From a virus: a DNA stretch of 64,000 nucleotides. The DNA lies in IMG/VR virus record IMGVR_UViG_3300045988_166613, positions 1-64,000 of that record; one strand, given 5' to 3'. This document shows positions 1 through 64,000 of this stretch, one piece after another; position 1 is the first letter of the stretch, and every line of letters starts with the position of its first letter. Both the position numbers and the translations under genes were made by a program. Under the pieces are notes generated by a model. It saw only the letters and a program-made list of their open reading frames with translations. It had not been told where the DNA came from and did not search any database.

Positions 1-314
1 ATTTAGCACCTAGAAGTTCAACTTTTAAAACTTGGGGAATTATACAAACTAATAGCGTTGGTATTGTGGATGATACGTTTATAGGAGATAATGACCAATG
101 GCATTTTCCAGTACAATGTACAATAGCAAAAACAACAGAAAAAGTTAATATTGAAGATAATAAAGTTACTGTCATGGGTACTTGGATAAGAAAAGGGGAT
201 AAAATAGGTCAATTTAGAATTCAAAAATCAATGCCTGAAATAAAGTTTAATATAGTTGAAAGACTTGATAATGAAAATAGGGGAGGATTTGGTACTACAG
301 GAAAGACTAAATAA
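1..314 (+). CDS. dut: dUTP diphosphatase (dUTPase), N-terminus cut by window edge
   Basis: Frame 3 is open from nt 3. The translation contains ...TNSVGIVDDTFIGDND... (motif 3-like) and the C-terminal ...NENRGGFGTTGKTK (motif 5). TAA at 312-314. Confidence 0.8.
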   Translation, partial: LAPRSSTFKTWGIIQTNSVGIVDDTFIGDNDQWHFPVQCTIAKTTEKVNIEDNKVTVMGTWIRKGDKIGQFRIQKSMPEIKFNIVERLDNENRGGFGTTGKTK

Positions 315-423
315 AAAGGCAAAAAAATAGGGTAGAACTAATTTAATAATTCTACCCTTGACTTTAACAATAAAAAATATTATAATAAATATGACAATTT
401 TTATATTGTCTTTTGTTGTATTG

Positions 424-455
424 AGAGTAGGAGAGTTTTCTTCTACTCTTTTTTA
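424..455 (+). terminator. rho-independent terminator between convergent genes
   Basis: AGAGTAG (424-430) pairs with CTACTCT (443-449) and is followed by TTTTT. A second hairpin AGGGTAGAA/TTCTACCCT lies at 329-358. Confidence 0.5.
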
Positions 456-457
456 AT

Positions 458-838
458 TTATTTTTCTTTAGCTTTATATTCTATGATTTGCTTTATTTCT
501 GTAATGTCATCTTTAGTGATCTTAACATCATCTTGAATGGAATCAACTTTTGAATTTATTTCTTTATTAAAGCTTTTAAACTCATTAACTGATTCTCTAA
601 ATAAATTCATGGCATCTTTAAACATATGTTTATCTTCTTTATTTTCTAATTTTAAAGCTGTAATCTCATCTAAAAAGCATTGTCTATCTTCTTGATTACG
701 ATTTTCCATTTTATCTATTCTTTCATCTTGTTTTTTAATTCTATCTGTTACTATTTTATAAGCTATATATCCTATTAAGAGGCACATTACAATAGGAAAA
801 CCATGTTTATCTATTGCCTCCATTATAATTTTTTCCAT
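458..838 (-). CDS. BhlA/UviB-like holin-like membrane protein (TM helix + coiled coil)
   Basis: ORF 458-847. The best start is ATG 838, 5 nt after GGAGGTGA. The hydrophobic helix FPIVMCLLIGYIAYKIV followed by a charged coiled coil resembles the BhlA/UviB family. Confidence 0.5.
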   Translation of the reverse strand: MEKIIMEAIDKHGFPIVMCLLIGYIAYKIVTDRIKKQDERIDKMENRNQEDRQCFLDEITALKLENKEDKHMFKDAMNLFRESVNEFKSFNKEINSKVDSIQDDVKITKDDITEIKQIIEYKAKEK

Positions 839-887
839 TGTTGTCACCTCCTCTCAAGTCAAATATAAATTACTTGATTAGAAGGTT

Positions 888-1901
888 TTAACTAAATAAT
901 TGGTTTGCTTCCTCATCATTATTTCTAAGATCGTAGAATGATGACGTAGTCGAGATGTTATTGTGTTGCGCTACAAATTTTGATACAACTTTTATATCTT
1001 TACCCTTTGATAAAAGATTTGTTATACATGAACCTTTAAATAAATGTGCATTTATCCTTCTACCTAATATATCAGATAAAGTATTGGCACAAAATTCATT
1101 TGCCCATTCTCTGCTAATCATATGAATTTCTCCATTATATTTGCATGTAAATATGTACTTATGATTATATCTTCTTTTTTCTAGCCATAACTTAATATAT
1201 CTTAAAGCTTCTTCATTAACCATATAATGAACTCTCTTACCATCAGAACCACGACCTTTTTCTCTTACATAATTAGAATAAACAAAAGTTTTCCCCTCTG
1301 GTATTTCTTGTTCGGCTATTGATGATTCAAATTGTCTAATACCTCCTCTTCTTGCACCACAATTAAATGCACAAGCAACCCATGCAGCACCCATATAATT
1401 TTCATCATCAATTAATGCATCTATCAATATTTTATATTCCTCTTCTGATATAGGAATTTTTTCATAAACATAGTTTCTAGGTATATCTTTGTATGCTTTT
1501 GTAAAATTTCTAAAAGATTTATATTCTTTCATTTCATCATCTTCTGATACTACATCTTCTATATATCCACATAAAGATGATACAGATGATTTTTTAAATT
1601 TTAAAGCACTACTTGACATCCCTCTATTAACCAAATAACTCATATATCTTACAAAATCTCTTTTCTTTACTTTATGAAAAGGCTTATCATTACAGCTAGT
1701 ATGTAACCAATATACAAATTGTCTTAATCCAGATTTATATTGAGTTCTAGTATCTTTGCTTAATTGAGACTTAACTTCAAAAAATTCTTGCACCATTTCT
1801 CTGTTTTCATAGTTACACTCATTGTACATTTCATCAGTGACCACAGGTAACTTTAAAGCTCTTTCACGTACCATATTTTTTTCTATATTAGTTTTTGTCA
1901 T
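888..1901 (-). CDS. tyrosine recombinase/integrase-family protein with divergent box II
   Basis: SAM-like N-domain (TRTQYKSGLRQFVYWL), GARRGG, AHLFKGS at the usual HxxR position, and the C-terminal box HNNISTTSSFY. AAGGAGG RBS. Confidence 0.7.
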   Translation of the reverse strand: MTKTNIEKNMVRERALKLPVVTDEMYNECNYENREMVQEFFEVKSQLSKDTRTQYKSGLRQFVYWLHTSCNDKPFHKVKKRDFVRYMSYLVNRGMSSSALKFKKSSVSSLCGYIEDVVSEDDEMKEYKSFRNFTKAYKDIPRNYVYEKIPISEEEYKILIDALIDDENYMGAAWVACAFNCGARRGGIRQFESSIAEQEIPEGKTFVYSNYVREKGRGSDGKRVHYMVNEEALRYIKLWLEKRRYNHKYIFTCKYNGEIHMISREWANEFCANTLSDILGRRINAHLFKGSCITNLLSKGKDIKVVSKFVAQHNNISTTSSFYDLRNNDEEANQLFS

Positions 1902-3044
1902 TTAGAATTCCTCCTTTGTATTTATTTTATTTAATAGCATATCTTCTATATTGCTTTCAAAATAAGGTATTTCCAACAAATTTATATTATGAGTTTTACA
2001 ATAAGTTCTTTTAAAGCTATCGTTTTCTTTTTGTTTATTAAATTGCTCAATTCCACCAAAAATTTCAACTGGCTTATAATGTTGAACTCCTTGATACTCA
2101 ATGCATAAATTATAATCTTCTAAATAAAAATCAAATGGTAAAGGTTTACTTTTTCTACAATCATTAAATCTAAATTCTCTTTTATATTTTATTTTATGTC
2201 TATCTAGAATATTTTTTATAGTTTCTTCACCAATAGATTTTGTACATAATCCACAACCGTGTCCTTCTAATAAGTGACTTGCACGAATAGAAAAAATACT
2301 ATTACATTTGTTACAATATACTTTGATATGATCCCTACCTTTAATGTAATTAGATATAACTTTATATTTATCACCATGTATTTTATTTACTTTCTCTATA
2401 AATTCATCATGTGAATATCTAATTTTAGATAATTGTTTTTCTTTAGAACAATAAATGCAAGGATGTGATTTTGATATCATTCCACCCCAACTTTTATATT
2501 GAATACCCTCATCTCTATGTTTATTACATATAAAAGGTAATTTCTCTTCATTGTTGATGTATTTATTAGCTAAAATTTGAATATTATAATCTTTTAAAGC
2601 TTTTTCAATTATATCTTTAATCTTATTACATCTACTTTCCCTAAATGAAATTTTCTCACATTCTGGACAAAGAATTGAGCCATTTTTTATAACATTCCAG
2701 CTTCTTTGAAAAAATATATTATGTATCAAACACTCCCATTGCATTTTATATGTAGCATTTTGAGGATTTTTAGTTATTAACTTTAAAGGAATATTGTTCA
2801 ATTTTAAATAATTATTAATATTATTGTAAGTATAAATATTATGTTGAAAAAATATTGCAGGTTTAGTTTTTCTTCTATATAAAGTTGATAAATTTTGAAT
2901 ATTAAGAAAATACAAATATCCATTTTTATCTTGAAATGAAATCTTGTCAGATGTACTATATGTTTTAATCTTTGAAATATTATCTATACATTTTAATTCC
3001 AAATAATCTAAAAATTTATTTAACCTATCCATATTTAAAGCCAT
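1902..3044 (-). CDS. Zn-ribbon-repeat nuclease with PD-(D/E)XK/Vsr-like C-terminal domain (free-standing homing-endonuclease-like)
   Basis: Repeated Cys pairs (CPECEK, CIYCSKE, CNKCNS...CGLC) followed by PFDFYLEDYNLCIEYQGVQHY. Paralogous to 26884-28890 and 62980->64000. Confidence 0.6.
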   Translation of the reverse strand: MALNMDRLNKFLDYLELKCIDNISKIKTYSTSDKISFQDKNGYLYFLNIQNLSTLYRRKTKPAIFFQHNIYTYNNINNYLKLNNIPLKLITKNPQNATYKMQWECLIHNIFFQRSWNVIKNGSILCPECEKISFRESRCNKIKDIIEKALKDYNIQILANKYINNEEKLPFICNKHRDEGIQYKSWGGMISKSHPCIYCSKEKQLSKIRYSHDEFIEKVNKIHGDKYKVISNYIKGRDHIKVYCNKCNSIFSIRASHLLEGHGCGLCTKSIGEETIKNILDRHKIKYKREFRFNDCRKSKPLPFDFYLEDYNLCIEYQGVQHYKPVEIFGGIEQFNKQKENDSFKRTYCKTHNINLLEIPYFESNIEDMLLNKINTKEEF

Positions 3045-3080
3045 TAATCATCGCTTCCTTTCTAATAGTTTTTATATAAA

Positions 3081-3111
3081 TAAAAAAGAACCAAGAAATT
3101 AATCTTGATTC
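3081..3111 (-). terminator. rho-independent terminator after recombinase gene
   Basis: Minus sense: GAATCAAGA-TTAATT-TCTTGGTTC followed by TTTTTT. Confidence 0.6.
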
Positions 3112-3133
3112 TTCAATAATTTTCAAATTTATT

Positions 3134-4423
3134 TTATTTTGATAATGGACTATCATTCACTATCTTTCTTAATTCTACATCATCTACATGAGTATATATT
3201 TGAGTTGTAGATATATTTTCATGTCCTAATATCTCTTGGATAAATCTTATATCTACCCCTTCTTTTAAATACATTGTAGCTGCACTATGTCTAAGTTTGT
3301 GAGGAGTATATTTTTTATCTTTAAATCCTGCGTTCTCTATGTGTTTTTTTACTAAATCTTCAACCGCTCTTGCTGTTATCTGTGTTTTTCTTTTTGATAA
3401 AAATAAATATTCATTGTAATTATTTAATTCTTTTCTATCTTTTAAATAATTATTAATTGCTTTTATACATTCTTCATTTAGATAAACTGTTCTCTCTTTA
3501 TCTCCCTTACCTATAATAGTTATAGTATCTTCTTTTATATCCTTTAATTTTATATTACATAATTCAGATAATCTCATTCCACAATTTAAAAATAGTACAA
3601 ATATACAATAATCTCTACTATAATATTTCTTTCCTTTATTCATAGATTCTAAAACTTTTTTACTTTGATCTAAGGTTAAATAAACTGGAAGTCTTTTCTT
3701 TATTTTTGGAGTTTCCAATTCTATTGTAGGGTTTTCATCTATTACTTTCATTTTTACATTTAAAAACTTAAAGAAAGATTTTAAAGTAGCAACCTTTCTA
3801 GCTTTTGCATAAGCACTATTCTTTCTGTCTATTTCTACATAATTTAAAAAATCATATAAATCAGATAATGTTATATTTCTTATAAAATTATCATCAACAT
3901 ATCTTATGTCAACATTATCATAATTCTCCTCAACATCTTGATTTCTTCCAACTAGATACTTAAATAACAATGTTAAGTCATATGTATAATTTTTTATAGT
4001 ATTAGGACTTTGTTCTTTGATATTTTTTAAATAAGATACAAAATCATCAACTCTTTTAGGTAGTTTGTTTTCCTCTATTTTTTTAATTTCAACTTTTTTA
4101 TTCAACTCTAATTGTATGTTTGAATTATCGTTCAAATTCATTTTTTCATCAGAATTGAAGCTATCTAATTTTAATTCTTCAACCCACATTTGGATAATTC
4201 TTTTATTTTTTTTGTATATGTTCGCTATTTCATCTACAGACATGTTCATTTTATTGTAAAAAATATAAATATGTTCTATGTAATTTTCATAATCTCTAGC
4301 AACTCCTAAACTATCATAATTATTATATATATCATTTAAATTATCCATATCTTTACTATTAAATATATTATTTGAAATTATTTCATTAACATTTTGTTCA
4401 TATATCACCTTAAAACACCTCAT
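3134..4423 (-). CDS. tyrosine recombinase, XerC/XerD-like (integrase or resolvase) with N-terminal HTH extension
   Basis: Canonical boxes GMRLSEL, HKLRHSAATMYL and LGHENISTTQIYTHV. RBS AGAGGT upstream of the ATG. Confidence 0.85.
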   Translation of the reverse strand: MRCFKVIYEQNVNEIISNNIFNSKDMDNLNDIYNNYDSLGVARDYENYIEHIYIFYNKMNMSVDEIANIYKKNKRIIQMWVEELKLDSFNSDEKMNLNDNSNIQLELNKKVEIKKIEENKLPKRVDDFVSYLKNIKEQSPNTIKNYTYDLTLLFKYLVGRNQDVEENYDNVDIRYVDDNFIRNITLSDLYDFLNYVEIDRKNSAYAKARKVATLKSFFKFLNVKMKVIDENPTIELETPKIKKRLPVYLTLDQSKKVLESMNKGKKYYSRDYCIFVLFLNCGMRLSELCNIKLKDIKEDTITIIGKGDKERTVYLNEECIKAINNYLKDRKELNNYNEYLFLSKRKTQITARAVEDLVKKHIENAGFKDKKYTPHKLRHSAATMYLKEGVDIRFIQEILGHENISTTQIYTHVDDVELRKIVNDSPLSK

Positions 4424-4459
4424 TTTGACCTCTAATTTACTATATTATAACATATTTTC

Positions 4460-4483
4460 TTCGTAAAATCTATATTTTACGAA
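4460..4483. promoter_or_regulatory. perfect 9-6-9 palindrome (candidate recombinase core site or operator)
   Basis: TTCGTAAAA-TCTATA-TTTTACGAA, 37-60 nt upstream of the XerC/D-like gene start. Confidence 0.4.
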
Positions 4484-4618
4484 GTTAAATTGTAAAATAT
4501 TTACCTAATGAGATGTAAATGAATTCTGTTGAAAAATCAAATTTTAAAATCAATACAATCTAGTAAATTATAATATAAAAGCGATTTAAAATTTAAAAAT
4601 TCAACAGAATAGATATTA

Positions 4619-4936
4619 TTATATTGATAAAGCTATATTAAATATTGTTCCAATTTCACCTTCATATATAACATCATTGAAATTTTCTAAATCTTCAAAA
4701 GTATATATTATATTAGCATTTAAGTGTTTTGGATATTGTTTTTCTTTATTCCTATCTTTGTCTTGCCAAACTAAAGTAATATCACAATCTTTATTACTTT
4801 TGATTGTCATAGCTCCAATATTTTCTTTCTTCTTATCAAAATATTTATCTAATATTATAGATTCCCTTTGTAGAGTAGTAGTGGTATTAAAAATTCTTGC
4901 ATCTGTATAAACCATTTTCCCATTACTCCATCTCAA
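4619..4936 (-). CDS. hypothetical protein
   Basis: 105-aa ORF with a TTG start 7 nt after AAGGAGTGA. No recognisable motif. Confidence 0.5.
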   Translation of the reverse strand: MRWSNGKMVYTDARIFNTTTTLQRESIILDKYFDKKKENIGAMTIKSNKDCDITLVWQDKDRNKEKQYPKHLNANIIYTFEDLENFNDVIYEGEIGTIFNIALSI

Positions 4937-5006
4937 ATAAAATCACTCCTTTCAAATATAGAGTAGAATAGGGTAGTTGTATTTCTACCCTATATATTTT
5001 ATATTT

Positions 5007-5246
5007 TTATTTTATATCTTTAAAACCTTTTGTTGTTGGATTATTCCATATACCATACATTGCCATAAGTATAGCAACTATAGCAACTGGATTTTCTAAT
5101 ATATCTAATAGTGCTTTTCCTAGTAGTCCCCATGAAGTTAAAGTATTAAAATCCACTCCTGATGCACTAAAAACTACACCAAGCATACCAAACCAAAATG
5201 CGGGGTTCTTTAATCTTTCTTTTACTAATACTGTTTTATTTTCCAT
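5007..5246 (-). CDS. holin (phiLC3/Dp-1-like family)
   Basis: 79 aa with two hydrophobic helices (FWFGMLGVVFSA and VAIVAILMAMYGIW) and the C-terminal NPTTKGFKD typical of phiLC3-type holins. Good RBS. Lies next to the lysis genes. Confidence 0.7.
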   Translation of the reverse strand: MENKTVLVKERLKNPAFWFGMLGVVFSASGVDFNTLTSWGLLGKALLDILENPVAIVAILMAMYGIWNNPTTKGFKDIK

Positions 5247-5291
5247 AAAAATATCTCTCCTTTTATATATTTCAATACAAACTTTTCTTTT

Positions 5292-7349
5292 TTAATAATT
5301 CATCATGACTTTATAACAAATTTCGGCTAATAAGTTATGTCCTACTTGATTTGGGTGTAACCCATCTATTGTATATTCATTATAATTTAATGTATTTATA
5401 ACGCCATAACTATACAGATCTATACATTTGCAAGAAGTAAAATCGGCTACTTTTCTTGTTGCATTAACATAATCTAATAATGTTAAACCTTGTGTATTAG
5501 GATCTTCTCCATTGCTTCTATGAGTAGGAGTTAATATTATTATTGTTGCTTTAGGATTCCATTCAAAGATCTTTTTAAGCATATATTGATAGCTACCTAT
5601 ATATTCTTCGTTAAAAGAAATAGAATTGTATTTAGTAATATCTCCTAACGGTTGGTTAGTACCAAAGTCATTTGTGCCTATTAAAATACTTATTACTTCT
5701 GCATTTTTAACATAGTTTTGTAAGTAATCACTAGAAAAATATCCTCGTAGACCATGTGTAAGCTCCATTCCACCTACTGCAAAAGTAGTTAGTTCCATAC
5801 CTAATTTTTCTGCTAAAATTCTTTGATATCCTTTAAGCCTTTTACCGTTATCTTCGCTATTTCCATCTGCAAAAGTTATACTATCCCCTAATGCTAAATA
5901 TCTTTTTCCTGCCCACCTATTACTTGGAGATCCCAAACTAGAAATTTTATTATCTATTTCTTGTTTTAAATTATCTATAGTTGATTGATTAATAAGCCAA
6001 TTTGGATTAATTCTTTCCTTTGTAGTAAGACTTCCCTCCCATTGCTCAACTTTTTTAAGTTTAGGTAGTATATTTATACCGTCTATTTCTATTTTTATTC
6101 TCAAATCAAGAATACATGGTTTATTTACATTAAAAGATATAAAAGGTTTTAAGTAAGGATGTTCATTTAAATCACAAGGATTTGGTGATTTAGTAATAAT
6201 AGTTCTTATACCATGCTTAACTATATTTGATTTTATTTTACCTGCACCGTCATTTGCGGTATAGCCACCTGAATAGGCATTAGAGTACCAAATCATTACA
6301 TCAGAATAGTTTAAATCTTGTGTATCTTTAAATTCTAAAGTGGTAATTACTTCACCTTTTGCTTTTCCTAGTATACTTTTTAACTCAGAACTATCAAAAG
6401 TGAGTATAAAAGTATTTTTTCCAGTTTCTTTAAAGTCTACTTGTAGAGATTTATTTTCATCGGAATAATGATTTTCTATGGAATTTATTATTTGTTTATT
6501 AACCCCCTCTATCTCCTCTGTAAAGTTTTTAGATGTTATTAAATAACTAGGTAAGAAGTCAGTATTTGATACGCTCGAACCTACTGTTCTTTGAGTTAAT
6601 TCATTTATTTGTATTCCGTCAATGTAAATATCTTTTCTAAAATACATTTTAGAATTATTAAATGTACAATTAAAGTAAAGTAAATAAGTAGAAAAACCAC
6701 TTTGTATAAAAGAAGATAAGTTTTCTTCTATTAAATTATATCCTTTATTTAATTGTATAGTTTTTCTATATTGTTCATTCTCAAATCCTGCGTTATCTCC
6801 AGAATTATTAGCAAAGATAATTATGTCCGCCTGTGTGCTTATCTCTGTATAGCATAAAAACCTTATTTTATTATCTCCGTTACATTCCTTATAAGTACCT
6901 TTAAATATAAATTCTTTTTTCCCAGCTTCTCCAAAAATAGAATAGCAATCTGAACCAAAGATTCCTTCAGAAAGAATATTCATATCTACAGCTCCGTTAC
7001 TTAATTTTGCATTGTTTATACTTTTATCTATTACAGTCATATTTGCAAGTGTACCATCTTGTATCTGTCTATCTATTTCTTCTTTAGTTGCTTTTTCTAT
7101 AACCTCTACAGTAGTTCCTTTATTAGCTACCTCATTTATTTTAAAATCAACTTTATTAAGCTTAGAAGCATATTGTAACTCTATATTCTCCGTACTTTCT
7201 TTAAGTTTTTCGTTATATTTATTGCTTATTTCGACAGCTTGTTTTAAACTTTTATTGTTTTTATCTACTAAATCATTTACATCTTTTAAACTTTTTTGTA
7301 ATTTAACATTCATTTCCTCAGAGCAGTCATTTATAAAATATATTCCCAT
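5292..7349 (-). CDS. SGNH/GDSL-family hydrolase (esterase) with N-terminal coiled coil; virion- or lysis-associated
   Basis: The C-terminal region carries LALGDSITF, GTNDF and DGLHPN blocks (SGNH blocks I, III and V). Start chosen at ATG 7349, after GGAGGC. Confidence 0.75.
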   Translation of the reverse strand: MGIYFINDCSEEMNVKLQKSLKDVNDLVDKNNKSLKQAVEISNKYNEKLKESTENIELQYASKLNKVDFKINEVANKGTTVEVIEKATKEEIDRQIQDGTLANMTVIDKSINNAKLSNGAVDMNILSEGIFGSDCYSIFGEAGKKEFIFKGTYKECNGDNKIRFLCYTEISTQADIIIFANNSGDNAGFENEQYRKTIQLNKGYNLIEENLSSFIQSGFSTYLLYFNCTFNNSKMYFRKDIYIDGIQINELTQRTVGSSVSNTDFLPSYLITSKNFTEEIEGVNKQIINSIENHYSDENKSLQVDFKETGKNTFILTFDSSELKSILGKAKGEVITTLEFKDTQDLNYSDVMIWYSNAYSGGYTANDGAGKIKSNIVKHGIRTIITKSPNPCDLNEHPYLKPFISFNVNKPCILDLRIKIEIDGINILPKLKKVEQWEGSLTTKERINPNWLINQSTIDNLKQEIDNKISSLGSPSNRWAGKRYLALGDSITFADGNSEDNGKRLKGYQRILAEKLGMELTTFAVGGMELTHGLRGYFSSDYLQNYVKNAEVISILIGTNDFGTNQPLGDITKYNSISFNEEYIGSYQYMLKKIFEWNPKATIIILTPTHRSNGEDPNTQGLTLLDYVNATRKVADFTSCKCIDLYSYGVINTLNYNEYTIDGLHPNQVGHNLLAEICYKVMMNY

Positions 7350-7371
7350 ATATTGCCTCCTTATAATTGTC

Positions 7372-7560
7372 TTATTTTTTACATAAATTAATAACATAAT
7401 CATTGTTATTTTTTTTAAATTCTATAGCTTTATGATGAATAAGTGAAAAAGGAACATTTATCTCACTATCTATATATTTTAAAAGTTTTTTTATATACTC
7501 ATATTCTCCAATAAAAACTCCACCATCATCAACTTCTTGTATAATTTCTTCTAAAGTCAT
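7372..7560 (-). CDS. hypothetical small protein
   Basis: 62-aa ORF with RBS ATGGAGGTT upstream. Confidence 0.5.
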   Translation of the reverse strand: MTLEEIIQEVDDGGVFIGEYEYIKKLLKYIDSEINVPFSLIHHKAIEFKKNNNDYVINLCKK

Positions 7561-7580
7561 AAATTAATAACCTCCATATA

Positions 7581-7604
7581 TAAAAGGAGGATATTAAATC
7601 CTCC
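7581..7604 (-). terminator. rho-independent terminator after endolysin gene
   Basis: Minus sense: GGAGGAT-TTAAT-ATCCTCC followed by TTTT. Confidence 0.55.
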
Positions 7605-7609
7605 AATAT

Positions 7610-8404
7610 TTATTCCACTTCTACGTATTTAGCATCAACATATCCTCTTTTTTTGCCATGAGAAGTGTTGTATTCTATATAATACCACCCTGTTTCAGTC
7701 CATACTATAGTAATTTTTTCATTATTAAATACTTTTCCTATAATATTTCCATCAATATCATCTCTAACATTAAGATAACTATTAACTTTAACTATGCCCT
7801 GTTTAACTTTAGCCTCTTCATAGAATCTTTCTGATTGTTGTCCTTCATATCTAACATATCCATCTGTTGGAGTTCCGTCTTCTCTATAAAATGTTATACG
7901 CAACCATCCATTTTCTCTATACATAGGAGAAGCTTTTTTATTAGGTTTTAACACTTCATCATGTTCTGTTTTATTTACATTTTCTGAACTCCACCATACA
8001 TATGTATCTCCATCATCATTTTGATACTCCATATGATAATCAAAAGATATTCTATTATAATTCTCTATAGAAATATAAGCATGATATTTTTTATCTCCAC
8101 TAGGATAAATTACTTCTATAAATTTACTTGAAGGATATATTCCTAATACAAATATTTTATCTAAGCTAGAAATATATCTACCTTCTATTGGATTACATTT
8201 ATCATCTAATACTTGAATATTTCCTTCACCAACTATAGTTGCATTGGTTTTAGTTATATCACTTTCGTAAAAGCAATAAGGATTATCTTTTTTGATAGTT
8301 GTTATACTTGAAACTTTATTACCTTCTAATCTTGCTTTAAAGTCATACCATCTAGCCCAATTGTTAGGTGAAAAAGTTTGAGGACAGTTCTTTCTACTTG
8401 CATC
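7610..8404 (-). CDS. endolysin exon 2 (end of amidase_2 domain + SH3-like cell-wall-binding domain)
   Basis: Begins DASRKNCPQ, which continues the amidase motif interrupted at 9806. The C-terminus (GIVKVNSYLNVRDDIDGNIIGKV...GWYYIEY) looks SH3_3-like. Confidence 0.75.
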   Translation of the reverse strand, partial: DASRKNCPQTFSPNNWARWYDFKARLEGNKVSSITTIKKDNPYCFYESDITKTNATIVGEGNIQVLDDKCNPIEGRYISSLDKIFVLGIYPSSKFIEVIYPSGDKKYHAYISIENYNRISFDYHMEYQNDDGDTYVWWSSENVNKTEHDEVLKPNKKASPMYRENGWLRITFYREDGTPTDGYVRYEGQQSERFYEEAKVKQGIVKVNSYLNVRDDIDGNIIGKVFNNEKITIVWTETGWYYIEYNTSHGKKRGYVDAKYVEVE

Positions 8405-9805
8405 CGTTTTCTTCACAAGAAGTCGTTAATTTCTTGCAGTTCTCTTATGAACTTCTATAGCTTTCACTATAAGACGAGACTATATCATCATCTCATTTTG
8501 AGATGCCTTACGTTTCCATTTAAAAGGTCTTATTATCACCTAATTACGGCTTTGCCTTACCACTTGGCTGTACTCTACTCCCTTCCGTATTTCTACGTGG
8601 TTTCGATAGTCGTTGAGATTAATTATTGCTTATTTTTAATTTATTTTCTTTAAATTCATAATATTGTTTTGGTGTATTATTTCCAATTCCATATATACTA
8701 TGAAATTCTTTATGCAAATTTTCCGTTAAACACACACCTAATCCATATTTATTATGTAATTTATTACAAGTTTCTACTAATAAAAATAATTCTTCCTTAG
8801 TATATTCACCAATTTCTTTATAATCTAATTTCACTTCTTTTAATGTTTCCTTAACTATATCTGAAAAGTTATATAAATGATGGATAACTTGAAATCTTTC
8901 GCCTGTTATATCACATTTGTAATTACAAGCCTTCATACTAGCTCTTTTCCATTCATTTAAATGTCTACGTAAATATTCATGTAAAGGCGTAACTCCACCC
9001 TTCCAACAATAGTGATTTTCTAATTTAATAGTTTTGTTGCATTTTTTACAGTGAGGAGTTAATTGAAATGCAGATAAACTTTTATGATCTATTTCTCCGC
9101 ATTTACATCTAAATTTTAGTAAGCCTGCTCCATTTTTATAATCTACATAATTACTTAATAACTCACATCCATGTTTTTCAAAAACATTAACTATTTGTTC
9201 TTTTGTTATTCGCCTTTGTTTAACATTTTTCTCTATACCGCATTTTATACACCTGATATCTTTATTTATAAAATCACTTAATTTAACTTCAGATTTATTA
9301 CCACATTCACAAATATATTCTACCTTTGAAAAAACACCATTTTTTAATTCATTACTTAATAATTTGCAACCTCTCTCTTTAAAAATATTTTCAACATCTT
9401 CTATTTTATACTTTTTCCTTTTAGCAAAATTGATTTTGGTGCTATTTAACTCTAAATCACAAAATTTATATATATCAACAATTGACTTTATACCAAATTT
9501 TTTGAAGATATATTGAATAGACGGTAAATTATTAGAATTTTTAAAATCTCTAATATTTATCTTATTATTTTTGTTATAAAAATCTCTTACTTTTAAAATT
9601 AATTCTTCTTTTGATATTTCTTTTTGTTTTCCCATCTTATTTTCACCTCCATATATTATATATTATCACAAACAATAATTAATCTGCTGATTGTCCATTG
9701 TTACATCTTTAAAATTGTTACACTTTGGTACTTAAAGCTTTAGGAGTTTCCAGCATATATAAGGTTTTTCGATACGTATCGCTACGTAAAGCTACCATGT
9801 TATTA
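8405..9805 (-). mobile_element. group I-type intron in the endolysin gene, carrying a homing endonuclease ORF
   Basis: Stops in the exon frame. The 5' exon ends in U and the intron ends in G. GGTAG near the 5' end can pair with exon CTAT. GATGATATAGTCT resembles the conserved group I core element. Both non-ORF flanks are GC-richer and structured. Confidence 0.7.
8619..9635 (-). CDS. intron-encoded Zn-ribbon-repeat HNH homing endonuclease
   Basis: Repeated CxC/CxxC modules (CECGN, CIKCG, CKCGE, CKKCN) followed by the HNH-type motif QVIHHLY...NLHKEFH. GGAGGTGA RBS. Confidence 0.7.
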   Translation of the reverse strand: MGKQKEISKEELILKVRDFYNKNNKINIRDFKNSNNLPSIQYIFKKFGIKSIVDIYKFCDLELNSTKINFAKRKKYKIEDVENIFKERGCKLLSNELKNGVFSKVEYICECGNKSEVKLSDFINKDIRCIKCGIEKNVKQRRITKEQIVNVFEKHGCELLSNYVDYKNGAGLLKFRCKCGEIDHKSLSAFQLTPHCKKCNKTIKLENHYCWKGGVTPLHEYLRRHLNEWKRASMKACNYKCDITGERFQVIHHLYNFSDIVKETLKEVKLDYKEIGEYTKEELFLLVETCNKLHNKYGLGVCLTENLHKEFHSIYGIGNNTPKQYYEFKENKLKISNN

Positions 9806-10195
9806 ATAGTGCCTAACGACCTTACTATTAGGTATTCCATATTTCTCTTGAATATCTTTAACTAACCATAAAGTATTTTCGATAGTTTGTTCTGCTATAT
9901 CACCTTTAGTTTTGCACATCTCTATTCCTATACTATTTCTATTTCCTATACCATATCTATCATATCCATCACCGCAATGAAAAGCACTATCATGTTCTCT
10001 AACAACTTGAGTTATAGAATCTTCATCAACAAAATAATGAGCTGAAGCCCTTCTATGTCCTGTACAAAAATAATTTGCGTTACCTTCATCTGTATCATCA
10101 TAATTTCCTGTATCATGAATTACAATATATTCAGGATTGTTTGTACCTACCCAATGATCGTCATTATCAAATCTATATTTCATTTCTACTGACAT
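9806..10195 (-). CDS. endolysin exon 1 (N-acetylmuramoyl-L-alanine amidase, amidase_2/PGRP fold)
   Basis: IVIHDTGN...AHYFVD...GIEMC...VVRHY then an in-frame stop. Start ATG 10195, 9 nt after AAGGAG. Confidence 0.75.
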
Positions 10196-10225
10196 ATAAA
10201 ACATCTCCTTTTATTTTATTACATT

Positions 10226-10257
10226 AAAAAAGACTAAAGAAATTAATCCTTAGTCTT
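10226..10257 (-). terminator. rho-independent terminator after fibre gene
   Basis: Minus sense: AAGACTAAGG-ATTAATTT-CTTTAGTCTT followed by TTTTT. Confidence 0.6.
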
Positions 10258-10304
10258 ACAATTTTTATATTTTAAGTTCAGTTAAAAGACATGTTTTAAC
10301 TAAA

Positions 10305-12500
10305 CTACTGTTTTATAGTTACTACAACATTACACTTATAAGATTGAGTTACTCCACTTGTATTACAAACTAAAGATAACACATCTCCAGCATTAACATG
10401 GAATCTTGTAAAATTGGATATATTCCATTGATAATTTCCCAATCGCATACTTGCTTTATCTTGTCCATTTACTTTTAATGTAAATACAGCGTCTCCAACT
10501 TCTAATCTTTTGTCTAGTAATACAGCAAACCTTTCTATATACCCTTGGCTAGTTAAAATATGTTTATCTACGGGTAATCCAGTATATCCTTCAAAAAATG
10601 TTACAGAAGGCTCTATATTTACACCAAAATTAAGATTATTTAATGTTCCTAAACCTTTAAATTCTCCATTAATACTTAAATTGGTAGGTAAAGATATGTC
10701 ATACCAACTATTATAAGTTCCTATATTAAAGAATACAGTATTGTTACCTCTAACATTATCAACATCTTTAATTGGGTTATCAGAATCATAAAGTCCATTG
10801 TTGAATATAATGTTATTACTAAATACACATTCACTAGACTTTGTTACTCTACTGAAGTCATACATCTTAGGTTTTATGTAAAATCTTTCGTTACAACTAT
10901 GTGTGTTATTTGATATAATATTAGCTTGAAATAAACCTTCAGCTACAATATCATATATACCATCTTGTACATTATTAGAATTTTGAGTTTTATTATTGCT
11001 ACCATTTTGATTAAAGTTGCAATTAGTTATTGTATCTCCAAAACAATCTTTTAAATACATAGCACTATCTTTTTGATGCCAAAAACTACAATTTGAAATA
11101 TTAGAATTTCTCATCTTATGTGCATTTAATCCTATTCCACTTTGAATCCCTTCATAACTCCCATCAAAATAACAGTTATTTATTTTTAATATTTCTACAT
11201 CATAATCATTTTGATTCTTAATATATATAGCACCATATGTTTGTCCGCCAACAAATTGACAATCTGATATTTGTTGCGAGGATGAATTTATCCATAGTGC
11301 AAAATCTCTATTTTTCCCCCATATATTAGTTTTACTTATGTAACAATCAGTGATCCCTAGATATATAGAAGAACTTCTTAAATCACACTTATCTATACAA
11401 AGACTATATGCCCCGCCTTCTCCTATATAATCTCCATTATAATATACAGTAATACCTCCTACATTATGTGTTGAATTGGTAGTATCAGTTTCTATTCTAA
11501 CTCTTTCAACTTTTGTCATATTAACATTACAGAGATCCATATGGTAAAATTGTAAATCTTCATTGTGATTAGTTAACCACAAATCATGAATATAACAAGT
11601 GTTAATCCAATCATTTTTTATTTTTGAAGTTGTAATTATTGGAATGTTTTTATCTGTTGTAATTATTGTATCTTTATCTCCAAATAACTCGACATTGCTT
11701 TTTAAAACTATTGAAGTATTTAAATTATATTGTCCACTTGGAATTTTAATTGTTTTATATCCCGCTGCAATAGCATTATTAACACATTCTCCAATATCCT
11801 CTTCATTGTCACATATATATGATTGTTTATTCATATTTTTTTTGATATTTGAAATATTGTCATTTATCTTTTTTATATTGATATCTGCATCTTCTTTATT
11901 TTTTTTAATATCTCCATTAATTTGCGTTACCGTTCTATTAAACTCTGGTCTTTGAATATATTCTACAGCATTTAACTTAGCTAATAACTCATATCCCCTA
12001 TCTATTGTATCATCCAATGTACTAATAACTTTTATAGCTTCATGGGTTGATGTTTTTAAATCATTTATTGCTACTATAACATCACTCATTGTTTTTAAAG
12101 CCTCAATAACAGTTTTACCTTTTTCTAATATATCCTCAAGAGTTTCAATTACATTCCCCTCTTCATCTAATAGAGTATATATTCTACCAGCTCCAACGAC
12201 AGGAAGTCCTATACTATAATAATCTAGCATAACATTTTGACAGGCTCTTGATTCATGGAAGAAAACATTTCCATCATCTCTAACCCAATAACTATCTTCT
12301 GTTATTTCATCAGCATTATAAACTCTATATAATCCTATTGGTTCAATTACCTCAACTCCTCTATATTCATCTGGAATACCATCAAGTTGTATTTGATAAT
12401 TTTTAGGTGAAATCTGATGCTTTCTACGTATATGATAAGACATTGGATTGCCGTCTTTATCTTTATAATACTGACAAACTATTTGTTCTAAATTATTCAA
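10305..12500 (-). CDS. tail fibre/tailspike with right-handed beta-helix (pectate-lyase-like) domain
   Basis: 731 aa. IKIPSGQYNLNTSIVLKSNVELFGD and many N/G/C-rich repeats typical of beta-helix depolymerases. TTG start after AAAGGAGG. Confidence 0.65.
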   Translation of the reverse strand: MNNLEQIVCQYYKDKDGNPMSYHIRRKHQISPKNYQIQLDGIPDEYRGVEVIEPIGLYRVYNADEITEDSYWVRDDGNVFFHESRACQNVMLDYYSIGLPVVGAGRIYTLLDEEGNVIETLEDILEKGKTVIEALKTMSDVIVAINDLKTSTHEAIKVISTLDDTIDRGYELLAKLNAVEYIQRPEFNRTVTQINGDIKKNKEDADINIKKINDNISNIKKNMNKQSYICDNEEDIGECVNNAIAAGYKTIKIPSGQYNLNTSIVLKSNVELFGDKDTIITTDKNIPIITTSKIKNDWINTCYIHDLWLTNHNEDLQFYHMDLCNVNMTKVERVRIETDTTNSTHNVGGITVYYNGDYIGEGGAYSLCIDKCDLRSSSIYLGITDCYISKTNIWGKNRDFALWINSSSQQISDCQFVGGQTYGAIYIKNQNDYDVEILKINNCYFDGSYEGIQSGIGLNAHKMRNSNISNCSFWHQKDSAMYLKDCFGDTITNCNFNQNGSNNKTQNSNNVQDGIYDIVAEGLFQANIISNNTHSCNERFYIKPKMYDFSRVTKSSECVFSNNIIFNNGLYDSDNPIKDVDNVRGNNTVFFNIGTYNSWYDISLPTNLSINGEFKGLGTLNNLNFGVNIEPSVTFFEGYTGLPVDKHILTSQGYIERFAVLLDKRLEVGDAVFTLKVNGQDKASMRLGNYQWNISNFTRFHVNAGDVLSLVCNTSGVTQSYKCNVVVTIKQ

Positions 12501-12538
12501 ATTCTTTCCTCCTTTCCCATAGCATATTATTTAAATCA

Positions 12539-13303
12539 CTATGCCATCTCATGATTTTCAGGAAGAACTTGTACTTCTTTATGTTCTTCTATTTCTTTTT
12601 TCTTTTCTTCTATTGTAATAGCTCTTATATTGCTCACTAAATTACCATCTTTATCTGTAACTTCATATGTAACATTGTAAACATTAGGTATTTGATTATT
12701 TACTATACCTGTTATTTTTATTTCATCTGTTAAATTTCCATCTTCGGTATCTTCTGCTGTTACACCTAATCTTGGATTAAAGTTTTCTCCAACTTGAATT
12801 GTCATTGGTTCTATACCTTTAATTATTGGAGGATTGTTAGTTCTTACAGTAACGGTTCTAATTACAGTCATGCTATTACCGACACTATCTTTTATTTCAT
12901 AAGTAATGTTGTAATTATCAACTCTATTACTATCTACTTCCCCTGTTATTTTAATATCTTTAGTAATGTCTCCATCTATAGCACTAATAGCTAGTACGCC
13001 TTCTTTTTTATCAAACTTATCTCCAATTTTAATTACCGTATTACTAACACCAGTAATTGATATAGGTTCTAAAACTAAGAATTCCCATTCAGTTCCTTTT
13101 AAAGCTGGTTTAAAATAGTTGTAATAAAAATCATTTATTGTATTTCTTAATTTGTTTTTATCTGACAACGCTTTGTTTTTATCAAAAATATTTATTTGAA
13201 AGTTTAAAGCTTCCATATTAACATCTACATCACCTCTAACCTCTCCAATAAGGTTGTGATTTTTATTTTCTAACTTTTGAGTTATAACTTTTAATTCTGC
13301 CAT
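12539..13303 (-). CDS. tail-associated protein with two Ig-like repeats
   Basis: Internal duplication (...DITKDIKITGEVDSNRVDNYNITYEIKDSVGN... and ...NLTDEIKITGIVNNQIPNVYNVTYEVTDKDGN...). AAGGAGG RBS. Confidence 0.6.
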   Translation of the reverse strand: MAELKVITQKLENKNHNLIGEVRGDVDVNMEALNFQINIFDKNKALSDKNKLRNTINDFYYNYFKPALKGTEWEFLVLEPISITGVSNTVIKIGDKFDKKEGVLAISAIDGDITKDIKITGEVDSNRVDNYNITYEIKDSVGNSMTVIRTVTVRTNNPPIIKGIEPMTIQVGENFNPRLGVTAEDTEDGNLTDEIKITGIVNNQIPNVYNVTYEVTDKDGNLVSNIRAITIEEKKKEIEEHKEVQVLPENHEMA

Positions 13304-13317
13304 TAATAAATTCCTCC

Positions 13318-16300
13318 TTAAAAATTAATAAACTCAGATAATGACAGCAAACAATTTATTCTACCATTAGTCTGAGTTGTTATCTTTATAATATTTAATT
13401 TATTTGTTTCTAAAAATTTAGATATTTCTATATTACAATCTTCATTTATATTTGAAGTAACTAATTTATCATTAACATAAACGCCTATAGAAGTTGGCAT
13501 TGTGGTTTCAATTATTTTATATTTTGGTTCATGTTTATGATTGTCTAGCTGAATTACGTGATTATGATTTGGCAATCCATGCTTATGATTATCTTCTAAA
13601 TGATAGTGTTTATTAACTATTTGAATAGAAGGTTTTTTATTATTTAGCAAATCTTCTATATCATTTTTATTTATCGTTATATTTTCTCCTCCTATCTGTG
13701 TTTTAGAAGCACTAGATAAGTAAGTAAAAACTCCACTATTCATATTTGTGGTTTTAATTATAGCACCACCAGCTTCAACACCTTCAAACCCAACTCTATA
13801 TTTAGATAAATGTAAAAATAATTTTGCTTCTCTTAATTCTATGTTTTTATATAGATATATTGGAAATTCTATAGGATGAGCTTGATCTATATTATCACAG
13901 AAATTCAAACTATCGTTTTGTAGCATACCTTCTCCAGATAATACAATCTTCCCATTTTTATCATATAGAATTAAGCTACTTTTATTTTCTCCTCTTATAC
14001 TATATATACCTACTCTTGCCCTAAGTGTTTTACCAGAATCATACACACTAATACCATAATCATCTATCTTTATAGATTTGTTAGGATTAACTAATTTCAT
14101 TCTTTCTCCTAATATTGCTGTTCCCATAATACTTTTTGCAACTAATCCTTTCTCATCTGCAACAGTTTTACAAGTTTTCCAATTATCATTAGTTACTGCA
14201 AAAAAACCAGCACCCATATAAAATTGTTTTTTTCTAGTTTTATCTGATTTGTCCGTACACCAAACACCAGTACCAGTAATATCTAGCTCATTTATATTTT
14301 GATTACATTTTATAGGAATGGAATTAGCTTGAATCCCATACTTTTGAATATTTTTAAAGTTATTAGTTGCTACAGAGCTATCTACCCATGTATTTCTATA
14401 TAAATTTATAGCGTTAGCACTTCTATTTATTTTGTTTAAACTTATGTTTCTTATTGTTTTTAAATCATGTAATACAAACTTAGAATTATTAAATTCAACA
14501 TTAGATATTTTGGCTTGAGAATTTTCTCTTGAAGGAGTATATTTAAATCCTGTTATTCTAACTTCTCCACCTTCTATTTCCTCTTCCCCATCCATAATAT
14601 GTGCTACATCACCTAGCTTAACAATATTTTTCCATCCTCTAGGATGTCTTGTTAACCCAACCACATCTGTTGTAAAATCAATGGGTAACATATTTCTTTC
14701 ATTTAATACTCTTTTTGCATTATCAAATAATTCTTTATCATCTGTGTAATAATCATCGGATAATCTAAGAGAATAAATACATTCATCTAATTCATTTAAA
14801 TCTTCTTCGCCAAAAATTACTCCTATTTCATCTTTAGCTGTTTTTTTATCTAATGCATTATTACAATTCCCCATATTAATATCTAATTGCTTGATTTCTT
14901 CCTTTAATATATTTAAAGTTTTTATAAGGCTATTTAAATCATTATTTAATACTTCTATTTCTGCTTCAAGTTTTTTAAATTCCATTTGTTGTTCAAAACT
15001 TCTATCTTCTCCTGCTTTTATATAAGCTATTTTTATAGATTTTTTGACTTCTAATTGATCCCTAACTAATTGTAGCTTTGATTCTATATAAATACTCTGT
15101 TTATTCTTCTCATCTTTTTTCTTTTTATATGAATCCCACTCATTAAAAACCTTATTTATATAATTATTATATCTTTGCAAAGATAATTGTAATTCATCAC
15201 TTATATTTCCTTGTTTTAAAAGATATGTAAAATCTTCTATATAATTAGTCCCTAATGGATTAACACCATTTATACTTAATCCATCTTTACCCTCTACAAC
15301 CAACCTAGTTACTATGTCATCAGATTTTAAATCCTTATCTATTTTCATTAGATATTGGTCATAATATAGATAAAATCCATTATCTCTTCCCATAGTTTGT
15401 CTATCATATACATTTACAAGCTTATTTATAGTGTCAAATTGGAATATACAATCATATGCTTTCTCTACCATATCTCTTAAAAAAGGCAACCATTGATGAA
15501 TTCCTTTTTCAAAACTTCTATATTTAGTCTTAGTTTTTTCTACTTTATTTCCAGTCTCATATGTTAAAACAATATCTTTAAAATTAACATCTAATCCTTG
15601 TAAATATGTAAATTTCTCAACTTCTTTTTTAATAAATCCATTAATTAATGTAAATTCATATCTTATTACAGTATTATAACTATTATCAATGCTATATGAG
15701 GCTTTAATATGTCTAATTCCCTCTGCAAAGTTTTCAAACTTATGTTCATAGTTTTCCGTTTTAGTTACATTGCTTTTAGAATCTGTGCTTACAATGTTAT
15801 TATATTTGATACTAAAATTAAGAACTTCATCAGGAATATTAATATAGATATCTTTATCAAATAAAACTTTATCTACTTGAACATCTTTAACATTTAAATT
15901 ATTATATAAATCTATATCTATGGTTTCATTAAATAAACCAATAGTTGATTTTGCATTAGGATCAATATATCCAACTTTCCAACTTGTTTCATTTTCAAGC
16001 CAATTTAAAACACCTTCTTCAACATCAATTTTATCTCCTTTAGATTTATATAATTGAAAAGTTCCTTCTTGTACGGCAACATCTTTTTTGTTTAGATTTA
16101 TTTCAAAAGATTTAGCTGTAAACTTCTTTTTCTTAATGTGTTTATTAGATTCTATTTTAAAATCTCCACATATCTCATATCTATCACCATTATATATGAT
16201 TTGTCTCTTAGGCTTAAATTTATCAAATAAAGGATTATCGATTGTTTCTCCTCTTCTTTGAACTTTAGAAGGAACACTTAAAGTCATAGTGAAACAATCT

Positions 16301-16425
16301 CTTAATTTATATTCTACAGATTCTATATATTCATTTGGAATTTCACATAACTCTTCTCTTCTGTTCTTATATAGTACAGCTTTAGATTCATCATCTTTTG
16401 GATTTATACTTACACCTCTAAACAT
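13318..16425 (-). CDS. tail-associated protein (Tal-like baseplate/minor structural protein)
   Basis: 1035 aa, directly after the Dit-like gene. Central coiled coil and a C-terminal HxH-repeat segment. AAGGAGGTGA RBS. Confidence 0.65.
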   Translation of the reverse strand: MFRGVSINPKDDESKAVLYKNRREELCEIPNEYIESVEYKLRDCFTMTLSVPSKVQRRGETIDNPLFDKFKPKRQIIYNGDRYEICGDFKIESNKHIKKKKFTAKSFEINLNKKDVAVQEGTFQLYKSKGDKIDVEEGVLNWLENETSWKVGYIDPNAKSTIGLFNETIDIDLYNNLNVKDVQVDKVLFDKDIYINIPDEVLNFSIKYNNIVSTDSKSNVTKTENYEHKFENFAEGIRHIKASYSIDNSYNTVIRYEFTLINGFIKKEVEKFTYLQGLDVNFKDIVLTYETGNKVEKTKTKYRSFEKGIHQWLPFLRDMVEKAYDCIFQFDTINKLVNVYDRQTMGRDNGFYLYYDQYLMKIDKDLKSDDIVTRLVVEGKDGLSINGVNPLGTNYIEDFTYLLKQGNISDELQLSLQRYNNYINKVFNEWDSYKKKKDEKNKQSIYIESKLQLVRDQLEVKKSIKIAYIKAGEDRSFEQQMEFKKLEAEIEVLNNDLNSLIKTLNILKEEIKQLDINMGNCNNALDKKTAKDEIGVIFGEEDLNELDECIYSLRLSDDYYTDDKELFDNAKRVLNERNMLPIDFTTDVVGLTRHPRGWKNIVKLGDVAHIMDGEEEIEGGEVRITGFKYTPSRENSQAKISNVEFNNSKFVLHDLKTIRNISLNKINRSANAINLYRNTWVDSSVATNNFKNIQKYGIQANSIPIKCNQNINELDITGTGVWCTDKSDKTRKKQFYMGAGFFAVTNDNWKTCKTVADEKGLVAKSIMGTAILGERMKLVNPNKSIKIDDYGISVYDSGKTLRARVGIYSIRGENKSSLILYDKNGKIVLSGEGMLQNDSLNFCDNIDQAHPIEFPIYLYKNIELREAKLFLHLSKYRVGFEGVEAGGAIIKTTNMNSGVFTYLSSASKTQIGGENITINKNDIEDLLNNKKPSIQIVNKHYHLEDNHKHGLPNHNHVIQLDNHKHEPKYKIIETTMPTSIGVYVNDKLVTSNINEDCNIEISKFLETNKLNIIKITTQTNGRINCLLSLSEFINF

Positions 16426-16439
16426 TAAATATCACCTCC

Positions 16440-17225
16440 TTATTTAAATCCTATTGGATATTGATATAAAAATCTTATCCTACAATTTCCTTTGACTTGT
16501 ATTCTATTTAATCCATACTGTAATTTAATAAATTTCTTATTACTATGTTGAAATATATTTCTGCTTTTATCTTTTAAACTAACCATATCTTTTAATCCTT
16601 CATTGTATATCATTATATGGTCATTGCTAACAAGATTGTTAAATTCTATAGTCTCACCTAATGAAAGGTTCTTTATAGTTAAACTATTTGTATCATCTCT
16701 TAATTCAAACTCAATGTCAGGATATATAAAATTATCTATATCGCTTCCATTATAAATATCTATTACTTTTTCACCTTTAATTCTATAATCATTATTAAAT
16801 AGATTACTGTATCCATAAGGGGCGTTTAATCTCATTTCAAGATTAATGTAACCTTCCTTGGCACAATTAAAGAAATCTGTTCCCTTAGTAAATATTACAT
16901 AATATGTTAAATCTGTTTGGTCATAAACTTTTAAAGGTTTATACTCTTTTTTAAATAACCACCTACATATTTCTTCTAATTCCTTATCTGTATATGGCAA
17001 CGGTCTACTATATTTGTTCATTTTCATAATAGAAATTTTAAGAGATTGAGGTTTTCTTTTAACACCTAGAAAAAGTGGTGTATCAGTGCCGTTATCTTCT
17101 TCAATTATCTCTTGTTCCACACCAAACTTATCTTCTTCACTTTTATTATCAATTACAACCATTTTCAAATTTCTATCTTTGCTTTTCTTCCCATCGAATT
17201 CAAAATAGAATTTTCTAAATTGCAT
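16440..17225 (-). CDS. distal tail protein (Dit-like)
   Basis: Position between TMP and Tal. Start ATG 17225 after AAAGGTGGTGG. The N-terminus MQFRKFYFEFDGKKS is typical of siphophage Dit. Confidence 0.6.
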   Translation of the reverse strand: MQFRKFYFEFDGKKSKDRNLKMVVIDNKSEEDKFGVEQEIIEEDNGTDTPLFLGVKRKPQSLKISIMKMNKYSRPLPYTDKELEEICRWLFKKEYKPLKVYDQTDLTYYVIFTKGTDFFNCAKEGYINLEMRLNAPYGYSNLFNNDYRIKGEKVIDIYNGSDIDNFIYPDIEFELRDDTNSLTIKNLSLGETIEFNNLVSNDHIMIYNEGLKDMVSLKDKSRNIFQHSNKKFIKLQYGLNRIQVKGNCRIRFLYQYPIGFK

Positions 17226-17351
17226 TATTCCACCACCTTTCATATATTTTTGAGTATTTTTATAAAAACTCATGTTGTAAAACACTAGGTTTTTCGGCAT
17301 TTTATAACATCAATTTTTGGTTAAAAACACAATTTTAATTAATTTTTTACA

Positions 17352-17382
17352 ATAAAAAAGAACCTAGATTCAATCTAAGCTC
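17352..17382 (-). terminator. rho-independent terminator ending the HEPN moron
   Basis: Minus sense: GAGCTTAGATT/AATCTAGGTTC hairpin followed by TTTTTT. Confidence 0.55.
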
Positions 17383-17407
17383 TCTATGTTTAATTTCTAT
17401 AATAATG

Positions 17408-17788
17408 TCAATCTTCATGGGACTCCATTAATATAGCTTCTTCAATCATTAAATTTTGAAATATACAATCATATATATAAGAAATTCCACCTCTTACTTT
17501 CATACTACTATATATATTAATTAATAATGGATCTCTTGTATCAATAACATTAATTCTTGAGATTATTCTTCGTGCATCTATACTTATTCTTTCAAAAAAG
17601 TATCTTGCCAATAATGATATTGCATCATATTCATTTAAAAGATTTAAAAATGGACTTGAAATCATAAAGGTGTAGGTATCACATTCTTTATCTTTAAGAA
17701 ATATAGCCAAATTAACATTTCCATATTGTTCTATGTATTCATTCAAGCATTCTCTAATTTCTGTTACCAAGTTTTCTCTTTTATCCAA
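17408..17788 (-). CDS. hypothetical protein, partner of the HEPN-like gene
   Basis: 126 aa. TTG start 7 nt after AAAGGTGGTG. Overlaps the upstream gene by 25 nt. Confidence 0.55.
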   Translation of the reverse strand: MDKRENLVTEIRECLNEYIEQYGNVNLAIFLKDKECDTYTFMISSPFLNLLNEYDAISLLARYFFERISIDARRIISRINVIDTRDPLLINIYSSMKVRGGISYIYDCIFQNLMIEEAILMESHED

Positions 17789-18189
17789 GTATATACACCA
17801 CCTTTCTCATCTTCTAACGCTTTTATATGATTACTTGCACTCTCTTTACTAAAATAACCGACTGGTTTATATCTTAAATTAACATCCCATTTTGTTAATA
17901 ATGACCAATGTATGAAGAAATCCATATTGTTATTTAGTTCTTCATTTAAAAGGTTGTCAAGCTTGGCTAATTTAATAAGTTTCTGCATATCATGAGTTCT
18001 ATAATTTCTATTGTCATCTGGATATTCCTTTTTCTTCAGTGTATTACATACTGAAGCTTTTAATCCATATTCAACCACATAACCTGAATTTGCAACTACT
18101 TCATCAAATTCTGATATTTCATAAAATTTCTTAATTGATTCAAGCTTTCGTTTTGATTTTTCTTTTAATACTTTTTGTTTTATTGGCAT
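17764..18189 (-). CDS. HEPN-domain-like protein
   Basis: The pattern ...RTHDMQKLIKLAKL...WDVNLRYKP...SKESASNHIKALE resembles the classical HEPN family (THDL..L and ..RYP motifs). ATG 18189 after GGGAGGGA. Confidence 0.45.
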   Translation of the reverse strand: MPIKQKVLKEKSKRKLESIKKFYEISEFDEVVANSGYVVEYGLKASVCNTLKKKEYPDDNRNYRTHDMQKLIKLAKLDNLLNEELNNNMDFFIHWSLLTKWDVNLRYKPVGYFSKESASNHIKALEDEKGGVYTWIKEKTW

Positions 18190-18214
18190 AACAACCATCC
18201 CTCCCAATGGTTAT

Positions 18215-18223
18215 ATTATACCA
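18215..18223 (-). promoter_or_regulatory. extended -10 promoter element (TGGTATAAT) for the HEPN moron
   Basis: Minus sense: TGGTATAAT, 25 nt upstream of the start codon and downstream of a hairpin (AGTGGTGT/ACACCACT, 18266-18287) that follows the TMP stop. Confidence 0.45.
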
Positions 18224-18294
18224 TATATGTATAAAAATATTTAAATTAGAAAATATTATATTAAAGTGGTGTTATCGTACACCACTAAAACGTA

Positions 18295-21200
18295 TTAATA
18301 ACTATTAAGCTGTTCATTAATCTCATTAATAATTCTTCTATCTCTTTCATCTAGCATAGATTTGATATCCTCTGTTGTACCATTATTTACTGAACCAACA
18401 TTTAAATGTGTGTTGATGTTGATATTAGCTTTTTTACTACCTTGAGGTATTGCCATAAAAGAAGCAACCTTTGGAATAGCTTGTACAACATTATTACCAC
18501 TGTTATATCTAATATTAGAACTTGAAACGCCTAGATTATTATTAATAGATGTTAATTCACCATATAGTTTCTTAGTTAACTCAAGGTTATCTATGTATTC
18601 TTGCATTTTAAGACTACTATCTGCAAATACTTCTCCATTCTTCTTATAATAATCATTTAAAGCATCTCTAAGTTTTATAACGTGACCTTCTATTTCAATA
18701 AATCCTTTTTGAATCATACCTTTTGCTAATTCTGCTATTTTTTCATCAGTATAAGTTTTTTCCATTTCTTTAATTTTCTCATCCTTATGTTTATCTAATT
18801 TGTCCATTTGTTCATCAAAAGCTTTATTACCTTGATCTTTTTGTCTATCTCTAATGAAGTTATTTAATTCTTTTTCAAGGTCATCTTTTTGCTTTAACAA
18901 ATCTTTAAGTTTAGATTGTCCTTCAGATGAAATATCTCTTCTAACAGAATCTATTTGAGCATTAAGTTTATTTAACTTATCTTGCTTTTCTTTAAGGTTT
19001 TTCTCAAAGTTTTCATCGTCATATTTCTTGTTGTACTCATCTCTTTGTTTCTTTAATTCTTCTTTTATTTTAGAAGTTTCATCTTCTAAAGCTTTTTTAC
19101 GTTCTTCTACTTGATTTTTAACAACATTAGTCATTTCTCTTTCGGTATCACCCATTAACTTAACTTGTTTTTCAGAAACTTCTTTAATAGTTTTGGTTAG
19201 TGCATACCATTCATTATTAAGTTTAGGTAATTCTTTAGAAGTTATTTCAAAGTATTTATCAGCTTTTTCTTTTAAATCTTTGAAATTCTTAATTGCTTGT
19301 TCTTTAGCTTTATTGGAATTATCCATAGCGTTAACTTCATCTTCTATTTGTTTCAATCTATCATAGTAGTTAAATATATTACCATTAGAAGCATTAAAGC
19401 CATTGCTTTTTAAGACACCTTCTAAATATCTACCTTCATTTTGTTTAGCAGCTATTAAATTATTTATGGCATCTTTCTTTTGTTTATAAAGATTTATTTC
19501 TTTATTCATATATTGAAGCTTATTAACACCTTGAGCATTTTCTTCAAGAGTTTTGGTAATTTCTAATTCATTGTTAACATCATCTATAGCATCTGTAAGA
19601 GATTTGTAAGCATCGATTTTGTCTTCGATATCTTTGATATCTACATGTTCGCCATTTTTAGAACCTTTACCTCCATGTCCTTTACTACCACTGCCTTTGT
19701 GTCCATTAGCTTCTGGTGAATAGTCAACCTGTACTGGATTATTTGAAGGCAATATTGGATCAATACTATGTTCACTCCAAGCAGTCCATTGTACTCCATT
19801 CCATTTCCATTCTGCTCCTGGTGCTAATGGAACGTGTGGTTTTTGAGGTTTAAGACTATTAGGTAAACCATTTTCATCATAGCCTAATCCAACTGAAGCC
19901 ATAACTTCCTGAAGTTTTTTAGCAAGTTCATAGGCTGATAAAGCCTTAGTTTTACATGCGTTATCAAAATTCTTAACATCGGTTTTGTATGCTCCAGCCA
20001 TATTACCGACCATTTGACTATTAGCTCCTTGTATGGCGTTGGCACCATCTACTGCTGCTTTACTTTTGCTTGTAACTAAATTGGTGTGATTAGTATTATC
20101 AGTTTTGTAGTGTTCGGCTTTGTTGTTTGTTTCTTGTGAAGAAGCTTCGGTTCTAGCGGTTGCTCCATTTTGACCATTAGCTACCTTTGTGTTTTCACTA
20201 TCTGCATGAGCGTTAGTATCATTGGCATAGTTATTCATTTTAGCTTGTGTTTCTTGATTTGATAAACCAACACTATGATTCATAGCTTGTGTTTCAATTG
20301 CTTCTTTACTTGATAAATCACTTATCCCTTGTTGTAATAGATTTTGTGAATTTTGTATTGCTTGTCTATATGTAGCATCACTTTCAGTTCTTAATGTTTT
20401 TTCTAAAGCAATACTATTCTCCATGAATTTATTTTTATCAGCCAAAAGTGATATAACTCTAGTATCCCCAGAATTTAACATAGAACCTACTGTTTTTGCT
20501 GATAACGTTCCCGTTTTTTGGAATTCTGACATGGCTGATTGTACTAAGCCAATATTTCCAGTAAGTTTATTGAATTTTGAACCTAATTTATCTAATTCAT
20601 CTGCTGCTGATGTCGCACTTTCTTTAATTGCATCAAGTGGGTTAGTTAATCCTTCTAATGATGGTTTAGTGTTATCAGCGGTAGTTTGAGTTTGTTGAAG
20701 TGAATTATCAAATTCTCTAATTTTTTCAAAAACATCAACTCCACCAAACTGTGCTTTAATTTCAATATCTGACATTTTAGAAGCTTTCATATCAGCTACA
20801 GCTTGTTTAATACTTGTTATCGTTGCTAATTGTTCTTGAAGTTCTTTATTAACTTCTTGTGTATCAGCTTTTTTAATAGCGCTATTATGCCCAGTGCCCA
20901 TTAAAAGTAGTTTTTGAAACTTACTTAAACCAGTAGAATTAGACGAAGACATTTTTTGATAATTATTCTTATTTTCAAAATATTTATCAAAAACATCCAT
21001 GTGTTTACTGTTTTCTTGTGCTATTTTTTTAGCTGACTCTTCTCTTTCCTCTTTCTTTAATCTTATACTTTCTTCAATAAGAGCATTATTATTAGCAATC
21101 GCATTATTTTGAGAATCTAATCCATTTTTAGTTTGAGGCAATAGAGTTACCATCTCTGATTGAAGTTTATTTAATTCGGATTGCAATTCTATTTTTTCTT

Positions 21201-22272
21201 GTTCATTTTTTGTATTTGCTAACTGATTTTGTAATTCTTTTATTTTTGAGTATTTTTCTTCTGCTTTACTAATTGTTTCATTAGCTTGTTTTGAAGAATT
21301 AAAAAAGTCTGCATTTAATTGTTTTAACTCTTCTCTTGTTGTGTGAAGTTTATCGATAAAAGTCACTAATTTTTCAATTGCAAATGAAACAACCAGTCCA
21401 ACTCCAAACGAAATAGCTGCTTGAGCTGCTGTAGCTGCAACCCTTAATAATCCAAGTTCTACTTTTGTTGCAATTATACTCCCCTTTACTTTCCCCAAAT
21501 TAACTCCATAGGAAAGAGTAGCCTTATTTAGTCCTAACTGCGCATTTTTTGTTAATTTTATTTCTTTGATTAATTCTCTTTGTTCTTTTATCTTATTGTT
21601 TAATCCATATTGTTTACTAATAAATAATTCTTCAATTTTCCCAATGCCAAATAAATTTTTATCTATAGCCATTTTTCTAAATTGCGTATTTAAGGTTGTC
21701 ATACTGGCACTAGCCAATGATACAACGCTTGGAATCGCGCCAAATTCTTTAATTAATCCTCTTAAAGCACTAACTCCGCTATCTATCCCACTTATTATGC
21801 CTTTTAAAAAATCAGTATCAGATAAATCTAAAAATAACCCTTTTATATCTTCTTTTAAACTATTAATTTTAGCTGATAAAGAATTCATATAAGCTTCTTG
21901 TTCTTGTGCAGCACTTCCGAAGCTATTATCTGCTGTTTTTTTTATATTTTCTAAATCCTTTTTTGCATTTAACATCAAAGAGAAGAAAACGTTTGCATTT
22001 TGCTTCCCAGCAAATTTTTCGGCAATCATGGATTTTTGCATATTATTAAGATCATCCCAAACCATAGATAAATCTTTAATAACATCATATGTACTTCTAA
22101 ATTCTTCTTTACCCTCTTTAGTGACTTGGGTTAATTTAACACTTCCATGAGTTGTTTCATCTAACATTTTCTTTAATTTAGGAAATGTTTCTCCGCCTTT
22201 TTCTTTCATACCTCTCATGTTCATTGAGATTGTTTTTAATGCATTACCAACTTTAGCAGGCAGTATATTATC
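18295..22272 (-). CDS. tail tape measure protein, exon 2
   Basis: The frame stays open upstream of the annotated Met back to the intron 3' G (DNILPAKVGNALKTISMNMRG...). Long coiled-coil protein. Confidence 0.7.
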   Translation of the reverse strand, partial: DNILPAKVGNALKTISMNMRGMKEKGGETFPKLKKMLDETTHGSVKLTQVTKEGKEEFRSTYDVIKDLSMVWDDLNNMQKSMIAEKFAGKQNANVFFSLMLNAKKDLENIKKTADNSFGSAAQEQEAYMNSLSAKINSLKEDIKGLFLDLSDTDFLKGIISGIDSGVSALRGLIKEFGAIPSVVSLASASMTTLNTQFRKMAIDKNLFGIGKIEELFISKQYGLNNKIKEQRELIKEIKLTKNAQLGLNKATLSYGVNLGKVKGSIIATKVELGLLRVAATAAQAAISFGVGLVVSFAIEKLVTFIDKLHTTREELKQLNADFFNSSKQANETISKAEEKYSKIKELQNQLANTKNEQEKIELQSELNKLQSEMVTLLPQTKNGLDSQNNAIANNNALIEESIRLKKEEREESAKKIAQENSKHMDVFDKYFENKNNYQKMSSSNSTGLSKFQKLLLMGTGHNSAIKKADTQEVNKELQEQLATITSIKQAVADMKASKMSDIEIKAQFGGVDVFEKIREFDNSLQQTQTTADNTKPSLEGLTNPLDAIKESATSAADELDKLGSKFNKLTGNIGLVQSAMSEFQKTGTLSAKTVGSMLNSGDTRVISLLADKNKFMENSIALEKTLRTESDATYRQAIQNSQNLLQQGISDLSSKEAIETQAMNHSVGLSNQETQAKMNNYANDTNAHADSENTKVANGQNGATARTEASSQETNNKAEHYKTDNTNHTNLVTSKSKAAVDGANAIQGANSQMVGNMAGAYKTDVKNFDNACKTKALSAYELAKKLQEVMASVGLGYDENGLPNSLKPQKPHVPLAPGAEWKWNGVQWTAWSEHSIDPILPSNNPVQVDYSPEANGHKGSGSKGHGGKGSKNGEHVDIKDIEDKIDAYKSLTDAIDDVNNELEITKTLEENAQGVNKLQYMNKEINLYKQKKDAINNLIAAKQNEGRYLEGVLKSNGFNASNGNIFNYYDRLKQIEDEVNAMDNSNKAKEQAIKNFKDLKEKADKYFEITSKELPKLNNEWYALTKTIKEVSEKQVKLMGDTEREMTNVVKNQVEERKKALEDETSKIKEELKKQRDEYNKKYDDENFEKNLKEKQDKLNKLNAQIDSVRRDISSEGQSKLKDLLKQKDDLEKELNNFIRDRQKDQGNKAFDEQMDKLDKHKDEKIKEMEKTYTDEKIAELAKGMIQKGFIEIEGHVIKLRDALNDYYKKNGEVFADSSLKMQEYIDNLELTKKLYGELTSINNNLGVSSSNIRYNSGNNVVQAIPKVASFMAIPQGSKKANININTHLNVGSVNNGTTEDIKSMLDERDRRIINEINEQLNSY

Positions 22273-22628
22273 CTAAAGGCTTTTTATCCTCTAGTTCTAG
22301 GAGTTTCCTCCATTACATCATGTTGATTCATGATTAGCTTAGCATATATTTTCACCCTCGTTTAACGTTAGGCTAATTTAAACAATTAGGATATATCTTT
22401 AATATATCGTGGAGAACACTCTTGGAAAGATTATATTCTGTTATATTACATAACAGTTTCACCTTCTATGCGTTACAGTACAGTAGAATTTTACTTCTAT
22501 TGATTATGTCTCCATAATCTAGTTTTAAAACCTGTTACCTCGGTATTATCATATCTTTGTAGACTTAGATTTCACCGATTTTGCTCTCTTATAATATTAA
22601 GTATTTTCTACTTAACACGACCTTATTT
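22273..22628 (-). mobile_element. ORF-less group I-type intron in the tape measure gene (junctions within about 4 nt)
   Basis: Stops in all frames and GC-richer than the flanks. Ends in G. Shares a 52-nt block (one mismatch) and three further blocks with the TerL intron. Confidence 0.6.
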
Positions 22629-24272
22629 ATATTGATCTTGTATAGCTGAGTTGGCTGTTGTGATTAAAGCAATACTTTGACTTAAATCATTATTGGCTGT
22701 TGAGAGGGCGGATCCCCCTCGCATGATGGCAGAATTTAATCCGCCTACAGAAACGCTAAAATGATTACTGACGTTATTTAATTTATCAATAATATCCATA
22801 CTATCTTTAGCTTGGATATTGTATGCTTTCATTGTTGCAATTAAACCTTTGTTCGCACTCTCAGAATCAATATCACCGACATTAGAAAAAATTATAGAGT
22901 TTTGAGCTAGTTCTTTTGATTCTTGATAGCTATATGACATCTGTGCGAATGCAGCAGTTGCTTCAATTACATTTTTAGTTTGATTTCCCAATGCTTTTGC
23001 CATATCATTTGCTTGATTTTCAAAAGCCTCATATTCTTGAGAGACTTCATTTGTAACTTTTTTCAAGTCTCTCATTGAGTTATCAACTTCTACGATTGTA
23101 CTAAAACCTTCTTTTAAAACTCCAATGGAAGCTCCGATAATTGATCCTCCAATGAAATAATCCTTCATACGTGCAAATATATTACTAAATTGACTTGTTG
23201 TTACAAGTTCACGACTTTGTACTTTTAAATCATTAACATTTTTTTGTATTCTATTTCTCTCTACAGAGCCTAATATTTCATTCTGAGCTATTAACTGTTT
23301 ATATAGATTAATTTGTCTTTCGAGTTCATTGCTAATTCTTACTTGTTCACTACTTTTACCACCACGATTATCAACTCTCACCTTTAAATTCTCCAGTGTT
23401 CTTAATTGTGATGTTAAGAATCTAGCACTTCTATTAATTTCTGCACTTCTACTAGATTCTTTCTTTATACAAGCGTCTAACTTAACTAATTCTTGAGACA
23501 GTAAATTCTTTTCCTCTTGAGTTAACCTATTACTCTTAGCTTTAGCTTCATTAATTTTATTTTGAATGTTTTGTACAGATTCTAAATGTCCTGTATTATT
23601 ATAATTACTATTTTTAAGATGTTGAGTTTCACTTAATGCTTTTATTTTATTAAGTCTATTCTCTAATTGAATTAAAAATTGTTCTTGGCTTAAATTAGCC
23701 GACTCTAACTTTGATTTATTATTAACTATCTTTTTATCTACTAAATCAAATACACGAACTAACTCGCCTTCAACCTCTTTTACAGTCCATCCATATTTTT
23801 CTACAGCTTGTCTACCTTCATCATATTGATAAGTTAAAGTAGTGTTCTTAACATTACCTTTCTTATCCATTACAGTAGATAACTTTGCCATCTTACCATT
23901 TAATAATTGTATCTCATTTTCAAGACTTTTACTTTTCTTTAGTATATCTTCAAAGTCTCCAGAAACGCTTTTTAAATCACTCTTAACTTCAAGATTTATC
24001 TTTTCACCTTTGAGTGCTGAGTTAATTTGTTTTTGAATATCTTGTAAAGCTCCATTATTACCTAAACTAATTTTACTTATGTTTAAATCAATATTTTTGC
24101 TAAGTTGATTTATTTGTTTTTGTATTTGATTTGTAGCTTTATCAATATCTTTTAAAGATACTTTTTCTAATTCAACCCCTAAATTTTTACTTAAACTTTT
24201 AATATCTTTTTCAAGTTGTTGTAATACTTTATCTTTATTTAATTTCCCACCGAATGATAGATTTAAAGACAT
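22629..24272 (-). CDS. tail tape measure protein, exon 1
   Basis: About 548 codons of coiled coil ending ...NSAIQDQY(K). GGAAAGGAGG RBS. Confidence 0.7.
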
Positions 24273-24301
24273 ATAATTCCTCCTTTCCCCGTTTTATTAC
24301 A

Positions 24302-24336
24302 TAAAAAAAGAACCTAGATATTAAAATCTAAGTTCT
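24302..24336 (-). terminator. strong rho-independent terminator immediately upstream of the TMP start
   Basis: Minus sense: GAACTTAGAT-TTTAAT-ATCTAGGTTC followed by TTTTTTT, ending about 30 nt before the TMP ATG. Confidence 0.65.
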
Positions 24337-24492
24337 TTATCATTATTTTCATATTTAATTATTATAATTTTGTTACTGCAACTTCTATCTCTTTCTCATT
24401 ATTACATAAAAAGCATTTGTCTTATCTTCCATTTAGCTACACTAAACTAGATATTAGTATGTTATGTTAATAAAATAATATTTTTTATATAA

Positions 24493-24526
24493 TAAAAAAG
24501 AACCTAGCTATACATTTACTAAGTTC
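24493..24526 (-). terminator. rho-independent terminator
   Basis: Minus sense: GAACTTAG...CTAGGTTC followed by TTTTTT. Confidence 0.6.
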
Positions 24527-24563
24527 GCAAATTCAATATATTATTTGATTATAAACGTTAAAC

Positions 24564-24585
24564 AGCCTAGCAATTAAGCTAGGCT
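24564..24585 (-). terminator. hairpin downstream of the MazF-like gene (weak T-tract)
   Basis: AGCCTAGC-AATTAA-GCTAGGCT. Confidence 0.35.
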
Positions 24586-24670
24586 ACTAAACTTGTCTTT
24601 GTTGATCCTAATTAAAGGACGATTGCTTTTACGCAACATTGTTTTTAACTTATGAGTTAATTATAATCTA

Positions 24671-25381
24671 TTAATTATTATTTGTCAACATTTTTATATA
24701 TAATTTTAAAAATAAATCTTCGACTTTTTTCATATTATCATCATCTAATACAAATTTTGATAATGGTTCTTTTGAATTTTTAGGCTCGTATATTCTCATC
24801 TTGCTTATGGTTCTAATTTGCGAAACTATAGCAACCGAACCTTTGTTTAAATTTTTTAATTCATTAAGTAAAAAAGCCTTATTTTTTTCTAAATTGGAAA
24901 ACTCTAAAGAAGTTGTATCAGTACATTCTAAATCACGATCAATTTTTTGAAGTTCTTTTTTGGTATAATCTATTTTATCTGTTAATAAAGCTTCACCTAA
25001 ATAAACTTCAAATCTTTTATTAATAGTTTCTTCATTTTCATAATCTTTTAATGAACGTATAGGAATTATTGTCACAACATTAGAATTTTTATTATTCTTG
25101 TTATCCATTACTAACCCATAATGTAATCCACCTTGTTCAGAACTAATATTATACCCTAAATGCACTTTTACTATATTTCCTTTTTTATACCTTATTAGTT
25201 CTTTAGGATTAAATTCTTGTTCTTTTGACAAAAAACGCTCATTCCAATCATTGAGCCAATAAGTTAATATTTTTTGTTGTTTGACACTTAAATTTTCAAC
25301 AATATTATATTCTAATTCATCTAATACTTGTCTCAAAGTTTGCCTTATTTCTTCATCAGTGTTTAAATGTTTTATTCTCAA
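24671..25381 (-). CDS. long MazF/PemK-like (SH3-fold toxin-like) protein
   Basis: KKGNIVKVHLGYNISSEQGGLHYGLVMDN...VVTIIPIRS and ...AIVSQIRTISKMRI match PemK/MazF signature segments. It has about 65 aa of N-terminal extension and a central insertion. TTG start after GGAGGA. Confidence 0.5.
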   Translation of the reverse strand: MRIKHLNTDEEIRQTLRQVLDELEYNIVENLSVKQQKILTYWLNDWNERFLSKEQEFNPKELIRYKKGNIVKVHLGYNISSEQGGLHYGLVMDNKNNKNSNVVTIIPIRSLKDYENEETINKRFEVYLGEALLTDKIDYTKKELQKIDRDLECTDTTSLEFSNLEKNKAFLLNELKNLNKGSVAIVSQIRTISKMRIYEPKNSKEPLSKFVLDDDNMKKVEDLFLKLYIKMLTNNN

Positions 25382-25413
25382 TAGTATATTCCTCCCATTT
25401 ATATTTTAAGAAA

Positions 25414-25442
25414 ATTATACCACTTTTGAATAAAGTTAACAA
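25414..25442 (-). promoter_or_regulatory. sigma-A-type promoter TTGTTA-N17-TATAAT with TGG extension
   Basis: Minus sense: TTGTTAACTTTATTCAAAAGTGGTATAAT. Nearly identical to the promoter at 30230-30258. Confidence 0.55.
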
Positions 25443-25592
25443 ACAATAAATATTTTTAATATTAATTTTATATTTTTAGTTATTAATGGTAAAATATAAC
25501 TGCTTATTTAATCAGTTTCTCTAATTTATATTGACTCCTTTTAATTATAGCCCTTGTCCCTTCCTTCTATTTTTTTTCATGATAACAACTCC

Positions 25593-26147
25593 TTAATCTA
25601 ACCATATTATTTCTTCGTTTTTATCATCATATATTTCTTCTAGCCCTTGCTTATCTTCACTCCAACTGTCATATCTAACAACGTTATATCCCTTGTATTT
25701 TCTTACTAACTTATATTTATTGGGAAATATTTCTTTACATGTCTCACATTCATTATCCATTAATTCACTCCAATAACCTGTATTATATTCTATAACGCCT
25801 TTATTAACCATTTCTAATACTAAATCATCATCAAAATAATCACTATCATACCATTCCATATTTTGAGTATATTCATAAATAGCTTTGGTTAAATTATGTT
25901 TCTTACAAGCATTTTTTAAGGCTTCATAAAACAACATTGTGCTTTCAATTTGACCATAAAAAGTCATATAATCCTCTTTACTATAATCTCTTTCTTCTTC
26001 GTTATACTTTTTTCTTCCTTCTCTATCTAATCTTATAATCTCGTCTCTGAAATCTGTTAGAAATTCCTTTGTTAATAATTTCTTCTTTCTATTAGGTAGT
26101 CCAAAATAATTTGAAATACCCCATCCTATATTACCACTTCTACCCAT
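25593..26147 (-). CDS. hypothetical protein
   Basis: ORF 25593-26165. ATG 26147 after GAGAGGAA is preferred. Tightly coupled to the upstream ORF. Confidence 0.55.
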   Translation of the reverse strand: MGRSGNIGWGISNYFGLPNRKKKLLTKEFLTDFRDEIIRLDREGRKKYNEEERDYSKEDYMTFYGQIESTMLFYEALKNACKKHNLTKAIYEYTQNMEWYDSDYFDDDLVLEMVNKGVIEYNTGYWSELMDNECETCKEIFPNKYKLVRKYKGYNVVRYDSWSEDKQGLEEIYDDKNEEIIWLD

Positions 26148-26161
26148 GATTATTATTCCTC

Positions 26162-26686
26162 TCAAATCTCTTTTAAAATCTTATCAACTCTTTGTTTAAT
26201 TTCATCTTTAGATGTTCCATCTTCAATAATTTTTCTAAACATCAATTCTATTACACTCCAATCTCGTTTGTCTGGAATGATTTCTTTTCCTTCTTTTTTA
26301 TCAGTTGCATTAAATAATTTGTTTAACGCAACTTTGCTTTCTAGCCTTTTAATTAGCATATCATAATCATCATATTTACTTTCATTTGATTGTTTACTTT
26401 GTCTTTCCACTATTTCAAAAAATCTTTTGGTAGCTTCTTCATCTAATTCAATAGGTCTAGTAAACACACTATCGTATTCATCATAATCTCTATTCCACTC
26501 GTTATCTTCTCGCCATTCATCATCTTTTGATATAACGGCATAGCCTTGCTCATTATATTTAGTGTTTTCTTTAGCTATTCTTATAGCTTTTTCAATTTTA
26601 GTATTCAATAATTCCTTGCATTTTTCTAAAGTTTCAACTGTTTCAATTTTATCTTTCTTCTTAGAAAACCCTTTACTATCAGTCAT
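26162..26686 (-). CDS. hypothetical acidic protein
   Basis: 174-aa ORF with AAGGAG RBS. Confidence 0.55.
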   Translation of the reverse strand: MTDSKGFSKKKDKIETVETLEKCKELLNTKIEKAIRIAKENTKYNEQGYAVISKDDEWREDNEWNRDYDEYDSVFTRPIELDEEATKRFFEIVERQSKQSNESKYDDYDMLIKRLESKVALNKLFNATDKKEGKEIIPDKRDWSVIELMFRKIIEDGTSKDEIKQRVDKILKEI

Positions 26687-26700
26687 GATTTATCAACTCC

Positions 26701-26859
26701 TTAACAAACAACTTCTACAGCTTGTCTTAATATATAATCTTTACTCTTATTAATCATTAGTATTCCATTGTAGAGATTTTCACACTCTAAAACTTCACCC
26801 TCACTATAAATTCTTGAATTGCTTCTATTGCGATATGTTTTTATTAATTTGACTCTCAT
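26701..26859 (-). CDS. small hypothetical protein (52 aa, below the ORF-track cutoff)
   Basis: ATG 26859 after GGGAGAG. My translation is MRVKLIKTYRNRSNSRIYSEGEVLECENLYNGILMINKSKDYILRQAVEVVC. The stop lies just before the RBS of the next gene. Confidence 0.4.
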   Translation of the reverse strand: MRVKLIKTYRNRSNSRIYSEGEVLECENLYNGILMINKSKDYILRQAVEVVC

Positions 26860-26883
26860 TTTTTTAATTCTCTCCCATTTTAT

Positions 26884-28890
26884 TTATTTATTTTCTAATT
26901 TTTTAAGTTTCTCATCAATATTATATTTAATACGTTCTTCCGGTGTTAAATCTTCTACATATTTAAAAGTAAAACCTTTATGGTGTTTTTGTTTACCATT
27001 GCAAACATTAGATATACAAGCTGGTTGCAAAAATACATTAAATATTCTCTTACTATCTCGGCTTAAAGCATTACATCCTTCAAAAATTTGTCCGTTCTCT
27101 ATTGATAGTATTTTTTTCATTTTTGCTTTGCTACTTTTATCCTTTCCTATTTTTTTACTAATAGAAATATCGTAGTTACACCAACCAAGCCTTGTTCCTT
27201 GTTTTAAATACTTCACAATTGTATTTCTATTAATTTTTGTAATATTTTTTATTTCAAGAACATCTTTGGTTCGTGTATTATACATATAACAAATTTCTCT
27301 CGCTATATTTTTTATAGAACCTTTGTGACATGTTGTCCAATTTACATTACTTAAATCAAATAATTCAGCTAATTCTGAGTTTAATATACTGTTCTGAATC
27401 CATTCTAAATTTGATTCTCTGCAATCAAGCTCTATATAATGCTTTATATCATTTTTTAATGCTACTTCTTTTTTATACTTATCGTTAGCTTGTTCTTGTT
27501 TTAAATCTCTTCCTCCCGTAGACGAAAAATTAGATATATCTGAATAATGTTGTTTACCATTAACTTCTATTATCATATTAAACTTAGGGATATAAAAATC
27601 GTATCTTTTTGGTTTTATCCAACTTGGGGAATATTCTTTTTTGTATTTAATATTTAATTGTAATAATAGATTTATTATAAATTTCTCTGGATATGATAAA
27701 CCATCAGAGCAATATTTACAAACAAATCCTCTTCTTGTTAGATCACATATTTTTCTTTTTCTAATTTTATTGCAATCTGGGCATATTGTTTCTACCCTCT
27801 TGTTACTTCCCTGAGAATGCTTATAAGCATCTTCTTTATTAACAAAATACTTAACTAAATATGGATGTGTTGTTGCTATATCGTTTATACCAACTCTAAC
27901 TCTTTTACCAAAACAAATTGGACAATTACCATTTCTTAATATAACAGATGGCGTAGTTTCAAATTCGCAAAAATTACAATTTGAACTATTATGTCTTAAT
28001 AGAATTTTTTTATCAGCTCCTTCATATTTACTAAGTACATTAAATTCATTCGGATATAAAGTTTGTAATTCTGTTTCAAAAGTTTCTTGTTTTTTTATAA
28101 ATTTATTTTTAAGGAATAATTTGTTACAATGAGGACAAGAAGCTTTCTTTAATATTGTTGAAACTCCTATATAAAAAGATTTGCCACACTTATTATGTCT
28201 AATTAGCACCTTAGTTTTAGCATTAATATATTCCCCTAAAATTTCATATTCATTACCATATTTCTCTTTAATTTCATTAACAAATTCTTCGTGTGTTTTT
28301 TGTTGGTTGCCTGCACATAATGGACACCCAGCACCATGTAAAAGTGAAGCAGGTTTAACACTCCATTCATAGCCACATTTATTATGCCTTAGTTTAATTT
28401 TAATATCACCTTTTATATATGGTTCTAATGGTGTATATTCTTCACTATATTTTTCTTTTAATTCTCTTAAAAATTGCTCATTATTTTTAGTTATAGAATT
28501 AATGGCTTTTATTTTGTTACAAGATGGACATCCCCTTTTTATAAGTTGATTATAATATATATAAAATTCATTATTACATTTTTTATGTTTTATTTTTATT
28601 TTGCTTTTGCAACTTTCATATTCACTCAAAACAATATATTCATTTCCATATTTATCATAAAGTTCTTTTTTAATGTCTTTAGTCGTCTTTTTAATGTTCC
28701 CTGCACACTTCGGACACCCATTGTTTAACAAGCTATATGGAATCACACTCCATTCATATCCACAATCATTATGTTTAACTAGTATTTTAGTTTTATTGTT
28801 AATATATTTTTCTAACGGTATATAAACTCCATCCCCATGTACTTCGTTTAATTGTTTAATAAATTCCTCATGTGTCTTCTTTTTACCCAT
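26884..28890 (-). CDS. Zn-ribbon-repeat nuclease with PD-(D/E)XK/Vsr-like core and C-terminal DNA-binding module (homing-endonuclease-like)
   Basis: At least five repeats of the type C.YEW...P..LL.G.GCP.C, then RYDFYIPKFNMIIEVNGKQHY, then IENGQIFEG..ALSRD... Start ATG 28890 (MGKKKTHEEF) matches the paralogue at 62980. Confidence 0.65.
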   Translation of the reverse strand: MGKKKTHEEFIKQLNEVHGDGVYIPLEKYINNKTKILVKHNDCGYEWSVIPYSLLNNGCPKCAGNIKKTTKDIKKELYDKYGNEYIVLSEYESCKSKIKIKHKKCNNEFYIYYNQLIKRGCPSCNKIKAINSITKNNEQFLRELKEKYSEEYTPLEPYIKGDIKIKLRHNKCGYEWSVKPASLLHGAGCPLCAGNQQKTHEEFVNEIKEKYGNEYEILGEYINAKTKVLIRHNKCGKSFYIGVSTILKKASCPHCNKLFLKNKFIKKQETFETELQTLYPNEFNVLSKYEGADKKILLRHNSSNCNFCEFETTPSVILRNGNCPICFGKRVRVGINDIATTHPYLVKYFVNKEDAYKHSQGSNKRVETICPDCNKIRKRKICDLTRRGFVCKYCSDGLSYPEKFIINLLLQLNIKYKKEYSPSWIKPKRYDFYIPKFNMIIEVNGKQHYSDISNFSSTGGRDLKQEQANDKYKKEVALKNDIKHYIELDCRESNLEWIQNSILNSELAELFDLSNVNWTTCHKGSIKNIAREICYMYNTRTKDVLEIKNITKINRNTIVKYLKQGTRLGWCNYDISISKKIGKDKSSKAKMKKILSIENGQIFEGCNALSRDSKRIFNVFLQPACISNVCNGKQKHHKGFTFKYVEDLTPEERIKYNIDEKLKKLENK

Positions 28891-29186
28891 TACATTCTCA
28901 CCATCCACTCATTTATAAGCTCATCCTCAAACTCATCTCTAACCTTATGTCTTATCATAATTCCATCATTAACTTTTGCTATTGTTATGTATTCTTTCTC
29001 CGCTTCAGCATCTTCCATAATCCCTGACAGTAAACATCTAAAATCATATCCATTCATATGTTGTTTCAGATAAACTGATTCATTATCATAAACAAATCTC
29101 TCTAGGTTAAGTTCTTTATTTTTAGTCTTACTGAAAAATTCCTCTGGATCTATAAATATTTCATCGTAAATTTTAAAATTAATCAT
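28890..29186 (-). CDS. hypothetical protein
   Basis: 98 aa with GAGGTGA RBS. Its stop overlaps the next start (TAATG). Confidence 0.55.
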   Translation of the reverse strand: MINFKIYDEIFIDPEEFFSKTKNKELNLERFVYDNESVYLKQHMNGYDFRCLLSGIMEDAEAEKEYITIAKVNDGIMIRHKVRDEFEDELINEWMVRM

Positions 29187-29348
29187 ATGTACTCACCTCA
29201 TATTATGTATTTTTTTTATTTTAATTTGTTTCTATGGTTTAATTATAAATCCGATTTTCGTATAAGTCAATACGTTTTTCGGATTAAAATTCAAAAAAAC
29301 GTATATTTTTTTATTAAAATAAGCTATAATACAATTGAGGTGATATTA

Positions 29349-29591
29349 ATGAGAATGAAATTGCATATGTTATTAGCTGAACATAGAATGACTCAAAAGG
29401 AATTATCTAAAGCAACAGGAATTCGTCAAGCTACAATAAGTGCTTATGCTAGTAACAACTATAAACATATAGTTAGAGAACATATTGATATTTTATGCGA
29501 CTATTTTAATTGCGATTTAACTGATTTAATAGAGTTAGATAGGTCAGAAAGAAAACCAGTATTTCATAATAAGAAAGAAATTAATAAATAA
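29349..29591 (+). CDS. XRE/Cro-CI-family HTH transcriptional regulator
   Basis: MTQKELSKATGIRQATISAY HTH segment. ATG 29349 after GAGGTGA. Paralogue of 62594-62806. Confidence 0.75.
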   Translation: MRMKLHMLLAEHRMTQKELSKATGIRQATISAYASNNYKHIVREHIDILCDYFNCDLTDLIELDRSERKPVFHNKKEINK

Positions 29592-29598
29592 TTACATT

Positions 29599-29625
29599 AA
29601 AAAAGAAGCTAGTAAATAGCTTCTT
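29599..29625. terminator. bidirectional terminator hairpin between convergent genes
   Basis: GAAGCTA-GTAAA-TAGCTTC, with an A-run on one side and TT on the other. Confidence 0.5.
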
Positions 29626-29638
29626 AATACATATATTA

Positions 29639-30205
29639 TTATTCAGTTACAACATTTTTTACTATATTTATGTTTTTATACTCTTTCATTAATCTATGAA
29701 GTTCTTGAACAATTTTTTCGTTTTCACCAATACCTCTTTCAAACACAATATTGACCACTTCTCCTTCATAAATGGCTCTTATATAGACATATTCTTTATT
29801 TAATTCTTTTTCTTTTCCTTTCATACCAAGACCGAAAACTCCAAAACAAGCTACTTTCATTAAAGAAGCTTTCTCTATTAATTGAGACTCTGTCTGAATT
29901 CTATAATCTTTTATATCTTTAAATAATATCTCTTTTTCTACTTTATAATCTATTTTAAATATAATCCTATCTTTAAATAACATTAATTTAACATCTTCTT
30001 TTATTCCATATTCTCTAAATCCAGAATATAGTTTAATCCAATAACTATTCACTAAGTTTAAACCTTGTTTTTTATAATTTTCTTTTTCCTCTTTTTTTCT
30101 TTTAGCAATATCTTTATCTGTACTTTTACTTATCAAAAAACACATAATCAATATGATACCAATAACTATAGCAAAATCTATTAAAGTTTCCATAATCAAT
30201 TCCAT
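29639..30205 (-). CDS. membrane-anchored protein (N-terminal TM helix), possible exclusion protein
   Basis: The N-terminus LIDFAIVIGIILIMCFLI is hydrophobic and is followed by a soluble domain. Confidence 0.5.
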   Translation of the reverse strand: MELIMETLIDFAIVIGIILIMCFLISKSTDKDIAKRKKEEKENYKKQGLNLVNSYWIKLYSGFREYGIKEDVKLMLFKDRIIFKIDYKVEKEILFKDIKDYRIQTESQLIEKASLMKVACFGVFGLGMKGKEKELNKEYVYIRAIYEGEVVNIVFERGIGENEKIVQELHRLMKEYKNINIVKNVVTE

Positions 30206-30229
30206 CTCCTTATCTTATTTATTAAGATA

Positions 30230-30258
30230 ATTATACCACTTTTACACAATGTTAACAA
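30230..30258 (-). promoter_or_regulatory. sigma-A-type promoter TTGTTA-N17-TATAAT with TGG extension
   Basis: Minus sense: TTGTTAACATTGTGTAAAAGTGGTATAAT. Confidence 0.55.
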
Positions 30259-30269
30259 TTAATTCTAAA

Positions 30270-30304
30270 TAAAAAAGAACCTAGTTTATTAATTACTAAG
30301 TTCT
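30270..30304 (-). terminator. rho-independent terminator overlapping the GNAT gene stop
   Basis: Minus sense: GAACTTAG...CTAGGTTC followed by TTTTTT. Confidence 0.6.
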
Positions 30305-30846
30305 TTTTTATATAAGTCTTCACATTCATTTAAAGTGACATATAATGCTTTACATCCTTCTTGAGAATTCTCCTCTTTCAAGAAACTATATCCTTTTGGA
30401 TATTCATGAAATTTTAATCCAGCCTTATTTTTCTTCATATAAAAGTCTACGGAGTCTGGAACTGAAAACAAATGGATATATTTCACACCAACATGTTCTT
30501 CCTTTAAATGAATTGCAACTTTAACAGCCATCGCTAACATTTTTGATCCCAAACCAAGTTTTTCATAATTAATATCTACACCTAATCTTGCTATTTCTAA
30601 TGCTGGCAAAACTTTATGTAAATTATCATCTTTAACTTGGATTCCATTACATTTCAAAGTGTAATATGCAACTATTTTATTGTCTTTTTCATCTATTAAT
30701 ATATAAGTATTTCCTTCACCAGAACAATCATAATTATGAGCATCATTCTTCAAAAAATTTTCTATACTCTCATCTGAGCACTCAAAATCTCCTACTAATC
30801 TTAAATGCTCTAATGATTGATTTAGCTTAGTTAAAACTAATTCCAT
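30289..30846 (-). CDS. GNAT-family N-acetyltransferase (TacT/AtaT-like toxin candidate)
   Basis: VAYYTLKCNGI...LPALEIARLGVDINYEKLGLGSKMLAMAV matches the GNAT acetyl-CoA motif and the layout of GNAT toxins. Confidence 0.65.
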   Translation of the reverse strand: MELVLTKLNQSLEHLRLVGDFECSDESIENFLKNDAHNYDCSGEGNTYILIDEKDNKIVAYYTLKCNGIQVKDDNLHKVLPALEIARLGVDINYEKLGLGSKMLAMAVKVAIHLKEEHVGVKYIHLFSVPDSVDFYMKKNKAGLKFHEYPKGYSFLKEENSQEGCKALYVTLNECEDLYKKELSN

Positions 30847-30847
30847 A

Positions 30848-31087
30848 TTACTTTATTTTTATATCCTTTACTAAATCCAAGCATTTTTTAATAGTATCTT
30901 TACTTATTTTTGCTTTTTCTGATTCTTTTAAAAATTCTTTTGCCACTCTTCCTTCCAATGTTTGTAATATTCCCATTGATACTCCCATACTTACTTCCTC
31001 CTTGTCACCACTACACTTACTTCCTTTTTTTTCATTACATTTAATCTTTGCTTTACCATTCCATTTCTTTATAATCATAACCATCAC
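30848..31087 (-). CDS. small protein upstream of the GNAT gene (antitoxin candidate); start uncertain
   Basis: Its stop is 1 nt before the GNAT ATG. An internal ATG at 30988 has a strong AAGGAGG RBS and would give a 46-aa product. Confidence 0.45.
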   Translation of the reverse strand: MMVMIIKKWNGKAKIKCNEKKGSKCSGDKEEVSMGVSMGILQTLEGRVAKEFLKESEKAKISKDTIKKCLDLVKDIKIK

Positions 31088-31156
31088 CCTATTACCATAT
31101 ATTTACTTTTATGATAACATGTAAAGCTTGTCCATTTAAAGAAATTTCATAGGTCA

Positions 31157-31196
31157 AATTTTGTTAATATCTTCTTCATTTAACAAAATTATAACA
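31157..31196 (-). promoter_or_regulatory. extended -10 (TGTTATAAT) overlapping an 11-bp perfect inverted repeat (operator candidate)
   Basis: AATTTTGTTAA (31157-31167) and TTAACAAAATT (31180-31190). The -10 element lies at 31188-31196 in minus sense. Confidence 0.45.
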
Positions 31197-31282
31197 TATA
31201 ATTATGAATAATTTATTAACAATTGTATTTTTTCAAAAAAATATGTCGCAAAAAAATGTTTAAGTGCATATAATATTATGGC

Positions 31283-31732
31283 TTAATCTATATCGTAACC
31301 CATATTTTTTAATTTTCTTTTATACATATCTTCTAATATTCCACTTTCCAATTCTTCTTTAGTAAATTCAAACACTGGTCTTGCATTAGGTTGTCTATTC
31401 CATGTATAATCTTCACCATATTCAATTATTTCATCTAGTCTTTCACCTTTAGCATCTGCATATGGCTCATTTTCATTACCTTTTGCTATATTTTCAACAG
31501 TAATTACTCCGCTTCCAACAGGGGTAACAACTATATTTCTTCTATCTCCAAAACCACCATTTTCTCCTCTTCTGTCATAATAATGAGGTTGAAATTCTCC
31601 TTCGTAAACCATTTCTTTGATATTCTTATGTAACAAATCTCCTACATCTTCACCAACAGACAAAGAAATTTCTTCTAAATCACCATTAAACTTATCAATA
31701 AATTCTTCTATATTTTCTATATCAATATCCAT
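31283..31732 (-). CDS. hypothetical structural-module protein
   Basis: 149-aa acidic ORF, the last gene of the conserved block before the accessory island. Confidence 0.5.
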   Translation of the reverse strand: MDIDIENIEEFIDKFNGDLEEISLSVGEDVGDLLHKNIKEMVYEGEFQPHYYDRRGENGGFGDRRNIVVTPVGSGVITVENIAKGNENEPYADAKGERLDEIIEYGEDYTWNRQPNARPVFEFTKEELESGILEDMYKRKLKNMGYDID

Positions 31733-31736
31733 AATA

Positions 31737-32336
31737 TTATTGATCCTTTTCTTGTTGTAATTTTTCTTTTCTTCTTATTTCTCTATTTAATTTCCATTTA
31801 GTTTTAAATATAGCCCATCTACTAACCCTATTTAGTTCATCTAGTTCAGGATGTGGCTTTATATTTCTTATTCTCTTTAATTCTGATTTAACCCATTTTT
31901 CTTGTTTTGTTTGTTCTTGTACTAAAGATAAATAATCACTAAGTTTTTGTTGAACTAATAATAATGCCATATTCATCTCTAATTCTTCTAATTTAGACTT
32001 TTGATTCAATAATCCAGTTTTCATTATGCTTGTATATAAAGTAGTCATACATCTATTTATGTCTTCAGCTACTTCTGTTAAGAAATCAGAATTAATAAAT
32101 ATTAAGAAATTTTCAAAAGACATTTCTTTAAAATTCATTTCTCCTTCACATACTATTAATTCTCTATACATATCGTAAAGTAATTCTTCATTATTTAATT
32201 CACCATCATTAGCTTCTTTCATTTCTTCCATTTTCTTATACCATTCTAACTTTTCATTCTCGGTTAGATTCTTTATTTTGATTTTAAATTCTTCATTCTT
32301 ATATAAATATTCACTTGCAATTAAATTTTCTAACAC
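31737..32336 (-). CDS. tail assembly chaperone-like protein (assigned by position only)
   Basis: 199 aa. GTG start after GGAGAGGA. Immediately downstream of the tail tube gene. Confidence 0.4.
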   Translation of the reverse strand: MLENLIASEYLYKNEEFKIKIKNLTENEKLEWYKKMEEMKEANDGELNNEELLYDMYRELIVCEGEMNFKEMSFENFLIFINSDFLTEVAEDINRCMTTLYTSIMKTGLLNQKSKLEELEMNMALLLVQQKLSDYLSLVQEQTKQEKWVKSELKRIRNIKPHPELDELNRVSRWAIFKTKWKLNREIRRKEKLQQEKDQ

Positions 32337-32444
32337 TTACAATCCTCTCCTCTATTTTTAATTTAAATAAAATCCTTCTTTTAACTTATTTTTCTTATTA
32401 CAATAATCATCATTTAAGAGTATTTCTTATAAGAATAATTACTC

Positions 32445-32472
32445 TAATAAGAAAGGAGGATATTTCACCTCC
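32445..32472 (-). terminator. hairpin/attenuator after the major tail gene
   Basis: Minus sense: GGAGG-TGAAATAT-CCTCC followed by TTTCTT. Confidence 0.45.
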
Positions 32473-32483
32473 AATTATATTTT

Positions 32484-33299
32484 TTATTTTGCAAATCCCA
32501 TAGCTTGTAATTGAGATTTACCAAAAGTTTCTAAAGGTAATAGCATGATTCTACCCATTGTATCTGAGTTTTCAGGTTTTAATATTTCTATCTTAGAAGA
32601 AACCTTGCCACCATCAGATTTAGATTTTAAATCATCTTTCATAGAACCTTCTAGTCTTCCACTTGGGAATCTATATTGTCTTATATATGTAGTTTTGAAT
32701 GTTCCATTTGCTTGTCTTAAAACAACTGGATTTGATATGATAACTTCAAATGTCTTAGCGAATTTACTAGCATCAATATCAAAGTATAATGCATCTGTAA
32801 CAGTTATATCGTAACCATTTACATAAACATCACCATCTGTTACAGTTGTTGTAATAGTTACACCCTTACCTTCTATTGCTATATTCTCAGCAGGTATTAA
32901 CTCACCTGTTTTCATATCAAACATTTGTGGTTTAACACCTTTAGCTGGTTCTTGTAATAAATCAAATTTACCACCTTTTGCAGTATATTTAAGTGCTTCT
33001 TGAAAGGCTTTAACTTCTCCCTTTTGTAGCATTTGTCCGAATTTAGCTGCTGTAAAATCTAATTTAGCAGTAGCATCTTCTAATGAAATTTCAATTTGTC
33101 TATTTTCACCCCATGAGTATATTGTCGGATTACCTATACCACCTTGTAGTTTTTTATTATCTTCTTTTATATCTATACCTATGTCTTGTAAAGTTTTGGA
33201 ATATAATTGAATTCCTGTTTCATGGTCTATAAGAGTGATATTTCCAGTAGTTGTAGAAATTAACCCTTGTAATAAATCTTTTTGAGTTGCATTTGCCAT
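32484..33299 (-). CDS. major tail (tube) protein
   Basis: 271 aa with a strong AAAAGGAGG RBS, followed by a terminator-like hairpin. Position between the connector genes and the chaperone-like gene. Confidence 0.6.
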   Translation of the reverse strand: MANATQKDLLQGLISTTTGNITLIDHETGIQLYSKTLQDIGIDIKEDNKKLQGGIGNPTIYSWGENRQIEISLEDATAKLDFTAAKFGQMLQKGEVKAFQEALKYTAKGGKFDLLQEPAKGVKPQMFDMKTGELIPAENIAIEGKGVTITTTVTDGDVYVNGYDITVTDALYFDIDASKFAKTFEVIISNPVVLRQANGTFKTTYIRQYRFPSGRLEGSMKDDLKSKSDGGKVSSKIEILKPENSDTMGRIMLLPLETFGKSQLQAMGFAK

Positions 33300-33342
33300 T
33301 AATAAATTCCTCCTTTTGTTCTTTTGTTTAATTTATTTTTAA

Positions 33343-34167
33343 TTATAGTTTATCCCCTTTGTCATAAACTTCGGAGTTAAACTCAATCATCGTACTTTCT
33401 GGATGTTTATAAAGATTTATAATTTCATCCCTTTTTGGTATTTTAAAACCTTCATTAGCAAAACCACTTGATTGTATTTGTTTACCTAAGTCGTGATTAT
33501 CTATAACGCTTAATCTTGTATAGTCAGCAATAATCATGTAATAAGTAAAATTTTTCAATTCATATTGTGGTATTTTCTTTTCATTAGATACAACTTGACA
33601 TATTGTTTCTAAATCAAATTGAGAACCATCTTCTTGTGATTTATTTTCTCTTAAACTCATTAAGATACTTTGCAGAATTGGATCTTCATAATATAGAGAC
33701 GTAAATAATAAATTCTGTCTCATTACAACATTTTTAAAATCATCGAAATTACTTTCATTTATTTCTCTATCTAATAAAACATTTTCATCTTGTATTTTGA
33801 ATTTCACATTTTCTTCATCATAAATAACATTTTTATGTAAAACCATTTTTAATACTTTGATAAAATCATCAATATTAAGTTTATATTCGGCTTCTTTCAA
33901 TCTTTGATATTGTTCCAAATCATCAGGATTCATTAATGCTAAATAATCATCATTATTAGCTATTTCATATGCTTTAATTTGACTTAAAATTAACATTAAC
34001 GTACTCATATCAAGTTTTTCTTTTAATTCTATTTCTAATGCTCTTTTATCTATAGCTATATACCTTTGAGCTAATTCTTGAAACTCTTGATATTCTGTTA
34101 TTTTAATAGGATATATTTCTCCAATACCTTCTATATAATCAGCTTGTCCAAAATAATCTTTAAGCAT
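33343..34167 (-). CDS. hypothetical head-tail/tail-completion module protein
   Basis: 274-aa ORF that overlaps the upstream gene by 8 nt. Confidence 0.5.
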   Translation of the reverse strand: MLKDYFGQADYIEGIGEIYPIKITEYQEFQELAQRYIAIDKRALEIELKEKLDMSTLMLILSQIKAYEIANNDDYLALMNPDDLEQYQRLKEAEYKLNIDDFIKVLKMVLHKNVIYDEENVKFKIQDENVLLDREINESNFDDFKNVVMRQNLLFTSLYYEDPILQSILMSLRENKSQEDGSQFDLETICQVVSNEKKIPQYELKNFTYYMIIADYTRLSVIDNHDLGKQIQSSGFANEGFKIPKRDEIINLYKHPESTMIEFNSEVYDKGDKL

Positions 34168-34828
34168 TGTTAACCAACTCCCTATTAGTTATTGGTTTAG
34201 CTACAATTTTAACCACTCTAGCCATAGTTCCATTAGTTCCTACTTTTCTTTCCTCAATAGCTCTGACATTTAATTGAACATCTCCTATATCTTCAGCAGT
34301 TTCACTATTTTCTGGATACATATCATCAAACATTTTACATATTCTGTCTACTATCATCAAACTTCTTTCATCTCCATATGGATCTAAAACATTATACGTA
34401 GGGCTATAGGTTATAACTATATCGAAGGTATATTCCCCTGTATTGTAAACATTACTAAAAGCAGCATAACTATTTGATACAAATATAAATAACTGTTCTT
34501 TCACCATTAAATTACTATCAAAAGCATATGGAATAAGAATTTTCCCTCTAGTCTCGACACCTGTATATTCTGTATAATTACCCTCTTTATCCCTATGTTC
34601 ACTTAAAGGTTCTAATAAACCACAATCCAAATCAGGTTGTTCAACAACTTTGTCTTTATAATCAATTCCCATTTCTAACAAAGGTGTTTTAGTCAAATAT
34701 CTGCAATATCTTACTATATCTTGATTTTTATTAATTCTATCTACTAAATATCTTTTTATATTCATACTCATAATAGCTTTATTAGAAAAAGGAATATCTT
34801 TATTATATTGTTCTGCATAATAACTCAC
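34160..34828 (-). CDS. hypothetical head-tail joining module protein
   Basis: 222-aa ORF with a GTG start after GGGAGGAAG. Confidence 0.5.
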   Translation of the reverse strand: MSYYAEQYNKDIPFSNKAIMSMNIKRYLVDRINKNQDIVRYCRYLTKTPLLEMGIDYKDKVVEQPDLDCGLLEPLSEHRDKEGNYTEYTGVETRGKILIPYAFDSNLMVKEQLFIFVSNSYAAFSNVYNTGEYTFDIVITYSPTYNVLDPYGDERSLMIVDRICKMFDDMYPENSETAEDIGDVQLNVRAIEERKVGTNGTMARVVKIVAKPITNRELVNNA

Positions 34829-34847
34829 TAAAACATCTTCCTCCCTT

Positions 34848-35840
34848 CTAATAAATTAGAATTCCTTTTTTGATTACTTCTTTATCATTCAATATTAATA
34901 AAACCTTAATTACCTCTGGTTTTTTAACAACATTAGCCGTTATTTTATATAAACCCTCTTTCATTTTTTCTAATTTAACACTTGTACCAATTACTTTTAA
35001 TTCTGCATTACTGGGTTCTACTTTTATCTCTAAACTTTCTCCACCATGTAATTTAGTTACTTTTAAATCCATATGAGGTTCTATTGTTTGAGAATTTTCA
35101 ACGACTTCTTCTTTATTTGTTTCTTCTTTTTCTAAATTATTTAACACACTATTTTCTTCATTCCAAGCAACACCATTTATAAAATCATCTTTTCCTGGCA
35201 TTAATGCGGTTTTTGTTAGTTCTAAAACATATTGATTATCCAATACTATAAAATCTTTTGATGTTATGTTATAGCATACCCATTCGTTCTTAACATCCAT
35301 ATCAGTAATAAATTCACTATTACTTCCAAATAAAAATCTTTGTCCTTCAAAATATTTTAACGTTACATTATTTGCTTGAACTTTTATTTTTAATTTTTTA
35401 TCAGATTCTTTATAATAATAAATATCTTTTAACCCCTTAACCCCATAAGTAGTATTATCTGCATAGCAAGGCATATCTGGTAAACCTTTAACCTTTAAAA
35501 CAACATTACATATATAAGCCTCTGCTTTTTTATATATATCACTCATATTTGTTTCGCTTATTAAAAATGTTCCTTTTTTGGTAGTAATATACATTCCATT
35601 AATAACTCTATCGGAATCGCTAGGTTTAAATAAGAAATATTTCTTAAACAAATCTGCATCATCTTCGGAATATCTGCAATCTATAGTGTTATTTTTATCA
35701 AAATTTATATATGCTTTTCTATATGTAGCATCATTTTGAAAATCTCTTTCTATGCTATCCTTCATATTAATAACCCTATTTTCAGATGTAGAAGTTCCTA
35801 CAAATTCACATCTTGCTTTGTATAAATCAAAATAATCCAT
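34848..35840 (-). CDS. hypothetical structural protein
   Basis: 330-aa ORF. Its start abuts the upstream stop. Confidence 0.5.
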   Translation of the reverse strand: MDYFDLYKARCEFVGTSTSENRVINMKDSIERDFQNDATYRKAYINFDKNNTIDCRYSEDDADLFKKYFLFKPSDSDRVINGMYITTKKGTFLISETNMSDIYKKAEAYICNVVLKVKGLPDMPCYADNTTYGVKGLKDIYYYKESDKKLKIKVQANNVTLKYFEGQRFLFGSNSEFITDMDVKNEWVCYNITSKDFIVLDNQYVLELTKTALMPGKDDFINGVAWNEENSVLNNLEKEETNKEEVVENSQTIEPHMDLKVTKLHGGESLEIKVEPSNAELKVIGTSVKLEKMKEGLYKITANVVKKPEVIKVLLILNDKEVIKKGILIY

Positions 35841-36281
35841 CTATTTATTCACCTCGTTTTGAAGTTTCATATGTGAATATCTAGTCATCCAATATTCAAA
35901 TTGTTCTTCTGATTCTCTATATAGATTCATTATTTCTCTTAATTGATTTGCTTCTGATATAGTGTTATACTCTGAACTTTTTAGATTTTGTTTTAACCAT
36001 TGAGCATTATTCATGTATGGAGTAATCCATTCAGTTATTAATCCGTATATAAATATGTTTATTTCTGTATTAGATAACCTCCTATTAAACTCTCTTGTTT
36101 CAAAATTAATTTCTAGTTTATTATCTATAACATATTTTCCTAATACGAATTGTATATATCCATCTAAAGTTATTTGTAACATTTCTTTTGTGAATTTTGG
36201 TTGTAAATATTCATAACAAGTTATTTTTGGAAGAAAACCACTATAAACTTGCTCTAATTTTGTATTTTGAGGAGTTTCCAT
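35841..36281 (-). CDS. head-tail connector-like protein (assigned by position)
   Basis: 146-aa ORF with AAAGGAG RBS. Confidence 0.45.
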   Translation of the reverse strand: METPQNTKLEQVYSGFLPKITCYEYLQPKFTKEMLQITLDGYIQFVLGKYVIDNKLEINFETREFNRRLSNTEINIFIYGLITEWITPYMNNAQWLKQNLKSSEYNTISEANQLREIMNLYRESEEQFEYWMTRYSHMKLQNEVNK

Positions 36282-36300
36282 TTAAAACAACTCCTTTCTT

Positions 36301-36852
36301 CTAAATGTTTAATTTTCTTTTTAAAAATTCAACTAATACTCTACTATCAATTGAACCATCATTTATTTTTCTAATTATTTCAATAGATAAATCTGCTCTC
36401 ATATCTTTTGATAAACTATCTAAAACAGTAGCAATCTCTTCTCTATCTAGTTTTAAAAATTTATCAACATCTTTTATTTTTTCTATTAGATCATACTTTT
36501 CTTTTAATCCTAAATACTTAATTACTTCTTTATCTTCTATTATTAATAATGGTTGCTCTAAATATATTTCGCTAACGCTATTCATATTAACTAATTCCTC
36601 AACCTTTAACATAATAGAGTCTCCAGCTTTTTCCCATTTAACAAATCTACCATTTAATAAATAAACCCCTATAGAACCACTTGAAATTGAAGTAACCTTA
36701 ACTTTCTTATTTAATATCTTTTCTTCTTCATCAGCTTGATTAGTAGGCATAGAATTCATAAGTTCACTTTTTATTTGATTTGTTAATAAAGCAATTAATT
36801 CTGGTGATATTGAATTTAAGTCTATTGTCTGTTTTTCATCTTTTTTTGGCAT
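36301..36852 (-). CDS. hypothetical structural-module protein
   Basis: 183-aa ORF with GGAGAG RBS. Confidence 0.5.
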   Translation of the reverse strand: MPKKDEKQTIDLNSISPELIALLTNQIKSELMNSMPTNQADEEEKILNKKVKVTSISSGSIGVYLLNGRFVKWEKAGDSIMLKVEELVNMNSVSEIYLEQPLLIIEDKEVIKYLGLKEKYDLIEKIKDVDKFLKLDREEIATVLDSLSKDMRADLSIEIIRKINDGSIDSRVLVEFLKRKLNI

Positions 36853-36922
36853 TAATTTTATCTCTCCATTTCTTTAATTTATTTAATAAAGAGGAGTATT
36901 TAACCCCTCTTTATATCTTTTA

Positions 36923-37951
36923 TTATTTTGATTGGTCAGTAATTTTTAATAAACCAACTCCTGTAGTAAATAATACAGCAGCTCCCATTTCCCAGATAGT
37001 TGCAAATTCCATTGTCATATCCATGTTAGATACTCCATTTGTACATTCTTGTACCATTACACTACCTCTGTTTATTAATTTTATTGGTTTGTTATTTTCT
37101 GATGCTAAAATATAAATAGTATCTGCATCAAAAGCAAAATCAGTAGTTCCTTCTTTGAATACATTTGGTAAAGCTACACAGTTGTATCCATACCATTTAC
37201 CTATGTAACCATTATCATTCATTTCATCTTTTTGCTTATCTGAAGCAGCTTGCATATCTTGTAATCTAGCTAATGCTGTTTTAGTACCAACTAAAGAAAT
37301 CTTTTCTCCTTTGTTAGCAGCTTCAACTTTTGCTACAGTATTTAATATTGTATTTTTGTTGTATGCCCCTGAGTATTTGAACATACCAGGTACACCATCT
37401 ATTGCTTCTGCAAATTTTGTTGATATAAAGTCTTGTTTGAACTTCTTGATAGAATCTGCAACTTTAGCAAGTAATTCAGCCCAAGTTATTTGTCCAGTTA
37501 AGAATCTCTTTAAGTAATCATACATTTTTATGTAATAAGCATCTGTATCAACTGATACTTTTCCACCTTTATCAATTCTTTGTCTATCTAAGTCCCAATG
37601 ATCTCCTGAAACCTTACCTACTGTAAAATAACAATCATTTTTTATATCGTATTCTACTTTTTCATCTTCTCCAACTGTTCTTTCTTCAACAAACATTCTT
37701 TGGAAATCAGATAATTCATTGTTCTTTTGTCTTAATAAATCATCTTCTAATACTTCTGTGAATACTTCTGCTAATTCTCTACTATGGAAATATATTTGTT
37801 TTTTAGAAGGTTTGTCTGTACCTAATAATTCAAACATTTTCTTTCTTATTGCATTATTTCTATCTTCACTAGAAAAGTTTTCTATTTTTACCCCTCTAGC
37901 TTCATCTATACCTAATTTAATTAATGTTGATTGTATTTCTGTAAAATTCAT
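36923..37951 (-). CDS. major capsid protein
   Basis: About 342 aa, downstream of the scaffold and decoration-like genes and followed by a hairpin. ATG 37951 after GGAGGAA is preferred over 37969. Confidence 0.6.
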   Translation of the reverse strand: MNFTEIQSTLIKLGIDEARGVKIENFSSEDRNNAIRKKMFELLGTDKPSKKQIYFHSRELAEVFTEVLEDDLLRQKNNELSDFQRMFVEERTVGEDEKVEYDIKNDCYFTVGKVSGDHWDLDRQRIDKGGKVSVDTDAYYIKMYDYLKRFLTGQITWAELLAKVADSIKKFKQDFISTKFAEAIDGVPGMFKYSGAYNKNTILNTVAKVEAANKGEKISLVGTKTALARLQDMQAASDKQKDEMNDNGYIGKWYGYNCVALPNVFKEGTTDFAFDADTIYILASENNKPIKLINRGSVMVQECTNGVSNMDMTMEFATIWEMGAAVLFTTGVGLLKITDQSK

Positions 37952-37984
37952 ATTGTTTATTTCCTCCATTCGTTGTTATTTTTC

Positions 37985-38551
37985 TTATAATGATTTAACG
38001 TAAACTTTAACCATTTGATATTGTACTTTTGATAATTTATTTAAATAGAATAAGTCTTTAAAAGCTTGTCTAACTTTAATAACTTCTAATACAATACCGT
38101 TATTTTCTGGTGGAAGTGTAGCTACAGCTTTATATTTCATATTTGCTTGTGGTATTAAGAATTTAGCTTTACTTAAATCTGAAACTCCACTATCTAAAGT
38201 TATTAAGTTATCTGAGATTTCAAAGTTATCTCCTACTGCTAAATCATATTCATCAGCTACTTTTCCTTGTGGTATATAAAAATCTTGTAATCCATTAATT
38301 TCTGCTCTACCAGGAACGTGTTGGAAAATTTCAGGTGAAGCAATTATACCTATTCTTCCTCCTTTTGTTGGATCTCCAACTTTTCTTATATCAGTTTCTC
38401 CTTTTGCTAAATCTCCAACGGCAACTATCATTCCGTTTTCTAATCCTGTTTCTGCTTCAGCTAATACTGATGCAGCATGTCCCACTCTTGTTGATCTTAC
38501 GTTTGAAGTATTACAAACTCCATATTTTACTTTGCTTATTGTTTGTACCAT
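37985..38551 (-). CDS. capsid-associated protein (decoration- or scaffold-like, by position)
   Basis: 188-aa ORF between the scaffold-like and capsid genes. Confidence 0.45.
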   Translation of the reverse strand: MVQTISKVKYGVCNTSNVRSTRVGHAASVLAEAETGLENGMIVAVGDLAKGETDIRKVGDPTKGGRIGIIASPEIFQHVPGRAEINGLQDFYIPQGKVADEYDLAVGDNFEISDNLITLDSGVSDLSKAKFLIPQANMKYKAVATLPPENNGIVLEVIKVRQAFKDLFYLNKLSKVQYQMVKVYVKSL

Positions 38552-38575
38552 TAAAATTTCCTCGCTTTCATATTA

Positions 38576-40015
38576 TTATTTAATACCTATACCATATCTT
38601 TTTTCGGCTTCTGATAATTCATTTTTACCTTCATCGCCTTCTAATCTTAGAGATACAGTATCGTCTTTTTCTTTAACATTTTTTTTCATAGAAAAATTCT
38701 TCTTGCCTATTAAAACATAGAATTCTTTTTCTAAATCTTCTAAACTAAATTCACTTGCTTTATTTTTTATTTCAGCAAATCCTTCTATTGTTTCTAAGTC
38801 TTTGAATTTCTCAAATAATTCTGTTTCTTTTCTATTTCTTTCTTTTTTTTCAAATTCAACTTTAAATTCTTCTAAAGCCTTCTTATCATTTTCAACTTTT
38901 TCAAATTCAGCTTTTAAAGTTTTATATTCTTCTGTTTCGGTCGCTACAAAAGACTTTTTCACTTCTTCTATTTCTTTTTGATAATGTTCAGTTTCTTTAT
39001 TTATGATAGATGAGAAATATTCCTTAGATTCAGAAGTTGATTCTTCTTTTCCTTTAAATTTTCTCCAATCTCCTCTAACATATCTTGTAGCCTCATCAAA
39101 TTTTAAAGTGGCTTCATCACCTTCTAAAGAATAAGGTATTCCATAGAATTTACCCCAATCTTGACTACTTTCAGCTATTATTAGATTTTCTTCTGGTATA
39201 ACATCTTGAAAATAATACATTGGATAGTTTTCTACTTCACCCCATGAATATGTGTATTCATAAGTGTTTTCTTTTAATTTTTCTCTAAGTCTATCTTTTA
39301 AATCTTCTACACTCATAGAAAAATCTTTTTTAACAGTTTTTGCTCCCATTTCATTCCCTCCTTTTTTATTAATTGCTTCTAGTATTTCACTAAATTTCAT
39401 AGTAAAATCTTTTGTTTGTTCTGCTTTAGTAAATAATGATATTTCAGCGTTACTTCCCATTGCTGGAGGATATTCAGCCCCTAAAACAGTGATACCTAAG
39501 TATTTAAAGTCTTTTACATGATAAAACCCATCAACTTCATCTTCATAACCATCTAAGACTTCAATTTCCATAGATATCTTTTTTCTTCCATCATTATTTT
39601 TTAATATTTCTACTGCTTCACTGCAATAAACATTATATAGATAACCATTAACACAAACCCAATTATATCCATCTATCTCTTCAATAGAATAATCACAACT
39701 TTCAGGTACAGCCCCTATTGGTTGTTCTATGTAAATAGGTTTAAATTCTATAGAACCATCTGCATTAACAATCTTATATTCAACTTCATGTCCTTTAAAA
39801 TCTTCTTTTTCATTATCTTCATTTATTTCATAAGCTGCTACGATAGGTTTATTTTTTATACTATTTTCAGCTTTTGTAAATGAATCTAATTCAAAATATA
39901 AACCATTGGGATTTTCTCTATCATGACAAACTTGAATTCTTGATGGGGCTAAATCATCTTGACTTGTATCAATAGTAAATTTACTAATTGGTATTGAAAA
40001 TATCTTATTTTCCAA
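38576..40015 (-). CDS. scaffolding or prohead-maturation protein
   Basis: 479 aa. The C-terminal half is a highly charged E/K-rich coiled coil. TTG start after GGAGGTGA. Lies after the portal gene. Confidence 0.5.
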   Translation of the reverse strand: MENKIFSIPISKFTIDTSQDDLAPSRIQVCHDRENPNGLYFELDSFTKAENSIKNKPIVAAYEINEDNEKEDFKGHEVEYKIVNADGSIEFKPIYIEQPIGAVPESCDYSIEEIDGYNWVCVNGYLYNVYCSEAVEILKNNDGRKKISMEIEVLDGYEDEVDGFYHVKDFKYLGITVLGAEYPPAMGSNAEISLFTKAEQTKDFTMKFSEILEAINKKGGNEMGAKTVKKDFSMSVEDLKDRLREKLKENTYEYTYSWGEVENYPMYYFQDVIPEENLIIAESSQDWGKFYGIPYSLEGDEATLKFDEATRYVRGDWRKFKGKEESTSESKEYFSSIINKETEHYQKEIEEVKKSFVATETEEYKTLKAEFEKVENDKKALEEFKVEFEKKERNRKETELFEKFKDLETIEGFAEIKNKASEFSLEDLEKEFYVLIGKKNFSMKKNVKEKDDTVSLRLEGDEGKNELSEAEKRYGIGIK

Positions 40016-40064
40016 TTTCTCACCTCCTTTTAAAAGGATAATTTTATTTAATTATTTAATTTAT

Positions 40065-40238
40065 TTAAAAATGCAATCTATTTGATTGGAATACATTTTT
40101 ATTTGACATCTTTAAATTTTTAGGATTTGTAAATAAATACACCTTTTCACCTTTTATAGTTTCAGTTCCTACAAACTTAAATCCTTGTTTAATTAACATT
40201 TCTTTAGTTTTTTCATCTGTACATTTTATAAAATTCAT
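40065..40238 (-). CDS. small hypothetical protein
   Basis: ATG 40238 after AGTAGGTG. Confidence 0.4.
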   Translation of the reverse strand: MNFIKCTDEKTKEMLIKQGFKFVGTETIKGEKVYLFTNPKNLKMSNKNVFQSNRLHF

Positions 40239-40247
40239 CTTAAACAC

Positions 40248-41768
40248 CTACTTTTTATTATTATCATCTCTAACTCTAGTTGTTTCTCCAGCATCTGTTA
40301 AATCTCCAGTATCTTTCCTTGGTCTCCCCTTATCTTCATTACCATTTTGAGTATGTGAAGAATTAAGAGGTTTCCATGTTTCATGAGTTTTAAGTATCTC
40401 ATTTTCTAAGAAATTTAATCCCATTATAGTTGCTGGTTGTAAACCTAAAGAAGCTGTATATAAAGTTTTACATGGTGCTGACATTTGAGAACCTTGTAAA
40501 TATCTATCTTGAACTTCTTTTTCATTAAAAGTAGTTATATCTAATAATTGTATGTATATCTTACCGCCATATAATTTATTAAATTTTCTATTTAACCATG
40601 TTTCAAATTGTCTATATAAAGAAAAACATTTACCTAAGTTATATTTTGTAGAGTATTCTAATGCACTTCCTGTAGCATCTACCCCAAATAATGCGGGTGC
40701 AAAAGCACTTGAACTAAATAATAATTTCTCAGCTTTTAAAATTTCATCTTCTTTAGCGACTCCCTGTGTTTGGAATTTTACTTCTTCCGCATCCATCGGA
40801 GTTGTTACTGCTGCAACACTATCTGGTAATTGTTCATTTAATAATTCCATATATGTTTGAATCATATTTAAAGATAAAAGAAAATCATCTGGTTTCTCAC
40901 CTTTCTTATTTAAAGGTATCTTAAATACGAGCATTTTTAATAAATCTGCTTTAACCTTATCTTTATTTAATCCTTTATAATCTTTTAAGTTATATAAATC
41001 ATCAAACAAACTTACATATGGAGGTAAACAATAATCCAATTCATCATTAAACCATTTTACACATATACTTTTATAAGGATCTAATTCTTGCCATTGATAA
41101 TCTGCATTATATCCGCTATTTTTATATATTACATATTTATTAGTAAATTCTTTTGGATAAGATGTTTTTAATAAATCTTCTCTACCCATAAAATAACTAA
41201 AATCAAATGCAAAATTTAAACAACTATCAAACGAAGTTATCTTGCAATATTTAGGATTTAAAGCTTTGATAAAATAATTCTTTGTACTTTCTACTTCATA
41301 TCCGTAAAAAATATCATATTTACTCATTTGTAAAGTTGCTTTTAAAAATTCTTCTTCTATATTCATTTTTAATAGTTTATTACTTGCTTTTATGTATGCT
41401 TTTTTAACATCATCAACCTTAAATTCTTTACCATCTTTATTAGGTATTGGTATTATTACTGACCTAAATAAACACATTCTAGGTATAGCTTCTACTAAAT
41501 TTTGATATTGAGGGCTTGTACCCATTAAATTTTGAGATATATCTCTTAATTCTTGTTGATAACTTTTTGGATTGTTAATCATTTGATTTATTTGTTGAGG
41601 TGTATATTCTCCAGCAAGATTTAAATTATACATCACTTCATTTTGTATCGTTTGTCCAAAAGGATATAATTTTCTAGTAAAATTTAATATTTCCCTAGCT
41701 TTATCTTCCGTAGATTTATTATCAAAAGCATCTTTTTTATAATCTTTTTTCTTACCTATTTTTCTCAC
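40248..41768 (-). CDS. portal protein
   Basis: 506 aa, directly downstream of TerL (GTGA overlap). Size and position are typical. The start codon is uncertain. Confidence 0.65.
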   Translation of the reverse strand: MRKIGKKKDYKKDAFDNKSTEDKAREILNFTRKLYPFGQTIQNEVMYNLNLAGEYTPQQINQMINNPKSYQQELRDISQNLMGTSPQYQNLVEAIPRMCLFRSVIIPIPNKDGKEFKVDDVKKAYIKASNKLLKMNIEEEFLKATLQMSKYDIFYGYEVESTKNYFIKALNPKYCKITSFDSCLNFAFDFSYFMGREDLLKTSYPKEFTNKYVIYKNSGYNADYQWQELDPYKSICVKWFNDELDYCLPPYVSLFDDLYNLKDYKGLNKDKVKADLLKMLVFKIPLNKKGEKPDDFLLSLNMIQTYMELLNEQLPDSVAAVTTPMDAEEVKFQTQGVAKEDEILKAEKLLFSSSAFAPALFGVDATGSALEYSTKYNLGKCFSLYRQFETWLNRKFNKLYGGKIYIQLLDITTFNEKEVQDRYLQGSQMSAPCKTLYTASLGLQPATIMGLNFLENEILKTHETWKPLNSSHTQNGNEDKGRPRKDTGDLTDAGETTRVRDDNNKK

Positions 41769-42952
41769 CTCCCAAACTTTTGTGTTTTAAAGAAGAATAA
41801 ATCTTCCGCTTTTATCTCTGACTCTTCTTGTTTTGGTTTATCTTCGTATGTTTTTATATAATATAATAAATATGCTACCGCTGAATATCTATCTTTATCC
41901 ATTGTCTTAGTGTTTCTTTCTACGGTTAATTTTCCCCCATTCAATGTTTTTAATGAAAGATTCGCAACTTCTTCTATGAAAAAGTCTGTTTGTATAGAAG
42001 GTAAAAAGCTATTCATCATGTAATCTTGATTACTTAAATCAACTTTTGCTTGGTCTACCTTATCTAATAATTGCAACTTACCACTTTCAACCATATTCAT
42101 AAAATTAACTATAACATCAGTATTAATACCCTGAGCATTTACCCCAAATACACATTTTCTTGCATCTGCCTCATCGCTTTCGTGATCTGTATTTATAGTA
42201 TCGTAAGCTTCTAATTCTTCACCTGTAATTGGATCTATATGAACTTTCATTAATTCATCTAATAAGCCTATACCTAAACCATTAATATCTATAGCAATCA
42301 TAATCGCATTAAACGCTTTTCTTAATCTCTTAACAGCAATAGCTTGTCCGGTAAAGTTCATTCCATTTGGAAGGTTAATCATATTAACTAACTTAACATT
42401 TCTAACCCTTTCATTTTTATCTCTTTTTACTTTTCCTATAACTATAGAAGTTTGGTTATTGCTTGTTTTAGCTGAACGAGCTACATCGACAGCCATATAA
42501 TACTCTGATTTTCCATCACCTTTTAATTCTGCTTTTGGTAAAACTCTTAGTTCCAATAGTTTATTTACATCTACTATACAGTTTTCATTTGAACCTACCC
42601 ATCTACTTTCATAGTTGGTTGCAAAGAAAATAGGTGATAATCTTTCTTTTTTTGCTAATATTTGAGTTTTTGTCTCGCCTCTACCATATTCACAAGCTAA
42701 TTGCCAATCTGAACCTATAACAATTTTCCCTTTTAAGTCTGCCATATCATCTAGCATTCTTAAACTTCTTTCATATTCAGTATTTTTAAAATATGCTGTT
42801 GTCAAGAAATGCATTTGACCATTCATTTCTTCAGGATTAATTAAAGAACTACCTATAGTTCTTCTTGGTATATTAGGGATTGGTTCAAGTGCATCTTGGA
42901 ATAGTTCATCATTAAGTAGAGCTGCTTCTTCAATATTTACAATTTTGTTACC
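41765..42952 (-). CDS. terL: terminase large subunit, exon 2 (Walker B + nuclease domain)
   Basis: Begins GNKIVNIEEAALLNDE (Walker B-like hhhhEE), in frame right after the intron-terminal G. Confidence 0.7.
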   Translation of the reverse strand, partial: GNKIVNIEEAALLNDELFQDALEPIPNIPRRTIGSSLINPEEMNGQMHFLTTAYFKNTEYERSLRMLDDMADLKGKIVIGSDWQLACEYGRGETKTQILAKKERLSPIFFATNYESRWVGSNENCIVDVNKLLELRVLPKAELKGDGKSEYYMAVDVARSAKTSNNQTSIVIGKVKRDKNERVRNVKLVNMINLPNGMNFTGQAIAVKRLRKAFNAIMIAIDINGLGIGLLDELMKVHIDPITGEELEAYDTINTDHESDEADARKCVFGVNAQGINTDVIVNFMNMVESGKLQLLDKVDQAKVDLSNQDYMMNSFLPSIQTDFFIEEVANLSLKTLNGGKLTVERNTKTMDKDRYSAVAYLLYYIKTYEDKPKQEESEIKAEDLFFFKTQKFGR

Positions 42953-43202
42953 CATAAGGCTTTTTATCCTTATGTTCTTATAGTTTCCTATAAGTTCAGC
43001 GTACATTTTCATCTTCAACATTACTTGTTAAGATGGTGAACACTCTTGGAAGGATTATATTTATTCACCTTCTACGCGTTACGGTGGATTATAGCCTTTC
43101 GCAATCTATAATCTTACCTCGGTATTATCATATCTTTGCAGACTTAGATTTCACCGATTTTGCTCACTTATTATTCAATATATTTCTACATTGAACGGCT
43201 AA
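42953..43202 (-). mobile_element. ORF-less group I-type intron in the terminase large subunit gene (junctions within about 4 nt)
   Basis: Splits the TerL ATPase between Walker A and Walker B. GC-richer than the flanks. Ends in G. Paralogous to the TMP intron. Confidence 0.6.
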
Positions 43203-43775
43203 AATTAACCTATGTCTTCTTAATCCTTTACTTGATTGAGCATTTGCTAAATTGGTTATTACAGCTCCACTGGCAAAAGTAATCTCTACGGTATCTTTGG
43301 AGATATTAGCCTGCACTATTTCATTTTTTAATAAAGGGTAAAACTTTAATATTTCTCTATGTTTTTCATTAAATAATTTTGCACTAGCTTCACGAGTTTG
43401 TGCGGACATTGATAAGGTTATATCTGGGAATAACACTGCCGTTATGTACATTGCTAATAATTCAACGAAAGTTTTCCCATATCCTCTAGGAAATGTTCCA
43501 TATATAGATACAAATCTTATCATACATCTTAAAAACACTCTTTGATCTAAATCTAATCTAATTCCTCCTTCTTCTGGAGTTATTAAATCTAAAAAAAGGT
43601 CTGGAAACCATTTAGCCCAAACCATAAAATCACACCATTTATCAAGATTTTTTTCAAAAGTTCCTTGCTGCTTATTACTTTTTGCCGATACATTACTTTG
43701 AAAATTAGGGTTATATATATCCGTTCTGCTTTTAGAGTGCATATCATTTTGTCTAAAATTTTCTATTCCACTCAT
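43203..43775 (-). CDS. terL: terminase large subunit, exon 1 (Walker A)
   Basis: FPRGYGKTF Walker A, and ...AQSSKGLRRHRLI at the junction. The stop at 43164-43166 lies inside the conserved intron block. Confidence 0.7.
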
Positions 43776-43778
43776 ATT

Positions 43779-44717
43779 TTATTCCTCGAACTCAAACTCT
43801 TTATTTTCTTCTTTTTGATATTCTTTCTTTCTATCATCTAAAAATCTATAAATATCTTTATATTCTGCATCTGGCAAATTCTTTAATCTTCTTACATAGT
43901 TGACATAACACCATAAAGTGAAATCAACTTTATCTTGAGGTCTTTCTTTAAATCTTGGTAAAATATCTAATATGTCTCTAGCCTTTTCAACAGCTCTTGC
44001 TAATTCACCAAATCCATTTAATCCTCCACTTAAATCTGCTTTAGATAATTGAGATGGATTTATTTTAGCTGATTGTGCAGCTTTATCGGCTAAACTTCCC
44101 CATTTTTGAGCTTCTCCAACATTACCATTAGCCGTAGCCATTTCTTCTTTAACTCTATATCTTACATAAGTGCATAGTGCTTCTGTATGCATAGCTGTTC
44201 TTAAAGGGTAATTGTCCTTTAATAAATTAAATTTTTTCTCAAACATTATTAATTCTTGGTCTGAATATCCAAATCCCCATTTTTCAGTTAAATTCATTCT
44301 TTCATAATTATTTATTCCGAGTTTAGGAGTTATACTAACTCCTTTTGCTTCAACTAAATCATCTTCTTTATCAAATACACTATCTGAATATTGTAATATT
44401 CTATAATCTTTTAATCCTAAATCTTTAAAATAAAATCCTATGATTCTCTTATTATTTCCTTTATATTTTTCTACATTTTTTACAAATACATCATGTAAAT
44501 AAGGTCTATTAATCTGCATAAGCATTTGTTTAAACTTTTCAATATCTATCTCTTTATTACCATTTAAAGATTTTCCATAACAACAATCTTTGCAAAATGG
44601 TAGTAAACCAGATGTTGTAGCTCCGAAACTTTTATAAAAATCTTTTGGTGATTTCTCTTTATCACAACCAGTACAATAAACCTTTTCTTTATCTGTATAT
44701 TCTGTTTTTTTAGCCAA
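43779..44717 (-). CDS. terminase small subunit candidate (N-terminal Cys-rich motif)
   Basis: 312 aa, immediately upstream of TerL. CTGCDK...CKDCC motif. TTG start after GGAGGAG. Confidence 0.4.
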   Translation of the reverse strand: MAKKTEYTDKEKVYCTGCDKEKSPKDFYKSFGATTSGLLPFCKDCCYGKSLNGNKEIDIEKFKQMLMQINRPYLHDVFVKNVEKYKGNNKRIIGFYFKDLGLKDYRILQYSDSVFDKEDDLVEAKGVSITPKLGINNYERMNLTEKWGFGYSDQELIMFEKKFNLLKDNYPLRTAMHTEALCTYVRYRVKEEMATANGNVGEAQKWGSLADKAAQSAKINPSQLSKADLSGGLNGFGELARAVEKARDILDILPRFKERPQDKVDFTLWCYVNYVRRLKNLPDAEYKDIYRFLDDRKKEYQKEENKEFEFEE

Positions 44718-44781
44718 ATATAACTCCTCCTTTCTAAAATAATCTCAATAAAAGACACCTATTAATTAGGTGTCCTATAGT

Positions 44782-45123
44782 TCAAATTATTTCTTTTAAT
44801 ATTGATAATGGTGCAATTATTCCATTGGTATAACTATTTATAGATGGTTGAATAATTGACCAATATATATCTTTATTGTCCTTTAATTGTTGGTTAAAGG
44901 ATTTAGTTAATAAACCTATATTACCTTTTATACCTCTAGCATTTTCTTTTAAGGTTATACATTTAATCCTTATTTCTCTCTTTTTATCTTTGGTATAATT
45001 AGAAAACTCAGCCTTATCTTTATGAATAACACTTTCCTTGAATACATTTAATTCTTTAATGTATTTGAAAGTTTCTTTAATATCTTCTTGATCTTTACAA
45101 TAAACTATTATTTCATCTCTCAT
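44782..45123 (-). CDS. hypothetical protein
   Basis: 113-aa ORF with AAGGTGAG RBS. Confidence 0.5.
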   Translation of the reverse strand: MRDEIIVYCKDQEDIKETFKYIKELNVFKESVIHKDKAEFSNYTKDKKREIRIKCITLKENARGIKGNIGLLTKSFNQQLKDNKDIYWSIIQPSINSYTNGIIAPLSILKEII

Positions 45124-45157
45124 TTTCTCACCTTACACTTTATATAAAATCATTGAT

Positions 45158-45286
45158 TTATCTTAATGTTTCTTTATTACATTTCTTACATTTAAAATAT
45201 CCTCTAAACCTATTTTTCATATCTCCATAAGCAGGTACTATTAATTCCCATTCATGTTTACAAAATAATCTTTTAAACAACTTCAT
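45158..45286 (-). CDS. small Cys-rich protein (42 aa, below the ORF-track cutoff)
   Basis: AAGGAGAT RBS followed by ATG 45286. My translation is MKLFKRLFCKHEWELIVPAYGDMKNRFRGYFKCKKCNKETLR. Confidence 0.4.
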   Translation of the reverse strand: MKLFKRLFCKHEWELIVPAYGDMKNRFRGYFKCKKCNKETLR

Positions 45287-45296
45287 ATTTATCTCC

Positions 45297-45854
45297 TTAT
45301 TTTACTAAGCTTAATAATCTGATTATGTCTTTGGGTTGATGTCCATCCCATTTAGGTGCAAAATCTAAATTCTTAACCTTAAACATATCCCAACAATCCT
45401 TATGATAATGATATGTATAATTTCCTTCATCCGTAGTTATTCCTACTATAAAATAATCATCGAACATAGTTCCATCTGAATGCTTCCAAGATTTCCACGC
45501 TTTATCTTTATAAGTATTACAAATTACTGAGAATAAAATCATTCTATGATAATAAAGTTCATCAAAAGTATGATAACCATCACTTATTTTACCTATAAAT
45601 TTTTCCGGTAAATACTTTTCTATAAACTCTTCTTCTTTTAATATTTCAAAATCTTTATTAAATTTGACAATATATTCTCCCATTTTAACATCTAATATTT
45701 CATTTATAGTCAACTTCACAATTCCATTAGCGCTTATTATAGGTTTTACTTTAAGTGGTTTACAAAATTGTTCAATTTCATTTAATTTACTATATTGCCC
45801 ATCAAATCTAATGGCTTCAATTTTATTTGGTTTATGTATATATTTATTATCCAT
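45297..45854 (-). CDS. hypothetical protein
   Basis: 185-aa ORF with AAGGAGTG RBS. Confidence 0.55.
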   Translation of the reverse strand: MDNKYIHKPNKIEAIRFDGQYSKLNEIEQFCKPLKVKPIISANGIVKLTINEILDVKMGEYIVKFNKDFEILKEEEFIEKYLPEKFIGKISDGYHTFDELYYHRMILFSVICNTYKDKAWKSWKHSDGTMFDDYFIVGITTDEGNYTYHYHKDCWDMFKVKNLDFAPKWDGHQPKDIIRLLSLVK

Positions 45855-45868
45855 AAGTTTTACACTCC

Positions 45869-52841: not shown

Positions 52842-55616
52842 CTATTTTTCACACTTTTTAACTATTTTATATGTATTTCCAAATATATATTCTGTTCCAT
52901 TTTTATCTTCTATTAATATCTTATCCTCTAAAATATTATTGCTTTTAAAACACTTCAAGACATATTGTGCATTATTGTTATATAATAATGTTAATACTAA
53001 AGATGTCATATCTGAAAACTTTTTATCTGTTTCTTCTTTAATAATACCAAAAGCTTTTCTTAATACTAACATTACTGTATGATTGTTTAATTTTATAGTT
53101 CTTAATTCTTCTAAAGCTTTCTTCTTAGCGTTTCTGCTAATTGTATATCTAGCCTTCTCCCCATATTTTTCTTTACAAGACAATGTTTTACACCAACCAA
53201 TAGTTCTATTGCACTTAACTATAATATCTAATATTTTTTGTTGTTGTCCTTTTTTATCTGGTTCACCTTTTCCTAGTTCAGAATATTTTACCAATAGATC
53301 TTTTACATTAATTAATTTAGTAGATAAAGTTTTTCCCAATTCATTATCCATAACATCTTGTAGATAATCCATTCCACAATCTAAATGTTTTAACGTTCTA
53401 AACTTATTATCCGCTATCTCTCCAAAGAATTTAGGTACTATCATTTTCTTAATTATTTTTTCTTTTCCATCTTCATCTTTTAATGTTTCTTTATCAAAAT
53501 CTAATATATTTTTATTATTAACTCTCCATTTATTTATTTTTTGCATTTCCATTAATAATGACATTCTCTTACCATTGTTATCCATAAAGCTTTTTTTAGC
53601 CATATCAATAGCTATTTGAGAAAATGATGATAACATTGAACTTGCATCATATAGTTTTTGTATAAGTTCCTTATCGCCATTGTTGGCTATATAGTGCCAC
53701 ATATAAGCATTACATATAGCACTTTTATTTACTATTTGTCCTATTGTTCTTGTAGATTGTCCTAAGTAATTATCTAATTCTGCTAATTCTTCAAGTGTAT
53801 CTCTTTTTAAATCTGTTTTCCCTTTTATAGCATTAATAGGTGTATAATATTTATCCATACATTCCTTAGCCTTAGAGACTATTGTGGGCTGTTCTATTAA
53901 TAAAGCACTATCTATATCAAAATCACATCCTTGAAGTCTATTCATTACATCCACATCATATGTATTAAGTACAACTACAAAATCACTTAAATTAAACCAT
54001 TTGTACTCATTATGATATGTATTGGTAACATGAGCTATATTTCCACTATTTATTTGTGGATTTCTTATCATGCATAACTCTTTATTATTATCAAATCTAG
54101 GGCAATATACTTCCCACCCATGACTTATACTCTCTGTAACCATTTCTTCTTGTGTAGTTTGTTTTAGCATAGTATATGGACATGAAAATAATATAGAGTA
54201 TAATGAATTAGTAATTCTAACTTTACCAGTTCTAACATCTTTTATGTAGTTATTAATTTGTTTTGATTTATAATCTTTAAATGCTTTTGTAAATCTATAA
54301 TCACTATTTACAGATAATAAATCACTAATCATTTCACCAGATGATAATTCAAGACTATTATTACCTATATAATGCATAAAATATGTCATATCATTTTTTT
54401 TCTTTGTTATTTCTTCTCTTTGTTTCTTACTTAATTTGTTACCTATTGCACCATTTTCAATTAAACAGTTATTTTTTAACATTTTAATATAATTAATCTC
54501 TTCTTGAGCTATTTCTTTAACTTCATCATAATTTAATTCTAATGAATTTATCATTTGATAAGATAATCTATTAGCATAACCATAGTTGCCTATATGATCT
54601 GTTTTTACCACGCCAAACATTGAATCTATATGTGACCACCAATGTAAATAACATTCTTTCTTAGAACTAAATTTATTGGCAAACTTTAAGAATTTACAAC
54701 TAGAAGGGGTTATAACTAATTTAATATCCTTACTATCTACCCAACCTCTATACATATCATAAACTTTAGTTATATTGTTTTCTCTATAATATTGTTGTAA
54801 TTTAGTATTAAAAGCTGCACACTTAGTAAAATCATTTCTTAATAATGCTACTGAATGTCCTTTAATTATTTCATTTTTTTCAAAAACAGATTCATCCAAT
54901 AAGCCTTGTCCATCTGTCATATTATTTTGTACTGGATAATCTTCATATTGATTAACTACTATTTCATTATCTTCATTTCTTTCTGTAACAGAAGCTTTAA
55001 CTTTCATTTCTTTACCCATTACATCATCAATAATAAGAATTTCTTCTCTTTTTATATCAATTGTCCCTATTATTCCAGACATTATTAAAGATATATAAGC
55101 ATTTTTAGAAGTTAAATCACAATAATCTCCTATAGGAAATTCTAATCCCAATAAGCATCTATCATATAAATCTTTATACATTTTCTCTTTTATAAATATA
55201 GCACTTGCAGTTCTTGCCTTACTTCCCCCTCTCTTAAACATTTTATATTTTATTCCATTTATTTTAAATCCTTCTGTATAAAGATGTTTTCTTATCTTTT
55301 TAACATCTAATTCTTTCTTACCATCAACCTTATAATGCTTTGTAAAGTTAACATTAACAAATAAATCTGTGTAATATTTATCATCCTCCTCTCTCCATTC
55401 ATTAGGATATTTTTCATTAGCCCTTATAGTTTCTAGACTATAAGGTATTGTTGCTGAATATAGAACATCTTTGGTAAATAAAAACTCTTTTGTATCCTTT
55501 CCATCTTTATCTTTTTTCTTTTTCTTTGTATTGTATCCTATCTTATCATCCTCTAATTGTGCTTTATATATGTATGCTGATTCTAAATTTAATATATATG
55601 TATTTTCTGCTCTCAT
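52842..55616 (-). CDS. YonO-like single-subunit RNA polymerase (double-psi beta-barrel, RdRP-related)
   Basis: CMIRNPQINSGNI followed by GCDFDIDS (DxDxD triad, codons at 53910-53924), the pattern of cellular RdRP/YonO-type polymerases. An HU-like gene lies downstream, like yonO-yonN in SPbeta. Confidence 0.6.
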   Translation of the reverse strand: MRAENTYILNLESAYIYKAQLEDDKIGYNTKKKKKDKDGKDTKEFLFTKDVLYSATIPYSLETIRANEKYPNEWREEDDKYYTDLFVNVNFTKHYKVDGKKELDVKKIRKHLYTEGFKINGIKYKMFKRGGSKARTASAIFIKEKMYKDLYDRCLLGLEFPIGDYCDLTSKNAYISLIMSGIIGTIDIKREEILIIDDVMGKEMKVKASVTERNEDNEIVVNQYEDYPVQNNMTDGQGLLDESVFEKNEIIKGHSVALLRNDFTKCAAFNTKLQQYYRENNITKVYDMYRGWVDSKDIKLVITPSSCKFLKFANKFSSKKECYLHWWSHIDSMFGVVKTDHIGNYGYANRLSYQMINSLELNYDEVKEIAQEEINYIKMLKNNCLIENGAIGNKLSKKQREEITKKKNDMTYFMHYIGNNSLELSSGEMISDLLSVNSDYRFTKAFKDYKSKQINNYIKDVRTGKVRITNSLYSILFSCPYTMLKQTTQEEMVTESISHGWEVYCPRFDNNKELCMIRNPQINSGNIAHVTNTYHNEYKWFNLSDFVVVLNTYDVDVMNRLQGCDFDIDSALLIEQPTIVSKAKECMDKYYTPINAIKGKTDLKRDTLEELAELDNYLGQSTRTIGQIVNKSAICNAYMWHYIANNGDKELIQKLYDASSMLSSFSQIAIDMAKKSFMDNNGKRMSLLMEMQKINKWRVNNKNILDFDKETLKDEDGKEKIIKKMIVPKFFGEIADNKFRTLKHLDCGMDYLQDVMDNELGKTLSTKLINVKDLLVKYSELGKGEPDKKGQQQKILDIIVKCNRTIGWCKTLSCKEKYGEKARYTISRNAKKKALEELRTIKLNNHTVMLVLRKAFGIIKEETDKKFSDMTSLVLTLLYNNNAQYVLKCFKSNNILEDKILIEDKNGTEYIFGNTYKIVKKCEK

Positions 55617-55685
55617 TTGTTATTCTCCTTTATGTATGCATTTATTATATTTATTAATTCTTTAATTTATTTTAATAATATGTGT

Positions 55686-56417
55686 TTACGAAATTTCCTT
55701 GTTCAATTCTTTATATATATTCTCTACCCTTTCTGTGGCTATATTAAAATATTTATCCTCTTTCTCCATTCCTATAAATTTTCTATTAGTATTTAAACAA
55801 GCTACGCCAGTTGATCCCGAACCCATACAATTATCTAATACTGTTTCTCCTTCGTTTGTATAGGTTTTTATTAGATATTGCAGCAAATCTATTGGCTTTT
55901 GAGTTGGATGAAACTTCTCTTTATCTAAATCAAAATAAAGAATATTACTTGGATAACCTTCATTTTCCTGTACCCATTCATTAGAATAATTTTGCATAGT
56001 TGTTTTTGCACTACTTCCTCTTTTAGATATTTTATTAACCTTTTTTATGCCTTGAGGATAGTAGTTATGTTTATCAAATACATTTATTTCTTCTAATTGT
56101 CTCAAAGGTTGTCTTTTGGCATTTAGGTAATTTCCTTTTATATTTTTTATCCAGTACCAAGTATATTTAAAGTTTTTAATATTGCTATTTATTAGCTTGG
56201 TAGTAAAAGGTTGAGATGAAAACAACACTATAGCTCCTTTGCAAATTCTATTATATTCTTCCCATAATTTTTTAAAATCAATAATACTATCCCATTTACT
56301 CCATGTTGTCCCATATGGTAAATCACACAATATCATATCTATGCTCTTATCAGGTATATCCTTCATTAATTCTAAACAATCGCCTTTGTATAATTTGTAT
56401 TTATCTGTTTTTATCAT
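55686..56417 (-). CDS. DNA methyltransferase (N6-adenine or N4-cytosine, beta-class order)
   Basis: CDLPYG (DPPY-type motif IV) is N-terminal and DNCMGSGSTG (motif I) is C-terminal. Confidence 0.8.
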   Translation of the reverse strand: MIKTDKYKLYKGDCLELMKDIPDKSIDMILCDLPYGTTWSKWDSIIDFKKLWEEYNRICKGAIVLFSSQPFTTKLINSNIKNFKYTWYWIKNIKGNYLNAKRQPLRQLEEINVFDKHNYYPQGIKKVNKISKRGSSAKTTMQNYSNEWVQENEGYPSNILYFDLDKEKFHPTQKPIDLLQYLIKTYTNEGETVLDNCMGSGSTGVACLNTNRKFIGMEKEDKYFNIATERVENIYKELNKEIS

Positions 56418-56497
56418 TGTTTATCTTCTCCTTCTCCCATTTCATTCTCTTTAAAATCACGAATTTAACTTAATTCTTTAATTTATTTCAACATTTG

Positions 56498-57778
56498 CTA
56501 AAATAAACTACATCCTTGACTTTTAAACTCTTTGATTTTTTCTTTTAAAACCTTTGGTTTGACATTTAAATCATTAGCAAGACATTTAATACATTTAAAT
56601 TCTTCTATGTATCTTCCATAATATTTCATACTTAAAGCTATATCATTTTTCTTTAATTTCTTATTACAACATATACATCTTTTGTCAAAATATTTCTTAG
56701 CTAATTCAATGTCTAAATTATATGTATCTGAAAATTCCTTGATTACTTCCTCTGTTGCTTCATCTCTTACACCTGTTCCATTCCAATTCATATGATATTC
56801 TTTTAATGTACAGTTTAATATTGGTGCTTTCTTATTTTCTATAAAGTCTTTCTCTAGTATATCATGCCATCTATTAAAAGCTTTTGGATACCAATATTTA
56901 TCTAATACCCATGTAGACTTAGTATAATAGGGACAACTCACGGAGCATCCAACTCTACTATATCCTTTCTTATACTTAGGATTTATAGAAACTTTTTTCC
57001 ATATGATATATAACCATACATCTAATTCACTCCATTTTCTAATTGGTAATATAGCATTCCATTCTCTTTCACCCCATTTATTGTTTTTCCATTCATCTCC
57101 ATAACTAGACCTTGTATTACTTTCTTGATTTCTCATTCCCATAAAGAATAAATATTTACTGTCTTCATCAAGATAATCAATCATAGCCCCTTCTTTGAAT
57201 ATATCACAACACGCTCTAGCTAATCTATTACCAACGAAATTATTTCTTTCTCTCCATTGATAAAACCCTTCTTTGGGATTAATTATTGTTAAATTTTCTT
57301 CTTTCTTTATATGCAAATATGTATCAGCACAGTCTAATGTTGTATTATTAAATATCTGTTCTGCATTCTTATATACTTTTCTATTTAAATAAGAAGTAAC
57401 ACTACTGTCTTTTCCTCCAGATGTTAAATTAGCAATATTTCTATTTGGATATTTTGCTATAGAATCTTTTATTAAAGTTAAACTTTCGTTTTCTAATTCT
57501 AAAAGTCTATTTAAATTTCTATTAACTGTATCTTCCCATGATTCAATTTCAAATGATTTATTGCTATATTCTTTAAACTCTATATTTAAATCATTATCTA
57601 CGTTAAGTCTTAATATTTTATGTATATTTCCTTCTTTGTCAAAAGCTTTTATTATTGATCTATCTAACCAATAATATCCTTCCTTTAATTTAACCTGTAA
57701 TCCTTTATCTTCTAAAAATTTTATAAATTCTTTAAATACTAAATTCAATTCTTTCACCTTCACAATGTTTCTACACAT
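56498..57778 (-). CDS. PP-loop ATPase / PAPS-reductase-family protein (IbrA/YbdN/DndC-like)
   Basis: LTSGGKDSS PP-loop, RNQESNTR, PIRKWSELDVWLYI, GYSRVGCSVSCP, and a C-terminal Cys-rich tail. The start is uncertain: ATG 57778 lacks an SD, and TTG 57748 follows GAAGGTGA. Confidence 0.7.
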   Translation of the reverse strand: MCRNIVKVKELNLVFKEFIKFLEDKGLQVKLKEGYYWLDRSIIKAFDKEGNIHKILRLNVDNDLNIEFKEYSNKSFEIESWEDTVNRNLNRLLELENESLTLIKDSIAKYPNRNIANLTSGGKDSSVTSYLNRKVYKNAEQIFNNTTLDCADTYLHIKKEENLTIINPKEGFYQWRERNNFVGNRLARACCDIFKEGAMIDYLDEDSKYLFFMGMRNQESNTRSSYGDEWKNNKWGEREWNAILPIRKWSELDVWLYIIWKKVSINPKYKKGYSRVGCSVSCPYYTKSTWVLDKYWYPKAFNRWHDILEKDFIENKKAPILNCTLKEYHMNWNGTGVRDEATEEVIKEFSDTYNLDIELAKKYFDKRCICCNKKLKKNDIALSMKYYGRYIEEFKCIKCLANDLNVKPKVLKEKIKEFKSQGCSLF

Positions 57779-57999
57779 CGTAAAGGTAATTCTAAAGGCT
57801 ACCCATATTTTAGTTTTAACATACTAAAACGCTACTATTTTAGAATTTTACCTACTTCTATACACCTAAACGGAACATTCTTCATGGATTGTTAATCTAT
57901 TGGACTGTGTATCCTCATTCCTTGAACCCTATCTATAGGGATTTGAAGAATTGAATTTTATATATATCAACCAAATTACCACTCCCTTCTACATCTACT

Positions 58000-58028
58000 A
58001 TTATAATACTAAATCCAAAATAAATCAA
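58000..58028 (-). promoter_or_regulatory. sigma-A-type promoter TTGATT-N17-TATAAT preceded by an AT-rich 12-mer
   Basis: Minus sense: AAATAAATTAAATAAATGATTGATTTATTTTGGATTTAGTATTATAAT. Confidence 0.5.
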
Positions 58029-58054
58029 TCATTTATTTAATTTATTTTAACATT

Positions 58055-59839
58055 TTAATTGAAATATTGTTCTACAAATAAACTTTTATTATCTAAAACA
58101 CTAAAAACTAAATCTTCCTTAGCTCTAGTAACTCCAACATAAAATATTCTCGCCTCTTCATCTAAATTATCAGATTCTAAAGCTTTTTTACTTGGAAAAT
58201 CATTATCATTAACAAGTACATATGTTTTTTTAAACTCTAATCCCTTACTTTTATGTATAGTCATTAATTGTACTTCATTACTCTTAGTTTTCTTTTTAGT
58301 AGTTTCTGAAGTATATACAAATCTAAGAAAACTTTCAAGTGTATTACTTCTTACAAATGATTTAGTGGCTTCTAAACTCTCTAATCTTTCATCTATTTCA
58401 TCACCTTCATAATTTTGTTCTATGTACTGTTGTAATCTAAATAATTTAATTATGTTATTAATTATAGTTAATAAATCTTTACCTTTTTGTTTTTGTAATA
58501 ATAAACTATGGTATATATCTATGAATTTATCTAAATTCTCTCTTTCATATCTGTTGTGTGTCCTTACATTTCTTGAAGCATCAAACAATGAAATATCTTC
58601 TTTTCCAGATAAATCAATAATATCACTTATTAAAGCGTTACTCATATAGTTAAATGGATGACATCTTAATCTGTATAAATATTCATATGCCCCATCATCT
58701 TCTGGATCTTGTAATAGTCTTAACATACATACTATAGCTTTAACTTCTTTTCTCTCAAAGAAATTATTATTAGCTTCTATGTGATAATCTATTCCATTAC
58801 TCTTTAATTCGTTTTCTATGTAAAAAGATTGTTTATTTAATCTATATAATATTGCTATATCACTTGGTTTCATACCATTTTCTATATCTTTAGCTACTAA
58901 ATTAGCTATTCTTTCTCCCTCTTCTTCTTTTGTAACCGAGAAAAACTTTGATATATTTCCATCTTTTTTATTATTAGCTATGGAATCTGAATAATATTTA
59001 AAATCCCCTAAATACTTTTTAATAAAGTTATTAGCTCCTTGAACAATATTATTACAAGATCTATAGTTAATATCCATGTTTAGTATTGTTGCATCCTTAT
59101 ATCTTTTATCAAAGTTCATAAATAATTCTGGTGAAGCTCCTTTAAATTTATAAATGCTTTGCCTTATGTCTCCAACTACAGCAATGTTTCCACTTGGGCA
59201 TAATAAATCTATTAATTCGTTTTGTATTACATCATTATCTTGTTGTTCGTCTACTAGTATATAATCAAAAGTATAATATTTTCCTCTCTCAGATTTTAGT
59301 ATTTTTATTGCTTGTAACATCCAATCTGTAAAATCATAAGCTTTTTTAGAGTTTTTATAATCCTCATAAGCCTTATAATACGTTCTTAGGTCTTCTACAG
59401 TATAACTTTCGCTATCAGTCTCAATATCCATAACACCATTTCCAGATACCTTCTGTAAAGCTATATAACTCATTATTTCTTTACATTTAGCTTTTTTATC
59501 TATTCTTTTAAATATATTTTCTATTTCATAAGTTGGTAATTGTTTTGATACATCTATACCCTCAGACATTAATATTCTTTTCGAAATAGCATGGAATGTA
59601 CCTACTTGAACATTTTCTAAACATTCTTTTTTTAATTTCTTTCTTAAATCATTACCTGAGTTGTTGGTGAATGTTACTGTCAATATTTTATCTTGACTTA
59701 CGCCGTCTTCTACAAGTTTTTTTATTCTATTTATTATACAAGCTGTCTTTCCACTTCCAGCAGCAGCCAAAACACATACTGCTCCTTTCTTAAAGTTAAT
59801 AACTTTTTCTTGTTGATTATTAAATTTCATTCTACCCAT
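58055..59839 (-). CDS. UvrD/PcrA/Rep-family superfamily 1 helicase
   Basis: AAAGSGKT (Walker A), VDEQQD, VGDIRQSIY and VGVTRAKEDL motifs. ATG 59839 after GAGAGGA is preferred over 59860. Confidence 0.85.
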   Translation of the reverse strand: MGRMKFNNQQEKVINFKKGAVCVLAAAGSGKTACIINRIKKLVEDGVSQDKILTVTFTNNSGNDLRKKLKKECLENVQVGTFHAISKRILMSEGIDVSKQLPTYEIENIFKRIDKKAKCKEIMSYIALQKVSGNGVMDIETDSESYTVEDLRTYYKAYEDYKNSKKAYDFTDWMLQAIKILKSERGKYYTFDYILVDEQQDNDVIQNELIDLLCPSGNIAVVGDIRQSIYKFKGASPELFMNFDKRYKDATILNMDINYRSCNNIVQGANNFIKKYLGDFKYYSDSIANNKKDGNISKFFSVTKEEEGERIANLVAKDIENGMKPSDIAILYRLNKQSFYIENELKSNGIDYHIEANNNFFERKEVKAIVCMLRLLQDPEDDGAYEYLYRLRCHPFNYMSNALISDIIDLSGKEDISLFDASRNVRTHNRYERENLDKFIDIYHSLLLQKQKGKDLLTIINNIIKLFRLQQYIEQNYEGDEIDERLESLEATKSFVRSNTLESFLRFVYTSETTKKKTKSNEVQLMTIHKSKGLEFKKTYVLVNDNDFPSKKALESDNLDEEARIFYVGVTRAKEDLVFSVLDNKSLFVEQYFN

Positions 59840-59887
59840 ATGTATTTTATCCTCTCTCATTTATATTTTTTATTTTATAAATATGTA

Positions 59888-60673
59888 TTATGCAGCTTCT
59901 TGAACTTTTTCAATTAAAGGTAATATGTCATTTTCTTTTAATAAGTTATATAAGAACAATCTACCCTTTTGAGTCCATTTAGTGTTTATCTTTGTTCTAA
60001 CTTCACCGTTATTATTCTCATATTTATATGTATCTGATTTTGTATATCCACAACTTTGATATTTGCTATATAATAACCATTGACCACTTTGTTTATATTG
60101 AATTCCTAAATCATGCAATGTTTTATTCATTGTTTGTCCACTTAAACCATAATCTTTGGCTATTTGTGTAATAGTTAAAGCATCTACCGATTTTAATATT
60201 ACATCTGTATAATCAGCCTTTGGTTTTAACTCTCCTATTACTTGATCTTTTTGTTTATTTTCTAGTTCTAATTTTTCATTTCTTTCTACTTGTTCAACTA
60301 GCTGTAGTAATGCTTCTTTATATGTTTGAGGTAATCTTTTAGTAAAACTTTCTTTTAATTTCTTTTCACAAGCTATAAAATATTTTCTTGCTTCTTTTCC
60401 TTTTTCTGTTCCAGTTAACATAGAAATTTCTTTTGCCATATCTGTAGTAATAGCATAATCTTGTAATTCTCGATTAGCTCCATTATTTACAACCGTACCT
60501 GTAAGTACACTTGTAAAATCAACTCCTTCTTCGAATCCATATTTATTATCAGGTTTTATGTATTGCTTCATCCATACACTAAATCTTTTACTAAGTTCTA
60601 AGAAACCGTATAATTCCCTAGCACTAACCAAATGTTGTCCATTTCCTTCTTTAATTTTAATTAGTTCATTCAT
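59888..60673 (-). CDS. antirepressor-like protein (AntA-type N-domain + KilAC-like C-domain)
   Basis: VSARELYGFLE...FSVWMKQYI...DYAITTDMAKEISML...ARKYFI, then ...TITQIAKDYGLSGQTMNKTLHDLGIQ. Confidence 0.6.
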   Translation of the reverse strand: MNELIKIKEGNGQHLVSARELYGFLELSKRFSVWMKQYIKPDNKYGFEEGVDFTSVLTGTVVNNGANRELQDYAITTDMAKEISMLTGTEKGKEARKYFIACEKKLKESFTKRLPQTYKEALLQLVEQVERNEKLELENKQKDQVIGELKPKADYTDVILKSVDALTITQIAKDYGLSGQTMNKTLHDLGIQYKQSGQWLLYSKYQSCGYTKSDTYKYENNNGEVRTKINTKWTQKGRLFLYNLLKENDILPLIEKVQEAA

Positions 60674-60856
60674 TTTATCCTTCTCCTTTATATGTATTAA
60701 TTCTTTAATTTATTTTAACAATAGTTTTATTTTATTCTATAAGCCTTTGTAATCAATTTTATTTTTAAGAATATAATTTATCCTCTTATTCTACAAAACC
60801 TCTCACACAAGCTTATATTAGTCTTTAAATTGATGTCATTCCCTATGACACTTATT

Positions 60857-60885
60857 ATATTACACCTTTAATTTCAAAATGTCAA
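60857..60885 (-). promoter_or_regulatory. sigma-A-type promoter TTGACA-N17-TAATAT preceded by an AT-rich 12-mer
   Basis: Minus sense: AAATAAATTAAATAAATGATTGACATTTTGAAATTAAAGGTGTAATAT. Confidence 0.5.
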
Positions 60886-60917
60886 TCATTTATTTAATTT
60901 ATTTCAACATTTTTTTA

Positions 60918-61661
60918 TTATTTCTTTTTAACTACTACCCAACCTTCCTCTTTTAGCTTTTGTTTGTATAATCTCATTGCTCCATTTAATTCATTCTCCC
61001 AACCATCTTTATATATTACATATGTATTACGAGATTCTTTTATCTCTCCTGTTATAGTATTATGTATTTGCCCTATATTATCATATTTTATTAATTTTAG
61101 ATTTACTAATTCATCAATATATTTCTTTATATTACCCTCACTAATAGAACAATTATTTTTTATATCTTTGTAGGAAGGAAAACCTACCTCATACAATCCA
61201 TCATTTATATCCTCATGTTTTTGTCTTTTATAAATTCTAGCTTTTATTAAACAAAACAATTTCAACAAATTTATCTTCTTAGATTTTGTTTTAGATTTCA
61301 TTATCCAATCATATTGATATTGTTCTAGCTTAAAAAAGCTGTTATTTATTTCTTCTAATTCACAAACTATTAAGTCATTTAACTTAAATCTATTTGTATT
61401 TGTAATAATTTGCTTATCTTTTATTAGTATTTTTAATACATCTTTAAATTGATCATTCGTTTTACCTTTAGTATCATTTAACTTATATCCCGATTCTTCT
61501 ATACAATTTGCAAGGGATATATAAGCTTTATTAAAACCAGTTCTATGCATATTTATGTATAACATGATTAAAAAGGCTTTTTCACCATATTGGTTTAATA
61601 TACTTTTATCACCAATAATTAGGTCATTAGGTATAGCACTACTCCCCTTATTAATCTTCAT
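60918..61661 (-). CDS. replication-initiator/organizer-like wHTH protein (tentative)
   Basis: ATG 61661 after GGGGGAGAT. Two predicted wHTH-like segments. Palindromic sites lie just upstream. Confidence 0.4.
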   Translation of the reverse strand: MKINKGSSAIPNDLIIGDKSILNQYGEKAFLIMLYINMHRTGFNKAYISLANCIEESGYKLNDTKGKTNDQFKDVLKILIKDKQIITNTNRFKLNDLIVCELEEINNSFFKLEQYQYDWIMKSKTKSKKINLLKLFCLIKARIYKRQKHEDINDGLYEVGFPSYKDIKNNCSISEGNIKKYIDELVNLKLIKYDNIGQIHNTITGEIKESRNTYVIYKDGWENELNGAMRLYKQKLKEEGWVVVKKK

Positions 61662-61706
61662 TTTATCTCCCCCTTTCTTTATATTTTTATAATGTGTCAT
61701 TTTAAC

Positions 61707-61773
61707 GAGTATGGGAAAAACCCATACTCAGATTGTGATTTTTGGGATTTGAGTATGGTAAAAACCCATACCC
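61707..61773. promoter_or_regulatory. pair of related palindromes (operator or iteron candidates)
   Basis: GAGTATGGG-AAAAA-CCCATACTC (61707-61729) and GAGTATGG-TAAAAA-CCCATACC (61751-61772). CGCTA is repeated four times at 61834-61875. Confidence 0.45.
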
Positions 61774-62123
61774 GCAGAGGTGTAATAAAATACTAATATA
61801 TAATAAAATACTAAATATTCTCTCTCAGCCAAAACGCTAAACGCTAATTTGTCTAGAGAGGAGTTCGCTACGCTATTTCTTTTTTTGGTTTTTGTTCTGT
61901 TCTTTTTTATTCTACTCTTTATTTTTTATAATTTCAACTAATTATTTAATTTATTTCAACTTTTTAGTTTTTCAAGTCTTATCCATACCCTCTCAGGTCG
62001 CATTGTTTCGTGGCAAAAATGAGATTCTGTTCATTTATTTGCTTGAGTTGATAAATTATAAGTCTGAGCTTCTAAATTTAAAATATAGCTCATTTTTTGA
62101 CCATAGTACCGTTGAGAGTTATA

Positions 62124-62541
62124 TCGGTAAATCATCTGTTGTAAGTTTTAATTATATAGACTGTTTTATATAGTGGATTAATTGCCGATAGGTATTATTT
62201 TTATCATATAGTTTTATTTGTTATTTAAAGGCTTTCTGAGAAGAGTAAAATCTTTAGGATAAATTATACTTAAATAATTATAAAACTTCTTAGATAAGCG
62301 TATAAGCGTGTTGTGGTTGACATTGAGAATATTATGTTAAGATATTTTTATGATTAGATATGTATGCTCGGTATTTTATCTGTTAGTTGATATTAATTTA
62401 TAAAAATAGATAGTTTACCGATAAGTATATTATTTAACTCTACAAACATTCCAGCTATGGATTATAAAAGATAAAGGCTAATTCTCAACATAGAAAGAAT
62501 CAACCTTTTAAACTATTATAATCTCGGTATTTTATCTATAA
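62124..62541. repeat. dispersed TCGGTA-core repeats in a ~900-nt non-coding region
   Basis: TCGGTAAATCATCTGTTG (62124), CCGATAGGTATT (62185, inverted), CTCGGTATTTTATCT (62367 and 62523, 15/15 identical), TACCGATAAGTAT (62416, inverted). Confidence 0.45.
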
Positions 62542-62593
62542 AGTTTTAGATATTACAAATAAAATCTAACCATTAAAACTAGATTAAGTATTT

Positions 62594-62806
62594 CTATTCA
62601 GCTTCATCTGGAATATATTCAAATAAATCATTAGGTGTGCAATTAAACACTTGGCAAAATTTTTCTACGTGTTTTCTATCTATTAATTTGAAAGTGTCAT
62701 TATAATATCCACTTATTGTATTAGGTCTTATGCCTGTAAGTTTAGATAATTCTTTTTGTGTCATTCTATGTGATCCTAATAGAGTACTAATTTTACAAGT
62801 TAACAT
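62594..62806 (-). CDS. XRE/Cro-CI-family HTH transcriptional regulator
   Basis: MTQKELSKLTGIRPNTISGY. ATG 62806 after GGGAGGTGA. Paralogue of 29349-29591. Confidence 0.75.
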   Translation of the reverse strand: MLTCKISTLLGSHRMTQKELSKLTGIRPNTISGYYNDTFKLIDRKHVEKFCQVFNCTPNDLFEYIPDEAE

Positions 62807-62887
62807 ATTATCACCTCCCATAGTTATATATTATCATAATAAGTTAATAAAATCAAAATAAAAGTTAAAAAATATCTTTGAAAGTTA

Positions 62888-62916
62888 TTGATAATAACTC
62901 TGAACGATATTATAAT
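62888..62916 (+). promoter_or_regulatory. sigma-A-type promoter TTGATA-N17-TATAAT with inverted repeat over the -35
   Basis: GTTATT-GAT-AATAAC (62884-62898) overlaps the -35. Divergent from the XRE gene. Confidence 0.5.
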
Positions 62917-62979
62917 AGTATATGTAGACATTAATTAATAATAATTGGTATCTATATATATATAATATGAGGTGATAAT

Positions 62980-64000
62980 ATGGGTAAAAAGAAAACACAT
63001 GAAGAATTTGTCGAACAATTAAATAAAATACATAGGGAAGGAACTTATATGCCATTAGAGAAATATGATGGGATTAACACAAAATTATTAGTTAGACACA
63101 ACCAATGTGGGTATGAATGGAATATAATTCCTAAAAATTTATTAAAAGGGCAAGGTTGCCCTAAATGCTTCGGGAATATTAAAAAGACCACAGAAGATTT
63201 TAAGAAAGAAATTTACGAGCTTTATGGCAATGAATATAAAATATTAGGAGAATATAAAGGTGCTAAAACAAAAATTCTAGTAAAACATAACTGTAAAGAA
63301 TGCAACTATCATGAATGGGCTATAGAACCTACAAGTTTATTAAATGGTAATGGTTGTCCTGTGTGTTCTGGTAGAGAAGTTAAACTAGGAGTAAATACAA
63401 TCTGGGATACAGATAGATGGATGTGTAACTTAGGAGTAAGTGAGGAAGACGCTAAAAAATATAGTAAAGGAAGCAATAAAAAAATCACTGTTAAATGCCC
63501 TAATTGTGATAGAGAAAAGGAAATGCAGATAAATAGTATATATAAAAGAAAATCAATATCTTGTTCATGCGGAGATGGTAAATCTTATCCAGAGAAGTTT
63601 GTATTTAATTTATTAGAGCAGTTAGATGTAGATTTTGAAACAGAATACAAACCTAGTTGGATTGATAATAAAAGGTACGATTTTCATATTAAGGGTATAA
63701 ATTGTATTATAGAAACTCACGGTGAACAACATTATAAAGAAAAAATATTTTCTAGATGTGGTAGAGGTTTAACTAAAGAACAAATAAATGATAAATATAA
63801 GAAAGAAATGGCTTTATCTAATGAGATCAAATATTATATAGAGTTGGACTGTAGAAAATCTGAAATGGATTATATTAAGAACTCTATTCTAAACTCAGAA
63901 TTAAATGATTTATTTGACTTATCCAATATTGATTGGAATAAATGTGCTGAGTTCGCTAATAAGAATATTATAAAGGAAGTATGTGAGTGTTGGAATAATA
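62980..64000 (+). CDS. Zn-ribbon-repeat nuclease with PD-(D/E)XK/Vsr-like core, 3'-truncated by window edge
   Basis: GAGGTGA RBS and ATG 62980. My translation MGKKKTHEEFVEQLNKIH...CGYEWNIIPKNLLKGQGCPKC...RYDFHIKGINCIIETHGEQHY stays open to the window end. Not in the ORF track because it has no stop. Confidence 0.7.
   Translation, partial: MGKKKTHEEFVEQLNKIHREGTYMPLEKYDGINTKLLVRHNQCGYEWNIIPKNLLKGQGCPKCFGNIKKTTEDFKKEIYELYGNEYKILGEYKGAKTKILVKHNCKECNYHEWAIEPTSLLNGNGCPVCSGREVKLGVNTIWDTDRWMCNLGVSEEDAKKYSKGSNKKITVKCPNCDREKEMQINSIYKRKSISCSCGDGKSYPEKFVFNLLEQLDVDFETEYKPSWIDNKRYDFHIKGINCIIETHGEQHYKEKIFSRCGRGLTKEQINDKYKKEMALSNEIKYYIELDCRKSEMDYIKNSILNSELNDLFDLSNIDWNKCAEFANKNIIKEVCECWNN

Follow-up and report, generated by a model that had tools for sequence, protein, structure and literature searches.

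The ~7-kb accessory island among the tail genes of this phage is probably (at roughly 70%) the filled form of a cargo slot shared across the lineage of large siphophages of the SPbeta/phiCD211 type, in which the slot lies between a YomN-family gene and the gene for the tape measure protein (TMP). In this reading autonomous cassettes are swapped at linkers, and one cassette pairs a MazF-like gene with a small RNA (sRNA) in a type III-like arrangement. The window, a 64,000-nucleotide stretch of viral DNA, belongs to a ~150-kb element of Clostridium perfringens. Phages of this kind probably persist as plasmids in C. perfringens, and phages of the phiCD211 group have been described as plasmidial (PMC5786514).

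A cargo slot between the YomN-family gene and TMP

The island, delimited by open reading frames and family scans, spans 24273-31282 (minus strand, as are all features below unless stated). Upstream lie a tube-like protein (YomU_Tube), a 199-aa protein and the YomN-family protein (149 aa; 31283-31732); the other flank is TMP, which starts at 24272. All genes listed for the island in a preliminary description are present as open reading frames, and none matches a structural family in Pfam or PHROG. They are organized as about six predicted host-type transcription units – a GNAT pair, a putative membrane protein, an XRE regulator, a five-gene unit, a long MazF-like gene (MazF-long), and a previously unnoticed candidate sRNA. 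The earlier view of the region as non-structural cargo with its own promoters and terminators is thus upheld, and relatives carry different gene sets at the same position.

We compared the island to three relatives (L002, L102, and L103) whose flanking structural genes share about 88-95% nucleotide identity with the window. Between the YomN-family gene and TMP, L002 has 1.8 kb of DNA, L102 about 6.6 kb, and L103 9.5 kb, with swapped contents – for example, a MazEF-like pair in place of the GNAT pair, or a BRO/Ant-like gene in place of the endonuclease, with KwaA-like and PBECR4 genes in addition in the L103 slot. This is the opposite of finding the same genes everywhere, which the preliminary description had set against its own reading. 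Homology to L002 is collinear from 35141 to 31043, is then confined to two short stretches of linker, at 30305-30190 and 25442-25399, and picks up again at 24316. L002 lacks a 5.3-kb segment (29600-24310), at both edges of which stands a junction repeat, TTCTTTTTTaATGTAAT.

An island of this size had been considered unusual at this position, but within this lineage such a placement is ordinary. The slot is also filled in SPbeta, where yomM, yomL, yomK, and yomJ (about 4 kb) lie between yomN and the TMP gene yomI, and in phiCD211, where about 4.4 kb encode regulators, a repressor, an anti-repressor, and a SHOCT protein; the 9.5 kb in the C. perfringens relative L103 show that the size is not exceptional either. 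In a Staphylococcus SPbeta-like phage, an integrase-like YomM is the only annotated gene in the slot.

Repeated terminator/promoter linkers

The proposal of at least four host-type promoters and five or more intrinsic terminators agrees with our analysis, which found four promoters directly upstream of genes and five terminator hairpins on the gene strand. Two promoters have the form TTGTTA-17-TGGTATAAT, one serving the putative membrane protein gene (30230-30258) and one serving MazF-long (25414-25442). This promoter is duplicated: the copy at 25399-25447 is 82% identical over 49 nt to the promoter region near 30230-30258. A third (TTGACT-17-TATAAT, 11/12; 29270-29242) lies in the divergent control region of the XRE and 98-aa genes, and a consensus sigma-70 promoter (TTGACA-17-TATAAT, 12/12; 24660-24688) overlaps the MazF-long stop codon. 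An extended -10 element, TGTTATAAT, was also read at 31196-31188. Promoter-like sites overall occur at chance frequency in this DNA of 26% G+C (95 vs 91.4 expected), and the window has 4 near-perfect promoters (2.45 expected), so the promoter evidence resides in position and in conservation among relatives rather than in numbers of sites.

Terminator T1 (30271-30309), with arms GAACTTAG...CTAGGTTC and a U-tract, forms a linker with the next promoter. Two more copies of this linker terminator, at 24526-24494 and 24338-24303 (span 24303-24526), are separated by a 155-nt spacer; the same arms are thus common to three of the five terminators, with none expected by chance. Further copies of this terminator family occur at 17340-17370 and 29585-29612. 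The other two terminators are T2 (29599-29625), which is common to the convergent membrane-protein and XRE genes and forms the left edge of the segment absent from L002, and a hairpin (24587-24560) within the candidate sRNA. The linker at 30305-30190 is 91.5% identical to its L002 counterpart though the genes on either side differ. We view the cargo as autonomous cassettes, each with a host sigma-70 promoter and an intrinsic terminator of its own, and from these repeats we infer that cassettes may be swapped by recombination at a small set of terminator/promoter linkers.

MazF-long and a candidate sRNA

MazF-long (24671-25381; 236 aa) matches PemK/MazF in Pfam (2.6e-09) and phrog_1412 (5e-37), and its homologues comprise 352 clusters at 50% identity with E<=1e-30. 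Its AF2 model (pLDDT 87) shows a MazF/PemK core elaborated by two helical hairpins, one at the N terminus and one inserted, and the top Foldseek matches are Staphylococcus aureus and Bacillus subtilis MazF (E 1e-05, target-normalised TM-score about 0.7), confirming the original MazF-like assignment at the level of fold. The catalytic arginine of MazF is replaced by an invariant histidine (GGLHY), and RNase activity of MazF-long is therefore not assured.

The 400 nt that follow (24273-24670) are apparently non-coding and hold a candidate sRNA gene that travels with MazF-long. The predicted RNA (24556-24653) is ~98 nt long, or ~160 nt if read through to 24494, and consists of AAACA, two hairpins (24646-24620 and 24620-24604), AAGACA, and the terminator hairpin (24587-24560), closed by GUUAAA/UUUAAC; these are three different hairpins rather than two like units. 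Its predicted folding energy is -27.3 kcal/mol, compared with -14.9 +/- 2.9 in shuffles (z -4.25), and a 21-aa open reading frame within it is not conserved. Gene and candidate sRNA together, including 195 nt downstream, recur at 90.8% identity in unrelated prophages of C. perfringens; integrative elements carry a partial match, at 72%.

We counted the pairing in ~90 other prophage loci and inspected the arrangement in 50 distinct ones. In all 50, MazF-long is followed by a strong sigma-70 promoter, a ~100-nt hairpin RNA, and a terminator. Promoters scoring at least 10/12 are found at 98% of these 50 gene ends, compared with 4.3% of 255 control ORF ends. In a covariation analysis of 25 sequences, 81% of cells were paired, compared with 26-43% when partners were slid, and 33 double changes were observed, compared with 12.6 in shuffles (0/500 shuffles as high); structural support inside the clade of the window's own RNA consists of one divergent comparison. 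RNA lineages do not align with one another, and a covariance model built from the 25 IMG/VR RNAs misses those of the window, L011, L017, and L101 at E<=10. What unites the RNA 'family' at present is common architecture rather than demonstrated homology.

Among the loci compared, we found no conserved protein partner for MazF-long – clustering the closest protein encoded upstream at 50 loci gave 30 clusters, and clustering the closest one downstream at 46 loci gave 28. Nor does the RNA show excess complementarity to the toxin translation start (z -1.4 to +1.4). We regard MazF-long and the RNA, with moderate confidence, as a candidate type III-like toxin-RNA module. The candidate RNA lies downstream of the toxin, in which it differs from every described type III system, and the pairing may represent an undescribed RNA-antitoxin system. 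In such a module, an abundant, unstable hairpin RNA would bind the MazF-fold RNase and keep it inactive; once transcription of the element stopped, because a phage had taken over the cell or the plasmid-prophage had been lost, the RNA would decay and the toxin would be freed. At every step we infer this mechanism from sequence, namely from the gene-promoter-RNA-terminator arrangement and the absence of a conserved protein partner in the loci compared.

It is also conceivable, though rather doubtful, that MazF-long is self-controlled, with its N-terminal two-helix hairpin acting as a fused antitoxin and the downstream RNA being an unrelated regulatory sRNA or an insulating promoter-terminator unit. 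The family has an invariant N-terminal helical domain (residues 9-56) in addition to the MazF core, as well as the inserted hairpin, PHROGs labels the family 'antitoxin mazE-like', and the RNAs of different lineages are too diverged for one model to find the others. Against this, the promoter-RNA-terminator unit accompanies the gene in 50/50 loci across 25-91% protein identity and four genomic contexts, and its stems covary. A passive insulator would likewise not need the near-invariant A-rich RACA motifs that alignment columns place before each hairpin.

The GNAT pair and the membrane-protein slot

The first unit encodes a GNAT acetyltransferase (30289-30846) that matches Pfam Acetyltransf_1 and phrog_1758 (3e-30). 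Its best PDB sequence matches are 7f37, 5fvj, 7ak7/8, and 6g96 (3e-08 to 8e-04), which we take to be TacT/AtaT-type toxins. These relatives bear out the suggestion that the protein is toxin-like, and it resembles the tRNA-acetylating TacT/AtaT toxins. Adjoining or overlapping it upstream is a small open reading frame (30848-31087; 76-79 aa), a candidate antitoxin without a match in Pfam, PHROG, or NCBIfam, in which the Pfam scan found no RHH/DUF1778 signature; its last 27 residues resemble the analogous 66-aa open reading frame of L002. We read the two genes as a candidate type II toxin-antitoxin (TA) pair.

The next gene (29639-30205) encodes a 188-aa protein whose translation begins with a hydrophobic, putative membrane-spanning segment. 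Pfam and PHROG scans returned no family match, and the protein is 36% identical to a 202-aa protein in the same slot of L103. At the corresponding position L002 encodes a 231-aa protein that contains hydrophobic segments, and phiCD211 encodes one with a SHOCT domain; we read this position as always holding some membrane protein. The protein encoded here may act in superinfection exclusion.

A putative switch facing a five-gene unit

The XRE/Cro-C1-type regulator (29349-29591, plus strand; HTH_26, 5e-16) has counterparts in L102 and L103 that are located and oriented identically. Between it and the opposing 98-aa gene (28890-29186) lies a divergent control region (29242-29320) with repeated ATACG-N-CGGAT-type sites, comprising direct repeats (29248-29263 and 29269-29284) and an inverted arm (29295-29320). 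Because these operator-like sites flank the promoter at 29270-29242, the XRE-facing unit looks like a candidate repressed switch. The XRE/98-aa pair recurs in L102 and L103 and resembles a regulatory switch more than it does passive cargo. The 98-aa protein has no family match and is, by eye, about 90% identical to a 100-aa protein of L103. Its homologues form 63 clusters, every source name given is C. perfringens, and many lie on contigs of 142-158 kb, one labelled a plasmid.

The second gene of the unit encodes a free-standing, homing-endonuclease-like protein (26884-28908; 668-674 aa) with a treble-clef zinc finger, matching phrog_559 ('HNH endonuclease', 3e-88), phrog_681, phrog_9084, DUF4379 zinc fingers, and an I-HmuI NUMOD-like domain. 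It is shorter in L102 (519 aa), and in L103 its place is taken by a 284-aa gene that starts with the same codons and that we read as BRO/antirepressor-like. Genes of 52, 174, and 184 aa follow (26701-26859, 26162-26686, and 25593-26147/26165), with no family assignments found. These three (25593-26859) had been described as a separate operon. The 52-aa gene starts just 24 nt after the endonuclease stop, and we saw no promoter or terminator there; the three genes read instead as the tail of a five-gene unit starting at 29186. Homologues of the 174- and 184-aa proteins lie within a longer co-directional array in L103. The AF2 model of the 184-aa protein (pLDDT 89) yielded no fold match. Members of its family are also encoded by ~200-kb C. 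botulinum elements, within the replication region; since the family sits in replication modules of other clostridial phages, not every island gene is dispensable cargo by nature.

The role of the island and late transcription

Defence cargo, as initially proposed, is unproven, PADLOC having found no known defence system on the island at system level. Since these phages probably persist as plasmids in C. perfringens, an addiction role of the toxin modules is as plausible as defence. A tentative but substantial alternative holds that the GNAT pair and MazF-long/sRNA are addiction modules that stabilise an extrachromosomal plasmid-prophage by killing cells from which it is lost and are not anti-phage, and that the XRE switch is the phage's lysogeny control. 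In favour of this alternative are the PADLOC result, the 142-158-kb contigs carrying 98-aa homologues, the plasmidial state of phiCD211-type phages (PMC5786514), the regulator, repressor, and anti-repressor in the phiCD211 slot, and the BRO/Ant-like gene after the 98-aa gene in L103. However, MazF-long/sRNA cassettes are found mostly in integrated prophages adjoining integrases, where segregational loss is no issue; L002 lacks the XRE switch entirely, which is thus inessential for this phage type; and one TA system can serve both addiction and abortive infection.

Just outside the island, TMP is split by a 374-nt intron-like insertion (22261-22634). The last base is U in the 5' exon and G in the insert; L002 TMP is unsplit and reads ...AIQD|PAKVGN... 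across the junction, and phiCD211 has a homologous insert at the same site. It seems improbable that the homing endonuclease brought in the right-hand 5.3 kb (29600-24310) as a mobile block, with the TMP insert protecting the genome from its cleavage (collaborative homing). Endonuclease, block, and insert are all absent together in L002, a short repeat marks both block edges, and nowhere do the window and L102 diverge more than in the endonuclease gene. Yet L102 has endonuclease and block with an uninterrupted TMP, L103 carries much of the block but no endonuclease, and 4.3 kb separate endonuclease from insert. Least credible, and already contradicted, is a role of the island genes in tail assembly, as extra chaperones or tape-measure accessory factors transcribed only in the late operon. 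Their co-oriented position within the tail module would suit it, but they have no structural family match in Pfam or PHROG, gene sets differ between phages with about 90% identical tail genes, the island has promoters and terminators of its own, one of its genes lies on the opposite strand, and unrelated prophages carry the same MazF-long cassette at sites outside tail modules.

A cargo slot within the tail operon places host-type terminators there, including one directly before TMP. A 924-aa open reading frame matches Pfam RdRP (4.9e-11), presumably as expected for a YonO-like enzyme. In SPbeta, the late genes are transcribed as a single operon by YonO, with little pausing (PMC5467207); by extension, such a highly processive enzyme may read through intrinsic terminators, which would make those in the tail operon non-polar. 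The last of them (24338-24303) stops 30 nt ahead of the TMP start, and in L002, too, a terminator immediately precedes the TMP ribosome-binding site.

An open cargo slot within the tail operon

All open reading frames that the preliminary description placed in the ~7-kb island (24273-31282, minus strand) were recovered with the character assigned to them by ORF calling and Pfam/PHROG scans. Judging from its translation, the 188-aa protein begins with a hydrophobic stretch that may span the membrane, and four island ORFs lack a family match in the Pfam and PHROG scans. The island occupies the interval – hereafter the slot – between a YomN-family gene (31283-31732) and the tape measure gene (TMP, starting at 24272). 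Its genes had been taken as non-structural, and this held: the slot's contents vary between relatives and the family scans returned no structural match, and on these grounds a structural role was rejected.

We compared the slot with those of three close relatives. The closest viral contig, L002 from IMG/VR, shares ~88% nucleotide identity with the window over 35141-31043 and again from 24316. Its slot spans 1.8 kb and encodes a 66-aa ORF, a 204-aa GNAT protein (26% identical to the window's), and an unrelated 231-aa membrane protein. Homology to the island is confined to a 116-nt linker of terminator plus promoter (30305-30190, 91.5%) and a 44-nt promoter copy (25442-25399), and the repeat TTCTTTTTTaATGTAAT brackets 5.3 kb that are missing from L002. 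L102, a 150-kb Clostridium perfringens contig, has the layout of the window at 88-95% identity, with a divergent, shorter endonuclease. L103, a 122-kb C. perfringens contig, carries 9.5 kb in the slot: a small ORF and a canonical 153-aa PemK where the window has its GNAT pair, a membrane protein 36% identical to and homologous with the window's 188-aa protein, a retained XRE gene and 100-aa gene, a 284-aa gene read as BRO/antirepressor-like in the endonuclease's place, and homologues of the window's 174- and 184-aa proteins. Absence or replacement between conserved flanks, one mark of a moron, is therefore found in L002, L102, and L103. The L103 slot, the largest version of the island, also encodes a KwaA-like membrane protein, for which no obvious KwaB partner is present, and a protein resembling PBECR4 nucleases (10578-11156, 11684-12418).

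The slot is also filled in distant phages. In SPbeta, yomM, yomL (on the opposite strand), yomK, and yomJ lie between yomN and the TMP gene yomI; in phiCD211, ~4.4 kb (genes 20017-20021) encode a regulator, a repressor, an anti-repressor, and a SHOCT protein; and in a Staphylococcus SPbeta-like phage the sole annotated slot gene is integrase-like. The SPbeta and phiCD211 slots resemble the window's in their position between the YomN-family gene and TMP, their accessory or regulatory contents, one opposite-strand gene, and annotated stem-loops, though no common gene content was noticed, short of direct protein comparison. SPbeta and its Staphylococcus relative keep an integrase-like YomM (annotated as integrase in the latter), whereas the window island has no gene of that size.

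Because slot contents vary across relatives and distant phages, we conclude from these comparisons that the island is real cargo in a normal position, with 7 kb not the maximal size. An earlier impression of unusual placement and size was not borne out, as the slot is occupied as a rule in this lineage and the L103 version is larger. As for the suggestion of defence cargo, PADLOC-DB 2.0 recognized no known system, returning a weak ‘HEase’ match for the endonuclease, weak HTH matches for the XRE protein, and nothing for the GNAT, membrane protein, MazF-like, or unknown genes; the island is at most a candidate for defence cargo. SPbeta, phiCD211, and the C. perfringens elements together point to a slot that is kept open for cargo amid the tail genes across a whole supergroup of large temperate or plasmid-like phages and is bounded by reusable terminator/promoter linkers. 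In clostridial pathogens it is a predictable location in which to seek toxin-antitoxin, defence, and regulatory genes, and it may offer a neutral insertion point when such phages are engineered.

Phage group and host

The window has a G+C content of 26%, with nearly all genes on the minus strand, and part of a 151,783-bp metagenome contig (ENA ERZ27234096 k119_110478) matches it at 100% identity. Precomputed Pfam labels on this contig identify a 271-aa protein as YomU_Tube and a 149-aa protein as YomN, and the window TMP matches those of phiCD211-type, SPbeta-type, and c-st phages at 24-29% identity. A 924-aa ORF (52842-55616, minus strand) matches Pfam RdRP (4.9e-11), which we take as the hallmark of YonO, the single-chain RNA polymerase of SPbeta. 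This ORF is probably a YonO-like single-chain RNA polymerase that serves as the phage's late-gene polymerase. By these features, the phage is assigned to the SPbeta/phiCD211/c-st group of large siphophages.

When 12 kb were compared by Megablast with 50,697 phage genomes, no near-identical record emerged, and after this empty nucleotide search relatives were found via proteins. A search of genome contigs with the YomN-like protein gave only a Luteolibacter match, which is spurious. Homologues of the island's MazF-like, 184-aa, and 98-aa proteins that are 92-96% identical carry the NCBI name C. perfringens, and the 98-aa family (63 clusters) is found on numerous C. perfringens contigs sized 142-158 kb, including one that bears the label plasmid. 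Because of these homologues and contigs, the host is almost certainly C. perfringens.

Two further observations concern other parts of the window. Rfam calls a tRNA at 49729-49795 (minus strand; 53.6 bits, above the gathering score), and ARAGORN finds no tRNA in the whole window. In the early region, stretches at 48219-51502 and 56498-59860 (minus strand) encode DUF2828/DUF7788/VWA, metallophosphoesterase-like, and PAPS-reductase-domain proteins and a UvrD-type helicase.

Transcription units and linkers of the island

At least four host-type promoters and five terminators had been attributed to the island. We located four well-placed predicted sigma-70 promoters (30258-30230, 29270-29242, 25442-25414, and 24688-24660, all minus strand) and five terminator hairpins, four of them predicted downstream of genes (30309-30271, 29625-29599, 24587-24560, and 24526-24494, minus strand). 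An upstream promoter and a downstream terminator of its own, a second mark of a moron, are thus present as sequence matches only. Promoter-like sites across this A+T-rich window number 95, against a shuffled expectation of 91.4; with the overall count at chance, the predicted promoters carry weight by position and conservation only.

The genes from 26859 to 25593 had been described as a three-gene operon. These genes are present, but they begin 24 nt past the endonuclease stop, and no promoter or terminator was seen between that stop and 26859. They are better read as the distal end of a predicted five-gene unit that starts at 29186 and encodes proteins of 98 aa, the endonuclease, and 52, 174, and 184 aa.

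Regulatory elements recur at the joints of the island. A terminator of the form GAACTTAG-loop-CTAGGTTC plus U-tract occurs in three copies where none is expected, with related copies at 29585-29612 and, past TMP, at 17340-17370, and the promoter TTGTTA-17-TGGTATAAT is present in duplicate. The same terminator and promoter adjoin the MazF-like cassette in unrelated C. perfringens prophages. Such shared elements would be likely recombination substrates for the exchange of cassettes.

A terminator lies 30 nt upstream of the TMP start in the window, and L002 also has one directly before TMP, so late transcription must disregard such signals. The YonO-like enzyme would account for the tolerance of host-type units inside the tail operon. 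Juhala and Hendrix in 2000 reportedly described the morons of lambdoid and HK97-type phages as autonomous promoter-gene-terminator units in late operons. The island cassettes resemble morons in their own host-type promoters and terminators, their placement between late genes, their absence from close relatives, and presumed expression from the prophage. They differ in their number, with about six consecutive units (7 kb in all) delimited by a recurring family of linkers; in their slot, which is filled across a whole phage supergroup; and in the late operon around them, whose transcription probably falls to a YonO-like polymerase of the phage itself and not to an antiterminated host enzyme.

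A long MazF-like family is followed by a candidate promoter-driven structured RNA

One island gene (24671-25381, minus strand) encodes a 236-aa MazF/PemK-like protein, which we call MazF-long. In its AF2 model (pLDDT 87) the MazF core is extended by a two-helix hairpin at the N-terminus and carries a second helical hairpin as an insertion, and Foldseek matched this model to Staphylococcus aureus and Bacillus subtilis MazF (E 1e-05, target-normalised TM-score ~0.7). Pfam returned PemK_toxin only and PADLOC nothing, neither placing the protein in the ToxN/AbiQ, CptN, or TenpN families. At E<=1e-30 the family has at least 352 clusters at 50% identity; the members examined come from Clostridium and Streptococcus prophages and related elements, Streptococcus satellite phages, and IMG/VR contigs (several human-gut). 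It keeps the MazF fold and the GSEQGG and C-terminal SQIRTISK motifs of canonical MazEF/PemIK toxins but is twice as long and has an invariant histidine at the position of the MazF catalytic arginine. Its genomic neighbours are unrelated: the 50 nearest upstream proteins fall into 30 clusters and the 46 nearest downstream into 28, and in none of these contexts is a MazE/PemI gene adjacent. By contrast, a short PemK of the canonical kind, preceded by a small ORF, occupies the first position of the L103 slot, which makes the difference visible inside a single island.

Downstream of MazF-long, a 12/12 consensus promoter (24688-24660, minus strand) overlaps the stop codon and is followed by a 98-nt structured candidate RNA (24556-24653, minus strand; fold z -4.25) and then by terminators. 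The cassette (25423-24475, including 195 nt of non-coding sequence) is 90.8% identical in HK97-like C. perfringens prophages, where it lies between integrase-like and small terminase genes. Small integrative elements carry a 72%-identical cassette that retains promoter and hairpins; in this version the loop differs, a G-U pair has become G-C, and the terminator stem is read as partly compensatory.

A wider survey covered 80 IMG/VR loci with 33-41% identical proteins, together with phage 315.1 of Streptococcus pyogenes. Every one of the 50 distinct downstream sequences has a predicted sigma-70 promoter, a candidate GC-rich-hairpin RNA (~90-130 nt in complete loci), and a terminator. In 98% of loci the interval from -35 to +75 around the stop contains a promoter matching at least 10 of 12 consensus positions; among 255 control ORF ends from the same loci the figure is 4.3%. 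Often the hairpins form a pair of near-identical units with AAACA or AGACA ahead of each one, and most lineages have two like units with a conserved RACA motif in that position. In an alignment of 25 sequences the two hairpins are 81% paired (26-43% in slid controls) and show 33 double-sided changes where shuffles give 12.6, a level reached by 0 of 500 shuffles. A covariance model (R1) built from 25 IMG/VR RNAs misses the RNAs of the window and of the loci L011, L017, and L101, so no single model of this kind serves for all MazF-long RNAs. Family-wide, these comparisons indicate, it is architecture and not alignable sequence that is conserved.

Rfam searches returned no family for the gene strand of the window RNA (E<=1) or for the other MazF-long loci searched (E<=10 for L027, E<=0.01 for 12 loci, and E<=1 for phage 315.1). 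The pemK RNA motif is a hairpin motif found near pemK genes. It is like the MazF-long RNA in being linked by name to PemK-family genes and, if it is in the Rfam library searched, would differ from the window RNA. It is named as an Rfam motif in 10.1101/2024.10.12.618037.

A weak Rfam match to Spy1786666, an S. pyogenes sRNA, falls at 24549-24631 on the plus strand, whereas the predicted sRNA is on the minus strand. This match scores 25 bits, far short of the gathering score of 64 (E 0.014 for a search of 441 nt). It may be a mis-stranded relative or chance; S. pyogenes prophages have MazF-long homologues. A TTTTACG/TTTAACG motif follows the sRNA terminator in the window (24547-24559, minus strand) and at the MazF-long loci L017, L024, L027, L047, L056, and L097, across widely divergent lineages. 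Because the window copy pairs with GUUAAA at the RNA 5' end, closing the whole fold, sRNA transcripts may extend a few bases beyond the U-tract. On IMG/VR prophage contigs, a few kb from MazF-long homologues, we also observed two matches to the type II hammerhead ribozyme (L057, 127-194 and 887-958), of which one exceeds the gathering score and the other narrowly misses it, together with a FuFi-1 RNA (L087, 970-1188).

A candidate toxin-RNA module

We propose that MazF-long and its downstream promoter-driven hairpin RNA could form an undescribed RNA-antitoxin (type III-like) class of toxin-antitoxin or abortive-infection system, a tentative reading to which we give even odds or slightly less. 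Three features would mark the proposed class: a toxin of MazF fold that bears two helical additions, an RNA located downstream and not upstream of its gene, and a conserved RACA motif ahead of each hairpin, which could be a processing site of the toxin itself. Two other ways in which the RNA might act were rejected. Antisense control of the type I kind would predict complementarity to the toxin start site, and no excess complementarity was found between the RNA and the toxin translation start. A peptide encoded within the sRNA is likewise not conserved: the 21-aa ORF shifts in frame and length in L017. Counting against the toxin-RNA reading itself are the three unlike hairpins of the window's candidate RNA, the failure of model R1 to find this RNA and those of L011, L017, and L101, and the lack of a match in the Rfam searches.

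ToxIN, CptIN, and TenpIN (PMC3401426) come closest as precedents, together with RCd22/AbiF, a two-motif pair of a Clostridioides difficile prophage (PMC12373285). The proposed MazF-long module would resemble these systems in pairing a protein toxin with a small structured RNA, which bears repeated motifs in most lineages, in lacking a protein antitoxin, in lying on prophages or mobile elements, and in an excess of RNA; RCd22 has two motif copies, as do most MazF-long RNAs. MazF-long differs in its protein, a MazF/PemK fold with two helical additions rather than ToxN, CptN, TenpN, or Abi_2, and in having two to three hairpins where type III systems have an array of identical repeats. Gene order also differs. 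To our knowledge, the RNA of described type III families lies upstream, under one promoter with the toxin gene and separated from it by a terminator, whereas the MazF-long RNA is predicted downstream with a promoter of its own in 50 of 50 distinct loci. Literature searches, of incomplete coverage, turned up no account of an RNA partner for a toxin with the MazF fold. If confirmed, the MazF-long/sRNA module would bring RNA-antitoxin systems a fourth protein fold and a further gene order, and would explain the control of hundreds of seemingly orphan ‘PemK/MazF family toxins’ annotated in Firmicute prophages.

Other island genes

The ~185-aa GNAT protein has as its top PDB sequence matches 7f37, 5fvj, 7ak7/8, and 6g96 (E 3e-08 to 8e-04, a distant relationship only), presumably TacT/AtaT toxins. 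As in TacAT and AtaRT, a small ORF adjoins or overlaps the toxin gene upstream. Pfam, PHROG, and NCBIfam found no RHH/DUF1778 domain in this 79-aa ORF, and the pair appears to have only half of the makeup of the GNAT/RHH toxin-antitoxin family.

The XRE gene (29349-29591, plus strand) faces the five-gene unit in a putative regulatory switch, and repeated sites of the ATACG...CGGAT type lie on both sides of the promoter of the 98-aa gene. L102 and L103 have the XRE/98-aa pair as well, with the gene next after the pair exchanged. In the window this next gene (26884-28908) encodes the 674-aa endonuclease, which has treble-clef zinc-finger repeats and a C-terminus of NUMOD-like type; PHROG matched it strongly to homing/HNH endonucleases (phrog_559, phrog_681, and phrog_9084). 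The gene is absent from L002 and L103 and shorter in L102; with these domains and this variable presence, it has the predicted features of a free-standing homing endonuclease. Three diverged DNA repeats within it (28184-28239, 28373-28428, and 28760-28815) correspond to its zinc-finger modules. The BRO/antirepressor-like replacement in L103 shares the endonuclease's first six codons (MDGENI/V), which suggests an exchange point just within the overlap of the endonuclease with the 98-aa gene.

For the 184-aa gene we set the start at an ATG of a 190-aa ORF, and an exact database match was obtained for the 184-aa form. Its predicted model is confident (pLDDT 89), with no fold match in PDB or BFVD. 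The family also occurs in the replication region of ~200-kb Clostridium botulinum elements; the 188-aa neighbour there, a candidate homologue of the 174-aa protein, is not homologous. Neither PADLOC nor NCBIfam matched the unknown genes. L006, a 1.4-kb metagenome contig that seemed to offer a new context for them, is most likely an assembly chimera (1.7x coverage) in which a host ScpB-like N-terminus is fused to the 3' end of the endonuclease gene (positions 1-227), and it was set aside. Between the 184-aa gene and the MazF-long promoter, an 11-codon ORF (25545-25580, minus strand; MKKNRRKGQGL) has a good ribosome-binding site.

Insertions within and beyond TMP

A 374-nt intron-like insertion (22261-22634, minus strand) splits the window TMP into 549 and 1309 aa. 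TMP is unsplit in L002, L102, and L103, which read AIQD|PAKVGN across the junction, and the frame is restored without the insert. The ends of the insert fit the group I U/G rule (CAAGAU|C...ACUG|CCUGCU, with a boundary ambiguous by 1 nt). Rfam returned no family for it, and the RF00028 core was not recognized (11.7 bits, E 2.3, 37 model positions). At the same TMP site phiCD211 has a homologous, unannotated insert, directly upstream of an annotated group I intron and outside the Intron_gpI stretch. Because of this position just 5' of the annotated intron, the phiCD211 TMP probably contains two tandem introns.

A HEPN-domain protein (147 aa) and an overlapping 126-aa ORF lie between TMP and a DUF6558 tail protein (17408-18207, minus strand). 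This insert is bounded by the linker terminator at 17340-17370 and is present in the window only, being absent from L002, L102, and L103. By these features the stretch is a second cargo slot, possibly carrying a HEPN-type toxin pair.

Follow-up and report, generated by a model that had tools for sequence, protein, structure and literature searches.

A probable IA-type group I intron without an ORF in the TerL gene of an SPbeta-like Clostridium perfringens phage

Introduction

Phage introns of the IA2 subgroup, such as those in T4 td, nrdB and sunY, Twort orf142 and the SPO1 DNA polymerase gene, share a compact core in which P7.1, with or without P7.2, lies between P7 and P3'. They also share GNRA tetraloops on peripheral helices and insertion beside the catalytic motifs of conserved enzymes. 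Genes for the large terminase subunit (TerL) are documented hosts of phage group I introns. Such introns are reported in 5 of 52 Bastillevirinae TerL genes, IA-like models are noted to dominate, and splicing of the SIOphi TerL intron has been demonstrated both in vitro and in vivo (PMC11878797). Introns in the TerL gene of Twort are the subject of earlier reports cited in PMC6409932.

Here we describe an insert in the TerL gene of a viral genome fragment, IMG/VR record IMGVR_UViG_3300045988_166613, of which positions 1 to 64,000 were analysed (64,000 nt, hereafter the window). Like the Bastillevirinae and Twort-like TerL introns, which are mostly IA-like, it interrupts TerL in a phage of Gram-positive bacteria. 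Most of the former carry HNH or GIY-YIG genes and their mean length is 802 nt (PMC11878797), whereas the present element is ORF-less and 268 nt long; it also differs in belonging to the SPbeta YonF-like TerL lineage, in its Clostridium host and in its insertion site. Compared with the T4, Twort and SPO1 IA2 introns, P7.2 is deleted, and we assign the intron to subgroup IA as a whole.

A related TerL intron, in Clostridium phage vB_CpeS-1181 (MW478292.1), comes from a phage with the same host species, is 80% identical across the P6-P8 core and is likewise located at Walker B. It differs in residing in another TerL family, at a site inside Walker B itself (CIIAD^DYQ, where ^ marks the insertion point here and below), and in carrying a 259-aa ORF in the P5 loop. 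In its record the vB_CpeS-1181 gene (L019, 839-3793) appears as a "hypothetical protein" flanked by two CDS labelled "terminase large subunit", but it is actually one split gene.

Results

The insert divides a large terminase gene

Two open reading frames on the − strand, separated by a non-coding insert, had been noted in a preliminary description of the window, and both the ORF list and the sequence agree with that reading. The upstream frame (43164..43775) encodes 203 aa, including the Walker A motif FPRGYGKTF, and 13 of its residues are intron-encoded. The in-frame part of the downstream frame (41765..43021) holds NIEEAALL and the nuclease domain, with GNKIVNIEEAALL followed by a long C-terminal domain. 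According to the ORF list, the coding strand between the conserved coding parts contains no credible ORF and the intron no homing endonuclease gene.

The identity of the host gene was drawn from PHROGs, labelled phage homologues and a fold search because a Pfam search of both halves gave no match and a PDB sequence search nothing significant. PHROGs returned weak terminase-family matches, and the adjoining gene downstream is a portal gene (phrog_2739, E 1.6e-100). When the joined protein was used as a tblastn query, 113 phage records matched at 80% coverage or more, many of them labelled terminase or SPbeta YonF-like. The AlphaFold model, built from a 42-sequence alignment in which E193 and E194 are invariant, is mediocre (mean pLDDT 67.5, with residues 179-277 poor), and its Foldseek matches are all terminases: T4 gp17 (E 2.4e-11), the G20c TerL nuclease (target TM 0.77), HK97 and Sf6. 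The nuclease domain identified by the fold match is carried by exon 2. Judged from the modelled fold, the host gene is a large terminase with a P-loop ATPase and an RNase H-like nuclease fold, beside a portal gene. Genes neighbouring TerL in related contigs of ~142-156 kb contain YonG_N and YonD_N domains, and the element is therefore regarded as an SPbeta-like phage of C. perfringens.

Several observations on the family and its surroundings were made along the way. JGI members of the YonF-like TerL family are often named "ribonucleoside-diphosphate reductase alpha chain", probably an annotation error. In related contigs a gene about 2.5 kb upstream of TerL encodes a member of the Acb2/Tad1-hairpin family (PF24729), a family of anti-defence nucleotide sponges (L004 419-793, with counterparts in L006 and L007), and gene content upstream of YonG differs among otherwise near-identical phages. 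The TerL of Psychrobacillus phage Perkons (L010, 1038 aa) and the homologues P0052, P0054 and P0078 are interrupted within the GKT of Walker A, at residue ~102, by large insertions that stay in frame; in the latter three the insertions carry intein and LAGLIDADG Pfam domains (PF14890, PF14528), a different selfish element in a different catalytic motif. Three further homologues of ~485 aa (P0070, P0071 and P0092) start M-YGKTF inside Walker A, and could lie downstream of another intervening element or be fragments.

Uninterrupted homologues fix the junctions

A protein search retrieved uninterrupted TerL homologues of 580 aa that are 99% identical, one of which (P0002) is from C. perfringens, and these read GLRRHRL^NIEEAALL across the insert site. 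All 15 aligned homologues have the form GLRRHR(L/I/M)^(N/M)(I/V/M)EE without six extra residues (I, GNKIV) of the joined frames. At the DNA level, the intron-less allele L001 aligns to window positions 43850-43210 and then 42939-41700. Only one junction satisfies the reading frame together with an exon-final U and an intron-final G, and the intron is therefore placed at 43207..42940 (Table 1). A 5' junction after U43207 or A43206 was rejected, since that would leave U or A, instead of G, as the last intron base.

Exon 1 thus ends AGA AGA CAT AGG T, its final T being the first base of the Leu190 codon (T^TA), so that the insertion is in phase 1 and three codons upstream of E193 and E194. The spliced coding sequence would be 1743 nt long, and its 580-aa product is collinear with P0001 and P0002, with no gaps. 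The predicted ligated-exon junction reads CATAGGT^TAAATATTGAA, and the predicted junction-spanning peptide is HRL-NIEEAALLNDELFQDALEPIPNIPR.

These results revise the earlier boundaries. The insert had been placed at 43202..42953 (250 nt), which misses the 5' end by 5 nt and the 3' end by 13 nt, and the joined protein, given as 586 aa, is six residues too long. G42953 had been taken for the end of the insert; it is a G and in frame, as stated, but it is the last base of P9.1, the true terminus being G42940. An intron ending at G42953 was rejected on the grounds that it adds GNKIV, missing from all 15 aligned homologues. The suggested remedy, alignment of the joined protein with uninterrupted TerL homologues, did settle the junction (RRHRL^NIEE). 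Two separate proteins with these boundaries in homologous phages would have spoken against an intron; in the closest homologues TerL is one protein of 580 aa. The insert had also been called GC-richer than its surroundings, which holds marginally (intron 32.5%, exons 31%, window 26.6%).

Table 1. Features of the split TerL gene, its predicted intron and the paralogous element, in window coordinates
Feature	Coordinates	Strand	Basis and remarks
TerL exon 1	43208..43775	−	ATG 43775; Walker A GYGKT; junction fixed by homologue alignment and intron-less allele DNA
Predicted group I intron, ORF-less, 268 nt	42940..43207	−	RF00028 match, canonical helices, covariation, MFE, absent from relatives
TerL exon 2	41765..42939	−	Starts TA AAT ATT GAA GAA = (L)NIEE, Walker B-like; stop 41765-41767
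P1	43197..43210	−	Exon GGU (43210-43208) and intron UA (43207-43206) with guide UAGCC (43201-43197)
P2 hairpin, 9 bp	43174..43195	−	GAAA tetraloop; 7/9 pairs compensatory, 100% paired
P3 5' strand GUGAGCA	43161..43167	−	Pairs with 43036-43042; 4/7 compensatory, 100% paired
P4-P5-P5a domain	43119..43157	−	L5a = GCAA tetraloop; covariation and MFE
P6-P6a	43083..43118	−	Canonical pairs, covariation
P7 5' strand GCGUA	43073..43077	−	Pairs with UACGC 42999-43003; pseudoknot with P3
P7.1 hairpin, between P7 and P3'	43049..43072	−	GAAGG/CCUUC 100% paired, 4/5 compensatory
P8	43010..43035	−	Canonical pairs, covariation, MFE
P9, 7 bp	42977..42994	−	GAAA tetraloop; Rfam match ends here; MFE
P9.1 hairpin	42953..42974	−	4/7 pairs compensatory, 100% paired
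P10 (possible), 4 bp	42936..42939	−	Exon-2 UAAA with intron UUUA (43203-43200), directly 5' of P1 guide; read from sequence, too short for covariation
Insertion-site codons, intron carriers			AGG T^TA AAT ATT GAA GAA; common in this genome except AGG (8.6%)
Insertion-site codons, closest intron-less alleles (L001, L024, L025)	gene position ~565-585 (compare window 43210-42925)		AG(A/G) CTA AAC ATC GAG GAG; five-codon rare run (CTA AAC ATC GAG GAG), 7-17% usage each
Paralogous intron in putative tape-measure gene	22261..22634, tentative	−	blastn 91% over 78 nt; nhmmer profile E 1.8e-55

Similarity searches point to the group I family

In a 601-nt search, Rfam family RF00028 matched positions 42977-43217 (−) over the full length of the model (positions 1-253) at 42.7 bits and E 1.5e-9, a score below the curated gathering threshold of 50; no other Rfam family matched the insert. 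Scans of the whole window, at gathering thresholds and at E ≤ 0.01, reported a tRNA alone, the TerL intron having been lost to filters. The tRNA gene (49729-49795, −; RF00005, 53.6 bits) is the sole match above gathering in the window.

A blastn search against phage genomes found 70 records that match the insert and none that match the exons, from unrelated phages that include those of Staphylococcus, Bacillus and Clostridium/Clostridioides as well as crAss-like phages. These matches often adjoin annotated intron endonucleases or sit within split genes, and several stop exactly at the last intron base, 42940. An exact-motif scan of viral contigs with AAATCGGTGAAATCTAAG returned 3 loci. Among the matched phages, Clostridioides phage pCD1602_4 (L017, an unannotated record) has two related ORF-less introns at ~643-939 and ~1172-1449, about 230 nt apart. 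In the crAss-like phage cr131_1 (L011) the intron-core match at 2501-2625 begins at the stop of the annotated "terminase large subunit", with an 840-nt gap before the portal gene, and this TerL annotation may be truncated by an unrecognised intron.

Covariation supports a complete group I core

The secondary structure was written by hand after alignment of seven sequences, namely the TerL intron, the second copy in the window and five relatives. Its helices follow the order P1-P2-P3-P4-P5-P5a-P6-P6a-P7-P7.1-P3'-P8-P7'-P9-P9.1, with 13 helices and all 78 of 78 pairs canonical in the TerL intron. Across the seven aligned introns, from one of which the structure was derived, 93.9% of cells are paired, compared with 36-43% after a shift of the partners by 1-3 columns. 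Changes on both sides of a pair (compensatory) occur in 39 of the 78 pairs, P3, P7 and P7.1 included, against 7-12 in the shifted controls, and none of 500 shuffles reached any observed covariation measure. P3, P4, P6, P7 and P8 are 98-100% paired in the seven sequences, with compensatory pairs in P3 (4/7), P6 (3/4), P7 (1/5) and also P8. P7, the expected guanosine-binding helix, is 100% paired and shows a compensatory G-C to A-U change in five of the seven sequences. Unconstrained MFE folding recovered most helices (z-score -5.8).

P1 is short, with three of its 5 bp formed with the exon. A U43208•G43199 wobble marks the 5' splice site, and the U•G pair is present in all four alignment members with an adjacent P1 5' strand. 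An exon pairing proposed earlier, between GAAT about 26 nt into the insert and an exon-terminal ATTT, gives way to this arrangement: GAAT is the 3' strand of P2, and the guide is UAGCC at 43201-43197. The earlier view that the stop of the upstream frame (43164-43166) is intronic is confirmed, as this UGA (43166-43164), which terminates the exon-1 ORF, lies in the 5' strand of P3, in sequence 91% identical to the second element (~22535-22611).

The position of P7.1 between P7 and P3', a hallmark of the IA subgroup, assigns the intron to the IA type. The relatives pCD1602_4, ES-S-0173-01 and PJN02 possess P7.2 in addition. Downstream of P9.1, a conserved tail, GGUAACAAAAUUG, ends at G42940. The terminal motif AACAAAAUUG is kept in cr6_1, pCD1602_4 and ES-S-0173-01, and takes the form AACAAAACUG in PJN02; similarity ceases right after it.

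A paralogous intron lies in the same window

The second element is located between ORFs 22623..24272 and 18295..22224, and splits a very long putative tape-measure gene. Its tentative junction reads CAA GAT^C...CUG^CCT GCT AAA (IQD^PAKVGNALKT), for an intron of ~374 nt. The two introns belong to one family; both are ORF-less, their P3-P5a regions are 91% identical, and compensatory changes separate them in P2, P3 and P7. The second differs from the TerL intron in its length, with expansions in P6, P7.2, P8 and P9, and in its guide sequence and host gene. Rfam failed to detect it even at E 0.01. A structural gene is a less usual host than the DNA-metabolism genes stressed in PMC11878797.

Carriers and intron-less alleles

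At least 13 contigs, among them three NCBI assemblies, were found to have the intron-bearing allele (L004-L009 are among the carriers). C. perfringens strains with this element include those of GCA_053446885.1 and GCA_029464055.1. The intron is absent from L001-L003, L024 and L025, whose exons are 96.6% identical, and from the more distant L026-L029, which constitutes a presence/absence polymorphism at an identical site. Five carriers were compared with the window along the whole gene. Their exons show 0-11 differences from it, every one synonymous, and these are distributed across exon 1 and exon 2. The sole change within their introns is C114U in L007, which turns G102-C114 of P6a into a G•U pair and so keeps the pairing. 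Carriers and the intron-less allele are separated by 59 nucleotide differences and a single amino-acid difference. Taken together, synonymous-only exon variation, a pair-preserving change and wide occurrence suggest that the intron is tolerated and hence spliced.

The 59 differences are unevenly placed around the insertion site. Six fall within 16 nt of the junction (-1, 0, +5, +8, +11 and +14), the next nearest being at -46 and +227 (scan-corrected P ~0.004), and yield two insertion-site variants, AGGTTAAATATTGAAGAA and AGACTAAACATCGAGGAG. P1 requires the upstream G and U. The changes on the downstream side are located past P10 and therefore point either to a tract of co-conversion or to a target site selected for resistance.

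Discussion

The insert is very probably a splicing-competent, self-splicing group I intron of IA type, ORF-less and bounded by 43207 and 42940. This reading relies on the full-length RF00028 match, the homology to phage introns, the covariation and the homologue sequence that its removal restores. The central claim of the preliminary description, that an ORF-less intron splits TerL between Walker A and Walker B, is thereby upheld, the TerL fold adding to the same lines of evidence.

Splicing is deduced from sequence, the Rfam score falls below gathering and a homing endonuclease gene is lacking, as it is in degenerate derivatives; the insert could accordingly be a decayed remnant that no longer splices, within a TerL pseudogene of a defective prophage or phage-plasmid. 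We consider this very improbable. Every core helix is intact, the one polymorphism in the intron preserves its pair, exon variation among carriers is 100% synonymous on both sides of the insert, the intron-less allele differs by 59 nt and yet by 1 aa, and the allele is widespread (at least 13 contigs). A still slimmer chance is left to the expression of TerL as two polypeptides, a 203-aa N-terminal and a 396- or 418-aa C-terminal part, assembling into a split ATPase, as might be read from public annotations that call two ORFs and from an AAGGA 11 nt upstream of ATG 42955. Such a division would part Walker A from Walker B inside one ATPase fold. Moreover, the AAGGA and the ATG belong to the P9.1 hairpin, which is kept in all members of the intron family whatever the host gene, the extra residues (ILAVQCRNILNNK; MGNKIV) are missing from all aligned homologues, and the insert is a mobile RNA element met in unrelated genes.

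Least credible, with practically no weight in our assessment, is another kind of intervening element, be it a group II intron, an intein, a translational bypass or a MITE; nothing specific favours any of them. An intein was rejected since the insert does not keep the frame and contains stops, and the inteins of TerL homologues sit at Walker A. A length of 268 nt without group II domains argues against a group II intron, and against the whole class stand a group I core supported by covariation and the lack of matches to other Rfam families.

For the group I intron, a conventional splicing pathway can be proposed from its anatomy. The guide UAGCC would pair with the GGU at the end of exon 1 to form P1, presenting the U•G wobble at the cleavage site, and exogenous guanosine held in P7 would attack 3' of U43208. 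Exon 2 may then dock on the guide through its first four bases, as P10, while the terminal G42940 enters the G site, and exon ligation would produce AGG T^TA AAT and the 580-aa TerL. Because the intron has no endonuclease gene, its spread would require recombination between co-infecting relatives or an endonuclease acting in trans.

Some relatives of the TerL intron do bear ORFs (cr6_1, PJN02 and vB_CpeS-1181), and a trans-acting endonuclease could come from such elements, for example the vB_CpeS-1181 intron. A speculative reading of the rare-codon recoding at the insertion site, to which we give rather low odds, is that it is the footprint of an ongoing conflict, in which target-site immunity would oppose a trans-acting homing endonuclease that still mobilises the ORF-less intron. 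Alternatively, the recoding may be a plain co-conversion tract.

In summary, the TerL group I intron is real but ordinary, a well-known kind of phage feature in a gene for which introns are already documented, and it raises no new question. What is new is that a YonF-like TerL harbours a compact IA-type intron without an ORF, one that public records leave unannotated and that scores below the Rfam threshold. It matters chiefly for annotation. In all public contigs with the intron, an essential packaging gene is split into two ORF calls (203 aa plus 396 or 418 aa); the corrected junction yields the true 580-aa TerL. The curated Rfam threshold misses this intron, and its paralogue in the same genome escapes even permissive settings. 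To the TerL introns already known, it contributes a lineage of SPbeta-like Clostridium phages as well as a compact variant lacking an ORF; together with the Walker A inteins of homologues, the TerL intron shows once again selfish elements aiming at the catalytic motifs of the packaging ATPase.
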